36,050 nucleotides of DNA, from the NCBI GenBank assembly GCA_964484315.1, contig CAZAEF010000002.1, positions 1 through 36,050 of the forward strand. Reading direction: 5' to 3'. Below the pieces are notes generated by a model. It had not been told where the DNA came from. It made no database searches and saw only the letters and a program-made list of their open reading frames with translations. The translations under genes were made by a program, and so were the position numbers. Source of the stretch: an uncultured Candidatus Saccharibacteria bacterium. Lineage in GTDB: Bacteria; Patescibacteriota; Minisyncoccia; Phycocordibacterales; PALSA-1337. Shown in pieces: positions 1-36,050 of this stretch (positions are counted from its first letter, which is position 1; each line of letters starts with the position of its first letter).

Positions 1-10
1 TTCATATATA

Positions 11-19
11 TGGTATAAT
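11..19 (+). promoter_or_regulatory. Extended -10 promoter element TGGTATAAT
   Basis: Exact TGnTATAAT match 27 nt upstream of the ATG at 46. The same 9-mer recurs upstream of several genes in the window. Confidence 0.45.
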
Positions 20-45
20 TTACCCATATCAACTAACACATTAAA

Positions 46-2292
46 ATGTTAATTTTCATATTTATTGTCATCGCTGTTCTTGTTTTCTACAATATTTTCA
101 AGCGTATAGATAATCTCGAGAAAAAAGTAGTCAGTCTTTCGAAAGATGGAGTGGTACCTACACATTCTGCTTCGACCTCTACAGTAACTCCTCCAGCATC
201 TCGTCTTACTCCTACAGGAACTATGGCTGAAACTAGGACAAGCACCCCACTTACTCCTCCAGTCACTTCTCGCTCTACAATTCCTCCCGTATTTTCTAGT
301 CCGAAGACTTCTCCTACACAATCACAGCACGAAGGTGGTACAGAATTTGCTGTTGGTAGTAAGTTACTCACTGGTATTGGAGTATTCGCACTCATACTCG
401 GTGTAGGATTCTTTTTCCGTTATGCTTTCGAAAATAATCTCATCAGCGAAGGTGCTCGTATTATGATCGGTATTGTATTGGGTATTATTGTGATTGCTAT
501 CGGTCATATGCTCCGTGCGAAATATGCTCAGTACGGACACACTCTCGTCGGTGCTGGTATAGGTATACTCTATCTTTCTACATATTCTGCATACAGTCTC
601 TATGGACTTATATCTACCATTCCCGCATTCATACTTCTTGTCATCATCACTGCGCTCGGAGTCGGTCTAGCTCTGGCATACAATTCGAAACCACTCGTAA
701 GTTATGCATTCCTCGGTGCATTCATTATTCCACTCCTACTTCCACTCGCTCAATCTATACATATACTCTTTCTTTATCTAATTGTCCTCAATCTCGGCGT
801 CCTTCTCATTGCTCGTTTCAAAATATGGCCAGAGTTCACTCTAGCAAGTATGATTGGTTCCAGTGTGATTTTTCTCCAATGGGTCTCTGGTCCATATACA
901 GAAGCACTCTACATACCGACATTACTCTACGGAACTCTACTTTTTATTATGTACTTCATCACTAGCTTGCTAAATTTTGTCTATAGAGACAGGAATTATA
1001 AGGGAATTGATGGATTACTTCTCTATGGAACTCCGACAGCTTATTTCCTCCTCATGTTATCTATTGTTCACGGTAAGGAAGATATAGCATTACTTTCTGC
1101 AATGATCGGTATCTTCTATATTGTCTTCTCTCTATTGATTCGCGCTGGATTCGGTGCGCTCGGCGAACTTCGTACATTCTCGAATGCTATGCTCTGTATC
1201 GCTTCGCCATTTATCGCGGCAGCTACAGCACTTCATTTCGAAGGATCAACTATCACTATCATATGGGCTATCGAGGCAGTCGTAATGATCTCTATCGGAT
1301 ATATTCTCCAAACATCTAGCAATCGTATTGCGGGACTTGTTCTCACTGTATTCACTTGTATTCGTATGTTTGCTTTCGATCTGAACCTTCCACAAGGTGC
1401 TTCAATATTCTTCAATGAGCGTTCGGCAACTCTTCTCTTCGTCACTCTAGCATGCCTTGTAATCTGGAGAATATATAATGCATATATACCAAAAATTACA
1501 GGAGTCCATCATGATGAGATTGTCGCAGGTCAAGCAGTCGGTGCCTTCGGACTATATATAGTACTCTTCACATGGCTTACTCTAGAGGTGAATGATTTCG
1601 TATCAGATTTCGGACTATACATACCTGTTGTTTGGATGATCTTCACCTCAGTGATGATGAGTGTTGGTGTGCTTGCGCGTGATAAGGTGTTTCGTGTCCT
1701 ATCATACGTACTACTTATCGTATCTATCTTTGCGGAATTTATCATGCATTACAATCTCGCTAGTTCAGAACCGATCTTCTTCAATATTCGAGTGGCGACT
1801 ATGATCGTAGCAGTCCTCACTATCGCATATATAGTATGGTTGAGTACCACTCATAAGGATGTATTCAATGATGAAGAGAGACGTTTGAATGTTACTCTCA
1901 CACTCATTGCAAACTTCATGGTCATCTGGGCACTTTCTCTAGAGATAGTCTCATACTTCCGTCTTCAGATTGAGAATGGACAAGCATTTGCTACAGTAGA
2001 AAATACGAAACGTGTCAGTCTCTCCGCATTCTGGCTCATATACGCTCTAGGTGGTCTCGCTGTTGGTATATTCCGCAAGTCTATCTCAGTGCGTTACGCT
2101 TCTATCATTCTCTTTGCAATCTCTATTTTCAAAATCTTTCTTTACGATACTGCGAACCTCAGTGATGTCTATAGATTTATCTCATTCATTACTCTCGGAG
2201 TCATTCTCCTCGTCGCTGGATTCGCTTATTACAGATTCAAATCGCGCATCCTAGAACTAGTGAGTGGGGAGCATGTAGATAATAAAGTATAG
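46..2292 (+). CDS. Large multi-pass membrane protein, DUF2339-like
   Basis: 748-aa ORF with an N-terminal TM helix, a Pro/Thr/Ser-rich linker and then many hydrophobic segments. The architecture recalls DUF2339. No catalytic motif seen. Confidence 0.6.
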   Translation: MLIFIFIVIAVLVFYNIFKRIDNLEKKVVSLSKDGVVPTHSASTSTVTPPASRLTPTGTMAETRTSTPLTPPVTSRSTIPPVFSSPKTSPTQSQHEGGTEFAVGSKLLTGIGVFALILGVGFFFRYAFENNLISEGARIMIGIVLGIIVIAIGHMLRAKYAQYGHTLVGAGIGILYLSTYSAYSLYGLISTIPAFILLVIITALGVGLALAYNSKPLVSYAFLGAFIIPLLLPLAQSIHILFLYLIVLNLGVLLIARFKIWPEFTLASMIGSSVIFLQWVSGPYTEALYIPTLLYGTLLFIMYFITSLLNFVYRDRNYKGIDGLLLYGTPTAYFLLMLSIVHGKEDIALLSAMIGIFYIVFSLLIRAGFGALGELRTFSNAMLCIASPFIAAATALHFEGSTITIIWAIEAVVMISIGYILQTSSNRIAGLVLTVFTCIRMFAFDLNLPQGASIFFNERSATLLFVTLACLVIWRIYNAYIPKITGVHHDEIVAGQAVGAFGLYIVLFTWLTLEVNDFVSDFGLYIPVVWMIFTSVMMSVGVLARDKVFRVLSYVLLIVSIFAEFIMHYNLASSEPIFFNIRVATMIVAVLTIAYIVWLSTTHKDVFNDEERRLNVTLTLIANFMVIWALSLEIVSYFRLQIENGQAFATVENTKRVSLSAFWLIYALGGLAVGIFRKSISVRYASIILFAISIFKIFLYDTANLSDVYRFISFITLGVILLVAGFAYYRFKSRILELVSGEHVDNKV

Positions 2293-2293
2293 T

Positions 2294-2683
2294 ATGCCCC
2301 ATTTCGGTGAACATATCATGATCGACGGTTATGGTGGAAATCCTCTCAAACTCAATGATGAGAAACTAGTATTATCTTGCCTCAACGATCTCCCAGAACT
2401 TCTCGATATGCATAGACTTGCTCCACCAGTCATATATCATGCTGAGGGAAATGGAGAAAAAGATCCTGGTGGTTGGACTGGGGTGGTGACGATAATGGAA
2501 AGCCATATCAGTATTCATACATTTCCACGAAGAGGGTTTGTGAGTGCGGATGTATACACTTGCAAGAATGGCATGAATACAGAATTCATCATAGATTTCT
2601 TCAAGAAAACTTTTGATCTCGCAGATGCAGAAACAAATTTCGTGAAAAGGGGAACTAGGTATCCAGAGAAAAATATTTCATAG
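2294..2683 (+). CDS. speH: S-adenosylmethionine decarboxylase proenzyme (pyruvoyl, small bacterial/archaeal type)
   Basis: GVVTIMESHISIHTFP matches the conserved self-cleavage motif (E-S bond, ESH..HT.PE) of class 1 AdoMetDC. Size of 129 aa is typical. Confidence 0.85.
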   Translation: MPHFGEHIMIDGYGGNPLKLNDEKLVLSCLNDLPELLDMHRLAPPVIYHAEGNGEKDPGGWTGVVTIMESHISIHTFPRRGFVSADVYTCKNGMNTEFIIDFFKKTFDLADAETNFVKRGTRYPEKNIS

Positions 2684-2711
2684 AATTAGAAACATAGTGT
2701 ATACTGCCTTT

Positions 2712-2834
2712 ATGGCAAATAGAACAGATACACCACGCAAAGCTTCTCGCTCAAAGAAAACCGCGAAGCGCCTCGCTACAAAATACGCTCGACGTATGAT
2801 CAAGAAGGCAAAACTGGCAAGACGGAGATCATAA
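2712..2834 (+). CDS. Candidate 40-aa highly basic small protein (below the ORF-track cutoff)
   Basis: Hand translation gives MANRTDTPRKASRSKKTAKRLATKYARRMIKKAKLARRRS. It sits cleanly inside the 196-nt speH-M23 gap, with TATACT 7 nt upstream of the ATG. The competing antisense ORF 2678..2899 overlaps both neighbours. Confidence 0.3.
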   Translation: MANRTDTPRKASRSKKTAKRLATKYARRMIKKAKLARRRS

Positions 2835-2879
2835 TATAGTGCAGTCAGTATCGTAGGATAACCTGCTATACTATAGAGT

Positions 2880-3740
2880 ATGAGAAAAGTAATAATCATC
2901 CTCTGCTTATCGGTACTTCTTTTTAACCAACATCTCGCACATGCTGGTACTTTTTCTGTACCTATTACTTTTTACCCAACTACTCTCACCCAAGGGGATC
3001 CACTAATGGTCACAATAGATGCGAAGCAGAGTTCGCTATCAAAAGTCTTCTTCGATGGTAAGGCTGTTTCTATATTTACATATGATGGAAAGACTAGGGC
3101 ATTCATTCCCATTTCTCTTACCGCTAGAGCAGGTACACACTCTATCCTTGTGAAAAGTATAAAGGGTGAAGGTCTAACTAAAGATGTGGTTGTAAATAAG
3201 AGAAAAAAGTTCGAGGCACCTCTCGGTATTCCTGCGAAGCTCGGTGGTGATACAGTACAGAGTCAGAAACGTCTCGTCAGTAATCTGGATAAAGAAAATG
3301 CATCTCTCATCGGACTTCGTACTAGCAATAAAGTTTTATGGATGAAACCTTTCATATTTCCTGTAAAAGATCCGATAGTTACTGATGGTTATGGATATAA
3401 CCGCAAGACTGGTGAATACACTATAGCGCACAAAGGCACAGATTTCCGCGCACCAACTAGTACGTCTGTTCTAGCTATGAATGATGGTATTGTTCGTCTT
3501 GCACATACATATATCATATACGGTAATACGATAGTGATAGATCATGGTCTAGGTCTTCAAACATTCTATATGCATCTTTCGAAGATAAATGTAAAAGAGG
3601 GTCAATCGATAAAGCGGGGAGATGTGATAGGACTTTCAGGTGATACTGGATATGCAGAGAGTCCACATCTCCATACGACAGTAAGACTCAGTGATATATC
3701 CATAGATCCAATAGTCTTTATGAATTTTTTCAAGAAATAG
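2880..3740 (+). CDS. M23 family (LytM-like) metallopeptidase with signal peptide
   Basis: N-terminal hydrophobic signal. HKGTDF (HxxxD) and SPHLH (HxH) zinc motifs in the C-terminal domain. Confidence 0.85.
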   Translation: MRKVIIILCLSVLLFNQHLAHAGTFSVPITFYPTTLTQGDPLMVTIDAKQSSLSKVFFDGKAVSIFTYDGKTRAFIPISLTARAGTHSILVKSIKGEGLTKDVVVNKRKKFEAPLGIPAKLGGDTVQSQKRLVSNLDKENASLIGLRTSNKVLWMKPFIFPVKDPIVTDGYGYNRKTGEYTIAHKGTDFRAPTSTSVLAMNDGIVRLAHTYIIYGNTIVIDHGLGLQTFYMHLSKINVKEGQSIKRGDVIGLSGDTGYAESPHLHTTVRLSDISIDPIVFMNFFKK

Positions 3741-3749
3741 TCATAAGTA

Positions 3750-3992
3750 ATGTCCTACTACGTCTACATTCTCGAGTGTTCTGATCATACCTACTATACT
3801 GGTTCAACAAATGATATTGAGAAGAGACTGCTAGCTCACAACACTTCGAAAAATGGAGCAAAATATACTAGAGGACGTAGGCCGGTGAAATTGATCTATT
3901 CAGAGAAATTGAAGACAAAAAGCAAGGCATTTTCTCGTGAGTGGGAGATAAAGAAAATGAAGAGAGGAGAGAAGCTGGGCTTGATAAAATAA
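3750..3992 (+). CDS. GIY-YIG nuclease superfamily protein (UPF0213/YhbQ-like)
   Basis: YYVYILECSDHTYYTGSTNDIEKRLLAHN is the GIY-YIG signature. 80-aa stand-alone domain. Confidence 0.8.
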   Translation: MSYYVYILECSDHTYYTGSTNDIEKRLLAHNTSKNGAKYTRGRRPVKLIYSEKLKTKSKAFSREWEIKKMKRGEKLGLIK

Positions 3993-4101
3993 TTTTGATA
4001 CAATACTGGCAACTAGGGTACTTATTTTGGTACAGACATTTTTTTAAACATCACTCTCTAGGATTATTAAGAATTTATTATTAGTTAATTAAAAAATAAT
4101 T

Positions 4102-4935
4102 ATGAATGAAAAAGAGACAAATCTCAAGGTTTTTGAAGGTGATAAGATCCGCAGAGAATAGAATGAAAAAGAGGAAAAATGGTATTTTTCGGTGGTAGAT
4201 ATTGTTAGTGTTTTGAGTGGTAGTGTTGATGGTCGCAATTATTGGAAAGTTCTAAAAAACCGCTTAAATGAAGAAGGAAATGAGTCGGTTACAAAATGTA
4301 ACCAACTGAAAATGAAATCTTCGGATGGCAAATACTATCTCACCGACGTCGCCGATCTTGAGGCTACCTTCCGCATTATTCAATCTATACCATCCCCCAA
4401 AGCCGAACCTTTCAAACTCTGGCTGGCACAGGTTGGAAAAGAGAGGATTGATGAGATAAAGGATCCAGAGCTTGCGGTGAATCGAGCTAAGGCTATCTAC
4501 GAGAAAAAGGGATACCCAAAAGACTGGGTTGATAAGAGAATGCGGGGAATTGCGATCAGAAATACACTTACAGATACTTGGCAGGAGAGAGGAGCAAAAG
4601 GTGGAAATGATTTTGCAATCTTGACCAATGAGATCTACAAGGGAACCTTTGATCTGACAGCGAAAGAATACAAAGACCACAAAGATTTACATCCTGAGAG
4701 CAATCTCCGTGACCACATGGATGATGTCGAACTTATTCTCACAATGCTTGGCGAGGCTACTACGAACCGCATCTCTGAGGTCAAAGACTCAAAGGGGATG
4801 CCTGAGTTACAGACTGATGCAAAGATTGGCGGTAAGATAGCTGGAAATACTCGCAAGGAGATAGAGAAAGAAACCAAGAAAAGAGTCGTGACTAAAAATA
4901 ACTTCTTACCACAACAAAAACCACATTTGAAATAA
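4102..4935 (+). pseudogene. Bro-N domain protein (prophage antirepressor-like) interrupted by an in-frame TAG at 4159-4161
   Basis: ATG at 4102 encodes MNEKETNLKVFEGDKIRRE, then TAG, then continues in frame with NEKEEKWYFSVVDIVSVL...IQSIPSPKAEPFKLWLAQVG, the conserved Bro-N core. The track ORF only restarts at GTG 4192, inside the domain. Confidence 0.55.
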
Positions 4936-4992
4936 GTGTGGAGATCAGTTTACTGTTAGTGGGAATTCCGCTAGAACAATTAGACTTTAAGA

Positions 4993-6249
4993 TTAAATAA
5001 TACTACTCCCCGCCACCCACCCAGTCGTCCAGCACAATTGCAATGAATATCCTCCAGAAGGTCTATCAATATTGAGCACATCGCCGACAAGGTAGAGATT
5101 TGGTATTTTCTTTGACTGCATCGTGCGGAAGTCTACTTCCATGAGACTCACTCCTCCAGATGAAACTACTGCTTTATCAGAACCGAGAAGACTTTCGACA
5201 TGAAGCGGTACACCTTTGAGTATATCAATCAGTTTCAGTCTTTCTTCGCGAGATATTGCATTGTCTGTTTTTTCTTCATCTATATTCGTAAGTTTGAGGA
5301 TTGGCGAGACTAGTGCGGAAGGTATGATTGAGCTCAGTGAATTTTTTATTTTCTTTTTATCATCAACTTTGAAAAGTTCTTGAAGCTTCTCATTTATCAT
5401 CCCATGATCGAGAGAAGGAAGGGGGTCGAGACGGATTTCCACTTCTCCATACTTGAGAAGTTCACCAATATCCCGACTCATATTGAGTATTGTAGGACCA
5501 CTCACACCGAAATGGGTGAATAATAATTTACCCTTATGCACTTCTTGCTTCACATTGTTCTGAAATGTTGTGAGTTTGATGTCTCTGAGAGTAAGTCCGG
5601 ACACTTTCTTTACCCACTCGTCTTTGAGAGCAATAGGAACTAGAGCTTCGGTGCTCGGTACGACGGTATGACCAAGGTCGGATAGCCATTTGAAGCCATC
5701 ACCCGTAGATCCTGTCTCTGGCCGTGAAGTACCACCAGTAGCGAGAATATATTTATCTGCAACCAGCACTTCTTTATTTTTCAAAACCACCCCACTGATT
5801 TTTCCATCTTTTGTTTCTATCCTTGCGACTTCAGCACCAGTTTTTATTTCTACATTACTTTGCTTGAGATAATCGACGAGGACATTCCATACAGACTGTG
5901 CGGAATCAGAAACAGGGAATACACGATTCTCGGCTTCGACTTTGGTAGGCATGGCACGCCCATTAAAGAATTCAAGAGCTTTGCGGACATCGAACTGTGA
6001 AAAAGCAGAATGTAGGAACTTGTCGCTATCCTTATATTTCGAGAGGAATTTACGAACATCATATTCGGCATTGGTAACATTGCATCTACCACCACCGGTA
6101 ATCAGGAGTTTCTTGCCGAGACCCTCATTTTTTTCAAGCAAAACAACTCGGAAATCCTCATCGGTTTTTTCTTTGCCAAGTTCGGCGCTCCGAGCCGCCG
6201 CCATCATACCTGCAGGTCCTCCACCGATGATAATAACGTCGTATTTCAT
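4993..6249 (-). CDS. HI0933-family FAD-dependent oxidoreductase (BaiN/aminoacetone-oxidase-like)
   Basis: MKYDVIIIGGGPAGMMAA Rossmann motif and LLITGGGRCNVTN family motif. Start placed at the ATG just before the GxGxxG motif rather than at the upstream 6285. Confidence 0.8.
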   Translation of the reverse strand: MKYDVIIIGGGPAGMMAAARSAELGKEKTDEDFRVVLLEKNEGLGKKLLITGGGRCNVTNAEYDVRKFLSKYKDSDKFLHSAFSQFDVRKALEFFNGRAMPTKVEAENRVFPVSDSAQSVWNVLVDYLKQSNVEIKTGAEVARIETKDGKISGVVLKNKEVLVADKYILATGGTSRPETGSTGDGFKWLSDLGHTVVPSTEALVPIALKDEWVKKVSGLTLRDIKLTTFQNNVKQEVHKGKLLFTHFGVSGPTILNMSRDIGELLKYGEVEIRLDPLPSLDHGMINEKLQELFKVDDKKKIKNSLSSIIPSALVSPILKLTNIDEEKTDNAISREERLKLIDILKGVPLHVESLLGSDKAVVSSGGVSLMEVDFRTMQSKKIPNLYLVGDVLNIDRPSGGYSLQLCWTTGWVAGSSII

Positions 6250-6307
6250 GGCTATTATCCTAGCATTCTTGACTAATTTATACAAATAATATATAGTATG
6301 TACCTAA

Positions 6308-7690
6308 ATGAATCCTTCATCTGGCCATAGAGACAGTAGCGCAGGTAGTAGCCGAGGTCCACGCAAATCTTTCTCTTCATCACATTCAACCCCAAGACCC
6401 TCATTCCGAGGTGGTTCTTCTCTTGGATCATCGAGACCATCTTTCGGGGCTTCTAAACCGACCTACGGTTCACGACCCCCATTCCGTAGTTCTGGAGGAC
6501 GACCAACATTCGGTAGTCGACCACCTATGCGTGGTGGACGAGGAGGAGGAGGCCGTGGAGGACGAGGAACTGGTCAGTATATCGATGCATCTAGATTTAT
6601 CAATAAAGCTGTCATCACAGAGAAGGTCGAGCACTTCGTGCCAGATCATGCCTTTTCAGATTTTCATATAGAAGAAAAGCTCAAGAAAAATATCATAGCA
6701 AAGGGATATGTAAACCCTACACCTATTCAAGATAAATCGATTCCTCACATTCTTCGCGGTCTCGACCTTGTTGGTATTGCGAACACCGGTACTGGTAAAA
6801 CAGCGGCATTTCTCATTCCCCTCATCAATAAAGTCCTAGCTTCACGATCTACTCCACTTCCAGAACGAATACTCATCGTCGTTCCTACTCGTGAACTTGC
6901 TCAACAGATAGAAAGTGAATTCAATGAATTTGTCCCTCATCTCAATATGTTCGCTGTATGTTGCGTCGGAGGGGCAAGTATGGGTTATCAGGTACGAGCA
7001 CTCAATAATCCTCACAGCTTCATTATTGGTACACCAGGACGTCTCCGTGATCTCATTGACCGTCGAAGTATCAATCTCGAGCGATATGCCACAGTCGTGC
7101 TTGACGAGGCAGACCGCATGCTCGACATGGGATTCATAGCTGATATCAAGTACATGGTGTCCAAGATGCCAGCGAAGAGACATACTCTCTTCTTTTCAGC
7201 GACCATGTCACCAGAAATAAAAGCTCTAATCAAGGATTTTCTCAATGAACCAGTTATGATATCGGTTAAGACAACAGAAACTTCTAGTCATGTTGATCAG
7301 GATGTCGTACGAGTGCCAGCAGGGAAGAATAAGCTAGATGTTTTGAGAGACCTTCTCAAAGGACCAGGTTTCGACAAAGTTCTCATCTTCGGTCGTACGA
7401 AGCATGGCGTAGAACGACTTGCAAAAGAATTAAAAACAATGGGATTCAAAGCAGAATCAATCCATGGCAATAAGACACAGGGTCAGCGTCAGAAGGCATT
7501 GAGTCTTTTCAAAGAAAATCATGCGAATATTCTCGTGGCGACGGACGTCGCAGCTCGTGGTCTCGATATATCTGGCGTCAGTCACGTGATCAATTTCGAA
7601 GTCCCATCAACCTATGATGACTATGTTCATCGTATTGGACGAACGGGAAGAGCTGGTAAGAAAGGAAAAGCTCTCACATTTATAGGATAG
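6308..7690 (+). CDS. DEAD-box ATP-dependent RNA helicase with N-terminal Ser/Arg/Gly/Pro-rich tail
   Basis: Q motif PTPIQ, motif I ANTGTGKT, PTRELA, DEAD, SAT, VATDVAARGLD and HRIGRTGRAG are all present. The first ~95 aa are low complexity with RGG repeats. Confidence 0.9.
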   Translation: MNPSSGHRDSSAGSSRGPRKSFSSSHSTPRPSFRGGSSLGSSRPSFGASKPTYGSRPPFRSSGGRPTFGSRPPMRGGRGGGGRGGRGTGQYIDASRFINKAVITEKVEHFVPDHAFSDFHIEEKLKKNIIAKGYVNPTPIQDKSIPHILRGLDLVGIANTGTGKTAAFLIPLINKVLASRSTPLPERILIVVPTRELAQQIESEFNEFVPHLNMFAVCCVGGASMGYQVRALNNPHSFIIGTPGRLRDLIDRRSINLERYATVVLDEADRMLDMGFIADIKYMVSKMPAKRHTLFFSATMSPEIKALIKDFLNEPVMISVKTTETSSHVDQDVVRVPAGKNKLDVLRDLLKGPGFDKVLIFGRTKHGVERLAKELKTMGFKAESIHGNKTQGQRQKALSLFKENHANILVATDVAARGLDISGVSHVINFEVPSTYDDYVHRIGRTGRAGKKGKALTFIG

Positions 7691-7782
7691 TCTGTATATA
7701 ATTGAATATGGTATACTTGAAGGAGTTACAAGATCACTTGTCGCTTCGTTTTATTTATCTATAATCCACAACTCATACACAT

Positions 7783-8091
7783 ATGTTAAAACTTTCAAAA
7801 GTGATACTAGGTATCCTGATCATACTCATAATCGGATATGTATGGTATTTCATGAGCTCTCCAAAGGAAACTGTCCCCATGAAGGAAACAGTTACTACAA
7901 CTACTGCAACTACTACGACACCAGAGACTCCAGTAGTTACAAAGCAAGTGCCTATTATTCAGAGCGTACTTACGACAAACGCGAATGATTCATCTGACAC
8001 CGCTCTCGCAGATGATTTGAAGAATATCGATGGACAATCTGCAAGTCTTTCTGTGGATACTCAAACGATTGATCAGAATATAACAAATTAA
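7783..8091 (+). CDS. Hypothetical membrane-anchored Thr-rich protein
   Basis: N-terminal TM helix followed by a TTTTATTTTP tract. No recognisable domain. Confidence 0.4.
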   Translation: MLKLSKVILGILIILIIGYVWYFMSSPKETVPMKETVTTTTATTTTPETPVVTKQVPIIQSVLTTNANDSSDTALADDLKNIDGQSASLSVDTQTIDQNITN

Positions 8092-8097
8092 AAAACA

Positions 8098-8892
8098 ATG
8101 AAAAACCTATATAAAATTCTTTCAATCAGTATACTCACTATTGTAGTTTTCGCAGGTACTAACTCTGTGTATGCAAAGGAGCCTGTGAAGACAACTATTA
8201 AAAAGGAAGATGGCACAGCAAAACTTGTGGAAAAGAGTAATAAAGAGATCGATCAGCGTATAGAATCTCTCAACAAGCTTACTGCGCGTGTGAATGAAAT
8301 GAGGCGACTCACTGATGCACAGAAGTCAGGAATCATAACTCAGATCCAAGGACTTGTCACAAGTCTGACAACACTCAAAACAAAGATTGCTATAGATATG
8401 ACAGCAAGTAGTACGGATCAGTCTGTGCTCAAAGAAGATATGGAATCAATTACAAAATCATACCGCATATACGCTCTCATTATGCCCCAGATTCATATCA
8501 TTGCCACAGTGGATCGCATAGCTACGCTTGGCAGTTCACTTACTACAGTCGGTACCAAACTTCAGACACGAATAGATCTAGCAACAACTACAGATACTAC
8601 AGTATTGAAGGCTACTCTAGTTAGCTATACTACTCACATTGCAAATGCTAATACTCAGGCTCAAGCAGCACTCAATCTAGTACTACCACTTGTCCCAGAT
8701 AATGGTGACAAAGCGGTGCAAGACAAGAATATGGCTGCGTTGAAAGAAGCAAGAGCGAATATAAAGAAGGCGATGGAAGAGATAGCCCTCGCACGCAAGG
8801 ATGCAGAGACAATTATCAAGGCGCTTTCACCGAAAAGTGCGAAGACGGTGAAGTCAATAGAAAAGTCTACAACCAAGACACCTAAGAAATAA
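8098..8892 (+). CDS. Hypothetical secreted helical/coiled-coil protein
   Basis: Signal-peptide-like N-terminus (ILTIVVFAGTNSVYA) followed by long helical-looking sequence. No motif recognised. Confidence 0.45.
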   Translation: MKNLYKILSISILTIVVFAGTNSVYAKEPVKTTIKKEDGTAKLVEKSNKEIDQRIESLNKLTARVNEMRRLTDAQKSGIITQIQGLVTSLTTLKTKIAIDMTASSTDQSVLKEDMESITKSYRIYALIMPQIHIIATVDRIATLGSSLTTVGTKLQTRIDLATTTDTTVLKATLVSYTTHIANANTQAQAALNLVLPLVPDNGDKAVQDKNMAALKEARANIKKAMEEIALARKDAETIIKALSPKSAKTVKSIEKSTTKTPKK

Positions 8893-8901
8893 TTAAAATA
8901 T

Positions 8902-9882
8902 ATGAGCAAATCTATAAGAGTTGCAATCAACGGTTTCGGACGAATAGGACGCGCTTTCTACAAAGCATCGAAGAATAATAAAGAAATAGAAGTAGTAGCG
9001 GTCAATGATCTCGGCACTATTGAGAGTATGAATTATCTTTTGAAATATGATTCAGTATACGGAATGAGTGATTACACTCTCGATGGAGTGAAATATATAA
9101 GTGAGAAAGAACCGACGAAATTACCATGGAAAGATCTCGATATAGATGTTGTTGTAGAATCTACTGGGCTATATACATCTACAGAAAAAGCTCAAGCGCA
9201 TATAGATGCTGGAGCGAAGAGGGTGGTGATCACAGCTCCGATCAAGGATGATGATTCTCCTACGGTTCTAATGTCAATGAATGAGGATAAATTAAAGTCA
9301 TGCCAAATTTCTTCGAATGCTTCATGTACTACAAACGCTGGTAGTCCCCTCATAGCTATTCTCGATGAAGCTCTAGGTATAGAAAAAGCACTTTTGAACA
9401 CAGTGCATGCATATACAGCTAGCCAATCTCTCGTCGATGGTCCAAATAAAAAAGATATGAGAGAGGGTCGTGCAGCTGCAGAGAATATTGTGCCATCTTC
9501 GACTGGGGCGGCCATAGCTGTGACAAAAGTCATGCCAAAATTTACAGGACTTTTTGACGGTATCTCTATCCGTGTCCCTGTCGTCGCGGGATCAATAGTC
9601 GACATTACTTTTATATCAAAGAAGGATACGACAGTAGATGAGGTCAATGGAATCCTAGAGACAGCCTCGAAAGAAGCACGTTGGAGAGGAATATTTACTA
9701 CTACTCGCGAGGATATCGTATCGAGAGATATTATCGGCAATACACATGGTTCTATCGCCGACCTCGCATTTACGAGAGTTGTTGGGGGGAATCTCGTAAA
9801 GGTTTTGGCGTGGTATGATAATGAGATGGGGTATACGCATACATTGGTCAGGCATGTAGTGGAGGCGGGGAGATTAATTTAA
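8902..9882 (+). CDS. gap: Glyceraldehyde-3-phosphate dehydrogenase, type I
   Basis: INGFGRIGR NAD-binding motif, the catalytic SNASCTTN motif and a C-terminal WYDNEMGY. Confidence 0.9.
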   Translation: MSKSIRVAINGFGRIGRAFYKASKNNKEIEVVAVNDLGTIESMNYLLKYDSVYGMSDYTLDGVKYISEKEPTKLPWKDLDIDVVVESTGLYTSTEKAQAHIDAGAKRVVITAPIKDDDSPTVLMSMNEDKLKSCQISSNASCTTNAGSPLIAILDEALGIEKALLNTVHAYTASQSLVDGPNKKDMREGRAAAENIVPSSTGAAIAVTKVMPKFTGLFDGISIRVPVVAGSIVDITFISKKDTTVDEVNGILETASKEARWRGIFTTTREDIVSRDIIGNTHGSIADLAFTRVVGGNLVKVLAWYDNEMGYTHTLVRHVVEAGRLI

Positions 9883-9887
9883 TCTCA

Positions 9888-10094
9888 ATGTACAAACCTA
9901 ATAAAATTCTTATAACTTTTGTTTATTTAGTTTTCGCAAGTTTGCCAACTTTTGGACTAGTAATTGTTATTTTAAACAGAAGTGTTTCTCCAGAGGTTCT
10001 TACTTGGTATGTATGTCTAGCGTTTGGTCTTATCGTGATCGGGATTTGGTATACAGTTATTAAAACTTTGGTTAAAGTTTGGAGAGGTTATTAA
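9888..10094 (+). CDS. Small two-TM membrane protein
   Basis: 68-aa ORF with two hydrophobic helices. No homology recognised. Confidence 0.35.
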   Translation: MYKPNKILITFVYLVFASLPTFGLVIVILNRSVSPEVLTWYVCLAFGLIVIGIWYTVIKTLVKVWRGY

Positions 10095-10139
10095 TAACAT
10101 TGGAATTGTGTATGCAACTATAGGAAATTCCTCATAAAA

Positions 10140-10148
10140 TGGTATAAT
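10140..10148 (+). promoter_or_regulatory. Extended -10 promoter TGGTATAAT, leaderless configuration
   Basis: TGGTATAAT ends 6 nt before the ATG at 10155. Confidence 0.5.
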
Positions 10149-10154
10149 CTTGTT

Positions 10155-10703
10155 ATGAAAAATATTGACGAGATCAGCAAAGAACGGGCTAAAAAACTGT
10201 TCGGTAGTCAAGAAATTGAAAGTTTTGAGACCGGTACAGCAAAAGGGTTGCAACAAATTCACGAATATTTGTTCGGTGGTCTTTACGATTTTGCTGGCCA
10301 AATCCGCGTGAAAGATATAAGCAAGGGTGGTTTCCGATTTGCGTCACATTTATATCTGCTAGAGAGTCTAAATAAAATCGGAGAAATGCCGGATAGGACT
10401 TTTGAAGAAATAGTAGCAAAATATGTGGAAATAAATATTGCTCATCCTTTTATGGAAGGCAATGGTCGGAGTATGAGAATTTGGCTAGATTTGATCCTGA
10501 AAAAAAATCTCAAACAATGTGTTGATTGGGCCATGATAGACAAATCCAATTATTTGAACGCTATGCAACGCAGTCCAGTGAACGATCTCGAAATTCGTGA
10601 GCTTTTGCGTTCTGCTCTGACTGACAAGATTCACGACCGAGAAGTTTTTATGAAGGGAGTAGAGCAATCATATTATTACGAAGAAGAAGGTTTTTATAAG
10701 TAG
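10155..10703 (+). CDS. fic: Fic family protein, class III (NmFic-like AMP transferase with C-terminal inhibitory helix)
   Basis: Fic motif [12 protein letters not shown] (HxFx[DE]GNGRxxR). C-terminal EQSYYYEE fits the Sxxx-E autoinhibition motif. 182 aa, with overall resemblance to Neisseria NmFic as I recall it. Confidence 0.8.
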
Positions 10704-10819
10704 TAAAAAAACTGTTTGCTTAATATAAAAATTATAAAACAATGATCACTGACAGAAATTATCCTCGATGGTTTCGACTGTATATATGATAAGATAGGAG
10801 CATAAATTATTTAATACAT

Positions 10820-11269
10820 ATGAAACTACTCGTCGCATCTGATCACGCTGGATATGAAATGAAGAATAAAATCGTCACTTTTCTAAAGGATGAAGGATTT
10901 GATGTTGAGGATATGGGTGCGCATGTCTATAATAAAGACGATGATTATCCGAAGATCATGATTCCTGTTGCTATGAGAGTTGTATCTGATCCAGATACTA
11001 CACGAGCGATTATCCTAGGAAAATCAGGAAATGGGGAAGCTATGATATCCAATCGCTTCCCAGGTATAAGAGCTGCGGTATATCATGGCAAGAATCTTGA
11101 GATAATTCGACTAGCTCGTGAACACAATAATGCCAACATTCTTTCTCTTGCCGCGGGGTTTATCGAAGAAGAGGAGGCATTGCAGGCTGTAAAGCTTTTC
11201 ATAGCCACTCCTTTCAGCGGAGAAAGTAGACATGTGAAGCGCAATGATATGCTCGATAATATTGAATAA
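10820..11269 (+). CDS. rpiB: Ribose-5-phosphate isomerase B (RpiB/LacAB family)
   Basis: MKLLVASDHAGYEMKNKI N-terminus and 149-aa size are typical of RpiB. Confidence 0.85.
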   Translation: MKLLVASDHAGYEMKNKIVTFLKDEGFDVEDMGAHVYNKDDDYPKIMIPVAMRVVSDPDTTRAIILGKSGNGEAMISNRFPGIRAAVYHGKNLEIIRLAREHNNANILSLAAGFIEEEEALQAVKLFIATPFSGESRHVKRNDMLDNIE

Positions 11270-11293
11270 CTAGTTTAATTTTTTACATAATAC

Positions 11294-11959
11294 ATGGAAA
11301 TAATTCCCGCTATTCTACCAAGAAGTTTTAATGAAATTGAAGACAAAACTCTTCTCGTGAAAGGGTTAGCAAAAATAGTGCAGATCGATATCTGTGATGG
11401 AAAGTTTACTGCATCCACGACTTGGCCTTATAAGAAGAAAGATACGAATTTCGAAGATATTATCCATGAGAATAGGGGAATGCCTCTCTGGGAGGACATT
11501 GATTATGAATTTGATCTCATGATACAGGATCCGACTGAGCATGATGCAAGACAATGGCTTTCTGCTGGAGCTCTACGCATTGTTCTTCATGTCGAATCAT
11601 CAACTGATCTCACTCCGGTAATATCCATTCTCCATGGACTTGTCGAAATAGGATTGTCACTCAATGTCGGGACCCCAGTCGATGTTATAGAGAAATATAA
11701 GGATACAATATCGTATATACAATTCATGGGAATAACAAAAGTAGGTTTCCAAGGACAAGCTTTCGATACACGAGTGCTCGCAAAAATAAAAGAAGCGAGG
11801 GAAAAATATCCCAAACTTCCAATACAGGTTGATGGCGGAGTCAGTCTGGCTACTGCAGAGGAAATAAAGACAGCTGGAGCTCATAGGTTGGTTGTTGGTT
11901 CAGCTTTTTTTGAAAGTGATAATCCACAGGCGACTATGCAGAGATTTAGGGCGATATAA
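11294..11959 (+). CDS. rpe: Ribulose-phosphate 3-epimerase-like TIM-barrel protein
   Basis: IDICDGKF and QVDGGV resemble the Rpe metal/substrate motifs. Located between rpiB and transketolase. Diverged from canonical Rpe. Confidence 0.6.
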   Translation: MEIIPAILPRSFNEIEDKTLLVKGLAKIVQIDICDGKFTASTTWPYKKKDTNFEDIIHENRGMPLWEDIDYEFDLMIQDPTEHDARQWLSAGALRIVLHVESSTDLTPVISILHGLVEIGLSLNVGTPVDVIEKYKDTISYIQFMGITKVGFQGQAFDTRVLAKIKEAREKYPKLPIQVDGGVSLATAEEIKTAGAHRLVVGSAFFESDNPQATMQRFRAI

Positions 11960-12027
11960 TCAACAACCCCTTGCTTTTATGTGAATTTGTTGTAGTATTT
12001 GTTACAGACAACTAGATTTTACAACTT

Positions 12028-12480
12028 ATGAAAACAATAGCTCCCCAGACTCTATCATGGAAGTTTCCAGGATATTGGCCTGCTAGTGCTGCTGACAGTT
12101 TCCTCAAGACATGCAGTAGTCTCAGTATTAAATATCAATTCGCCTCTCGTATGATTGGTGATGTCAAGATCATGCCTAGGATCACTCCGGTTGATCTAGA
12201 AATTAATAAAAGTGGTAATTTCGTCATAACCATCAACAGCGCTCTTTTCGATCATGAACAAGCAAAATCGCTCGGGCGCGCAATCAGCCATACATTTCAT
12301 TATAATCTGACCAAGCACCCTCCTCAGAATGTTCTTCAGGATCATCTGGTGTCTGTGGCAGAATCTTTCTCCTCAGCCTTTTCCGAACGATGGCTGGAGA
12401 TCAATGATGTTGCTACGGTCGCTGAATGGCTACGAAAAAAACATCTTGCCGATTTTGTCGGATATGAGATGGATGAATGA
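12028..12480 (+). CDS. Hypothetical protein
   Basis: 150-aa ORF followed by a hairpin terminator. No motif recognised. Confidence 0.4.
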   Translation: MKTIAPQTLSWKFPGYWPASAADSFLKTCSSLSIKYQFASRMIGDVKIMPRITPVDLEINKSGNFVITINSALFDHEQAKSLGRAISHTFHYNLTKHPPQNVLQDHLVSVAESFSSAFSERWLEINDVATVAEWLRKKHLADFVGYEMDE

Positions 12481-12512
12481 TCTTTGGTCAGTCATCTCGA
12501 CTTTTTACACAG

Positions 12513-12533
12513 AACCGCTCTCAAGGCGGTTTT
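12513..12533 (+). terminator. Rho-independent terminator
   Basis: AACCGC-N7-GCGGTT hairpin followed by a T run. Confidence 0.55.
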
Positions 12534-12540
12534 AGTTTTG

Positions 12541-12549
12541 TGATATAAT
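12541..12549 (+). promoter_or_regulatory. Extended -10 promoter TGATATAAT, leaderless configuration
   Basis: TGnTATAAT ends 8 nt before the ATG at 12558. Confidence 0.5.
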
Positions 12550-12557
12550 GCTTTCAT

Positions 12558-13448
12558 ATGGCATATCTAGCATCTCTCACAGATCAAAAGGTACAACTAC
12601 TTACTGATAAAGCTCTAGCTATACGACAGTCAATCATAGATATGCTCATAGAAGCAAAATCAGGACATACTGCTGGTCCTCTAGATATGGCTGATGTTTT
12701 CTCTTATTTATTTTTTCATGCATTGAAGATTGATCCGAAACAACCATCATGGCCGTATCGAGATCGATTAGTCCTTTCCAATGGACATATTTGTCCTGTA
12801 CTATATTCCACCATGGCTCACGCTGGGTATTTTCCTGTTTCTGAATTGAAAACTTTAAGAAAATTTGGTTCTAAATTACAAGGACATCCTCACCGTGACT
12901 TTTTATCAGCTCTAGAGACATCTTCAGGACCACTCGGGTCGGGCTTGTCACAGGCGGTTGGAATGGCACTTGCAGAGAGAATTGATTTCGGAAGGACTTC
13001 TGGAAAACAATTCGTCTGTCTCACAGGTGATGGAGAACTGGACTGTGGGCAGATATGGGAAGCAGCAATGCTCGCAGGAAAAGAAAAGATCCAGAATCTT
13101 ACAGTTTTTGTAGATCGCAATAATATTCAGATCGATGGCTTCACCGAGGACATCATGCCACTCAACCCGCTTACTGATAAATGGAAGGCATTCGGTTGGC
13201 ATGTGCAGGAAGTCGACGGTCACAATTTTCGTGCTATAGATGGAGCGTGGACGCAGGCTATGTCTGTTTTCGATCGGCCATCGGTCATTATCTGCTATAC
13301 AATCGCTTCAAAAGGTATTCCAGAGTTCGAGCGAAAGTTCGAGTGGCATGGCAAACCGCCTACCACACCTCAGGAGATAGATACTGCGCGACAAGCACTC
13401 CATATGGTGAGAACAATGGGTGGAAAGGTGAGGGGAGAGCATGAATAA
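12558..13448 (+). CDS. Transketolase, N-terminal (TPP-binding) subunit
   Basis: GHTAGPLDMADV, SNGH and GDGELDCGQIWEA motifs of the transketolase PP domain. 296-aa split form. Confidence 0.9.
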   Translation: MAYLASLTDQKVQLLTDKALAIRQSIIDMLIEAKSGHTAGPLDMADVFSYLFFHALKIDPKQPSWPYRDRLVLSNGHICPVLYSTMAHAGYFPVSELKTLRKFGSKLQGHPHRDFLSALETSSGPLGSGLSQAVGMALAERIDFGRTSGKQFVCLTGDGELDCGQIWEAAMLAGKEKIQNLTVFVDRNNIQIDGFTEDIMPLNPLTDKWKAFGWHVQEVDGHNFRAIDGAWTQAMSVFDRPSVIICYTIASKGIPEFERKFEWHGKPPTTPQEIDTARQALHMVRTMGGKVRGEHE

Positions 13449-13498
13449 TATCTTTTGGCTAGTTCACAAATCAATTCCGTTTGGAATATGATTGCGGG

Positions 13499-13816
13499 AT
13501 GGAGATAATCATCTGGAATCAAAAAACTGAAAAATTCATCAGAGATCTTGAAAAAGATAGTCAATCTCGTGTATATAAAACCATTCGCATTTTGAAAGAA
13601 CTGGGTAATAGGATTTCCATGCCCGATTCTAAAAGTCTAGAGAAGGGTTTATTTGAGCTAAGGATTGTGGGAAGAAGCCACATAAGAATATTATATGTAT
13701 TTCACAAAGATAAGGCATATCTTATCCATGGGTTTATCAAGAAAGTTTGGAAAATAACTACAAAGGATATTAATTACGCTAGACGTATTCAAAAGGAAAT
13801 TGAGAAACTTGATTAG
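13499..13816 (+). CDS. Type II toxin, Gp49/HigB-like (RelE superfamily)
   Basis: LEKGLFELRIVGRSHIRILYVFHKDKAYLIHGFIKK matches the Gp49/DUF891 pattern (..LYELRI...YRILYFF....IVLLHGF.KK). Followed by an XRE antitoxin gene. Start set at ATG 13499. Confidence 0.8.
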   Translation: MEIIIWNQKTEKFIRDLEKDSQSRVYKTIRILKELGNRISMPDSKSLEKGLFELRIVGRSHIRILYVFHKDKAYLIHGFIKKVWKITTKDINYARRIQKEIEKLD

Positions 13817-13817
13817 T

Positions 13818-13833
13818 ATAACATATATGTTAT
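13818..13833. promoter_or_regulatory. Perfect 16-bp palindrome ATAACATATATGTTAT between toxin and antitoxin genes (operator candidate)
   Basis: Read directly from the sequence. Lies in the 29-nt toxin-antitoxin spacer. Confidence 0.5.
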
Positions 13834-13845
13834 CATGGTAGTGTT

Positions 13846-14112
13846 ATGAAAAATTTTAAACAACTTGAATCTGAATTTCTAAGTGATCTAGAGAATAAGA
13901 AGGCCTATGATGATCTCGAGGTTGAATTTGCCATTTATACTGCTTTGATCAAAGCTAGATTAGAAAAGAAACTCACCCAAAAGCAATTGGCTGACAATCT
14001 TGGAATAGCACAGTCTGCACTTGCGCGTTTTGAATCTGGCCGAGGAAATCCGACACTTTCATTTCTTAAAAAGATTACGAGGGGGTTGGGATTGAAGCTG
14101 ACAATTCTCTAG
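13846..14112 (+). CDS. XRE-family HTH antitoxin (HigA-like)
   Basis: LTQKQLADNLGIAQSALARFESGRGNPTLSFL is a classic Cro/C1 HTH. 88 aa, immediately downstream of the toxin. Confidence 0.8.
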   Translation: MKNFKQLESEFLSDLENKKAYDDLEVEFAIYTALIKARLEKKLTQKQLADNLGIAQSALARFESGRGNPTLSFLKKITRGLGLKLTIL

Positions 14113-14146
14113 GTGTGTGATTTTTGGTTTCCATGAGATAATTTGA

Positions 14147-14155
14147 TGGTATAAT
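14147..14155 (+). promoter_or_regulatory. Extended -10 promoter TGGTATAAT
   Basis: Exact TGnTATAAT, 7 nt upstream of a 21-codon ATG ORF (14163-14228) and ~100 nt upstream of the 14253 ORF. Confidence 0.4.
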
Positions 14156-14252
14156 AAAGCCTATGCGAAAAGAAGAAGTCATCTTTAAAACCTCGCCGAT
14201 CACTCGGTTGGCTTTATGGGAAATTTAAAAATAGGAATAATAATAAATTAAT

Positions 14253-14522
14253 TTGAAAAAATTTAATTACACACTTTTTGGAGGTATGATTGGGATACCT
14301 ATTGGGATTGGATTGTCCGTACTTCTATTATTGACTTCTCTTGGATCAGGACTCATGTATCTATTTTCAAGCATAGCGTCATTTGTAGAGTTGGTATTGC
14401 CTGGTCAGTCGAATGATACACAAAAGGCCTTATTGATAACTATATTTATTTCTATATGGCTGTCACTCGGATCTATTTGTGGTTTTGCATACGGAAAATA
14501 CAAGAACAGAAATGGGGTATAA
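14253..14522 (+). CDS. Small membrane protein
   Basis: 89-aa ORF (TTG start, uncertain) with three hydrophobic segments. No motif. Confidence 0.35.
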   Translation: MKKFNYTLFGGMIGIPIGIGLSVLLLLTSLGSGLMYLFSSIASFVELVLPGQSNDTQKALLITIFISIWLSLGSICGFAYGKYKNRNGV

Positions 14523-14529
14523 TTAAAAC

Positions 14530-15531
14530 ATGTTGATCTTATCTCAAAACCTAAACTCAAAAATTTTCGACACCAATGTTGAGCAAGTTCCTATTCGCAA
14601 GGGTTTTGGTGAGGGGCTATTGCGCGCTGCTGAACTTGATAAAAGAGTGGTTGGACTTTGCGCTGATCTTACAGAGTCAACACAGATGCATCTTTTCAGA
14701 CAAAAATTTCCTGAAAGATTCATCCAGATGGGAGTGGCAGAGCAGAATCTTGCTAGCACTGCATCTGGTATGGCTGCCATGGGTAAGATTCCTTTCATCA
14801 CATCCTATGCCATGTTTTCTCCAGGGCGAAATTGGGAACAGATCCGCACTACTATCTGCTACAACAATCAACCCGTAAAGATTGCTGGTTCACACGCAGG
14901 AGTTTCTGTTGGTCCAGACGGAGGAACGCATCAGGCGATAGAAGATATTGCAATCACTCGTGTCATTCCTCGGATGGTTGTAATTTCTCCCTGTGATGCC
15001 ATAGAAGCGCGCAAAGCCACTCTCGCATGTGCAAAGACAAACTCTCCTACTTATATCCGCCTTGCTCGCGAGAAGACCCCGATCATTACTACCGATACAT
15101 CACCATTCGAAATTGGTAAAGCGCAACTCCTTTTCGAACCAGCAGGTGGTGCACGTGCAGAAGTAGGTATTATCGCCACTGGCGCACTTGTCTATAAAGC
15201 CCTCAAAGTTGCTCACGACCTTGAGAAAAAAGGAAAAAAGATAAAAGTTTTGAATCTTTCTACGATCAAACCACTTGACCATGATGCTGTCTGGAGACTT
15301 GCGCACGAAACTGGCGCCATCGTCACTGTAGAAGAACATCAGATCGCTGGTGGTATGGGTTCAGCTGTTGCAGAATGCCTCGCTCTTCATTATCCAACCC
15401 CGATCGAGTTCGTAGGAATGCATGATCTTTTTGGTCAATCGGGCACTCCAGAGGAACTCCTAGAATATTATGGAATGGGAGAAAAAGATATCCATAGCGC
15501 TGTAGAGAAAGTCTTCTTGCGAAAGAAATAG
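14530..15531 (+). CDS. Transketolase, C-terminal (pyrimidine-binding plus C-terminal domain) subunit
   Basis: GVAEQNLASTASGMA, GPDGGTHQAIEDIA and IRLAREKTP are typical of the Pyr/C-terminal half. Confidence 0.9.
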   Translation: MLILSQNLNSKIFDTNVEQVPIRKGFGEGLLRAAELDKRVVGLCADLTESTQMHLFRQKFPERFIQMGVAEQNLASTASGMAAMGKIPFITSYAMFSPGRNWEQIRTTICYNNQPVKIAGSHAGVSVGPDGGTHQAIEDIAITRVIPRMVVISPCDAIEARKATLACAKTNSPTYIRLAREKTPIITTDTSPFEIGKAQLLFEPAGGARAEVGIIATGALVYKALKVAHDLEKKGKKIKVLNLSTIKPLDHDAVWRLAHETGAIVTVEEHQIAGGMGSAVAECLALHYPTPIEFVGMHDLFGQSGTPEELLEYYGMGEKDIHSAVEKVFLRKK

Positions 15532-15568
15532 ATAGGTATATAATGGTGCGAGCAGAAATTAGCACACT

Positions 15569-15838
15569 ATGAAAATTCCATCTTGGATTCCAGAATCCTT
15601 TTCCTCTTATCACCCTGTGTTTCATACAATAGAAGATTTGAAACGGGGTCATCCTCAAGCACCAAAAGTGCAAGGTTCCATCGGTTGGGCTCTCGTCGAC
15701 GGAGAGCATTATCCCTATCAACATGATGGGGTAATGTGGAAACTAATGCGAGCTGAAGCTCATTCTGAAAGTCATTCAGATCATCCTCACAATCCCCAAG
15801 TCCTCCGCATGTGGACAACAGGGACGACTGGGTCATGA
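15569..15838 (+). CDS. Hypothetical His-rich protein
   Basis: 89-aa ORF with an HSESHSDHPHNP tail. An equally long antisense ORF exists, so coding status is uncertain. Confidence 0.3.
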   Translation: MKIPSWIPESFSSYHPVFHTIEDLKRGHPQAPKVQGSIGWALVDGEHYPYQHDGVMWKLMRAEAHSESHSDHPHNPQVLRMWTTGTTGS

Positions 15839-15928
15839 AAATTCACGACAACAAAGACATACTCAGATATTCTGCGTATGCTCTTTTTTATTTTCAATTA
15901 TTGATGATGTGCGATATAGTAATAATCT

Positions 15929-17956
15929 ATGGGAATATTCAAGCTCAATTCCAAATTTGAACCTGCTGGAGATCAGCCAGGAGCTATCAAAGCTCTAGTT
16001 TCAGGTCTAAAAAAAGGCTATAGACGTCAGACCCTCTTCGGAGCCACAGGAACCGGTAAGACCTTTACCGCAGCTTCTGTTATCGCTCAGTTCAGCAAAC
16101 CCACTCTTGTCATTGCTCATAACAAGACTCTAGCCGCCCAACTCGCTCAAGAATATAGGGAGTTCTTTCCTGAGAACGCTGTGCATTATTTCGTCTCATA
16201 CTATGACTATTATCAGCCAGAGGCATATATGCCTGTGACGGATACATATATAGAGAAAGAGGCAATGATCAATGAAGAGATAGATCGACTTCGTCATGCT
16301 TCAACACAAGCTCTTCTCACGAGAAAAGATGTTATTATTGTCGCTTCTGTATCATGTATATATGGTCTCGGTAGTCCAGTGGAATATGAAAAGGAGAATA
16401 TGAAAATCTCAAAGAATATGGAACTTTCTCGCGCAGATCTGATCCGTCGTCTTATCGATATACATTTTGAAAGAACAAATGCAGATCTAGAAAGTGGTCA
16501 ATTCCGAGCCATTGGAAATATGATAGAAATCATGCCTGTCAATGACAAGACTATTTTTCGCATTGAGTATGAAGGTACTACAATTAGCCACATCATTGAA
16601 CTTGATCCTGTCACTCGCGCTGTCCGCGGAAGTCATGAAGTGATATTTCTCTTTCCTGCAAAACATTTCATAAGTACTGATGAACAATCAAAACGCGCTT
16701 TCACCACTATAAAATCTGAGCTTGCAGAACGTCTGATAGAGTTAGAAAAAGCTGGGAAGAATATCGAACGAGAACGTCTCAAGCGCCGTGTGACCTACGA
16801 TCTCGCTCTGATCAAGGAAGTAGGCTATTGCAATGGTATAGAGAATTATTCACGGCATTTTTCTGGTAAGAAGTCTGGCGAAGCACCAGACAGTCTCCTG
16901 GCATATTTTCCTCACAATAAAGATGGAAGTCCAGATTTCCTCACTGTGATCGACGAGTCACATGTGACCGTGCCACAACTAAATGGAATGTATGCAGGGG
17001 ACGCCTCTCGCAAGAGTACGCTCGTGGACTTTGGATTTAGATTACCCTCTGCAAAAGATAATCGTCCACTAAAATTCGCTGAATTCGAAGAAAGAGTTGG
17101 TCAGACTATATATACTTCAGCTACACCAGGACCATTCGAGAAAGAGAAGAGTGAACAGATCGTCGAACAGATTATACGCCCTACAGGTCTCATCGATCCT
17201 GTGATTGAGATCAAACCTGTAGCAGAAAAGGGTAAGTATGTAGGACAAATTTTTGATTTTATTATAGAAGCAGAGAAAGTAATCAAGCAAGGTGATCGAG
17301 CTATTGCTACGACATTGACGAAGAAGATGGCGGAAGACTTGAGTGAATTTCTTAAAGAAAAAGGTATAAAGGCGGAGTATCTCCATAGTGATATAAAGAC
17401 TATTGATCGCATCACTATACTCACGGATTTCCGAAAAGGTAAGTTCGATGTACTCGTCGGAGTCAACCTTCTTCGTGAAGGTTTAGACTTGCCAGAACTT
17501 TCACTCATTGGGATTCTTGACGCTGATAAAGAAGGATTTCTTCGTTCAGAAACATCTCTCATACAGATCATCGGTCGTGCCGCGCGCAATATTCGTGGTC
17601 GAGTGATTCTCTATGCAGACACAGTTACCGGCTCTATGGATAGAGCAATGAAGGAGACAGAACGTCGTCGTGCAATTCAGCTTGCTTACAATAAGAAACA
17701 TGGCATAACCCCGATGACAATTATAAAGAAGATACATGATATCACTGACCAACTCCGTAGTGATCATGACAAGGCTGTGCATGAACTAGTGAAAAATGAT
17801 ACAGAAATGGCTCGCACTAACCCGAAGAAACTAATGAAGATTAAAGAAGAAGAAATGGAAGAAGCGGTGAAGATTCTAGATTTTGAGACGGCCGCTCTGG
17901 TGCGTGATGAGATACTTGAGCTCAAGAAGATAATAGAAGAAGGGGATAATAGGTAA
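15929..17956 (+). CDS. uvrB: Excinuclease ABC subunit B
   Basis: GATGTGKTFT Walker A, DESH box, helicase C motifs and a C-terminal UVR motif (FETAALVRDEILELKK). Confidence 0.95.
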   Translation: MGIFKLNSKFEPAGDQPGAIKALVSGLKKGYRRQTLFGATGTGKTFTAASVIAQFSKPTLVIAHNKTLAAQLAQEYREFFPENAVHYFVSYYDYYQPEAYMPVTDTYIEKEAMINEEIDRLRHASTQALLTRKDVIIVASVSCIYGLGSPVEYEKENMKISKNMELSRADLIRRLIDIHFERTNADLESGQFRAIGNMIEIMPVNDKTIFRIEYEGTTISHIIELDPVTRAVRGSHEVIFLFPAKHFISTDEQSKRAFTTIKSELAERLIELEKAGKNIERERLKRRVTYDLALIKEVGYCNGIENYSRHFSGKKSGEAPDSLLAYFPHNKDGSPDFLTVIDESHVTVPQLNGMYAGDASRKSTLVDFGFRLPSAKDNRPLKFAEFEERVGQTIYTSATPGPFEKEKSEQIVEQIIRPTGLIDPVIEIKPVAEKGKYVGQIFDFIIEAEKVIKQGDRAIATTLTKKMAEDLSEFLKEKGIKAEYLHSDIKTIDRITILTDFRKGKFDVLVGVNLLREGLDLPELSLIGILDADKEGFLRSETSLIQIIGRAARNIRGRVILYADTVTGSMDRAMKETERRRAIQLAYNKKHGITPMTIIKKIHDITDQLRSDHDKAVHELVKNDTEMARTNPKKLMKIKEEEMEEAVKILDFETAALVRDEILELKKIIEEGDNR

Positions 17957-17975
17957 TTGAGTGTGTGGAGTAGTA

Positions 17976-17984
17976 TGGTATAAT
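17976..17984 (+). promoter_or_regulatory. Extended -10 promoter TGGTATAAT, near-leaderless
   Basis: TGGTATAAT ends 9 nt before ATG 17994. Confidence 0.5.
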
Positions 17985-17993
17985 TGCCATACC

Positions 17994-18791
17994 ATGAATG
18001 AAAAAATAATGATAGCGCTTGCAGACATTTCTCTCGCAAGTTTACTCTCGAAGGTTCTCTCTGAACAGGGTTATGTGGTGTCTTGTGTGAAAAATGGGCA
18101 AGAGGCACTCGATGGGATGCGTATTCAGAAACCCGATCTTCTCCTCATCGATCCAGAATTGCCAGGTATGAATGGTTATGCAGTATTGAGCGAGAAGAGT
18201 CTCGATCGTACTCTTACCAAGATTCCAGTTATTGTGATATCTAGTTCAGGTAGTCCTCTAGAAATGCATCTCATACCTTCCACATCGAGTACAAAGGATT
18301 TCATTGTGAAGACTCATATCGAACCTAGTGAGGTATTAACAAAGGTCGCATCAGTATTCGGTCGCATATTCGATCCTGCGAGTATTTCACAAGATATGGA
18401 TCAGAAGAAACCGGTTGTGGTACCGAGCAAAAAAATACTTTGGGTTGAAGATGATAAATTTCTCAGTATGATTCTTCTCAAGAAGTTCCAGTCGTCTGGA
18501 CATACCGTACTCAAGGCCACAACAGCAGAAGAAGCCTTTGCTCTCCTAGAGAAGGAGGTTCCAGATATCATTATTCTCGATGTTCTATTGCCCGGAATGA
18601 ATGGCTTCGATATTCTCCAGAAGATCAAGATGAGTGATAAATCAAAAAACATACCAGTGATTATTCTATCCAATTTGAGCAAGTCTGCGGATATAGAGAA
18701 AGCTCGTATGCTCGGCGCTCAGAAATTCCTCGTCAAAGCGGCAGTATCTCTCGAGGAAATTGTTTCTGCGGTCAATACTCTCACGAACTAG
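17994..18791 (+). CDS. Tandem receiver-domain response regulator without output domain
   Basis: The second REC is canonical: VEDD acidic pocket, ILDVLLPGMNG phospho-Asp, ILSNL, FLVKA Lys. The first REC keeps the LIDPELPGMNG Asp but has ALAD instead of the DD pocket. Confidence 0.8.
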   Translation: MNEKIMIALADISLASLLSKVLSEQGYVVSCVKNGQEALDGMRIQKPDLLLIDPELPGMNGYAVLSEKSLDRTLTKIPVIVISSSGSPLEMHLIPSTSSTKDFIVKTHIEPSEVLTKVASVFGRIFDPASISQDMDQKKPVVVPSKKILWVEDDKFLSMILLKKFQSSGHTVLKATTAEEAFALLEKEVPDIIILDVLLPGMNGFDILQKIKMSDKSKNIPVIILSNLSKSADIEKARMLGAQKFLVKAAVSLEEIVSAVNTLTN

Positions 18792-18859
18792 CAGACATTC
18801 CAAGTTTCATCACTCAAGCCTTTGCAGAAAGGTGGATTTTGTGTTATCATCCCTCCATT

Positions 18860-21475
18860 ATGTCTCCGAAAAAGCCATCAGAAAGAGAAGCTCATAAGGA
18901 TAATGAAAAACACAATGATATGATCATTGTCAAAGGGGCGCGCACTCATAATCTCAAGAACATCACTGTAGAGATGCCTCGCAATAAGATGATAGCGATC
19001 ACAGGACTCTCTGGCTCTGGGAAATCTTCACTCGCTTTTGATACGATATTTGCCGAAGGACAACGACGATATGTTGAGTCTCTCTCTTCATATGCTCGTC
19101 AATTCCTACGTCAGATGCAGAAGCCTGATGTGGACGAGATCATCGGTCTATCGCCAGCCATCTCTATAGACCAGAAATCTCGTTCGAACAATCCTCGTTC
19201 AACAGTTGCGACTATTACAGAAATCTATGATTATCTCCGCATTCTCTTTGCTCGAGTAGGGAAACCTCATTGTCTCACCTGCAATCGTGAAATACATCGA
19301 ATATCGAAAGAGGAAATTCTCGAGACTATTGTGAAGCAGGTCACGACGCATAATAAGAAGGGAAAGGAAGTAATGGGGATAGAGATCAGTGCTCAAAAGG
19401 TATTCATATATGCCCCCATTGTCGTCGGTCGCAAGGGTGAATATTACCAATTGCTTTATGATCTCCTCGGCAAAGGATATGACAGGGTCAAGATCGATGG
19501 CAAAGTCATGCGTCTTCGTGAGCAGATTATTCTCGATAAGAATAAGAAGCATGATATCGATGTGCTTGTCGATGAAATTTTTCTCAGTGAATTTACAGGA
19601 AAACAGAAGGATAATGCTATCGAGCGACTTTCTGAAGGTTTGGAGAAAGCAATCGAGGAGGCTCAGGGATTGATCAAGATTCAATTTCCGGATGAAGAGA
19701 AACTGATGTCGGTGAAGTTCATGTGTCCATACGATGGTTTCTCATATCCAGAGATCGAGCCGAGACTTTTTTCTTTCAATTCTCCATATGGAGCATGTCC
19801 CGTATGTAATGGTCTAGGCACTCGCGAATTCTTCAGCAATGAAACCTGTCCTGCATGTAAAGGTGCGCGTCTACGCGAAGAAGCGCTTTTTGTAAGAATC
19901 GATAGCAAGAACATCGTCGAAGTCACTGGGCTTTCCATCGAGGAATCTGTGGAATATTTCAAGATAATTAAATTGAGTGAGAGTGAGCGAGAGATTGCAA
20001 AGGTCATTCTCAAGGAGATCTCATCTCGTCTCCAATTTATGAAAAATGTAGGTATTGAATACCTCACGCTAGATCGTCGAGCATATACTCTATCTGGTGG
20101 AGAGGCTCAGCGTATTCGCCTCGCTTCACAGCTCGGCTCTGGTCTCGTGGGAGCGCTCTATGTCCTAGATGAACCAACAATAGGTCTTCATCAGCGTGAT
20201 AATGATCGTCTGATCAAGACCCTCATAGATCTACGCGATCTCGGCAATACCATCATAGTGGTTGAACACGATGAAGATACGATGTTCTCTTCTGATTATA
20301 TTATCGATATAGGTCCTGGTGCTGGTATCCACGGAGGAAATGTAATTGTTTCTGGCTATATTGATACACTCCTCACTGCGAAAAAGAATGATTCCGATTC
20401 GCTTACACTTGCATATCTTCGTGGAGAGAAGAAGATAGATATTCCCGAGGTCCGTCGCGAACCGAAGGGTAAGATAATGGTACGAGGAGGAAATGTTTTT
20501 AATATAAAAAATATGAATGCCGACATCGCTCTCGGCAGTCTCAATGTCATCACTGGTGTATCTGGATCTGGCAAATCATCATTCATGTATGAGATTCTCT
20601 ATAAGAATCTTCAGGGACGACTCGAACGAAGGCACCGCACGGCGGAAGTATTCAATTGCGAGACTTTTACGGGTAGTGAATACGTCGGCAGAGTTATTCT
20701 CATCGATCAATCTCCGATTGGCCGTACTCCACGTTCGAATCCAGTCACATATACAGGCGCTTGGCAACATATACGAGATCTCTTCGCTGGTTCTGCAGAA
20801 GCCCGAGCACGAGGCTGGGGTCCCGGAAGATTCTCTTTCAATGTGAAAGGTGGTCGTTGTGAAGCCTGTGAGGGTAATGGGGAAATAGCGGTGGAGATGC
20901 ACTTTCTTCCTACTGTCTATGTACCATGCGAAATCTGTGGAGGTAAGAGATTTATGAAAGAAACTCTCGAGATAAAATATAAGGGAAAGAATGTGCATGA
21001 TATTCTCCATATGACAGTAGAAGAAGCATTGAAATTCTTCGAAGACATTCCTGCTGTGTCTGATCGTCTAGAGACTCTTGCCAAGGTAGGTCTAGGTTAC
21101 CTCGAGGTCGGACAATCAGCCACTACTCTTTCTGGAGGAGAAGCACAAAGAGTGAAAATCTCTGCCGAGCTCTACCGTGCTCATCTTCAGAAGACCATAT
21201 ATCTCCTCGATGAGCCAACTGTAGGTCTTCACTATGAGGATGTGAAGAAACTTATAGAAATTCTACAGCATCTCGTCGATAAAGGTAATACAGTGGTTGT
21301 TATCGAACACAATCTTGATCTTATTAAGTCCGCTGATTATGTTCTCGATATAGGACCAGAAGGAGGTTTTCGTGGTGGAAAACTAGTTGCGAAGGGAACT
21401 CCAGAAGATATTGCAAAGAATGATAAATCATACACTGGGAAATATCTCAAGAAGATTCTCGCTCGAGACAAGTAA
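18860..21475 (+). CDS. uvrA: Excinuclease ABC subunit A
   Basis: Two ABC modules ([18 protein letters not shown]; LSGGEAQR twice) and zinc-finger CxxC pairs. Start set at ATG 18860. Confidence 0.95.
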
Positions 21476-21477
21476 TC

Positions 21478-22710
21478 ATGAAAAGGAAATCATCTTTATT
21501 AAAAAAAGCAAAATTACCCGATAATCCAGGAGTCTATTTTTTCAAGGACAAGCAGGGGAATATTCTTTATATAGGACGAGCAACATCACTCAAGGATAGA
21601 GTGAAGAGTTATTTTGCAATTGATCTCATACACACCAGAGGCCCACTCCTTGTAGATATGATTACGAAGACTGAGAGAATCGAACATACAGAAACAGACT
21701 CTGTACTCGAAGCTATTATTCTCGAGAATAATCTCATCAAAGAATATCAACCATACTATAATACAAAAGATAAAGACAATAAAAGTTATAATTATGTCGT
21801 CATTACAGATGAAGATTTTCCACGAGTGATACTCGTCCGTGGAAGGACCTTCGATATTGTGAATCAGGAATTGTTGAAATTTAAAATAAAATATCAATTT
21901 GGACCATATCCTCAAGCATCACTTCTCAAAGAAGCTTTGCGCATTATCCGCAAGATATTTCCATTTCGAGATATTAGGTCTAGTATTCCACATCAAGAGT
22001 CATTCTATCGATCTATAGGACTTTCTCCAGATATGACTTCGTCTGATGCAAGAAAAGACTATCAGAGGACGATCAGGAACCTCACACTTTTTTTTCAAGG
22101 AAAAAAAAGTGATCTAGTAAAAACTCTTGAGAGAGAGATGAAGGAGTATGCTGAAAATAGAGAATTTGAGAAAGCTGGAGAAATAAAAAAGACGCTATAT
22201 GCTCTAACACATATTCAAGATGTTGCTCTGATAAAATCTGATTCTATGAATACGATGCAGACAGGTTTCCGTATTGAAGCTTATGATATTGCCCACCTGT
22301 CCGGCAAGAATACTGTCGGTGTAATGGTCGTCTCTTATGATGGAGAGTTGGACACGGGAAGTTATAGGAAATTCAAAATTTCCAAAGACCGAAATGATGA
22401 TACAGCAGGTCTTCGAGAGATTCTCATACGAAGATTTACACATACAGAATGGCAATTACCAAATCTTATTGTGATCGATGGTGGTATAGGACAAAAAAGA
22501 GTAGCAGAGGAAATAATCAAGGGTCTAAATATTGACATAGTCATTGTTTCTGTTGCTAAAAACGATAGTCATAAAGTAGATCATATTCTCGGTGATACAT
22601 CCATCATACATGTGTATAAAGATATGATTATCAAGGTTAATGCAGAGGCTCATCGATTCGCTATTTCATATCACAGATCGCTCCGTAAACGTAATTTTCT
22701 GAAATCTTAA
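21478..22710 (+). CDS. uvrC: Excinuclease ABC subunit C, short form lacking the C-terminal (HhH)2 domain
   Basis: N-terminal GIY-YIG (GVYFFKDKQGNILYIGRATSLKDRV), a UVR motif (EFEKAGEIKKTLYAL) and an RNase H-like endonuclease region (YDIAHLSG). The ORF ends at 410 aa, right after HRFAISYHR. Confidence 0.85.
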   Translation: MKRKSSLLKKAKLPDNPGVYFFKDKQGNILYIGRATSLKDRVKSYFAIDLIHTRGPLLVDMITKTERIEHTETDSVLEAIILENNLIKEYQPYYNTKDKDNKSYNYVVITDEDFPRVILVRGRTFDIVNQELLKFKIKYQFGPYPQASLLKEALRIIRKIFPFRDIRSSIPHQESFYRSIGLSPDMTSSDARKDYQRTIRNLTLFFQGKKSDLVKTLEREMKEYAENREFEKAGEIKKTLYALTHIQDVALIKSDSMNTMQTGFRIEAYDIAHLSGKNTVGVMVVSYDGELDTGSYRKFKISKDRNDDTAGLREILIRRFTHTEWQLPNLIVIDGGIGQKRVAEEIIKGLNIDIVIVSVAKNDSHKVDHILGDTSIIHVYKDMIIKVNAEAHRFAISYHRSLRKRNFLKS

Positions 22711-22857
22711 CCAGTATTATCAGTGCATATGAATTGTTTATCCTGTCTTTTGTGATAGAGTGCCAGAGGTGCCAGTGTGTGAGCGATTCGGATCATCTTC
22801 CTCTGAGATGTGATGAATAGCTGCATACTGGCACTTTCTTATACACAGACGAACGCG

Positions 22858-22866
22858 TGATATAAT
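22858..22866 (+). promoter_or_regulatory. Extended -10 promoter TGATATAAT, leaderless configuration
   Basis: TGnTATAAT ends 6 nt before ATG 22873. Confidence 0.5.
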
Positions 22867-22872
22867 GTATTC

Positions 22873-23796
22873 ATGCATAAAGTACGCGTAGGTATTCTCC
22901 GTGGAGGTCCGAGTAGTGAATATGACGTATCTCTACAGACTGGAGCGACTATTCTCAAACATATTCCTGAGGACTTATATACTCCTCAAGATATTTATAT
23001 TTCTCGAGAGGGAGTGTGGCATAAGAATGGTATAGCCATATCTCCACACAATGCTCTAGCGCATATAGATGTAGTATGGAATGCTCTTCATGGACAATAC
23101 GGTGAGGATGGAAAGGTTCAACATATACTTGAATTTCATAAGATACCATACACAGGATCCAATTCATTTTCCTCTATGTTGGGTATGAATAAGATATTGT
23201 CGAAAGAGATTTTCAAAAAAGAAAAAATAAAGACGCCTCATTACAAATCCATTACCACACAACCAGAGGAAGAAAATATGCGGGATATATTTAGATCATT
23301 TTCAGTGCCATTTATCGTGAAGCCTGTATCTGCCGGGTCATCTGTAGGAGTGACGCTCGTAAAGGATTTTGTCTCATTTGAGATGGCACTTGCAAAAGCG
23401 TTCGAGCATAGCCCGAGTGTCCTTATTGAAGAATATATATCAGGAAGGGAAGCGACAGTCGGAATTATAGATGGTTACAGAGATCATGTGCATTATGCTC
23501 TGCCACCAATAGAGATACGTCCGCATGCAGAAAATATTATTCCTGGTAATTTTACTCTTGCGGAAAAAAGAGAACTCGAAGATCTTGCTCGTCGAGTCCA
23601 TCAGGTTCTCGGTCTCCGGCATTATTCTCGTACAGACTTTATCGTATCACCAAACAGAGGGATTTTCGTACTCGAGGTTAATACCTTACCTGGCATGACT
23701 GAGTCTTCACTCATGCTCAAGGCTCTTGATTTCGTCGGAGCTCCAATGTCGCATTTTCTGGATCATGTATTGCAGTTGGCACTACAAAAGAAATGA
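22873..23796 (+). CDS. ddl: D-alanine--D-alanine ligase
   Basis: VRVGILRGGPSSEYDVSLQTG N-terminus, an ATP-grasp region (FIVKPVSAGSSVGV) and EVNTLPGMT. Confidence 0.9.
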   Translation: MHKVRVGILRGGPSSEYDVSLQTGATILKHIPEDLYTPQDIYISREGVWHKNGIAISPHNALAHIDVVWNALHGQYGEDGKVQHILEFHKIPYTGSNSFSSMLGMNKILSKEIFKKEKIKTPHYKSITTQPEEENMRDIFRSFSVPFIVKPVSAGSSVGVTLVKDFVSFEMALAKAFEHSPSVLIEEYISGREATVGIIDGYRDHVHYALPPIEIRPHAENIIPGNFTLAEKRELEDLARRVHQVLGLRHYSRTDFIVSPNRGIFVLEVNTLPGMTESSLMLKALDFVGAPMSHFLDHVLQLALQKK

Positions 23797-23811
23797 GAGA
23801 TAAATAAAAAG

Positions 23812-23834
23812 CCACTTCCTGGTGAGGGAAGTGG
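23812..23834. terminator. Hairpin terminator between convergent ddl and 23880..24131
   Basis: CCACTTCC-N7-GGAAGTGG, preceded by A5 on the plus strand (a T run for the minus-strand reading). Confidence 0.5.
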
Positions 23835-23879
23835 ATGAAAGATGGAAGGCATCAATAGTATGGGTATAGTACCCGACGC

Positions 23880-24131
23880 CTATGACCAAAATCGTAATAC
23901 TTTATTAGTCGTTTGTGGGGGATTAGGTGGAGGCTGGACAATCACGGTTTCAACACGTGTCTCCACCTTCGGTGGCGCACACGCAGGGCAATATGGTCCG
24001 GGCAGTTTAGCATGACATTTACCACAGAAGTATTCTGTGACAACTTTCATTTTTACTGTAGGAACCATACATGTGGTGCGTGGTCCACAGTTCGTGTTTG
24101 CACAGCCGGATGTATTTAGTGAAAAAAGCAC
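23880..24131 (-). CDS. Hypothetical Cys/Pro-rich small protein
   Basis: 83-aa ORF (GTG start uncertain) with CGKCHAKLPGPYCPAC and a PPPNPP tail. Visibly more GC-rich than its neighbours. Overlapping plus-strand ORFs look less protein-like. Confidence 0.3.
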   Translation of the reverse strand: MLFSLNTSGCANTNCGPRTTCMVPTVKMKVVTEYFCGKCHAKLPGPYCPACAPPKVETRVETVIVQPPPNPPQTTNKVLRFWS

Positions 24132-24256
24132 TGCCGATAAGGCAGTCCAATTACTGAGTTATTTAATTTGCATTGGAATATCTCCTTCTGTCCGCATTAT
24201 GCCATATGTTGATATAAATAGCAAACAATTAGAAGAATGAAAGGTTGTCTAACCTC

Positions 24257-24285
24257 TTGCATTCTTCTTAATATAACGATATTAT
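24257..24285 (+). promoter_or_regulatory. Sigma70-like promoter for tRNA-Ala
   Basis: TTGCAT-N17-TATTAT. The -10 element ends 18 nt before the mature tRNA 5' end. Confidence 0.5.
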
Positions 24286-24303
24286 CTGATATGTCTTTTA
24301 TAC

Positions 24304-24376
24304 GGGCCCTTAGCTCATCTGGTAGAGCACCTCATTTGCAATGAGGGGGTGGCAGGTTCGAGTCCTGTAGGGTCCA
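24304..24376 (+). tRNA. tRNA-Ala (anticodon UGC)
   Basis: 73-nt cloverleaf folded by hand. Acceptor GGGCCCT/AGGGTCC with the G3:U70 Ala identity pair. D stem GCTC/GAGC. Anticodon stem CCTCA/TGAGG with loop TT-TGC-AA. T stem GCAGG/CCTGT with loop TTCGAGT. Discriminator A. CCA is not encoded. Confidence 0.92.
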
Positions 24377-24381
24377 CCGGC

Positions 24382-24418
24382 AAAAGAAAAGGCGTCACGA
24401 AGTGATGCTTTTTCTTTT
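24382..24418 (+). terminator. Long hairpin terminator directly after tRNA-Ala
   Basis: AAAAGAAAAGGCGTCAC / GTGATGCTTTTTCTTTT, about 17 bp including two G:U pairs, with a T-rich 3' arm. Confidence 0.6.
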
Positions 24419-24420
24419 GT

Positions 24421-24511
24421 CCGGAGGGAGGCGGCGGGACTCGAAAGACGGAGGCGACTTAGGTCGCCGAGTCAGGGTCGGGAACCGCTTCAGCAGAAGC
24501 GGATTCCTGAC
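24421..24511 (+). other. GC-rich triple-hairpin element abutting a second copy of the tRNA 3' end
   Basis: 60 of 91 nt are G/C by my count. Perfect hairpins GGCGAC-TTAG-GTCGCC (24453-24468) and CCGCTTC-AGCA-GAAGCGG (24485-24502), the latter enclosed by GTCAGG/CCTGAC (24471-76 / 24507-12). Confidence 0.5.
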
Positions 24512-24530
24512 CGAGTCCTGTAGGGTCCAC
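24512..24530 (+). repeat. A-repeat copy A2: exact 19/19 copy of the tRNA-Ala 3' end (CGAGTCCTGTAGGGTCCAC)
   Basis: Identical to 24359-24377 inside the tRNA. The TT of the T loop is not included, so this is not a functional tRNA arm. Confidence 0.9.
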
Positions 24531-24787
24531 AGACAGTTTCAGCTCTTTATGAAAAAAGTGATAAAATTCTTCAGCCTCCTTTGGTCGAAGATTCAAAAAT
24601 ACAGACAGTCAGCACCAACCATGACAGAGTTGGTCAAGACGCACGGTGACTTTTATTGGTCACTGCATAGGCATAGTGCTGAATAAGCCTTGTCGACATC
24701 TCATACCTCGTTTCAGAAATGAACCGCGGTTTTTTTTTATTTAACTCTATCTTTCTTGAGTACCATCTTCAGATACTCCACTTCCTT

Positions 24788-24810
24788 AACAAACTGGTTC
24801 CAAAATGAAA
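24788..24810 (+). repeat. B-repeat copy B0 (truncated/diverged)
   Basis: AACAAACTGGTTCCAAAATG matches the first 20 nt of the B core at 18/20. Upstream flank AGTACCATCTTCAGA resembles the B3 flank AGTATCATCTTCAAT. Confidence 0.6.
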
Positions 24811-24834
24811 GTTTTTTGTTGACTTAAACGATTC

Positions 24835-24843
24835 TGGTATACT
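24835..24843 (+). promoter_or_regulatory. Extended -10 promoter TGGTATACT for NYN gene 1
   Basis: TGnTATACT ends 9 nt before ATG 24853. Confidence 0.45.
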
Positions 24844-24852
24844 ACAGTCATA

Positions 24853-25362
24853 ATGGAGAATACTAAAGATAAAAATATTGCTTTTATAGATAGTCAAAAT
24901 CTAAATCTAGGTGCGCGGGAACTTGGTTGGAAAATCGACTACAGAAAATTTAGAGTATACTTGCGTGAAAAATATGATGTTGAAAAAGCATACATGTTTA
25001 TTGGTTTTGTCGCTCTGAACCAGAGTCTATATGATAATCTTCAAGAATCTGGTTTCATTCTGAGGTTCAAGCCAACTATTCCTGATTTTGATGGAAAGAT
25101 AAAAGGAAATGTAGATGCTGATATGGTGTTGAGTGCAATGATAGAACGGAATGATTACGATAAGGCAGTTATCGTTTCAAATGACGGTGATTTCTATTCT
25201 TTGGTTGAACATTTATATATAAATAATAAACTAGAGGTAGTTTTAAGTACGAATAGAAAATTTTGCTCGAGTTTACTTGCTCAATCTGCTAAAGAAAAAA
25301 TTCAATACGTCGATGATCTTAGAGAAAAAATAGAGTATACAAAAAAGAAAAGCACCGCTTAA
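24853..25362 (+). CDS. NYN (LabA/DUF88-like, PIN-fold) nuclease domain protein, paralogue 1
   Basis: NIAFIDSQNL, KGNVDADMV and IVSNDGDF correspond to the three acidic motifs of NYN domains. Confidence 0.75.
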   Translation: MENTKDKNIAFIDSQNLNLGARELGWKIDYRKFRVYLREKYDVEKAYMFIGFVALNQSLYDNLQESGFILRFKPTIPDFDGKIKGNVDADMVLSAMIERNDYDKAVIVSNDGDFYSLVEHLYINNKLEVVLSTNRKFCSSLLAQSAKEKIQYVDDLREKIEYTKKKSTA

Positions 25363-25383
25363 GGACGAACCTTAAGAAGTGCT
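25351..25383 (+). terminator. Hairpin overlapping the NYN1 stop codon
   Basis: AGCAC..CTTAAGG-ACGAA-CCTTAAG..GTGCT (7+5 bp), followed by a T/C-rich tract. Confidence 0.45.
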
Positions 25384-25471
25384 TCTCTCTATTGATACAT
25401 CAAAATAATACCATAGGTGTTATAAATAATGCAAGTAGTATTTTTATAGTCGATCTTCTCTCAAAATACCC

Positions 25472-25526
25472 TCAATCTCTCACATTTCTTAGCAAACTGG
25501 TTTCAAAATGCGATACTGAAGTCCAC
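25472..25526 (+). repeat. B-repeat copy B1 (36-nt core at 25491-25526 plus conserved 5' flank)
   Basis: Core AGCAAACTGGTTTCAAAATGCGATACTGAAGTCCAC is identical to B3 and B4. The 55-mer matches B3 at 54/55. Confidence 0.9.
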
Positions 25527-25527
25527 A

Positions 25528-25567
25528 AAAATAGAAAAGTCCGGCTGATGCCGGATTTTTCTATTTT
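25528..25567. terminator. 17-bp A/T-flanked hairpin (bidirectional terminator-like)
   Basis: AAAATAGAAAAGTCCGG-CTGATG-CCGGATTTTTCTATTTT. Confidence 0.6.
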
Positions 25568-25585
25568 CTGAGTCCCTAAAAAGAA

Positions 25586-25603
25586 GAGTCCTGTAGTGTG
25601 CAC
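25586..25603 (+). repeat. A-repeat copy A3 (diverged tRNA 3'-end copy)
   Basis: GAGTCCTGTAGTGTGCAC against GAGTCCTGTAGGGTCCAC, 16/18. Confidence 0.7.
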
Positions 25604-25611
25604 AATTACCC

Positions 25612-25641
25612 TTGACAAATAGCACAAAGCTGTGCTATTTT
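25612..25641 (+). promoter_or_regulatory. Promoter with embedded 9-bp inverted repeat, upstream of the methyltransferase
   Basis: TTGACA-N18-TATTTT. The spacer holds AATAGCACA-AAGC-TGTGCTATT (25618-25639). AAGGA lies 7 nt before GTG 25684. Confidence 0.5.
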
Positions 25642-25683
25642 GTTTTTATATAGTTCCAAAACAATTTAACCAAAGGATCATTT

Positions 25684-26520
25684 GTGCTTATAGCTATTTT
25701 AGGTAGACGTAATTGGCTCGCATATTTCTTATGGAGATGGATCTTTCGAGCTAACGGCTCAAGTTGCACCGAACTCGACCGATATTTTTTCGGCCCGAGC
25801 CACGGATTGAACGATTACGATAGCCTCGCTTTAAATTATAAGAGGTCTAACGTAAAACCTGACAAGGCCTACTCCATTCTGCCTACGGTGCTTGAAATGG
25901 TAGGGGACTGCAAAGGTAAGACCTGTACTGATATTGGCTGCGGTGGAGGTTTCTTTTCACTCGCACTTGCACAGCAAGGCGCATCGCAGGTCTATGGCCT
26001 GGATAATTCACGTGAGCAGCTCACGCTTGCCTTGCAGTTTGCGATCCATCCTGCAATCACATATGTCCTGCGTGATGTTTTCCTCGAAAAACTCATGCCG
26101 ACCGATGTTATTGTTGCTGCATTTGTCACAAATTACGCATCCTCAAAGCCGATCCTGCAGCACTTCTTCCGTCAATTATATGACGGACTGAATGAGGGAG
26201 GAAAAGTAATTCTTGTGATCGATCTTCCGAATAGTAGAGAGCTTAAACGTTTCGGAGCGATAAAAAGAATTCAAGGAGCTGTTCGTGATGAGGCTCCTAT
26301 CGAAATCACACTCTTTAATGAGAGCACACCGATCTGTAATCTGAATGCATTCTATTACACACCAGTAACGATCGAATCGGTTCTACGCGAGGTTGGCTTT
26401 CGTGGAATTAGTTGGCACAAGCCGATCGTTTCTGAGGAAGGGATAACTGCAATAGATGAAAAATTCTGGGAGGGGTACACGGATGATCCAGAGCTCGGCT
26501 ACATCTTGGCTGAAAAATAA
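25684..26520 (+). CDS. Class I SAM-dependent methyltransferase
   Basis: Motif I CTDIGCGGGFFSLALA, GLDNS, then GGKVILVI. GTG start with an AAGGA RBS. Substrate not inferable. Confidence 0.75.
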   Translation: MLIAILGRRNWLAYFLWRWIFRANGSSCTELDRYFFGPSHGLNDYDSLALNYKRSNVKPDKAYSILPTVLEMVGDCKGKTCTDIGCGGGFFSLALAQQGASQVYGLDNSREQLTLALQFAIHPAITYVLRDVFLEKLMPTDVIVAAFVTNYASSKPILQHFFRQLYDGLNEGGKVILVIDLPNSRELKRFGAIKRIQGAVRDEAPIEITLFNESTPICNLNAFYYTPVTIESVLREVGFRGISWHKPIVSEEGITAIDEKFWEGYTDDPELGYILAEK

Positions 26521-26524
26521 CAAA

Positions 26525-26556
26525 AGCGCATCAGCAATGATGCGCTCTTACTTTTA
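26525..26556 (+). terminator. Rho-independent terminator
   Basis: AGCGCATCA-GCAA-TGATGCGCT, a 9-bp stem followed by CTTACTTTT. Confidence 0.6.
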
Positions 26557-26594
26557 TCCTCCCTCAAAATCATTCTTAGTTTCTTACATTCCTT

Positions 26595-26630
26595 AGTAGA
26601 CTGGTTCCAGAAAGATATACTGGAGCCCAC
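26595..26630 (+). repeat. B-repeat copy B2 (diverged, 27/36)
   Basis: AGTAGACTGGTTCCAGAAAGATATACTGGAGCCCAC. Its 3' flank CAAACGGCGAGCATAGAAAATTGACT parallels the B3 flank CAAACGACGAGCGTACACAAATTTGACT. Confidence 0.75.
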
Positions 26631-26650
26631 CAAACGGCGAGCATAGAAAA

Positions 26651-26684
26651 TTGACTACATTATAAGTACATGTTATTGTATAAT
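26651..26684 (+). promoter_or_regulatory. Promoter of cassette 3
   Basis: TTGACT-N17-TATTGT preceded by TGt (extended -10), with an overlapping TATAAT. An AAAGG RBS lies before ATG 26723. Confidence 0.45.
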
Positions 26685-26722
26685 ATAGTTCTTGTTAAAC
26701 AATTCAACAGAGAAAGGTATGC

Positions 26723-27355
26723 ATGTTAAAAACAAATTACACCAGAAATGATGTGGAGAAGTATCTGCAGAATACTTCATATCCACCAAGACTCGCAACA
26801 GTAGCGTTACTCCATCTTGACTGTCGAAATCAGTCGGAAATTGCAAGGAGAATTAGGATAGTACATCAAGGAGTGAACAAAATCATTCAGCAATGCCAGG
26901 AGCTAATTATCTGGCACAAGAGACTCGATCAATTTCGGTCACTGGAAAAACACATCCTTATGGAGAAGCAGGTTACTGAAGTATTTCCTAGTCACTGGGA
27001 GACTACCAGAATCTTAGCTTATGCAAACTGTCATAATCTATATCAATTGATGGGAATTCAGTATGGTTACCTGATTAAATATAGAAATATAGGTCCTGGC
27101 GGAATCATCAGACTCAATTCAGTATTGTCATTCTTGGGATGTCAGACGATCGATCCTAATGATAATGTTCTGCCATCTGAATTAAAGAAGTTCGTTTCTG
27201 CATATTTTTGTACAGTATTCAGACAATCACGACAGACATCGAAAGCATTAGCTGAGGTTTATGAAAAAAACAAGTGGGGATTGGTATTTGTCAGATCACT
27301 TGGGGAAAAGAAATTGTATCCACCACCATGTTTCTTCTTTAAAAACAGCGAATGA
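26723..27355 (+). CDS. Hypothetical DNA-binding protein (N-terminal HTH, central RpoA-CTD-like helix-hairpin-helix)
   Basis: NQSEIARRIRIVHQGVNKIIQQ looks like a sigma-region-4/LuxR-type HTH. TTRILAYANCHNLYQLMG...YRNIGPGGIIRLNSVL resembles the RNA polymerase alpha CTD pattern (R..N.L......V.DL......L..I.N.G.KS..EI). Confidence 0.45.
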   Translation: MLKTNYTRNDVEKYLQNTSYPPRLATVALLHLDCRNQSEIARRIRIVHQGVNKIIQQCQELIIWHKRLDQFRSLEKHILMEKQVTEVFPSHWETTRILAYANCHNLYQLMGIQYGYLIKYRNIGPGGIIRLNSVLSFLGCQTIDPNDNVLPSELKKFVSAYFCTVFRQSRQTSKALAEVYEKNKWGLVFVRSLGEKKLYPPPCFFFKNSE

Positions 27356-27372
27356 AGTTATTGTTTCTAAAA

Positions 27373-27405
27373 AGGTTGTGAGTTTAAATGCTCTCAACCT
27401 TTTTT
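27373..27405 (+). terminator. Rho-independent terminator
   Basis: AAGGTTGTGAG-N8-CTCTCAACCTT followed by TTTTT. Confidence 0.6.
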
Positions 27406-27467
27406 ATATAGTGAATCGCAGGGTGGGGTAATTTACGCCAAAACTTTATCTGCTTTTAGTATCATCT

Positions 27468-27522
27468 TCAATCTCTCGCATTTCTTAGCAAACTGGTTTC
27501 AAAATGCGATACTGAAGTCCAC
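27468..27522 (+). repeat. B-repeat copy B3 (36-nt core at 27487-27522)
   Basis: Core identical to B1 and B4. The flank is conserved with B1. Confidence 0.9.
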
Positions 27523-27544
27523 CAAACGACGAGCGTACACAAAT

Positions 27545-27573
27545 TTGACTTTAATCAGCCCTCGGTATAATAT
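27545..27573 (+). promoter_or_regulatory. Promoter with no ORF downstream (faces the 3' end of the minus-strand NYN gene)
   Basis: TTGACT-N15-TATAAT, or N17-TAATAT. The next plus-strand element is the hairpin at 27595-27631. Confidence 0.4.
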
Positions 27574-27594
27574 ACAGAAGTATTCATACGAAGA

Positions 27595-27631
27595 GGGATC
27601 CGAAAGGTGCTTGTGCCTTAGGAGCCCTTTT
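27595..27631. terminator. Hairpin terminator shared by the short plus-strand unit and the minus-strand NYN gene
   Basis: GGGATCC..AAGG..CCTT..GGAGCCC followed by TTTT on the plus strand. Lies 4 nt beyond the NYN2 stop on the minus strand. Confidence 0.5.
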
Positions 27632-27634
27632 CAT

Positions 27635-28165
27635 TTATAGGGTTTGATTATTGTACTCAATATATGATTTGAGGTTATAGAGATAGTCAAAATATTCAGA
27701 ACCGAATTGCTTATATAGTGAAGATGCAAATTTTTTATTCGGAAATAGGACTTTGGCCAACTTATTCTTCTTTAGAAGATAATCAACAAGCTTTTTATAA
27801 TCGCCATCACCCGACACAAGAATTATTTTATTAAAATCAGGCTCATCAATTAACTTTTTCAATACTTCAAAAACTATATCCGTATCAACATTACCTTTCT
27901 TTCGGCCAATCATTACTGGATTATGCTCTTTGAATATTAAAGTAAAGCCGGCATTCTCAAGATTGGCGTATAATCCACGCTCCTTTTCGGTTGAATAGCC
28001 TAAGAAATAATATGCTGTAGTTATATCATATTTTTCCTTGAGATATATTCTTAATTTTATATGATCAATAGCCCACCCATCATCTTTTGACCCAAAGTAA
28101 AGATTCTGTCCATCGATGAAAGCGATGTTAGTGGTATTTGGAATTGTTGATAGGGATTCATTCAT
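27635..28165 (-). CDS. NYN (LabA/DUF88-like) nuclease domain protein, paralogue 2
   Basis: NIAFIDGQNL, KGNVDTDIV and LVSGDGDY. Collinear similarity to the 24853..25362 product along its full length. Confidence 0.75.
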   Translation of the reverse strand: MNESLSTIPNTTNIAFIDGQNLYFGSKDDGWAIDHIKLRIYLKEKYDITTAYYFLGYSTEKERGLYANLENAGFTLIFKEHNPVMIGRKKGNVDTDIVFEVLKKLIDEPDFNKIILVSGDGDYKKLVDYLLKKNKLAKVLFPNKKFASSLYKQFGSEYFDYLYNLKSYIEYNNQTL

Positions 28166-28171
28166 TGCAGC

Positions 28172-28180
28172 ATCATACCA
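28172..28180 (-). promoter_or_regulatory. Extended -10 promoter TGGTATGAT (minus strand), leaderless configuration
   Basis: The reverse complement of ATCATACCA reads TGGTATGAT and ends 6 nt before the ATG at 28165. Confidence 0.45.
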
Positions 28181-28259
28181 CCGCTTGAATTCAAATATCT
28201 TTTGAATTGTGTATTTCGAGGGGATAACTTGTCAGTACAACCACGTGAGAATTCCTAGT

Positions 28260-28278
28260 CGAGTCCTGTAGGGTCTAC
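28260..28278 (+). repeat. A-repeat copy A4 (18/19 copy of the tRNA-Ala 3' end)
   Basis: CGAGTCCTGTAGGGTCTAC. It also shares ATTCCT-N3 upstream with copy A2, and that segment is absent from the tRNA itself. Confidence 0.85.
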
Positions 28279-28282
28279 AAAC

Positions 28283-28311
28283 TTGACAAATACACCGAAT
28301 ATGTGTATAAT
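28283..28311 (+). promoter_or_regulatory. Consensus sigma70 promoter immediately after A4
   Basis: TTGACA-N17-TATAAT. The spacer contains the inverted repeat ATACAC-N7-GTGTAT. Confidence 0.65.
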
Positions 28312-28437
28312 TGTATAAGGGTTCATTAAGTATCTAGCCTACTTTCCTCGGTAGAGGAAGACAAAGTTGCCATTACTGGGTACGGCGGCAACCGAGCTAG
28401 CATTCTCCCACATCCGTAGGGGTGCAAGAAAGAATGA

Positions 28438-28485
28438 GTATTCCTTATCTTATCGACAATCACGTCGGTGGAAACAAAGGAATAC
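28438..28485 (+). promoter_or_regulatory. Leader hairpin sequestering the putative RBS of the 28487 ORF
   Basis: GTATTCCTT (28438-46) pairs perfectly with AAGGAATAC (28477-85). AAGGA in the 3' arm lies 5 nt before ATG 28487. Confidence 0.45.
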
Positions 28486-28486
28486 T

Positions 28487-29002
28487 ATGCATATCATCAA
28501 ATGGTTCATCAAAAAAGCACAAAAATTAGTTCAAGTTTGCAAAAACTACAAGTCAGACAGGCAGATTGAAAAGTGGTATTTCACTCTTACAGATGAAGAG
28601 TTGCGTCAATGGATTAATCCAGCGACGGACGATCAACTGTCGGAGAAAGAGTATTGCCAGCCGATTGATCTCGAAGAAGAGCTACGCAAATGCGAAGAGC
28701 GTCAAGCGTTGGCTGAAATAGAGATCAGAAAGCGAGACAATGCTGAAGCTCTCAAGCAAGAGGAAGCTGAAAAGGCTCGCTACCAAGAGTTAGTGGATGA
28801 ATGGCCGTGCCAGGACTGTGGGGAATTTGGTTCCAAGTGCACCTGCACTCCGGACGAAGACGACCACGAGCTTGAAGTTCCACAAATGGGACTGCCTGGC
28901 CACGAGGAGGAAGAAATTCCTTTGTGGCTCGAGCATGCCAACGAAGAATGTCCGAACTGCGGACTTCTGCCAGAGTTCTGTCAGTGTCAGTACGAAGAGT
29001 AG
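28487..29002 (+). CDS. Acidic protein with duplicated CxxCG-x5-CxC knuckle motifs
   Basis: 172 aa from ATG 28487. CQDCGEFGSKCTC and CPNCGLLPEFCQC are embedded in Glu/Asp-rich sequence, after a central charged helical segment. The track start (TTG 28367) lies in the structured leader and is less likely. Confidence 0.5.
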   Translation: MHIIKWFIKKAQKLVQVCKNYKSDRQIEKWYFTLTDEELRQWINPATDDQLSEKEYCQPIDLEEELRKCEERQALAEIEIRKRDNAEALKQEEAEKARYQELVDEWPCQDCGEFGSKCTCTPDEDDHELEVPQMGLPGHEEEEIPLWLEHANEECPNCGLLPEFCQCQYEE

Positions 29003-29021
29003 AGGGTGTTACAACCCAAAG

Positions 29022-29059
29022 ACCCGCTTAGCAACGAAAGTTGTGGCGGGTTTTCTTCT
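29022..29059 (+). terminator. Rho-independent terminator
   Basis: ACCCGC..CAAC-GAAA-GTTG..GCGGGT followed by TTTTCTTCTT. Confidence 0.6.
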
Positions 29060-29070
29060 TGAAGATGATG

Positions 29071-29076
29071 TATAAT
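29071..29076 (+). promoter_or_regulatory. -10 element TATAAT, leaderless configuration, for the HAD gene
   Basis: TATAAT ends 6 nt before ATG 29083. Preceded by TG. Confidence 0.4.
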
Positions 29077-29082
29077 TTCCGT

Positions 29083-29703
29083 ATGAAGAATATTATTTTT
29101 GATTGGTCTGGCGTAGTCCGAGACACAGTGACGAACCAAATGTGGATTGTTAATCACATATTTAAAAAATATGAAGTAGGGGAGATATCCACGGAAGAAT
29201 TCAGGGAAAATTGGACACAGCCACCCGCTCTTTTTTATCAAAAATATTTACCCGAAGGTTATGACGAAGCGGAACGGTCAAAATTGTTTCAGAAATTACA
29301 ATTAGACAAAGACTGTCCAAAAGCAACCTCATTTCCTGAGGTGGTACAACTCATACACAAATGCAAAGAAAAGGGCTATTTTCTTGCCGTCGTAAGTTCT
29401 GATTTTCCCGAGACATTACTTCCTGAAGTAAAGCAATATGGACTAGAAAACGTTTTTAGAGAAATTATTACAGATGCAAATGATAAATTGCCACCAACTC
29501 AGAAAATAATTAAAGAAAACAATTTAAACCTAGAAGATACATTTTTTGTTGGAGATAGTAATCATGAGGTAGATGTAGCCAAAGAGACAGGGATTAAAAG
29601 TGTGGTAGTCACATGGGGTTTCACTAGTGAGAGTAAATTAAGAGCTAGAAATCCAGATTATATGGCTCATAATGCTAAGGAATTGGAAGGTGTTATTTTA
29701 TAG
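29083..29703 (+). CDS. HAD-superfamily hydrolase (phosphoglycolate-phosphatase-like)
   Basis: Motif I IIFDWSGVV (nucleophile Asp present, Asp+2 replaced by Ser), motif II AVVSS and motif IV VGDSNHEVD. Confidence 0.7.
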   Translation: MKNIIFDWSGVVRDTVTNQMWIVNHIFKKYEVGEISTEEFRENWTQPPALFYQKYLPEGYDEAERSKLFQKLQLDKDCPKATSFPEVVQLIHKCKEKGYFLAVVSSDFPETLLPEVKQYGLENVFREIITDANDKLPPTQKIIKENNLNLEDTFFVGDSNHEVDVAKETGIKSVVVTWGFTSESKLRARNPDYMAHNAKELEGVIL

Positions 29704-29743
29704 AGTCTTCCTTCAGTATTATCTTTAAGTATTCTGTCTCTCT

Positions 29744-29779
29744 AGCAAACTGGTTTCAAAATGCGATACTGAAGTCCAC
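29744..29779 (+). repeat. B-repeat copy B4 (36-nt core)
   Basis: Identical to the B1 and B3 cores. Starts 41 nt after the HAD stop. Confidence 0.9.
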
Positions 29780-29786
29780 AAAAAAT

Positions 29787-29814
29787 TTGACAAGTTTTAA
29801 ATTATATGTAATCT
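29787..29814 (+). promoter_or_regulatory. Promoter 7 nt after B4, with a 12-bp palindrome at the -10/start region
   Basis: TTGACA-N16-TAATCT. TCTAGTACTAGA (29812-29823) is a perfect palindrome. A GGAG RBS lies 7 nt before ATG 29875. Confidence 0.5.
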
Positions 29815-29874
29815 AGTACTAGATCTGTATCCTATCTGTTTTGAAAACTTAACAACCAACCAATTGGAGTCATT

Positions 29875-30360
29875 ATGAAAACGAATGAAGACCTTAAGCT
29901 TGTCATAGCCGTCAGACATGGTGAATACACTAATCATGGTCAGAGAGGTTTGAATGATTTGGGAAGACAGCAGTCGCAACTTTTCGCTACGAAACTTCGG
30001 GCAATTATTCCTCAGGAATACTCGGTCGAAATCTTTTCCTCGATCCTTACAAGGGGACAAGAGACCGCCGAAATTCTTGCCTCACATCTCGGAGCAACTA
30101 CGAAGATGCTCTATGAACTTTGCTCAGATGATTTTATAGATGGTGAAGAAAAACGTCAGGCTATCCTCAAGTCTGTAAATGGCTCCGATGCTATCGTTAT
30201 CGTTGCTCACTACACCTCGCCCTCGGGCATCATCAACGCCTTCAGTGAGTATCATTTCAAGAAGCAAGTGAGTCCCCAGGAAACAAAAAAAGGGAACGGT
30301 CTTATGTTAGATCTCTGTTCTGGTAAAGTCGTGACCGACTTAATGGATCACACCTCGTAA
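29875..30360 (+). CDS. Histidine phosphatase superfamily protein (SixA/PGAM-like)
   Basis: VAVRHGEY (RHG motif), SSILTRGQETAE and IVIVAHY (second catalytic His region). Confidence 0.75.
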   Translation: MKTNEDLKLVIAVRHGEYTNHGQRGLNDLGRQQSQLFATKLRAIIPQEYSVEIFSSILTRGQETAEILASHLGATTKMLYELCSDDFIDGEEKRQAILKSVNGSDAIVIVAHYTSPSGIINAFSEYHFKKQVSPQETKKGNGLMLDLCSGKVVTDLMDHTS

Positions 30361-30377
30361 GTTTTTTGGTTTCAAAG

Positions 30378-30415
30378 AAGGAGCTTAGTACGCAACTACT
30401 AAGCTCCTTTTATTT
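30378..30415 (+). terminator. Rho-independent terminator (13-bp perfect stem)
   Basis: AAGGAGCTTAGTA-CGCAAC-TACTAAGCTCCTT followed by TTATTT. Confidence 0.7.
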
Positions 30416-30430
30416 GTCCTGAGATATACC

Positions 30431-30472
30431 CAAAAACGAAAATTGAGTGAGCCATTTTCAGGCTCTACTCAA
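30431..30472 (-). terminator. Rho-independent terminator for the minus-strand ORF
   Basis: On the minus strand, TTGAGTAGAGCC-TGAAAAT-GGCTCACTCAA is followed by TTTTCGTTTTT. Confidence 0.6.
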
Positions 30473-30515
30473 TGACTTACTCAATTATTTATTATCTTTT
30501 GCGAGATTTTCTCTC

Positions 30516-30794
30516 TCAATCTAACTTTGTGCACTTCCTCTGCCTCTCCCATTTTATACCCTCTTTGAAGACGGCTGTTAGGATGTCTGCAAAGACAAAT
30601 GCCGGTGTTTCATCAGAACCCCAATCACCTTTGAGCAGTGTGAATAGAGCCTTGTCCACCTCCACATTTTCTTTATTTGTGGGGGTCGATATGATGAGAA
30701 GAGGTTCCTTATTCCACAACGGAGATGGATTTTTGTCCGCTACAGGAACAACTAAGAAAACCCCTGACGGTTGCATATATACAGCAATGAACAT
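30516..30794 (-). CDS. Hypothetical protein
   Basis: The minus-strand ORF has AAGGA 5 nt before ATG 30794 and its own terminator. The overlapping plus-strand ORF 30472..30837 looks non-protein-like. Confidence 0.45.
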   Translation of the reverse strand: MFIAVYMQPSGVFLVVPVADKNPSPLWNKEPLLIISTPTNKENVEVDKALFTLLKGDWGSDETPAFVFADILTAVFKEGIKWERQRKCTKLD

Positions 30795-30950
30795 ATTTTC
30801 CTTTCTATTTATTTCAAAAATACACCATATCAGATAATAATGCAATCTTCTGTAAAAATCTCAGATAGGATGAGGTCTATATCTGATTAACTTATCCATA
30901 CACCATATTGCAGTATAGAAGTATATATGATACTTTGAACTAAATTGCAC

Positions 30951-31252
30951 ATCATAATGAAGCTCGAAAGAGAGTAGCGTCCGTTACTGGGAATACGCAG
31001 ACTGGCATGATACCGAATGTATCCGCCAAGACATTCTCCCTCAGCAAAGACGACAGAATGTCGTAGCCGTCTAATAGACTAGGATTCTTCAGTATCGACA
31101 AGACGATACTGTCCGAATTATGGTTGGATAAAGGTGGCAGTGCATAGTTTCCGTTGCCCTAGAGACCATAAGGCTGAATTCCCTGTCTGTGGGGTCTGGC
31201 TGAGCATAATGATTGCAATGTGACTGCCTTCTTGTAGGCAGTCATTTTTTAT
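30951..31252 (+). ncRNA. Candidate structured non-coding RNA of unknown class (~300 nt) ending in an intrinsic terminator
   Basis: No ORF of 60 aa or more in any frame across 30846-31282. Closing helix 30951-30965 / 31202-31213. Perfect 8-bp hairpins at 31030-31062 and 31090-31111, and a hairpin at 31004-31027. Terminator TGACTGCC-N8-GGCAGTCA plus T6 at 31221-31250. Confidence 0.45.
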
Positions 31253-31297
31253 TATTTCTCTATCTATGCCCCTCATCGCATATCATATTCCTTTATC

Positions 31298-31326
31298 TTG
31301 ACCCACACTCATCATCGCAGTAAAAT
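31298..31326 (+). promoter_or_regulatory. Sigma70-like promoter for the 31355 ORF
   Basis: TTGACC-N17-TAAAAT. An AAGGA RBS lies before ATG 31355. Confidence 0.5.
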
Positions 31327-31354
31327 TATATAAACAGTTCACCAAAGGAAAATT

Positions 31355-31612
31355 ATGTTCGGAATAAAATGTCATTATTGTGGGCATTGTGAGAGTGTCC
31401 ACGAACTCATGAAAAATGCCGATACTGAGATTGAAAGAAAGATAGTCTTCAATGCAAATCCTCAATATCGAACACTAATCGAAGGTTATGCTCAAACCCT
31501 CGAGCAATGTGAAGAGTATATGCCAGAGGACCGCAAGCTTGCAGAAGAGCTTGCTCGAGAGCTTTACGGCCACCACCGTACTCCACAGTTTGCTGATGAG
31601 GATTATTGTTGA
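31355..31612 (+). CDS. Hypothetical small acidic protein with N-terminal CxxCxxC
   Basis: 85 aa, begins MFGIKCHYCGHCES. Has its own promoter, RBS and terminator. Confidence 0.5.
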   Translation: MFGIKCHYCGHCESVHELMKNADTEIERKIVFNANPQYRTLIEGYAQTLEQCEEYMPEDRKLAEELARELYGHHRTPQFADEDYC

Positions 31613-31624
31613 ATCATCCAGAGG

Positions 31625-31656
31625 AAATCACTCTCATGGGTGATTTTCTTTTTTTG
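31625..31656 (+). terminator. Rho-independent terminator
   Basis: AAATCAC-N8-GTGATTT followed by a long T run. Confidence 0.65.
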
Positions 31657-31668
31657 TCATTTTCCTTA

Positions 31669-31677
31669 TGATATACT
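31669..31677 (+). promoter_or_regulatory. Extended -10 promoter TGATATACT
   Basis: TGnTATACT, 21 nt upstream of ATG 31699. Confidence 0.4.
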
Positions 31678-31698
31678 CTAATTTCAATAACTTTATAC

Positions 31699-32568
31699 AT
31701 GTATTTAATTATCCTCTATTATAAATATATCTACATCGAAAATCCCGAGGCGATTACAGCATTGCAGAGGGAACTATGCATTCGTCTTGATCTAACCGGA
31801 CGGATTATCATTGCACATGAAGGGATAAATGGGACTTTGGAAGGTACAGCGGATAATATAGAAAAATATATAAAAGAGACGAAGAAAATCAAAGAGTTCA
31901 GCGATATTAATTTTAAAAAAAGTGAAGGACAAGGTCGGTCTTTTCCGAAACTTTCAGTCAAGCTTCGCAAAGAGATAGTAACACTTGGTCGTCCTAATAT
32001 TTTCCCTATACCTAGTGAGACTGGCGCTGACTATATGAATGCAGAAGATCTCCATATGCTTCTCGAAAAAAAGAAGGACGAAGTGGTCGTTCTCGATATG
32101 AGAAATGAGTATGAATTGAAAGTAGGTAAATTCGATTCTTCTATTGCTCTTCCTGTGCAGAACTTTCGAGAGATACCTGCCCATGCGAGAGAACTAGAAA
32201 AATATAAGAATAAGACTGTGGTGGCAGTATGTACTGGTGGGGTTAGATGTGAAAAGGGTACAGCGTATCTCAAACAGGAGCTTGGTTTCGAACATATTTA
32301 TCAACTTCATGACGGTATTGTCACCTACATGACGAAATATCCCAGAGGTCATTTCAAAGGAGCTCTCTATGTTTTCGACGGACGAGTGACAATGCGTACC
32401 GATGGTATGCCTGTAGAAGTTATTGGGAAATGCGAATTGTGTGGGTCAGCATCAGAGAAATTCGTGAATTGCTCACTAGCTAAATGTCACAAGCACTTTA
32501 TCGTTTGTCTTACTTGTTTAGAAAAATCAGGTGGTGAAAAGAAAATAGTATGTGACAAAGAGCACTAA
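31699..32568 (+). CDS. trhO: Rhodanese-domain protein of the YceA/TrhO family (tRNA U34 hydroxylase)
   Basis: ILYYKYIYIENPE...GRIIIAHEGINGTLEG N-terminal UPF0176 pattern, rhodanese active-site loop CTGGVRCEK and a C-terminal Cys cluster. Confidence 0.8.
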   Translation: MYLIILYYKYIYIENPEAITALQRELCIRLDLTGRIIIAHEGINGTLEGTADNIEKYIKETKKIKEFSDINFKKSEGQGRSFPKLSVKLRKEIVTLGRPNIFPIPSETGADYMNAEDLHMLLEKKKDEVVVLDMRNEYELKVGKFDSSIALPVQNFREIPAHARELEKYKNKTVVAVCTGGVRCEKGTAYLKQELGFEHIYQLHDGIVTYMTKYPRGHFKGALYVFDGRVTMRTDGMPVEVIGKCELCGSASEKFVNCSLAKCHKHFIVCLTCLEKSGGEKKIVCDKEH

Positions 32569-32606
32569 GAGAAAACTAAGAGTAGTACAGAAAATGTTAA
32601 ATGTTA

Positions 32607-33308
32607 TCAGCGAATAACTTCCCAATCATTCTTTCTATTTATTTTTTTTGGTATAAGACCATAATATATGTTGATAAAAAACATCTTGATATAACCCTTA
32701 TCTTCGAATCTTCTCGTGGAAGTCAACACATTGGAAGTATCCATAAAGAAATATTTGCCAAATTTTGACAAGTCTCTTCCATAGTGGAGATCTTCAGTCA
32801 GAACAAGACTCTCATCATAAGATACTTTTTTCACCAAGTCCTTATTAACAATGTGTATGACATGCAGTGTCTTCATCATTCTATCAGTCCAATTTCTATA
32901 CCAGAACCAGAAACGACTTTTCGGAGTTGAGGGAAAGGGTGTAAGTGTTGTCGTACCATACTGAACATTTGTTTTTGTATTAAGAAATTCATTGAGCTCC
33001 ATAAGAAAATTTTTCAATAGCAATGTGTCTGCATCCATTATAATGCACCAGTCTAGTTCTGGTGAGCATTTATTGATACCGAAATTTCTTGCTTTAGAAA
33101 CTCCTTTCTGAGAAGAATATATCTTGAAGTTAGCTGAGCTGAATTTCTGAGCCTGATCTAGTGTAGCGTCTGTAGACCCATTCTCTACGAGAATTACTTC
33201 GTATTTATCTCTAGGATAATCCAATTTTTGGAGATAGGTCAATGTGGTGCCGATCAAAGCCTCTTCATTGTGAGCAGGGATAACGATAGAGAAGAAATTG
33301 AATTTCAT
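32607..33308 (-). CDS. Family 2 glycosyltransferase
   Basis: FSIVIPAHNEE, VILVENGSTDAT and IIMDADT (DxD) motifs. Start set at ATG 33308. Confidence 0.8.
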   Translation of the reverse strand: MKFNFFSIVIPAHNEEALIGTTLTYLQKLDYPRDKYEVILVENGSTDATLDQAQKFSSANFKIYSSQKGVSKARNFGINKCSPELDWCIIMDADTLLLKNFLMELNEFLNTKTNVQYGTTTLTPFPSTPKSRFWFWYRNWTDRMMKTLHVIHIVNKDLVKKVSYDESLVLTEDLHYGRDLSKFGKYFFMDTSNVLTSTRRFEDKGYIKMFFINIYYGLIPKKINRKNDWEVIR

Positions 33309-33353
33309 ATGCAATGATTATTATATCTTATATAATGATAGTATTCGAATATT

Positions 33354-34457
33354 ATGCAAAAGAAGGTAAATCTTGAATACATGAATTTGGCCAAGGAGCT
33401 CATATTCTTCTGGTTATTACCCTTTGTCATTATAAGAAAGAAGAAGGGAATAAGGGATATAAATAACTCGGTACTAATTGTTTGTCCATGCCTTATTGGC
33501 GAATTCATGGCCACAGTGCCAGCACTTCGAGACTTTATAAGAAGAAATATAGATAAAAGAGTAGATATTGTTGTTACACCGCCACTAAGGGCGATTGCTG
33601 AGAGAATAATCGGTATAGGGAATATATATTGTGTATCTTCTGTATATTCTAGGAATGATGAAGATTTTAACGACGCCGATCATATACCGAGAGTGTACGA
33701 TCATATACATATTCTACGCTTGAGTTCTTCTGTATTTCATATATTGCGACATATCACATTCTCACATATGAGTCGTAACACACTTCGTTTTACTGCATAT
33801 GTCTTGCATCTATGGAAGTCATTACTATTTCGACGAACGCCGAAGCAATGGAGAGATTTCAATTCCGAACTTCTTGGTGGAGAGACGAATCATATTTCCT
33901 TTGACGAAATATTTTCACTCAAAGATATTGATTACAATGCTATTGAAAAATTCAATATTGAGAATATATCTGGTACGAGGGTGATGATTCACACAGGTTC
34001 CAATTGGCCTATGAAAAAATGGGATAATGAAAAATGGAGAGAACTCATAGAAAGAATCAATAGCAGAATACCTAGCACATTTATTTTTATAGGATCAAAT
34101 CAAGATCTTGATGATTATGAATATATCACTTCTCGCATACCAAGAGTTTCTATACACTCACTCATTGGAAAAACGAATCTTCTTGAAACAATGCTATTAA
34201 TGAGAAAATGTCAATACTTCATAGGTATAGACAGTGGCCCTGCGAATATGGCACATCTATCTGAGTTATCGAGCTTGACTATTTTTGGTCCAGGACCGCA
34301 TATGTATTTACCGAATAATCCAAATGATGTTTTCATCGACAAATCTAGAGGAAGAGGCTTATACCAGATGTTTTTCCGCTCAAGAAATAGTTTTATAGAA
34401 AAGATAACTGTGGATGAAGCGTATGAAAAAGTCTGTCACCTAATGCATATCAACTGA
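33354..34457 (+). CDS. Family 9 glycosyltransferase (heptosyltransferase-like)
   Basis: HTGSNWPMKKWDNEKW, GKTNLLETMLLMRKCQYFIGIDSGPANMAHL and IFGP match GT9 C-terminal motifs. Confidence 0.7.
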   Translation: MQKKVNLEYMNLAKELIFFWLLPFVIIRKKKGIRDINNSVLIVCPCLIGEFMATVPALRDFIRRNIDKRVDIVVTPPLRAIAERIIGIGNIYCVSSVYSRNDEDFNDADHIPRVYDHIHILRLSSSVFHILRHITFSHMSRNTLRFTAYVLHLWKSLLFRRTPKQWRDFNSELLGGETNHISFDEIFSLKDIDYNAIEKFNIENISGTRVMIHTGSNWPMKKWDNEKWRELIERINSRIPSTFIFIGSNQDLDDYEYITSRIPRVSIHSLIGKTNLLETMLLMRKCQYFIGIDSGPANMAHLSELSSLTIFGPGPHMYLPNNPNDVFIDKSRGRGLYQMFFRSRNSFIEKITVDEAYEKVCHLMHIN

Positions 34458-35040
34458 CAATTTTCTTTTTCATATATTTTGCAAAACCTATGAAAGCTAA
34501 CACTATCATCAAAAATAAGGCAATTATTGTCATACGAGCTAGGATATGATCAAATGTTATGTAGAGATTACTGAAGAAATAGCCGAAAGCCATGAGCAAT
34601 CCAGTCCAAGCGAATTGCCCTATAAAATTCAGAAATATATAATGCCTGAAAGGTATCCTTACAAGTCCTGCTGTGAAAAGAGTAACAATGGCGAAACCAA
34701 AACCAGTTGTTAATTTCGATATGATAAGTATTGATTTTGTATATTTATGAAAAACATGTGTCACTTTTCTAATTCCGTCTACAGTGATATTGAAATATTT
34801 TCCATATCTAATGACAAATCCATATCCTAGATGTTTACCAATATGATACCAAACAGTATCTCCGACGAGATCTCCAAGCATCAATGCAAAGTATATGGGG
34901 AGGAAGCTAAAATATCCTAGTTTGATCAGTATTCCGAAGATGATAGAAAGAATTGGTCCTTCTATACATGCGAAAATAATAATAAATGCGTATACCCACA
35001 CGGTGTGATCATTCGATAGACTGATGAGCCATTCTTGCAT
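34450..35040 (-). CDS. DedA/VTT-domain membrane protein
   Basis: FACIEGPILSIIFG...ALMLGDLVGDTVWYHIGKHLG resembles the DedA signature. Multi-TM, 196 aa. Confidence 0.7.
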   Translation of the reverse strand: MQEWLISLSNDHTVWVYAFIIIFACIEGPILSIIFGILIKLGYFSFLPIYFALMLGDLVGDTVWYHIGKHLGYGFVIRYGKYFNITVDGIRKVTHVFHKYTKSILIISKLTTGFGFAIVTLFTAGLVRIPFRHYIFLNFIGQFAWTGLLMAFGYFFSNLYITFDHILARMTIIALFLMIVLAFIGFAKYMKKKIVS

Positions 35041-35049
35041 ATGTATGTA

Positions 35050-35700
35050 TTAGAGTTGAGGGTATTCCTTCTTGAATTCTTCGAAATCTCTCGCATATAT
35101 CCTCTTTGTAATAATATGTATGCCGTATGTAATAAAGTACGCTGAAGCCACATCTATAGAATAATGAATATGTCCTAGGAGCACACTAACTGCGGCAATT
35201 ATTGACATAAAGAAAAATAAAAATCTAAGTCTACGATCATACCAGTACATTAGAGAAAATAGGAATGGCATTCCTGTATGACCAGAGAAGAATAGATCGG
35301 CTCCGGAACTGAACGCCCTACCTATTTCTCCAGGAGATTCTAGTGTATTGAGAGGAGAAGGTCCTATATGTGTGAGAGTTACGAAGAGGGATCTCACGAC
35401 TATAAAAAGAGCAATAGACTTCAGAACGAACGATATTTTATGAGGTTGTAATATGAGAAATATGGTTACGAGTATTATGAATATGATCGTACCTACGATA
35501 AATGTCGTATCCATATTGACTACAGGTAAGTTGTCGAGGAGAATATCGGTCACACTATTGCTCTTGTTCACATAGGCATATTGGCTAGCGAAATAGTTTA
35601 CAACTAGACTGGCTAGGAGAAAAAGCAATGCTACTGCAAGTGATATTAAAGAGCTCGGTTCAGATAGAAATATCCTATATCTTTCTGTTATTTTTTTCAT
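35050..35700 (-). CDS. PAP2_C / sphingomyelin-synthase-like membrane protein
   Basis: GADLFFSGHTG and GHIHYSIDVASAYFITYG match the SGHT and HYxxDV motifs of the PAP2_C (SMS/IPC-synthase-related) family. Six or so TM segments. Confidence 0.65.
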   Translation of the reverse strand: MKKITERYRIFLSEPSSLISLAVALLFLLASLVVNYFASQYAYVNKSNSVTDILLDNLPVVNMDTTFIVGTIIFIILVTIFLILQPHKISFVLKSIALFIVVRSLFVTLTHIGPSPLNTLESPGEIGRAFSSGADLFFSGHTGMPFLFSLMYWYDRRLRFLFFFMSIIAAVSVLLGHIHYSIDVASAYFITYGIHIITKRIYARDFEEFKKEYPQL

Positions 35701-35739
35701 AGATTATGTTGAGACTTAGTATAGCAGAAGTGTTATAGA

Positions 35740-35767
35740 TTGACAAAAAACACTATTCCTGTATACT
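35740..35767 (+). promoter_or_regulatory. Sigma70 promoter for the RRM gene
   Basis: TTGACA-N16-TATACT, followed by a ~55-nt leader. Confidence 0.6.
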
Positions 35768-35827
35768 ATCTGAGTAAGTTTTCCTAGTCGCTTACGTTTA
35801 TATTTAAAGACGAGGTTATACAAGAAA

Positions 35828-36050
35828 ATGGCAAAGAAGCTATATGTAGGGGGTATTTCTTACAGCACAAGCGAAGACGCTCTCAAGGCGCATTTCGCTT
35901 CCGCTGGAGCAGTTGAGTCAGCTAGCATTATCATGGACAAGATGACAGGCCGTTCAAAGGGCTTTGGATTCGTTCAGATGGCAAGCGATGCTGATGCAGA
36001 CAACGCTATTAACATGTTTAATGGCAAGGAGCTCGAAGGAAGAACTCTTA
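35828..36050 (+). CDS. RRM-type RNA-binding protein (partial, runs off the window)
   Basis: Hand translation gives MAKKLYVGGISYSTSEDALKAHF...GRSKGFGFVQMASDADADNAINMFNGKELEGRTL. RNP2 is LYVGGI and RNP1 is KGFGFVQM. Not in the ORF track because it is truncated. Confidence 0.9.
   Translation, partial: MAKKLYVGGISYSTSEDALKAHFASAGAVESASIIMDKMTGRSKGFGFVQMASDADADNAINMFNGKELEGRTL

What the first reader, a model, noticed from the sequence alone, without database searches (positions are those of the whole stretch)
24304..30415. tRNA-Ala-anchored array of self-contained single-gene cassettes separated by two families of junction repeats (integron-like, but built on a tRNA 3' end)
tRNA-Ala(UGC) lies between the core genes ddl and trhO. 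It is followed by about 6 kb in which nearly every gene is an isolated unit with its own sigma70-like promoter, one ORF and its own hairpin terminator, ending in a conserved junction repeat.

Two junction families are present.
- Family A is the last 19 nt of the tRNA (24359-24377). It is copied at 24512-24530 (19/19), 28260-28278 (18/19) and 25586-25603 (16/18).
- Family B is a 36-nt core. It is identical at 25491-25526, 27487-27522 and 29744-29779, diverged at 26595-26630 (27/36) and truncated at 24788-24810.
- Both families end in GTCCAC, which is the acceptor 3' strand plus the discriminator base.

Serial site-specific integration of small circles into a tRNA 3' end would leave exactly this pattern: tRNA-core-P' ... 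P-core-P' ... P-core-B'. The result resembles an integron array, except that the cassettes carry their own promoters and terminators and attB is a tRNA.

No integrase or recombinase is encoded anywhere in the window, so any enzyme would have to act in trans. Base composition looks heterogeneous by eye; the methyltransferase and the acidic Cys protein appear more GC-rich.

The cargo is typical of conflict or accessory regions:
- two NYN nuclease paralogues
- an orphan methyltransferase
- an HTH protein
- an acidic Cys-knuckle protein
- HAD and histidine phosphatases
Basis: partly seen in the sequence, partly recalled or inferred. Interest (0 to 1): 0.85.

Follow-up and report, generated by a model that had tools for sequence, protein, structure and literature searches.

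The report
Serine-recombinase cassette array at tRNA-Ala
The repeats that separate the genes downstream of this tRNA-Ala are leftover attachment sites of a large serine recombinase whose gene runs across its own attachment site, so this is a recombinase-less gene-cassette island of a kind already described for Dehalococcoides, here in miniature.

Summary
tRNA-Ala(UGC) lies between ddl and a trhO-like gene. Three copies of its last 18-19 nt (family A) and five copies of a ~60-85-nt repeat (family B) separate mostly single-gene units.

Read on the minus strand from GTG GAC (the shared GTCCAC core), family B encodes a conserved ~27-residue peptide under purifying selection. That peptide is the native C-terminus of a CcrB/XisF-like large serine recombinase (LSR).

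In relatives with the same uvrB-uvrA-uvrC-ddl-tRNA-Ala synteny, the LSR gene sits next to the tRNA and reads into it. A B element lies at the far end of the inserted DNA. Tandem junctions B-core-LSR are in phase.

So B is the P arm of attP plus the detached last codons of the LSR gene, that is, an attR scar.

The window holds no LSR body. One cassette (promoter, 210-aa gene, terminator) recurs in another genome, again between B elements, at another array position and with other neighbours. It is more conserved than ddl.

The integron comparison fails on every defining feature. The closest precedent is the Dehalococcoides ssrA islands.

The parts
24304..24378 (+). tRNA-Ala(UGC). Its 3' end (GGTTC of the T arm, 17 nt, then GTCCAC at 24372-24377) is the chromosomal left arm and core of the attachment site.
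   Evidence: In relatives the LSR ORF reads into the homologous tRNA.
24379..24460 (-). Flank of the tRNA core: an 18-21-bp hairpin with a T run (24381-24419), then GC-rich DNA. It is either the native tRNA terminator (B') or the last ~27 codons of a decayed LSR gene (VASVFRVPPPPSGQKKKHHFVTPFLLP|VD).
   Evidence: -28.8 kcal/mol. Searches give weak LSR-profile hits (E 0.003) dominated by the part read from the tRNA. Unresolved.
24512..24530 (+). A1: a 19/19 copy of the tRNA 3' end with core GTCCAC. Its left flank GGATTCCTGACC is shared with A3. On the minus strand it reads VDPTGLGQESASAEAVPDPDSAT*.
   Evidence: (D3).
24740..24823 (-). B1: LSR tail plus P arm (VNKKLSFWNQFVKEVEYLKMVLKKDRVK*), with the core mutated to GTTGAC, now the -35 of the NYN-1 promoter.
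24819..25376 (+). Cassette: promoter, NYN-domain gene (24853-25362) and hairpin.
25467..25526 (-). B2: P arm plus tail, with TGA at the Trp codon and the distal tail degraded. Core at 25521-25526.
25528..25567 (.). 18-bp perfect hairpin directly after the B2 core. It resembles the hairpins after the tRNA core here and after B cores in L023 and L014, so it is probably a former tRNA terminator (B' arm), which would make B2 a true attR.
   Evidence: (I8).
25586..25603 (+). A2: a diverged copy of the tRNA 3' end (16/18) with core GTGCAC, followed by promoter family P1.
25612..26546 (+). Cassette: P1 promoter with a palindromic spacer, SAM-dependent methyltransferase (25684-26520) and terminator (26525-26546).
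26544..26630 (-). B3: intact tail (VGSSISFWNQSTKECKKLRMILREDKSKS) plus P arm, core GCCCAC. It is 79% identical over 106 nt, hairpin included, to a B unit of L012.
26651..27410 (+). Cassette: promoter, 210-aa protein of unknown function (26723-27355) and terminator. The whole block is 79% identical in DNA to L028 1336-2095, where it also lies between two B elements.
27442..27522 (-). B4: P arm plus tail (VDFSIAF*NQFAKKCERLKMILKADKVLA*). Core at 27517-27522.
27635..28235 (-). NYN-domain gene 2 (27635-28165) with its upstream region. It is the only cargo gene on the recombinase strand.
28260..28278 (+). A3: copy of the tRNA 3' end (18/19) with core GTCTAC. Its left flank GAATTCCTAGTC is shared with A1. 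It is followed by a perfect P1-type promoter.
   Evidence: (D3, D10).
28283..29703 (+). Two-gene unit: promoter, acidic Cys-rich protein (28487-29002), terminator and HAD hydrolase (29083-29703).
29696..29779 (-). B5: P arm plus tail (VDFSIAF*NQFARETEYLKIILKEDSIK*). Core at 29774-29779. Its distal end overlaps the HAD stop codon.
29788..30411 (+). Cassette: promoter, histidine-phosphatase-family gene (29875-30360) and terminator (30376-30411).

Best explanation
The 6 kb downstream of tRNA-Ala(UGC) is an integration island built by a CcrB/XisF-like large serine recombinase (LSR) that targets the 3' end of this tRNA.

Shown:
- In this LSR family the open reading frame runs across the element's own attP.
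- The crossover lies in GTGGAC (Val-Asp), the reverse complement of the tRNA's GTCCAC.
- On integration the recombinase gene body ends up next to the tRNA and reads into it.
- Its last ~27 codons, together with the P arm of attP (GGTTCC 22 nt from the core), are carried to the far end of the inserted DNA. That detached piece is family B.

Inferred:
- Repeated integration at the tRNA-proximal site stacked elements in tandem.
- The recombinase genes then left or decayed, and their cargo stayed behind as promoter-gene-terminator units, each ending in a B scar.
- Family A copies are direct repeats of the tRNA 3' end starting in the T loop. They are the signature left when an attP shares ~19 nt with the tRNA. 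Their exact origin is not settled.
- Because every B keeps a P arm, the units may be cis-mobilizable: a recombinase element landing at the tRNA could excise with any downstream B, which would also rebuild its full-length gene.
For: 1. Coding signal in B.
- From GTG GAC every B copy, in five or more genomes, reads VD.SIAFWNQF.KE.E.LK.ILKEDK..*.
- In that frame pN/pS is 0.42, against 0.73 and 1.07 in the other two frames. Stop codons number 2, against 25 and 16.
- Nucleotides 1-33 are 70% conserved as DNA. Nucleotides 34-81 are only 39% conserved, yet stay conserved as protein.

2. The peptide belongs to an LSR.
- The ORF next to tRNA-Ala in L014 has homologues with Pfam Recombinase, Resolvase and Zn_ribbon_recom domains.
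- 25 family members end in ..VDPxGxEPxTSSLQMRRST, which is tRNA-Ala(UGC) read backwards.
- P0014, P0017 and P0018 end in B-type tails, in phase after VD.
- Full-length members of 500-560 aa carry native tails with the same FW..-E...L..IL helix.
- A full-length viral LSR has GTGGAC-N15-TTGGAACC at the same spacing.

3. Anatomy in relatives.
- The order tRNA-Ala(UGC) | LSR reading into the tRNA | cargo | B holds in L014, L019, L021, L023 and L024.
- Four of these share the window's uvrB-uvrA-uvrC-ddl synteny.
- L021 shows the tandem junction B-core-LSR#2 in phase.

4. Site geometry. GGTTC lies 17 nt from the core in the tRNA and 22 nt from it in every B. This matches the attB/attP half-site offset I recall for LSRs.

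5. Cassette test.
- The block 26651-27410 is 79% identical to L028, where it lies between B elements at another array position and with other neighbours.
- The adjacent ddl is only 64% identical in DNA and 57% in protein.
- L028 is a clean tRNA-core-[promoter-gene-terminator-B-core]n array.

6. Only the tRNA and B are shared between the window and the relatives. No cargo is shared.

7. Precedent. Dehalococcoides ssrA islands have the same logic (PMC3146451).
Against: - No LSR body, and no convincing remnant of one, is present in the window. The link therefore rests on homology of B and on synteny with relatives.
- Three window B copies carry TGA at the conserved Trp codon and share an identical 37-nt P arm. 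That points to decay plus gene conversion, not recent activity.
- Right-hand flanks of the cores are heterogeneous: promoters, hairpins and a 16-nt extra block.
- Family A copies are absent from all relatives examined, and their generation is not explained mechanistically.
- No circular junction, empty site or within-population polymorphism was seen. All same-strain contigs are collinear.
- No recombination assay exists for this LSR family.
Confidence: 0.8

Rival explanations
1. Pure accretion and decay. Each B marks the end of a once complete LSR element (recombinase plus one or two genes). The recombinase genes were later removed by ordinary deletions. The units are fixed debris and were never mobile on their own.
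For: - Relatives show stages of LSR decay. N-terminal truncations occur in L014, L019, L021 and L023, an internal deletion in L021 LSR#2, and a 1-nt frameshift in L024.
- The window's B copies carry a nonsense codon.
- There is a weak LSR-3'-like remnant right of the B4 core (E 0.009).
Against: - In L012, L024, L028 and the window, promoters start 4-9 nt after the core with no recombinase remnant. Random deletions would have to end exactly at the core many times.
- The L028/window cassette is more conserved than ddl and sits at a different array position.
Confidence: 0.35
2. Family A repeats come from a separate, classical tyrosine-integrase island system that crosses over in the T loop and carries a replacement tRNA 3' end. 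They would be unrelated to the LSR that made family B.
For: - A tDNA plus displaced 3' fragments that start in the T loop is the standard Islander signature (PMC4383910).
- A copies are lineage-specific and absent where only the LSR is seen.
- A1 and A3 share a left flank (D3).
Against: - No tyrosine recombinase is present in the window or in any related locus (and the gene tables).
- Dehalococcoides islands show 20-bp direct repeats of the ssrA 3' end with insertion in the T loop, attributed there to a putative (untested) serine recombinase.
- The A copies end in the same core, and A2 and A3 are followed by the same promoter family that follows a B in L012.
Confidence: 0.2
3. Family B is a cis-regulatory element (operator or UP-like element), or an independent small gene or sRNA that serves the downstream promoters. 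It would not be a recombination scar.
For: - B always lies upstream of a promoter.
- It contains a near-palindrome, AAACTGGTTT.
- Every copy starts with GTG, a possible start codon.
Against: - The distance from B to the -35 varies from about 4 to 38 nt.
- The conservation pattern is that of a coding region on the opposite strand.
- The peptide is contiguous and in phase with LSR ORFs.
- There is no Rfam match and no stable fold.
- B is confined to the region downstream of tRNA-Ala in every locus examined.
Confidence: 0.03
4. A true integron-type system: a tyrosine IntI acting on folded single-stranded attC-like sites, with the tRNA serving as attI.
For: The only support is architectural: an array of short gene units, each followed by a conserved site.
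Against: - B has no attC-like hairpin as single-stranded DNA (z-scores from -1.5 to +1.5).
- The cassettes have their own promoters.
- There is no IntI. The recombinase associated with these sites in relatives is a serine recombinase.
Confidence: 0.02

Closest known systems
Dehalococcoides ssrA-specific genomic islands with the DsiB serine recombinase (McMurdie et al. 2011, PMC3146451)
   Same: - Tandem islands lie downstream of a tRNA-like gene and are bounded by ~20-bp direct repeats of its 3' end that start in the T loop.
- A CcrB-like large serine recombinase sits on the reverse strand next to attL, with its 3' end always overlapping attL.
- Many islands lack an integrase and are read as cis-mobilizable elements.
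- The authors already speculated that the recombinase is complete only on the circle, or downstream of an island that carries the missing 3' fragment.
   Different: - The target here is tRNA-Ala(UGC), not tmRNA.
- Units are mostly single genes of 0.7-1.5 kb, not islands of 10-30 kb.
- The six-gene integration module (DsiA, RecF-like, ParB, Mom and others) is not seen in the related loci.
- A second junction family (B) shares only 6-9 nt with the target and is shown here to encode a selected recombinase tail.
- Homology of this LSR to DsiB was not tested, because no DsiB sequence was at hand.
SCC / SCCmec elements and CcrAB/CcrC (from my own knowledge and as summarised in PMC3146451)
   Same: - Large serine recombinases integrate cassettes at the 3' end of one conserved gene.
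- Composite tandem arrays are separated by repeated integration-site sequences.
- Recombinase-less pseudo-SCC units can be moved in trans.
- CcrB is the best NCBIfam hit of this LSR family (E about 1e-30, far below the cut-off).
   Different: - The SCC target is rlmH (orfX), not a tRNA.
- The att site does not lie inside the ccr ORF.
- Membership is not met: the score is 100-106 bits against a cut-off of 900.
Tycheposons and tRNA-proximal islands of Prochlorococcus (bioRxiv 10.1101/2020.12.28.424599)
   Same: - Repeated integration at one tRNA pushes older elements further into the island.
- Partial tRNAs and fragmented integrases are scattered through the island.
- Cargo modules are left behind.
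   Different: - 910 of 937 elements use tyrosine recombinases.
- No attP inside the recombinase ORF is reported.
- The elements are larger.
Integrons
   Same: An array of short gene units, each ending in a conserved recombination site, next to a fixed primary site.
   Different: - Integrons use a tyrosine IntI, folded single-stranded attC sites, promoterless cassettes and a common Pc promoter.
- None of these features is present here.
Archaeal SSV-type 'suicidal' integrases (PMC8371274)
   Same: The att site lies inside the integrase ORF, so integration into a tRNA gene partitions the gene.
   Different: - Those are tyrosine recombinases, stated there to be exclusive to archaea.
- The SSV-type gene is partitioned by integration. 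Here only the last ~27 residues are exchanged, for ~20 residues read from the tRNA.
Integration-dependent immunity of mycobacteriophage BPs (PMC4557955)
   Same: attP lies inside the 3' part of a gene, so integration changes the C-terminus of its product and thereby its activity.
   Different: - The gene is the repressor, not the recombinase.
- The integrase is a tyrosine recombinase (my own recollection; not stated in the abstract I read).
- A functional switch is demonstrated there and is only conjectured here.

Membership tests
Integron | IntI-type tyrosine recombinase next to the array | tested here: not met
   No recombinase is present in the window. The recombinase at the homologous locus in relatives is a serine recombinase.
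Integron | attC sites: imperfect palindromes that fold as single-stranded hairpins | tested here: not met
   Six B units were folded as single-stranded DNA. Energies are -1 to -7 kcal/mol and z-scores -1.5 to +1.5.
Integron | Promoterless cassettes expressed from a common Pc | tested here: not met
   Consensus-like promoters follow most junction cores, with a perfect 12/12 site at 28283.
Large serine recombinase integrative element | Recombinase with Resolvase catalytic domain, Recombinase domain and zinc-ribbon/coiled-coil region | tested here: inconclusive
   Met in relatives. PF00239, PF07508 and PF13408 occur across the family, and full-length examples include P0039, P0040 and L026. Not met in the window itself. 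Most close members have lost the ribbon cysteines.
Large serine recombinase integrative element | Short attP/attB sites sharing a small core, with attP half-sites longer than attB half-sites | tested here: met
   The GTCCAC core is shared. GGTTC lies 17 nt from the core in the tRNA and 22 nt from it in all B variants.
Large serine recombinase integrative element | Demonstrated attP x attB recombination, with excision dependent on a directionality factor | not testable with these tools
   This needs an in vivo or in vitro assay.
ssrA-GI-type tandem islands (Dehalococcoides, PMC3146451) | Recombinase gene on the reverse strand next to attL, with its 3' end overlapping attL and the tRNA-like gene | tested here: met
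   Seen in L014, L019, L021, L023, L024 and L027. 25 family members carry tails read from the tRNA. The window keeps only the sites.
ssrA-GI-type tandem islands (Dehalococcoides, PMC3146451) | Tandem islands bounded by ~20-bp direct repeats of the target's 3' end that start in the T loop | tested here: met
   Family A has three copies of 18-19 nt starting at C|GAGTCC in the T loop. They are absent from the other loci.
ssrA-GI-type tandem islands (Dehalococcoides, PMC3146451) | Six-gene integration module (DsiB, DsiA, RecF-like, ParB, Mom, large protein) | tested here: not met
   The gene tables of L019, L021, L023 and L024 show no such module next to the LSR.
ssrA-GI-type tandem islands (Dehalococcoides, PMC3146451) | Recombinase orthologous to DsiB | not tested
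   No DsiB sequence was available. Both are CcrB-like (PMC3146451).
Classical tyrosine-integrase tDNA island | tDNA plus displaced tDNA 3' fragment flanking the island | tested here: met
   Family A.
Classical tyrosine-integrase tDNA island | Tyrosine integrase gene within the island | tested here: not met
   None in the window and none in the related loci.

The most novel reading that the evidence does not exclude
A serine-recombinase counterpart of the integron, working as a 'cassette shuttle'.
- Each promoter-gene-terminator cassette ends in a P arm plus the last ~27 codons of the recombinase gene.
- A minimal LSR element sitting at the tRNA could therefore excise with any downstream B. It would carry away zero to several cassettes and at the same stroke rebuild its own full-length gene.
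- Excising with the nearest B would leave the cassettes behind.
- The swap between the native tail (on the circle) and the tRNA-encoded tail (in the chromosome) would act as a built-in directionality or activity switch.
Probability: 0.3. Interest if true: 0.85.

Novelty: new variant of a known kind. Interest (0 to 1): 0.6.

Why it matters
- It names the enzyme and the sites behind a hypervariable, defence-flavoured gene array in an uncultured small-genome bacterium.
- It shows that large serine recombinases can target a genuine tRNA gene. A 2014 reference work stated this was unknown (PMC4383910).
- It gives sequence-level evidence for an idea only speculated for Dehalococcoides: that the recombinase gene is completed by a 3' fragment lying at the other end of the element. 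The evidence is purifying selection, phase continuity and full-length native tails.
- If the tail swap controls activity, it would be a new, self-contained directionality device for serine integrases, which are widely used in genome engineering.
- The family also offers natural attP/attB pairs anchored on a universally conserved tRNA end.
- The single-gene cassettes with portable promoters suggest an integron-like gene-exchange economy run by a different enzyme class.

Tried and rejected
- First minus-strand frame for B (..WTSVSHFETSLLRNVRD*, with stops in register). Rejected because all three L012 copies have an in-frame TAG. The GTG GAC frame then won on pN/pS and stop counts.
- Rfam. Nothing but the tRNA reached threshold; the low-scoring hits are noise.
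- B as an attC-like hairpin. Rejected.
- Profile of the 27-aa tail against 5.8 billion proteins. It found only two tiny ORFs. The link to a long protein came instead from the ORF next to tRNA-Ala in L014.
- The genome-collection hit L009 (Dehalococcoidia). It lies inside an unrelated 228-aa ORF and is a chance match.
- B pattern in viral contigs. No matches.
- LSR remnants in the window, by tblastn and by a family HMM against all six-frame fragments. Only the stretch overlapping the tRNA scores.
- Copies of the tRNA 3' end in relatives. None.
- Homologues of window cargo in the related loci. None at E below 1e-3.
- Circularity of the 2.1-kb contig that carries a full-length LSR. There is no terminal overlap.
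- An inverted GAACC motif in the P' arm. It is clear only in L014; the other loci have GAAA or GAAT in a hairpin loop. The dyad centre inside GTCCAC is therefore an inference.
- Same-strain contigs. All are collinear, so no polymorphism was available.
- Taxonomic placement of the source organism. Not determined.

Full report
**1. The observation**

ARAGORN and Rfam place tRNA-Ala(UGC) at 24304-24378. It lies between Ddl (22873-23796) and a UPF0176/rhodanese TrhO-like gene (31699-32568).

- The last 18 nt of the tRNA recur at 24513 (exact), 28261 (1 mismatch) and 25586 (2 mismatches). Chance would give 0.01 matches.
- A second repeat has five copies (D1). Three share an identical 33-mer, in fact 37 nt.
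- Neither repeat occurs elsewhere in the window.
- Both end in GTCCAC or a close variant.
- Promoter-like and terminator-like sites are enriched about two- to threefold over shuffles.
- G+C is uneven.
- No recombinase is encoded in the window.

The description is therefore correct, with one exception. The 'truncated' B copy is a full-length copy whose core has mutated to GTTGAC and now serves as a -35 hexamer.

**2. What family B is**

Pattern scans for B in public collections found copies in other uncultured bacteria.
- One copy follows an NYN gene in a MAG (L010).
- Three copies in a 2.4-kb groundwater contig each separate single genes (L012).
- Further copies lie downstream of a tRNA-Ala(UGC) in a third organism (L011, L013, L014).

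Read on the minus strand from GTG GAC, every copy encodes VD.SIAFWNQF.KE.E.LK.ILKEDK followed by a stop.
- Codons differ mainly at synonymous positions. pN/pS is 0.42 in this frame, against 0.73 and 1.07 in the other two.
- This frame has 2 stop codons over 10 copies, against 25 and 16 in the others.
- The first 33 nt (core plus GGAACCAGTTT) are 70% conserved as DNA across 11 variants. The next 48 nt are only 39% conserved, yet stay conserved as protein.

B is therefore a DNA site fused to a piece of a real coding region.

**3. The protein it belongs to**

In L014 an ORF directly downstream of tRNA-Ala, on the opposite strand, reads into the tRNA and crosses GTG GAC in the same phase.
- Its homologues carry the Recombinase, Resolvase and zinc-ribbon recombinase domains.
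- Their best named relatives are CcrB and XisF, far below family cut-offs. This is a large serine recombinase (LSR) family.
- A profile search finds 573 close representatives at E of 1e-30 or better.

Among the proteins held here that retain the conserved WFQFPxG end:
- 25 finish with ..VDPxGxEPxTSSLQMRRST, which is tRNA-Ala(UGC) read backwards.
- Three finish with B-type tails directly after VD.
- Full-length enzymes of 500-560 aa carry native tails with the same FW..-E...L..IL helix.

A full-length LSR on a high-GC viral contig has GTGGAC-N15-TTGGAACC at exactly the B spacing. Its reverse complement contains GGTCCACCA, the tRNA 3' end with CCA.

The B peptide is thus the native C-terminus of the recombinase, and GTGGAC is where chromosome and element sequences are joined.

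**4. Anatomy in relatives**

Four independent relatives have the window's synteny, uvrB-uvrA-uvrC-ddl-tRNA-Ala(UGC). In each, the LSR gene lies next to the tRNA and reads into it. Cargo follows, and a B element sits at the far end (L019, L021/L022, L023, L024/L025). L014 and L027 show the same at other chromosomal positions.
- L021 shows a tandem pile-up: tRNA-core-LSR#1-cargo-B-core-LSR#2, with B in phase with the decayed LSR#2.
- The recombinase genes are at various stages of decay: N-terminal truncations, an internal deletion, and a 1-nt frameshift seen in two samples.
- On the tRNA-sense strand the recombinase's 3' coding region folds into a hairpin followed by a T run in six of six loci. 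The element therefore supplies a terminator to the tRNA it lands behind.
- GGTTC of the tRNA T arm lies 17 nt from the core. GGTTCC of every B lies 22 nt from it. This fits the attB/attP half-site offset that I recall for serine integrases.

**5. The window in this light**

The five B copies are attR-type or attP-type left arms.
- The window contains no recombinase body. An HMM of the family against all six-frame fragments hits only the stretch overlapping the tRNA.
- Three B copies share a TGA at the conserved Trp codon and an identical 37-nt P arm. This suggests relaxed selection plus gene conversion.
- The hairpin after the B2 core resembles those after the tRNA core here and after B cores in L023 and L014. 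It is probably a former tRNA terminator.

**6. Are the units cassettes?**

No window cargo protein has a homologue in the recombinase-bearing relatives. Only the tRNA and B are shared.

The 210-aa protein does have a 73% identical homologue in L028.
- L028 reads ddl, tRNA-Ala-core, promoter, 55-aa gene, terminator, B-core, promoter, 210-aa gene, terminator, B-core, promoter, next gene.
- It has no recombinase and no A copies.
- DNA identity between the window and L028 is 79% over promoter, gene and terminator (26651-27410). The terminator and its flanks form a stretch of about 47 identical bases (columns 829-876).
- ddl next door is only 64% identical in DNA and 57% in protein.
- The flanking B copies are only generically similar, the neighbours differ, and the position in the array differs.

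It favours units that move, or are exchanged, between B sites. It does not show how.

**7. Family A**

The A copies start in the T loop (C|GAGTCC). A1 and A3 share a left flank, G(G/A)ATTCC. A2 and A3 are followed by the same promoter family that follows a B in L012 and the real tRNA in L028. They are absent from all the relatives.

Direct repeats of about 20 bp of the target's 3' end, starting in the T loop and associated with a putative serine recombinase, are what was described for Dehalococcoides ssrA islands. I therefore read A as attR-type sites of an attP that shares 19 nt with the tRNA. A separate tyrosine-integrase system is not excluded.

**8. Comparison with what is known**

- Integron membership fails on all three features tested.
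- The closest precedent is McMurdie et al. 2011 (PMC3146451). It describes tandem islands behind the tRNA-like ssrA gene, a CcrB-like recombinase whose 3' end always overlaps attL, and integrase-less islands read as cis-mobilizable elements. It also speculates that the gene is complete only on the circle.
- SCC elements, tycheposons, archaeal 'suicidal' integrases and BPs integration-dependent immunity each share one aspect.
- A 2014 reference work stated that serine integrases were not known to target tRNA genes. I found no paper describing this family at tRNA-Ala.

**9. Verdict**

The finding is real and explained. It is a recombinase-less array of attachment-site scars and cargo genes, made by a tRNA-Ala-specific large serine recombinase whose ORF spans its own attP.

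It is a new variant of a known kind.

New here:
- the tRNA target;
- the single-gene scale;
- the evidence that the detached tail is a selected part of the enzyme;
- one documented cassette shared between arrays.

The shuttle mechanism and the tail-swap switch remain conjecture.

Noticed in passing
window 25611-25645 and 28282-28311; L012 ~1255-1305 (minus strand); L028 950-985: A promoter family (CTTGACAAATA...) follows A2, A3, a B copy in L012 and the real tRNA in L028. Its spacer holds an inverted repeat that is kept through paired changes: AATAGCAC/GTGCTATT, AATAACAC/GTGTTATT and ATACAC/GTGTAT. This may be an operator for a common repressor.
   Followed up: partly
L014, L019, L021, L023, L024 and L027, the 40-50 nt right of the tRNA core: On the tRNA-sense strand the last codons of the recombinase gene fold into a hairpin followed by CTCTTTTGYCTTG. 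The element seems to bring a terminator for the tRNA inside its own coding sequence.
   Followed up: partly
window 25490-25526, 27486-27522 and 29743-29779: Three B copies share an identical 37-nt P arm, including the same TGA at the Trp codon, while their distal tails and both flanks differ. Identity confined to the half-site suggests gene conversion. No explanation was tested.
   Followed up: no
window 24420-24512: A 93-nt stretch with 66% G+C in a ~38% G+C region lies between the tRNA terminator hairpin and A1. It contains a hairpin (GGAACCGCTTC/GAAGCGGATTCC). Its origin is unknown.
   Followed up: no
LSR family alignment A3, columns ~275-310: Most close members have lost the zinc-ribbon cysteines (FVxxPxGxKLTGSWSKG..YxFYRF). 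More distant members (P0033, L026) keep the CGxCG..YYxC pattern.
   Followed up: no
L014 13100-13150; L026 6797-6806 and 6885-6894: TTGGAACC occurs twice as a direct repeat. One copy is in the recombinase body (the conserved FGT motif, 50-90 nt before the core). The other is in the tail (FWN, 15 nt after the core). The two are read in different frames.
   Followed up: no
L019 3387-4906: A second, unrelated full-length serine recombinase (502 aa) reads into tRNA-Ala(GGC) in a different phase. Reading into a tRNA is therefore not unique to one LSR family.
   Followed up: no
L024 ~9940-9960 and L025: The otherwise intact LSR has a 1-nt frameshift at FLENT|LANISQFDNE, and the same split gene calls (135 aa + 364 aa) appear in assemblies from two different samples. 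It could be a fresh pseudogene or a programmed frameshift.
   Followed up: partly
L028 790-835: A partial duplicate of the 5' end of tRNA-Ala and its upstream 12 nt (AATGTGTTACATGGGCTCGTAGCT) lies 70 nt upstream of the tRNA.
   Followed up: no
window 13481-14500: A Gp49/HigB-like toxin gene (and, on the same-strain contig, an HTH_3 antitoxin) is inserted between the two halves of a split transketolase.
   Followed up: no
window 4192-4935 and 10155-10703: A Bro-N domain protein and a Fic/DOC protein lie among core metabolic genes. These are further accessory or conflict-type genes outside the array.
   Followed up: no
window 30490-30540: The stretch TATTATCTTTTGCGAGATTTTCTCTCTCAATCT...GTGCAC weakly resembles the distal part of a B element plus a degenerate core (D8). 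It may be a sixth, nearly erased junction beyond the histidine phosphatase gene.
   Followed up: no

What the first reader, a model, noticed from the sequence alone, without database searches (positions are those of the whole stretch)
24788..29779. B junction repeat: 36-nt core identical in three copies, folds into a bulged hairpin, with a compensatory substitution in the diverged copy
The core AGCAAACTGGTTTCAAAATGCGATACTGAAGTCCAC is 36/36 identical at 25491, 27487 and 29744, positions that are 2 to 4 kb apart. B1 and B3 also share 18 of 19 nt of 5' flank (54/55 overall).

The core folds as follows:
- 5' arm TGGTTTCA
- an 11-nt loop
- 3' arm TGAAG(T)CCA, with one extrahelical T

In the diverged copy B2 (26595-26630), the arm change T to C is matched by A to G on the opposite arm. 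The pairing is kept, while the bulged base itself changes from T to C.

A hairpin with an extrahelical base at cassette boundaries is reminiscent of folded attC sites, although the integron core motifs are absent.

The distance from the repeat to the downstream -35 element varies: 7 nt in one copy, about 23-24 nt in two copies and about 85 nt in another. That variation argues against a simple activator-site role.
Basis: seen in the sequence. Interest (0 to 1): 0.65.

Follow-up and report, generated by a model that had tools for sequence, protein, structure and literature searches.

The report
Serine-integrase tail scars beside tRNA-Ala
The repeat is not a folded hairpin site: it is five leftover copies of the last ~28 codons of a serine integrase gene, most likely one left at the far end of each mobile element that inserted into the neighbouring alanine tRNA gene.

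Summary
The repeat is real: 36/36 identity at 25491, 27487 and 29744, a diverged copy at 26595 and a fifth degenerate copy at 24746-24826. The conserved unit is about 81 nt.

The hairpin reading fails:
- ssDNA energy is -0.9 kcal/mol, no better than shuffles.
- In 50 homologous copies the "compensatory" pair is unpaired about half the time.
- There is no covariation.

The minus strand instead carries a strong coding signature, reading VD....FWNQFA.EC..L..IL. This peptide is the native C-terminal tail of a large family of large serine recombinases from ultra-small (CPR-type) bacteria.

In that family the attP crossover (GTGGAC, codons Val-Asp) lies inside the integrase gene. Integrated copies swap the tail at exactly those codons for about 20 residues encoded by tRNA-Ala read backwards.

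B is therefore the displaced tail, the P-arm of attR, left downstream of tRNA-Ala by integration events. Supporting facts:
- Relatives always carry it 0.3-1.2 kb after tRNA-Ala, in the same orientation.
- It is followed by what is the native tRNA flank in other genomes.
- A shared GAACC motif sits 5 bp further out in B than in the tRNA, as expected for attP versus attB half-sites.

This genome has no recombinase left, so the copies are scars. How the integrase-less, promoter-bearing cassettes accumulated is unresolved.

The parts
24304..24378 (+). tRNA-Ala(TGC). Its 3' end ...GGGTCCACC is the attB B-arm and the anchor of the whole array.
   Evidence: ARAGORN and Rfam, 63.9 bits. Read backwards it encodes VDPTGLEPATPSLQMR..., identical to the tails of integrated-form recombinases.
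24746..24826 (-). B0, a degenerate copy of the integrase-tail scar. The minus strand reads ..NKKLSFWNQFVKEVEYLKMVLKKDRVK*. The core has decayed to GTTGAC and there is no start codon.
   Evidence: Model R1, 75 bits; six-frame peptide profile, E 8e-14.
25450..25529 (-). B1, an integrase-tail scar. The 36-nt identical block is 25491-25526. The Trp codon is TGA (+ strand TCA at 25503-25505), and there is a 1-nt deletion further on.
25528..25567 (.). Terminator-like hairpin directly after B1. It has the same layout as the terminator directly after the tRNA (24381-24419) and is probably a displaced native tRNA flank.
   Evidence: Inverted repeat I10, 18 nt at 94%; weak local similarity to the tRNA flank.
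26553..26633 (-). B2, the diverged scar. Its frame is intact: VGSSISFWNQSTKECKKLRMILREDKSKS...
   Evidence: Model R1, 89 bits; peptide profile, E 2e-15.
27445..27525 (-). B3, a scar whose 36-nt block is 27487-27522. It reads VDFSIAF*NQFAKKCERLKMILKADKVLA*.
29702..29782 (-). B4, a scar whose 36-nt block is 29744-29779. It has the same first 12 codons including TGA, but the distal half has diverged.
24827..25449 (+). Cassette 1: promoter-like site plus an NYN-domain gene (24853-25362).
   Evidence: Pfam PF01936, E 2e-16. NYN-plus-B units also occur in G031 and G028.
25604..26552 (+). Cassette 2: a class I SAM-methyltransferase gene (25684-26520) with its terminator.
   Evidence: Pfam methyltransferase families.
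26634..27444 (+). Cassette 3: a 210-aa gene (26723-27355) with its terminator. The same cassette, 79% identical over 761 nt, sits between two B copies of another type in genome G017.
   Evidence: blastn: window 26651-27410 against L060 2756-3515.
27526..29701 (.). Segment 4: a reverse NYN paralogue (27635-28165, minus strand), tRNA-end copy A3, a 211-aa gene, and a HAD hydrolase (29041-29703).
   Evidence: Pfam; repeat families D4 and D5.

Best explanation
Each B copy is the displaced 3'-terminal coding segment of a large serine recombinase (LSR, serine integrase) gene. Equivalently, it is the P half-site of that integrase's attP, now forming attR.

How it works:
- In this integrase family the crossover core GTGGAC (codons Val-Asp) lies about 28 codons before the stop codon of the integrase gene itself.
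- The matching attB is the 3' end of tRNA-Ala (...GTCCAC[C]).
- Integration leaves the integrase body next to the tRNA, where it now reads into the tRNA and gains a tRNA-encoded tail.
- Integration carries the native tail (VD....FWNQFA.EC..L..IL...*) to the far end of the inserted DNA.
- Repeated insertion at the same tRNA pushes older inserts outward. This gives gene-B-gene-B arrays.

In this genome the integrase bodies are gone and no recombinase remains. The five copies are therefore inert scars between surviving cargo genes.

Shown: the homology of B to the integrase tails; the switch point at VD; the linkage to tRNA-Ala; the flank exchange between genomes.
Inferred: the actual strand exchange, the order of events, and how the integrase genes were lost (or whether the cassettes never had one).
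For: 1. Coding signature on the minus strand, in the frame starting at GTGGAC.
- Over codons 13-24, in 42 unique copies, the synonymous fraction of differing codons is 0.282. The column-shuffle null is 0.096 +/- 0.024, and 0 of 500 shuffles reach the observed value.
- Mean BLOSUM score is 0.87 against -0.83.
- All five other frames are worse.
- There are no indels over 22 codons in 46 copies.

2. A profile of the peptide searched against 1.8 billion proteins finds it as the C-terminal ~30 residues of longer ORFs.

3. Those ORFs belong to a family of more than 1,459 proteins carrying PF00239 + PF07508 (+ PF13408), 490-570 aa long.

4. Of 132 family members examined, 67 end in VDPTGLEPATPSLQMRCSTR-type tails, which is tRNA-Ala read backwards and identical to the window's own tRNA. 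At least 14 end in the native VD..FWN.F..E..L..IL tail. The two forms diverge exactly at VD.

5. hhalign of B peptides (A4) against recombinase C-termini (A8) gives probability 98.7% and E 4e-16, aligned from VD onward.

6. Position relative to tRNA-Ala.
- In all six genus loci that contain a tRNA, and in three other families, B lies 0.3-1.2 kb downstream of tRNA-Ala in the same orientation.
- Metagenome copies lie next to tRNA-Ala with TGC, GGC or CGC anticodons.

7. Flank exchange between genomes.
- The sequence after B in G014 is homologous (38/47) to the sequence directly after the tRNA in the window.
- The sequence after B in G003 matches (30/31) the sequence after the tRNA in G014.

8. 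In a relative with the same uvrA-uvrC-ddl-tRNA-Ala synteny (L104), a recombinase gene reads into the tRNA and a B tail lies 2.3 kb away.

9. The motif GAACC lies 12 nt beyond GTGGAC in the tRNA and 17 nt beyond it in B. This is the 5-bp shift of the zinc-ribbon-domain motif between attB and attP half-sites described for serine integrases (PMC3783163).

10. Scar-like decay in the window: TGA at the Trp codon in three copies, a frameshift in B1, a lost core in B0.
Against: - No integrase body or recognisable remnant lies next to the tRNA or to any B copy in the window, and no LSR is found anywhere in the genome. Five separate losses would be needed, or else the cassettes never carried one.
- Promoter-like TTGACA boxes start only 4-24 nt after the core in several copies here and in the metagenome array L083. 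This looks more like discrete cassettes than like randomly deleted elements.
- Serine integrases are not expected to use an occupied site (attL) again, yet arrays exist.
- The 36-nt block is 100% identical in three copies while their distal halves differ strongly. This needs gene conversion or a shared functional constraint.
- No recombination was observed directly. Public runs are DNA only, and their contigs break at the repeat.
Confidence: 0.85

Rival explanations
1. The junctions are still working sites. On this reading, B (the P arm) plus about 25 nt to its right (a P' arm) forms a complete attP-like site at the end of small, promoter-bearing cassettes that have no integrase. Serine integrases supplied in trans would capture these cassettes at the tRNA-Ala end. 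That would make the array an integron analogue run by a serine recombinase.
For: - Cassettes begin a few nt after the core with their own promoter-like boxes, both in the window and in the metagenome array L083 (three copies in 2.4 kb).
- G014 carries a 685-nt insert (one small gene plus B) between the tRNA and its native flank, with no integrase.
- The same 210-aa cassette occurs in two genomes, bounded by B copies of each genome's own type.
- B2 and B3 share about 16-20 nt beyond the core (CAAACGRCGAGCRTA) (family D2).
- 23 of 41 genomes of the genus carry LSR genes elsewhere.
Against: - No LSR is present in this genome.
- Three of the five copies carry a stop codon and one has lost the core. 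Neither would matter for a DNA site, but nothing shows activity either.
- No circular or alternative junctions are seen in the public runs.
- Dyad symmetry between the P and P' sides is weak and was not tested statistically.
- Within-genome homogeneity of B could simply be gene conversion.
Confidence: 0.2
2. B is a free-standing small gene encoding a 27-38-aa amphipathic peptide. Each cassette would carry it convergently, for example as an antitoxin-like or regulatory peptide.
For: - The coding signature is strong, and the frame is intact in nearly all copies outside this window.
- In some loci it is followed, in the same direction, by small HTH or PemK-like genes.
Against: - The 'start' is an almost invariant GTG with no ribosome-binding site. 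It often lies directly after a terminator hairpin, with no room for a promoter.
- The peptide is contiguous with the recombinase body in full-length family members.
- Three window copies carry a nonsense codon.
- No Pfam or NCBIfam family matches it.
Confidence: 0.05
3. This is the first reader's model: a folded single-strand hairpin with an extrahelical base, acting like an integron attC site or as an RNA processing or termination signal.
For: - An 8-bp bulged stem can be drawn.
- B2 alone folds at -5 kcal/mol (z = -2.5).
- The element sits at cassette boundaries.
Against: - There is no covariation, and the inner pairs are unpaired in about half of 50 copies.
- The identical core folds no better than shuffles.
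- Relatives' copies do not fold into the same hairpin.
- No tyrosine recombinase is found in the genome.
- There is no Rfam match.
- B lies sometimes before and sometimes after the upstream gene's terminator, which is inconsistent with an RNA role.
Confidence: 0.03
4. B is a binding site (UP element or operator) that controls the promoter immediately downstream.
For: Promoter-like -35 boxes follow the core at 4-24 nt in many copies.
Against: - The distance ranges from 4 to about 85 nt.
- In many relatives B is followed by a terminator, a tRNA or a convergent gene instead.
- The codon-periodic conservation pattern is not what a protein-binding site gives.
Confidence: 0.04

Closest known systems
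Large serine recombinase (serine integrase) attachment sites, attP x attB -> attL + attR, as in A118/LI, Bxb1 and phiC31 (PMC3783163)
   Same: - The enzyme family matches: PF00239 + PF07508 + zinc ribbon.
- There is a short common core.
- The half-sites are about 23 nt (B arm) and 28 nt (P arm).
- A shared distal motif lies 5 bp closer to the centre in attB than in attP.
   Different: - The target is the 3' end of a tRNA gene, whereas the characterised serine integrases cited here use protein-coding genes (this contrast is from my own knowledge).
- attP lies inside the integrase's own coding sequence, so the P arm is also the last ~28 codons.
- Several scars are stacked at one site, although an occupied site should not be a substrate.
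SSV-type 'suicidal' tyrosine integrases of archaea, where attP lies inside the int ORF and integration into a tRNA gene splits int into Int(N) and Int(C) (PMC7253208, PMC8371274)
   Same: - The recombination site is translated as part of the integrase.
- Integration into a tRNA gene separates the gene into two parts that mark the two ends of the element.
- Tandem integration can create hybrid genes, as in locus L104.
   Different: - This is a serine, not a tyrosine, recombinase, and the host is bacterial (CPR-type), not archaeal.
- The split is close to the C-terminus, so the integrated gene keeps all of its recognised domains and only exchanges its tail.
Integration-dependent immunity of mycobacteriophage BPs and relatives, where attP lies inside the repressor gene (PMC4557955)
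   Same: The attP site lies inside a gene that matters for the integrated/free decision, so the product of that gene depends on whether the element is integrated.
   Different: - There the affected gene is the repressor and the enzyme is a tyrosine integrase.
- That the gene's 3' end is replaced on integration into a tRNA gene, and that this has functional consequences, is from my own knowledge; I saw only the start of that abstract. Here any functional effect of the tail exchange is untested.
Integron attC sites and cassette arrays
   Same: A repeated element sits at the 3' end of each acquired gene, and the array grows from one anchor site.
   Different: - There is no IntI.
- There is no conserved folded structure.
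- There are no R/L boxes.
- The cassettes carry their own promoter-like sites.
- The repeat is a coding remnant.
Genomic-island accretion at tRNA genes with displaced tRNA 3' fragments (Islander-type islands, PMC4383910)
   Same: - The array is anchored on a tRNA gene.
- The A repeats in the same array (24512-24530, 25586-25603, 28261-28278) are classic displaced 19-nt tRNA ends.
   Different: B shares only 7-9 nt with the tRNA. Its conservation comes from the integrase gene, not from the tRNA.

Membership tests
Integron attC site | An IntI-type tyrosine recombinase next to the array or elsewhere in the genome | tested here: not met
   PF00589 search of the whole genome gave 0 matches, while all 14 control genomes were positive. 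Neighbouring genes are uvrC, ddl and cargo genes.
Integron attC site | An imperfect palindrome whose stem and extrahelical bases are conserved across copies | tested here: not met
   Pair counts on 25 + 25 copies show no covariation, and the inner pairs are unpaired in about half. Folding energy is no better than shuffles.
Integron attC site | R''/R' core motifs (RYYYAAC ... GTTRRRY) at the boundaries | tested here: not met
   All copies end ...[GA]AGTCCAC, and no GTTRRRY lies at the boundary (alignments).
Large-serine-recombinase attachment site (P arm / attR) | The site is physically part of, or adjacent to, an LSR gene in the free (attP) form | tested here: met
   Full-length family members (517-527 aa, PF00239 + PF07508) end in the B peptide. 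hhalign gives E 4e-16.
Large-serine-recombinase attachment site (P arm / attR) | A short common core shared with the attB, at which the attL and attR forms switch | tested here: met
   GTGGAC(C) is shared by B and the tRNA-Ala 3' end. The protein tails diverge exactly at VD.
Large-serine-recombinase attachment site (P arm / attR) | The distal (zinc-ribbon-domain) motif lies 5 bp closer to the centre in attB than in attP | tested here: met
   GAACC lies 12 nt after GTGGAC in the tRNA and 17 nt after it in B, invariant in 46 copies. The rule is taken from PMC3783163. That this motif is actually the one recognised is inferred.
Large-serine-recombinase attachment site (P arm / attR) | A cognate recombinase present in cis, i.e. 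an element that is still mobile | tested here: not met
   No LSR is found in the window or in the genome (Pfam of window ORFs). The copies are therefore scars, or depend on an enzyme supplied in trans.
Large-serine-recombinase attachment site (P arm / attR) | Demonstrated recombination of the sites | not testable with these tools
   Only DNA runs are available, stored as contigs that break at the repeat, and no informative junctions were seen.
SSV-type 'suicidal' integrase partition | attP lies inside the integrase ORF, so integration splits the gene | tested here: met
   The recombinase family shows two C-terminal forms that switch at the core. L104 and L072 carry the gene body at the tRNA and the tail at a distance.
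SSV-type 'suicidal' integrase partition | A tyrosine recombinase of the SSV family | tested here: not met
   The domains are Resolvase/Recombinase, i.e. a serine recombinase.
Free-standing small protein gene | Its own start codon with a ribosome-binding site and promoter, and an intact frame | tested here: not met
   The GTG has no Shine-Dalgarno sequence and often lies directly after a terminator. Only 1 of the 5 window copies (B2) has both an unbroken frame and a start codon; B0's frame is unbroken but lacks a start.

The most novel reading that the evidence does not exclude
The tRNA-Ala locus is a working gene-capture platform: an integron analogue run by a serine integrase.
- The tRNA 3' end plays the role of attI.
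- The ~50-bp junctions (the B P-arm plus the first ~25 nt of the next cassette) play the role of attC.
- Small promoter-bearing cassettes lacking an integrase are inserted and shuffled in trans by recombinases of this family.
- Exchange of the integrase's C-terminal tail on integration acts as a built-in sensor of the integrated state.
Probability: 0.2. Interest if true: 0.85.

Novelty: new variant of a known kind. Interest (0 to 1): 0.55.

Why it matters
**What it settles.** The work replaces an attractive but wrong structural reading with a concrete, testable one. It also gives a warning for genome scans: short intergenic repeats with apparent compensatory changes can be coding remnants of a gene that is no longer there.

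**What it exposes.** The repeat points to a large family of serine integrases (more than 1,400 members) in ultra-small bacteria. Three things about this family stand out:
- They target tRNA-Ala.
- They carry attP inside their own 3' coding end.
- On integration they swap a ~28-residue native tail for a ~20-residue tail encoded by the tRNA.

I found no description of this arrangement for serine integrases in the held literature.

**What follows if the arrangement is general.**
- It is a bacterial, serine-type counterpart of the archaeal "suicidal" integrases.
- It offers a possible route to integration-state-dependent control of an integrase.
- It supplies predicted attP/attB pairs for a new set of serine integrases, which are of interest as genome-engineering tools.
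- It explains how a variable island of defence-like genes (NYN, methyltransferase, PemK, AAA ATPase) builds up next to one tRNA in genomes of only 0.6 Mb.

Tried and rejected
- **Hairpin / attC reading.** Rejected on folding energy and pair counts.
- **Known RNA family.** Rfam finds only the tRNA.
- **Integron.** No tyrosine recombinase in the genome.
- **Diversity-generating retroelement.** The differences between copies are not adenine-specific, and no reverse transcriptase is nearby (read).
- **3' UTR element or terminator.** B lies sometimes before and sometimes after the upstream gene's terminator. It has no T-run of its own.
- **Free-standing small gene.** This was my working idea for a while. 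I dropped it when the profile search showed the peptide is the C-terminus of longer proteins.
- **Relic of the tRNA's own 3' half.** Considered because of GGTTC...GTCCAC. The 5-nt spacing difference and the coding signature fit an attP arm better.
- **Pfam on the 271-aa ORF of L072.** It gave nothing at E <= 0.01. Its homologues identified it as a recombinase.

Searches that led nowhere:
- The class-level six-frame search with the peptide profile found nothing credible outside the order.
- My genome-contig scan was wasted on a pattern with one N too many; its two hits are chance.
- No RNA runs hold the region.
- Contigs of the four DNA runs break at the repeat. They show one 'joint' that is most likely another organism's tRNA, with sides of only 27-30 nt.
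- Literature searches found no description of this system.

Full report
**1. The observation**

The 36-mer AGCAAACTGGTTTCAAAATGCGATACTGAAGTCCAC occurs exactly three times, at 25491, 27487 and 29744, all on the + strand. None of 100 shuffles gave a match.

Repeat finding and alignment show that the conserved unit is longer, about 81 nt, and has five members:
- 24746-24826, with a decayed 3' end
- 25450-25529
- 26553-26633, the diverged copy
- 27445-27525
- 29702-29782

The window is contig 2 of a 0.64 Mb, 45-contig genome. The element occurs nowhere else in that genome.

The array starts at a tRNA-Ala(TGC) gene at 24304-24378. It is interleaved with small cargo genes:
- two NYN-domain genes
- a methyltransferase
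- a HAD hydrolase
- two unknowns

It is also interleaved with three copies of the last 19 nt of the tRNA.

**2. The hairpin does not hold**

- As single-stranded DNA, the identical 36-mer folds at -0.9 kcal/mol (z = +0.84). The opposite strand folds at -2.0 kcal/mol (z = -0.12). Only the diverged copy folds noticeably (-5 kcal/mol). Copies from relatives adopt other weak folds or none.
- I built a covariance model (R1) and collected 25 copies from whole genomes of the same genus and order. I collected 29 more, 25 of them distinct, from metagenome contigs.
- On these sets the outer pairs never vary.
It is C-G 11 / unpaired 14 in the other.
- Overall pairing (80.5% and 77.4%) is within about 2 points of the shuffled mean (78.7% and 76.4%), and the covariation score is not above shuffles.

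**3. What the conservation is**

Read on the minus strand from GTGGAC, every copy gives a peptide of the form VD....FWN(Q/R)F(A/V).EC..L..IL, followed by a variable end and a stop after 22-39 codons.

The signal is codon-like:
- Arg is written CGC, CGT or CGA, and Gln is written CAG or CAA, at the same position.
- Entropy is highest at third codon positions.
- Over codons 13-24, which were not fixed by my search pattern, the synonymous fraction of differing codons in 42 unique copies is 0.282. The column-shuffle null is 0.096 +/- 0.024 (0 of 500 shuffles reach it).
- Mean BLOSUM score is 0.87 against -0.83.
- All five other frames are worse (first set).
- There is not one indel over 22 codons in 46 copies.

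- The arm T->C is TGA->TGG.
- The opposite-arm A->G is Phe->Ser.
- The 'bulge' change is Asp->Gly.
- The three identical window copies carry a stop at the conserved Trp codon.

**4. Whose coding sequence it is**

The frame has no ribosome-binding site. It usually begins right after a terminator hairpin. A free-standing small gene was therefore doubtful.

A profile of the peptide, searched against 1.8 billion proteins, found 31 hits. In the longer ones the motif is the C-terminal ~30 residues, preceded by ...FGT......K.K.......

The same preceding sequence ends a 271-aa ORF in metagenome locus L072. That ORF runs into the reverse complement of a tRNA-Ala gene. Its homologues carry the domains of large serine recombinases: PF07508, PF00239 and PF13408.

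The family is large. There are 1,459 proteins at E <= 1e-30, 490-570 aa long. The few that carry a source name are called 'recombinase family protein' in Nomurabacteria or Paceibacteria-type genomes.

Their C-termini come in two forms that part exactly at Val-Asp:
- 67 of 132 end in VDPTGLEPATPSLQMRCSTR or close variants.
- At least 14 end in VD..FWN.F..E..L..IL.

The first form is the window's own tRNA-Ala read backwards. The second form is B.

Profile-profile comparison of the B peptides with the recombinase C-termini gives 98.7% probability and E 4e-16, aligned from VD onward.

**5. The resulting model**

In this family attP lies inside the integrase gene, with the crossover in or next to GTGGAC. 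attB is the tRNA-Ala 3' end, ...GTCCAC(C).

Integration produces two junctions:
- attL is the tRNA plus the integrase body, which now carries a tRNA-encoded tail.
- attR is the native tail, which is B, plus the former tRNA flank.

Four independent observations fit this model.

(a) Position.
- In all six genus loci that include a tRNA, and in three other families, B lies 0.3-1.2 kb downstream of tRNA-Ala in the same orientation. The surrounding synteny is uvrA-uvrC-ddl-tRNA-Ala.
- Metagenome copies lie beside tRNA-Ala genes with TGC, GGC or CGC anticodons.

(b) Flank exchange.
- What follows B in G014 is homologous (38/47) to what follows the tRNA directly in the window (24408-24455).
- What follows B in G003 matches (30/31) what follows the tRNA in G014.

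(c) A relative that still has the gene. In L104, at the same syntenic site, a recombinase gene reads into the tRNA. A B tail lies 2.3 kb away, fused in frame to the remnant of an older integrase gene. This is what stacking a second insertion onto a first would produce.

(d) Half-site geometry.
- GAACC lies 12 nt beyond GTGGAC in the tRNA and 17 nt beyond it in B.
- For serine integrases, the zinc-ribbon-domain motif of attB is shifted 5 bp toward the centre relative to attP (PMC3783163).
- That GAACC is the recognised motif is my inference.

**6. What the window copies are now**

The genome has no large serine recombinase and no detectable tyrosine recombinase. The copies show decay: three nonsense codons, one frameshift and one lost core.

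They are best seen as scars. The strong coding signature among copies reflects selection on the integrase genes they came from, not selection on the scars themselves.

**7. What remains open**

- No integrase remnant sits next to any copy here.
- Cassettes begin with promoter-like boxes only a few nt after the core, both in the window and in a three-copy metagenome array.
- G014 has a 685-nt insert without an integrase.
- The 210-aa cassette (26651-27410) is 79% identical to one in G017, yet it is bounded there by that genome's own type of B.
- Within a genome, the ~36-45 nt nearest the core are homogenised, while the rest of the unit differs.

These points could mean repeated loss of integrase genes plus gene conversion. 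They could instead mean integrase-less cassettes carrying attP-like junctions and mobilised in trans. I give the second reading about 0.2. Serine integrases are not expected to reuse an occupied site, so array formation itself needs an explanation.

**8. Comparison with what is known**

- The enzyme and site architecture are those of serine integrases.
- Placing attP inside the integrase ORF and splitting the gene on integration into a tRNA gene is the hallmark of archaeal SSV-type 'suicidal' tyrosine integrases (PMC7253208).
- An attP placed inside a gene, so that the gene's product depends on integration, is known for the repressor of mycobacteriophage BPs (PMC4557955). That the change there is a C-terminal replacement on integration into a tRNA gene is from my own knowledge.
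- I found no description of a serine integrase with this arrangement, or of this family's tRNA-Ala specificity, in the held literature. This is absence in a limited library, not proof of novelty.

**9. Verdict**

- The repeat is real.
- The structural interpretation is wrong.
- The 'recombination junction' intuition is right.
- The finding is a new variant of known kinds (serine-integrase att sites; integrase genes split by their own attP) rather than a new class.

Noticed in passing
window 24512-24530, 25586-25603, 28261-28278: These are three copies of the last 19 nt of tRNA-Ala (the 'A' repeats). Two of them share a non-tRNA 5' flank, ATTCCT(G/A)(A/G)(C/T)C. The same A-type sequence (reading VDPTGLGQ backwards) occurs about 1.85 kb from tRNA-Ala in genome G016 (L118 223-250). 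They look like displaced tRNA ends left by a second, different kind of integrating element, and the serine-integrase model does not explain them.
   Followed up: partly
window 24408-24455 (inside the GC-rich block 24421-24511): The terminator and GC-rich stretch directly after the tRNA are conserved. They match, 38 of 47, the sequence that follows the B copy in genome G014. This is therefore native tRNA flank, not part of an insert.
   Followed up: partly
whole genome (G000): A search of the whole 0.64 Mb assembly (estimated 100% complete) found no PF00589 tyrosine recombinase, so not even a XerC/D-type enzyme. All 14 control genomes were positive. This could be real or a sensitivity limit of the first-look filter.
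   Followed up: no
window 26631-26650 and 27523-27542: B2 and B3 share about 16 of 20 nt beyond the GTCCAC core (CAAACGGCGAGCATAGAAAA / CAAACGACGAGCGTACACAA), followed by TTGAC. There is a weak inverted-repeat relation to the B side (TTTCAAAATGCGATAC versus GTACACAAATTTGAC). This may be a P' half-site, but I did not test it statistically.
   Followed up: no
L104 1574-4674 (a relative with the same synteny): The locus holds two partial serine-integrase genes. One has its N-terminal 125 aa and its last ~80 aa with the native tail but lacks the middle. The other lacks its first ~100 aa and reads into tRNA-Ala. A 198-aa and a 55-aa gene lie between them. It looks like tandem integration followed by deletions.
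   Followed up: partly
L013 2349-2851 (genome G010): Here the B frame runs without a stop into a PemK/MazF-like toxin gene that is itself frameshifted.
   Followed up: no
L089 (metagenome), 8.2 kb between tRNA-Ala and B: The island holds an AAA_21 ATPase (AbiEii-like), a 190-aa partner and a DUF218 gene. Together with the NYN, methyltransferase and PemK genes seen elsewhere, the cargo of these tRNA-Ala islands looks defence-related.
   Followed up: no
window 24853-25362 and 27635-28165: Two NYN-domain paralogues sit in separate cassettes in opposite orientation, with a 40-nt stretch of 73% DNA identity at their 5' ends (repeat family D7).
   Followed up: partly
L080 (metagenome): The order here is tRNA-Ala(CGC), then 770 nt, then B, then 39 nt, then tRNA-Ala(TGC). 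B therefore sits between two alanine tRNA genes with different anticodons.
   Followed up: no

What the first reader, a model, noticed from the sequence alone, without database searches (positions are those of the whole stretch)
30951..31252. Roughly 300-nt ORF-free, structured region ending in a strong terminator: candidate novel ncRNA
In a very compact window, 30846-31282 has no ORF of 60 aa or more in any frame. It is visibly less AT-rich than its flanks.

It contains the following structures:
- a long-range closing helix, ATCATAATG..CTC (30951-65) with GAG.CATAATGAT (31202-13)
- two perfect 8-bp hairpins, GACATTCT/AGAATGTC (31030-62) and CAGTATCG/CGATACTG (31090-111)
- GGC.GATAC-CGAAT-GTATC.GCC (31004-27)
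- an intrinsic terminator, TGACTGCC-N8-GGCAGTCA-T6 (31221-50)

The downstream ORF (31355) has its own TTGACC-N17-TAAAAT promoter, so this is not simply its leader.

I could not match the region to RNase P, tmRNA, SRP, 6S, T-box or common riboswitch consensus sequences.

The hairpin arm CGATACTG also occurs in the B-repeat loop/arm (GCGATACTGAAG). That may be chance.
Basis: seen in the sequence. Interest (0 to 1): 0.6.

Follow-up and report, generated by a model that had tools for sequence, protein, structure and literature searches.

The report
New pseudoknotted RNA gene, Patescibacteria
The flagged gap holds a real, self-contained gene for a roughly 265-base folded non-coding RNA from an uncatalogued family scattered thinly through ultra-small (CPR/Patescibacteria) bacteria; evolution has preserved its fold, but its function is unknown.

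Summary
Window 30951-31213 (+), with the terminator at 31220-31250, is a stand-alone structured RNA gene. It is not a leader and not a known RNA.

- **Rfam:** no family of Rfam 15 matches the body, even at E<=10.
- **Housekeeping RNAs:** the genome carries its RNase P RNA and tmRNA elsewhere.
- **Relatives:** I found 12 relatives in other Patescibacteria genomes, in two forms. One is a compact form like the window's. The other is a ~320-390-nt form that sits antisense between gap and pduL in one Saccharibacteria group.
- **Shared core:** all members have a closing helix P1 and a four-way junction (P3-P6) with invariant joiners AAAG, GAAUU and UCUG.
- **Pseudoknot:** the strand after P1 pairs with the loop of hairpin P6. 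In a 12-sequence alignment all 6 pseudoknot pairs and 4 of 6 P3 pairs show compensatory double changes. 96.7% of cells pair, against 25-52% when partners are slid.
- **Full structure:** over 8 long-form members, 47 of 88 pairs covary.
- **Distribution:** the gene is sporadic. It was found in 0 of 44 same-genus genomes, 9 of 151 relatives of the Saccharibacteria member and 2 of 400 other genomes in a phylum sample. No protein gene travels with it. In the window it lies in a strain-specific accessory region.
- **Earlier notes:** first readers and agents of this scan flagged members of the same family on other DNA.

Most likely it acts in trans through its folded core. Its partner or chemistry is unknown.

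The parts
30908..30936 (+). Possible promoter: TTGCAG (30908-13), 17-nt spacer, TG (30928-29), TACTTT (30931-36). This would start transcription a few bases before P1.
   Evidence: Read from the sequence; inference only. The consensus scan found no site with 9 or more of 12 matches here. Seven long-form relatives and G636 have TTGAC(A/C)-N17-TAnnnT about 10-25 nt before P1; none was read before G470 or G473.
30951..30959 (+). P1, 5' strand (AUCAUAAUG); pairs with 31205-31213.
   Evidence: 8 of 9 pairs in the window. P1 is at the same place in all relatives; 9 of 13 pairs show changes on both sides in alignment A8.
30960..30988 (+). AAGC joiner, then a lineage-specific insert with small hairpins (CUC-GAAA-GAG and others).
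   Evidence: AAGC follows P1 in the window, G039, G636 and four of the nine long- and short-form members, with close variants (AAGU, AAAU) in four others. The insert is present in the window, G039 and G636 and absent from the nine long- and short-form members.
30989..30994 (+). Conserved GGGAAU. It could pair with AUUCCC at 31178-31183 (tentative pseudoknot PKa).
   Evidence: GGAAU is kept in 10 of 12 aligned members. Only one lineage (G468: GGGGAU / AUCCCC) changes both sides, so this is not settled. It competes with P6 for two C residues.
30996..31002 (+). Pseudoknot PKb, 5' strand (CGCAGAC); pairs with the P6 loop at 31185-31191.
   Evidence: 7 of 7 pairs in the window. In A10 (12 sequences) all 6 scored pairs have changes on both sides and 95.8% of cells pair.
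31003..31028 (+). P2 hairpin (UGGC-AU-GAUAC-CGAAU-GUAUC-C-GCCA); a variable arm.
   Evidence: Read from the sequence. Every member has a hairpin of different sequence and length at this place.
31040..31045 (+). P3, 5' strand (CUCAGC); pairs with 31199-31204.
   Evidence: 6 of 6 pairs. 4 of 6 pairs covary across 12 members: CCUGGC/GCCAGG, GCCAGC/GCUGGC, CCCAGC/GCUGGG.
31046..31049 (+). Joiner J3/4, AAAG.
   Evidence: AAAG(G) is kept in 11 of 12 aligned members; G468 is the exception.
31050..31064 (+). P4, here a minimal hairpin (ACGAC-AGAAU-GUCGU).
   Evidence: Compensatory A-U to C-G change against G039. In long-form members P4 is a ~65-nt arm with a conserved internal loop UAAAUGGCA.
31065..31175 (+). 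P5 domain. It is closed by AGCC (31065-68) / GGCU (31172-75) and holds hairpins GUCU-AAU-AGAC (31069-79), CAGUAUCG..CGAUACUG (31090-111) and the long arm 31119-31171.
   Evidence: Consensus fold of the window with G039: 40 pairs, 6 with double changes. The closing helix of P5 covaries in long-form members (4 of 5 pairs). The domain is almost absent in G470.
31176..31180 (+). Joiner J5/6, GAAUU. With the next C it forms the palindrome GAAUUC.
   Evidence: Kept in 11 of 12 aligned members. G468 has GGAUCC, also a palindrome.
31181..31194 (+). P6 hairpin (CCC / GGG). Its loop (31184-91) is the 3' strand of PKb.
   Evidence: 3 pairs, 100% paired in 12 members. The third pair is C-G in 10 and G-C in 2.
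31195..31198 (+). Joiner J6/3, UCUG.
   Evidence: Kept in 11 of 12 aligned members.
31199..31204 (+). P3, 3' strand (GCUGAG).
   Evidence: See P3 5' strand.
31205..31213 (+). P1, 3' strand (CAUAAUGAU); directly abuts P3.
   Evidence: See P1 5' strand.
31220..31250 (+). Intrinsic terminator: a 10-bp stem, a 6-nt loop and a T run.
   Evidence: Terminator scan. A GC-rich hairpin plus T run follows P1 in every member except G850, whose 3' end is not resolved.

Best explanation
Window 30951-31250 (+) is an independent gene for a ~265-nt non-coding RNA of an uncatalogued family of Patescibacteria.

**Shown**
- The RNA folds with its two ends clamped in helix P1.
- P1 stacks directly on P3, which closes a four-way junction (P3, P4, P5, P6) with near-invariant joiners AAAG, GAAUU and UCUG.
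- The strand that leaves P1 (GGAAUA followed by 5-7 nt) reaches back and pairs with the loop of the small hairpin P6. This forms a pseudoknot that locks the junction.
- P2, P4 and P5 are modular arms. They are large in some lineages and minimal or missing in others.
- The gene has its own terminator, is not tied to any neighbouring gene, and occurs sporadically.
- In this genome it lies in a strain-specific accessory region.

**Inferred**
- The RNA works in trans as a folded particle, not as a leader and not as a simple antisense RNA.
- Its pseudoknotted core acts as the functional site. This site could bind a widely conserved cellular partner or a small molecule, or it could carry out catalysis.
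- Because the gene moves between lineages without any protein gene, whatever it acts on must already be present in the recipient cell.

Which of these it does is not known.
For: **No catalogued family.** Nothing at gathering thresholds in the whole window except a tRNA. Nothing on the RNA body at E<=10. Nothing at E<=1 on eight relatives.

**Homologues.**
- G039, 72% identical over the core.
- A Saccharibacteria MAG, L096/G435.
- Eight further genomes near G435.
- G636 and G850 from a phylum-wide sample.

**Covariation.**
- Window with G039: 40 pairs, 6 with double changes.
- Eight long-form members: 92.6% of cells paired against 30-45% when partners are slid. 47 of 88 pairs have changes on both sides. 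The covariation score is 0.446 against 0.250 in shuffles (0 of 500 reach it).
- Twelve members including the window, for P3, P6 and the pseudoknot: 96.7% paired against 25-52% slid, and 11 of 15 pairs have double changes.

**Stand-alone gene.**
- Terminator directly after P1 in the window and in every relative except G850.
- The neighbours differ between loci: histidine phosphatase, unknown ORF, CxxC protein and TrhO here; sigma factor and uvrA in G039; gap and pduL in eight loci; MscL and a KH protein in G636; SecDF and RecJ in G850.
- In the gap/pduL loci the RNA is antisense to both genes. A relative without it has the two genes about 110 nt apart.

**Sporadic and accessory.**
- 0 of 44 same-genus genomes with the covariance model.
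- 2 of 401 in the order by BLAST, counting the window's own genome.
- 9 of 151 relatives of G435.
- 2 of 400 other genomes in a phylum sample.
- The neighbouring trhO is also missing from five complete same-genus genomes.

**Strand.** The terminator lies on +, the MFE z-score is better on +, and many G-U pairs would be A-C on the other strand.
Against: - No expression data: no RNA run holds the stretch.
- No promoter in the window passes the consensus scan.
- The family is small: 13 members found. Several are close kin, so the counts of compensatory changes include inherited events.
- The function is wholly inferred. No partner, ligand or activity is indicated by context.
- The second pseudoknot (GGAAU/AUUCC) competes with P6 and rests on one lineage.
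- The window-specific 8-bp hairpin 31030-62 conflicts with the conserved fold, and the MFE prediction for the single sequence prefers it.
Confidence: 0.78

Rival explanations
1. It is a cis-acting leader or riboswitch that controls the downstream 85-aa CxxC gene (31355) by termination at 31220-31250.
For: The aptamer-like fold is closed by P1 and followed at once by a terminator, as in many OFF switches. The gene downstream is on the same strand.
Against: - The downstream ORF has its own promoter, 10 of 12 matches.
- That ORF has no homologue in five RNA-bearing genomes.
- Downstream genes differ in every lineage, and the next gene is convergent (gap) in eight loci.
- No riboswitch family matches.
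Confidence: 0.03
2. It is a highly divergent copy of a universal RNA: RNase P RNA, tmRNA, SRP RNA or 6S RNA.
For: It has a closing helix plus a long-range pseudoknot, as in RNase P. No SRP RNA was detected anywhere in this 100%-complete genome, and only a weak 6S candidate was found.
Against: - RNase P RNA (112.7 bits) and tmRNA (100.5 bits) are found elsewhere in the genome.
- No Rfam model touches the body at E<=10.
- The RNA is missing from all 44 same-genus genomes and from most relatives. A universal RNA could not be.
- The arm that would have to carry an SRP helix-8-like site is not conserved between the forms.
Confidence: 0.03
3. It is the RNA component of a mobile or defence element: an IscB/TnpB omega RNA, an IS110 bridge RNA, a retron msr-msd or a reverse-transcriptase-associated ncRNA. 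In these loci its protein gene lies elsewhere or has been lost.
For: - Distribution is sporadic and points to horizontal transfer.
- In the window it lies in a region that earlier notes describe as an integrase-made cassette island.
- The ends are closed by a stem, as in retron ncRNAs.
Against: - None of the 13 loci has a transposase, recombinase, reverse transcriptase or nuclease gene next to the RNA.
- P1 clamps both ends and the terminator follows directly, so no free guide segment is left.
- Neither HEARO nor any other such Rfam family matches.
- The island's repeats do not flank the RNA; the last copy ends at 29783.
- Eight members sit at one conserved chromosomal spot.
Confidence: 0.06
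4. It is not a gene: a decayed coding remnant or chance structure in an intergenic spacer.
For: It has been found in only 13 genomes, and there are no expression data.
Against: - Long invariant blocks are shared across different families and classes, alongside compensatory helix changes.
- Indels are not multiples of three.
- The folding z-score is -4.27.
- A terminator is kept in every member but G850, and promoters in most relatives.
Confidence: 0.01

Closest known systems
Orphan large structured bacterial ncRNAs found by comparative genomics: raiA motif RNA, and the OLE, ROOL and GOLLD RNAs (PMC5737381, PMC10861870, PMC12968392, PMC12286853)
   Same: - Stand-alone gene with its own terminator.
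- 200-400 nt, with multi-stem junctions locked by pseudoknots.
- Invariant junction nucleotides and variable peripheral arms.
- No tie to a neighbouring gene, and function not evident from sequence.
- A conserved palindrome (GAAUUC) could in principle mediate self-pairing, as kissing contacts do in the RNA-only assemblies solved by cryo-EM (PMC12286853).
   Different: - No sequence or structure match to any of these families in Rfam 15.
- Different phylum: Patescibacteria, against Bacillota, Actinomycetota or phages.
- Smaller than OLE, ROOL and GOLLD.
- Much rarer than raiA, which is reported from over 2700 species (PMC12968392).
- Self-assembly is untested here.
Bacterial RNase P RNA, type A (Rfam RF00010)
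   Same: The ends are closed by P1. A single strand just after the first helices forms a long-range pseudoknot with a 3' segment, comparable to P4. Peripheral arms are modular, and the size class is similar.
   Different: - None of the universal RNase P sequence blocks is present, and the model does not score here.
- The genome has a bona fide RNase P RNA on another contig.
- This RNA is absent from most relatives.
Junction-plus-pseudoknot riboswitch aptamers such as the cobalamin riboswitch (from my own knowledge of the class)
   Same: A four-way junction core with conserved joiners, a loop-to-strand tertiary pairing, a variable peripheral extension, and a terminator right after the closing helix.
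   Different: - No Rfam riboswitch model matches.
- There is no common downstream gene, and the downstream gene is convergent in eight loci.
- It therefore cannot work as a 5' leader.

Membership tests
RNase P RNA (RF00010) | Match to the covariance model, including the conserved P4 sequence blocks | tested here: not met
   No hit on 30750-31400 at E<=10. The model scores 112.7 bits on another contig of the same genome.
RNase P RNA (RF00010) | Universal presence, one per genome | tested here: not met
   The RNA is absent from 44 of 44 same-genus genomes and from 142 of 151 relatives of G435.
tmRNA (RF00023) | Match to the model: tRNA-like ends and a tag reading frame | tested here: not met
   No hit in the region. 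tmRNA is found at contig 3, 100.5 bits.
SRP RNA (RF00169, RF01854) | Conserved helix 8 (domain IV) motif; match to the model | tested here: not met
   No hit in the region or anywhere in the genome. The candidate arm is not conserved between the forms of the family, and the RNA is not universal.
6S RNA (RF00013) | Long rod with a central bubble; match to the model | tested here: not met
   No hit in the region. The fold is a branched junction with a pseudoknot. The weak 6S candidate lies on contig 16.
raiA, OLE, ROOL, GOLLD, HEARO and all other Rfam 15 families | Match to the family covariance model | tested here: not met
   cmscan against 4227 families gave nothing on the RNA body at E<=10 in the window and nothing at E<=1 in eight relatives.
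Cis-regulatory leader or riboswitch | Lies upstream of, and on the same strand as, a recurring class of regulated genes | tested here: not met
   Downstream genes differ in every lineage and are convergent in eight loci.
Guide or bridge RNAs and retron ncRNAs of mobile or defence elements | Adjacent gene for the partner protein (IscB/TnpB, IS110 recombinase, reverse transcriptase) | tested here: not met
   No such gene lies beside any of the 13 loci examined.
Stand-alone structured ncRNA (new family) | Conserved secondary structure supported by compensatory changes | tested here: met
   47 of 88 pairs and 11 of 15 core pairs have double changes. Paired cells are 92.6-96.7%, against 25-52% in slid controls.
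Stand-alone structured ncRNA (new family) | Own transcription unit (promoter and terminator) | tested here: inconclusive
   The terminator is confirmed. Near-consensus promoters are present in most relatives. In the window there is only a weak extended -10 candidate. No RNA-seq data exist.

The most novel reading that the evidence does not exclude
This is a new class of RNA-only machine: a ribozyme, or a self-assembling 'ornate' RNA that dimerises through its invariant palindrome (GAAUUC, which becomes GGAUCC in one lineage). It spreads horizontally among CPR bacteria as a naked RNA gene cassette, without any protein gene, and confers an accessory function on its own.
Probability: 0.15. Interest if true: 0.85.

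Novelty: categorically new. Interest (0 to 1): 0.66.

Why it matters
New classes of large, intricately folded bacterial RNAs are rare. Those already understood (RNase P, riboswitches, tmRNA, 6S) each revealed a new piece of biochemistry.

This one has a compact pseudoknotted junction with near-invariant joiner nucleotides, which is the signature of a binding pocket or an active site. It comes from the least-studied major bacterial lineage.

It also behaves as an accessory gene that moves without a protein partner, which is unusual for a structured RNA.

The short natural forms (about 177 nt in G470 and about 265 nt here) define a minimal core. That core is directly suitable for structure probing, cryo-EM, ligand screens and self-cleavage or assembly assays.

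Tried and rejected
**Rfam and pattern scans**
- Rfam scans at gathering and permissive thresholds gave only junk hits on the terminator.
- My first scan of genome contigs used a spacer one base too long and found nothing.
- The second genome-contig scan gave 27 hits, of which one (L096) was real.
- Those two patterns were too strict for most family members, so the family is probably larger than the genome-wide scan suggests.
- The metagenome scan returned only the G039 organism again.
- Four viral-contig scans gave no member.

**Models and alignments**
- Covariance model R1 (window plus G039 core) scores only 13 bits on the long form, because of a ~90-nt insert.
- MAFFT misaligned the two forms until the intermediate member G636 was added.
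- Five weak R2 hits (20-23 bits) lie in coding sequence and are noise.

**Expression and reads**
- No RNA holder is listed for the stretch.
- Laying reads from three DNA runs showed only near-identical strains.

**Protein partners**
- The two flanking small ORFs have no homologue in five RNA-bearing genomes, so no partner was found by adjacency.

**Ideas rejected**
- SRP RNA was considered because the genome shows no SRP RNA hit. I rejected it because the RNA is absent from the whole genus.
- The 8-mer shared with the B repeat is treated as chance.
- A look-up of the short form G470 against earlier notes found nothing, so the 'dimer-prone' family of note e1-3945495 is not shown to be this one.

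I stopped that step.
- The same question was answered with the counting tool on alignment A10, and with a script that used column numbers only.

**Not attempted**
- I did not build a single model of the whole RNA, because models over about 190 positions are not calibrated here.

Full report
**1. The observation**

The window between 30846 and 31282 has no ORF above 52 aa in any frame. It is somewhat richer in G+C (0.42-0.48) than its immediate flanks (0.33-0.36).

The + strand of 30940-31255 folds at -105.9 kcal/mol, with z = -4.27 against 100 dinucleotide shuffles. The - strand gives z = -3.05.

The terminator at 31220-31245 plus a T run is found by the consensus scan. So is the separate promoter of the downstream ORF (TTGACC-N17-TAAAAT, 31298-31326).

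Which of them matter is decided by comparison with relatives, below.

**2. Not a catalogued RNA**

- cmscan of the whole window against Rfam 15 finds only a tRNA at 24304.
- With permissive filters and E<=10, the only hits in 30750-31400 are spurious matches to the terminator and its tail.
- The genome is 643 kb in 45 contigs and is rated 100% complete. It has RNase P RNA on contig 5 (112.7 bits) and tmRNA on contig 3 (100.5 bits).
- 6S gives only a weak candidate elsewhere.
- No SRP RNA model scores anywhere in the genome. I note this in passing.

**3. Relatives**

- BLAST of the region against 60 relatives, and then against 400 genomes of the same order, found one homologue. This is G039, in another family, 72% identical over the core. 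It lies between a sigma-factor gene and uvrA.
- A covariance model of the shared core (R1) found no copy in any of the 44 other species of the window's genus.
- A pattern scan of 185,579 species genomes found one more member, a Candidatus Saccharibacteria MAG (L096 = G435).
- BLAST, and then a covariance model of the 5' half (R2), over 100 and 150 relatives of G435 found eight more, at 84-126 bits. Five weak hits were noise.
- A looser pattern over a 400-genome sample of the phylum found two more, in other classes: G636 and G850. The reversed control pattern gave none.
- Viral contigs gave nothing.
- First readers and agents of this scan had already flagged the G039 locus and three other members on other DNA as unexplained structured RNAs. 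I treated those notes as leads only.

**4. Architecture**

Reading the thirteen sequences side by side gives one plan.

- **P1** clamps the two ends (window 30951-59 with 31205-13).
- **The strand leaving P1** begins AAGC (or a close variant) in 11 of 12 members. It carries GGAAUA (window 30989-95) and then 5-7 nt (CGCAGAC, 30996-31002). A variable hairpin, P2 (31003-28), follows.
- **P3** (CUCAGC 31040-45 with GCUGAG 31199-204) closes a four-way junction and abuts P1 on its 3' side.
- **The joiners** of the junction are AAAG(G), a single nucleotide or none, GAAUU, and UCUG.
- **P4** is a 15-nt hairpin in the window (31050-64). In the Saccharibacteria group it is a ~65-nt arm with a conserved internal loop, UAAAUGGCA.
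- **P5** (AGCC 31065-68 with GGCU 31172-75) encloses about 100 nt here and about 200 nt in the long form. In G470, whose whole RNA is 177 nt, it encloses almost nothing.
- **P6** is a three-pair hairpin (CCC/GGG, 31181-94).
- **The pseudoknot (PKb)** is formed by the P6 loop pairing with the 5-7 nt after GGAAUA. In the window this is CGCAGAC with GUCUGUG (31185-91), 7 of 7 pairs.

**5. Covariation**

*Window with G039.* 40 predicted pairs, 6 with changes on both sides.

*Eight full-length long-form members (alignment A8).* I used a structure that I wrote down from the RNAalifold proposal plus P3, P6 and the pseudoknot.
- 92.6% of 680 cells form standard pairs. This falls to 30-45% when the 3' partners are slid by 1-3 columns.
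- 47 of 88 pairs have changes on both sides.
- The covariation score is 0.446, against 0.250 +/- 0.014 in shuffles (0 of 500 reach it) and about 0.1 in slid controls.

*Twelve members including the window (alignment A10), for P3, P6 and the pseudoknot.*
- 96.7% of cells are paired, against 25-52% when slid.
- 11 of 15 pairs have double changes.
- All six pseudoknot pairs and four of six P3 pairs covary.

*Caveat.* The members are related, so the counts include inherited changes. However, the window type, the long form, G470 and G636 each contribute different pair types.

*A second possible pairing (PKa).* GGAAU with AUUCC overlaps P6. It is invariant except in G468, where both sides change (GGGGAU / AUCCCC). 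In that lineage the same changes also lengthen P6 and keep the GAAUUC palindrome palindromic (GGAUCC). The three readings cannot be separated with these data.

**6. A stand-alone gene, not a leader**

- A GC-rich hairpin with a T run follows P1 in every member except G850, whose 3' end I could not resolve.
- Seven long-form members and G636 have TTGAC(A/C)-N17-TAnnnT about 10-25 nt before P1. I read none before G470 or G473.
- In the window I see only a weak candidate: TTGCAG-N17-TACTTT preceded by TG, at 30908-36. This is inference, and it was not found by the scan.
- The neighbours differ between loci:
  - Window: histidine phosphatase, an unknown 91-aa ORF on the other strand, an 85-aa CxxC protein and TrhO.
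  - G039: a sigma factor and uvrA.
  - G636: MscL and a KH protein.
  - G850: SecDF and RecJ.
  - G470: a permease and an aminotransferase-like gene.
- In eight Saccharibacteria genomes the RNA lies antisense between gap and pduL, converging on gap. In a relative without the RNA, gap and pduL are about 110 nt apart. The RNA gene is therefore a discrete ~400-bp presence/absence unit.
- The two small ORFs that flank the RNA in the window have no homologue in five RNA-bearing genomes.

**7. Distribution and the window's context**

- The gene is rare and patchy:
  - 0 of 44 in the genus;
  - 2 of 401 in the order, counting the window's own genome;
  - 9 of 151 around G435;
  - 2 of 400 other genomes across the phylum.
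- Even so, the window's copy and G039's, from different families, keep 17-18-nt identical blocks.
- trhO next door is also missing from five complete same-genus genomes.
- Earlier notes describe the region upstream as an integrase-built cassette island at tRNA-Ala. The island's repeats do not flank the RNA.
- I infer that the copy in this genome was acquired horizontally, as an RNA gene on its own.

**8. How it probably works**

*Shown.* The fold, its conservation, the independence from neighbouring genes, and the sporadic distribution.

*Inferred.*
- The near-invariant unpaired nucleotides all sit at the junction and in the pseudoknot, while helices and arms vary freely. So the functional site is the folded core. 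The RNA therefore acts in trans as a structured particle that binds a partner or a small molecule, or that is catalytic.
- It travels without a protein gene, so its target must be something every recipient already has.
- I put about 0.8 on 'real stand-alone structured RNA of a new family acting through its fold'. I put much less on any particular activity.

*Rivals.* A leader or riboswitch, a divergent housekeeping RNA, a mobile-element guide RNA, and a non-gene each fail a direct test (sections 2, 3, 6).

**9. Comparison with known RNAs**

- It works most like the orphan structured RNAs of the raiA, OLE, ROOL and GOLLD kind (PMC5737381, PMC10861870, PMC12968392, PMC12286853). It is a member of none of them.
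- It shares with RNase P the P1 clamp and a strand-to-distal-segment pseudoknot. It fails the RNase P model, and the genome has a true RNase P RNA.
- The palindromic joiner invites a test for self-assembly of the kind seen for OLE, ROOL and GOLLD. That is a lead, not a finding.

**10. Limits**

- There are no expression data.
- Only thirteen members are known, partly because my two genome-wide patterns were too strict.
- I could not build a single model of the whole RNA.
I replaced it with counts on alignment A10.

Noticed in passing
whole genome G000 (not in the window): Neither the small nor the large bacterial SRP RNA model scores anywhere in this genome at E<=1, although the genome is rated 100% complete. 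The same search rings in most control genomes. The SRP RNA is either very divergent or unassembled.
   Followed up: partly
window 31699-32568: The TrhO-like gene (UPF0176 N domain, rhodanese and rhodanese C domains) next to the RNA was not found in five complete genomes of the same genus. The strain-specific region therefore extends beyond the limit at trhO proposed earlier.
   Followed up: partly
window 31355-31612: The 85-aa protein starts with a CHYCGHC motif. It has a sub-threshold thioredoxin-like match (17.3 bits, cut-off 23.5), its own promoter and its own terminator (31620-31651). No homologue was found in five RNA-bearing genomes.
   Followed up: partly
window 31030-31062: A perfect 8-bp hairpin (GACAUUCU/AGAAUGUC) is specific to this copy and mutually exclusive with the conserved P3 and P4. 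It could be chance or an alternative, inactive fold.
   Followed up: partly
L118 (G468), about 1254-1582, minus strand: This is a variant member. It lacks the AAAG joiner, has GGAUCC in place of GAAUUC and AUCA in place of UCUG, and has GGGGAU in place of GGAAU. The co-ordinated changes lengthen P6, keep a palindrome and keep the possible PKa pairing.
   Followed up: partly
L154 (G439) compared with L096 (G435): gap and pduL (followed by an acetate-kinase-like gene) are adjacent on one strand, about 110 nt apart, in a relative without the RNA. The RNA gene occupies a ~480-nt spacer on the opposite strand where it is present.
   Followed up: yes
L156 (G438), last ~150 bases, downstream of gap: A ~68-nt unit (beginning AAGAACCTAACTCGC) occurs twice in tandem at the end of the contig. 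It may be a repeat or an assembly artefact.
   Followed up: no
long-form members, e.g. L096 about 7060-7160, minus strand: The P5 arm of the long form carries invariant GGAGUA opposite GAAGA around a covarying helix. This has the look of a loop E / sarcin-ricin (bulged-G) motif. It is not present in the window's compact P5.
   Followed up: no
window 30516-30845, minus strand: A 91-109-aa ORF divergent from the RNA gene has no Pfam match and no homologue in five RNA-bearing genomes. The overlapping 121-aa ORF on the + strand looks spurious (serine-rich, low complexity).
   Followed up: partly
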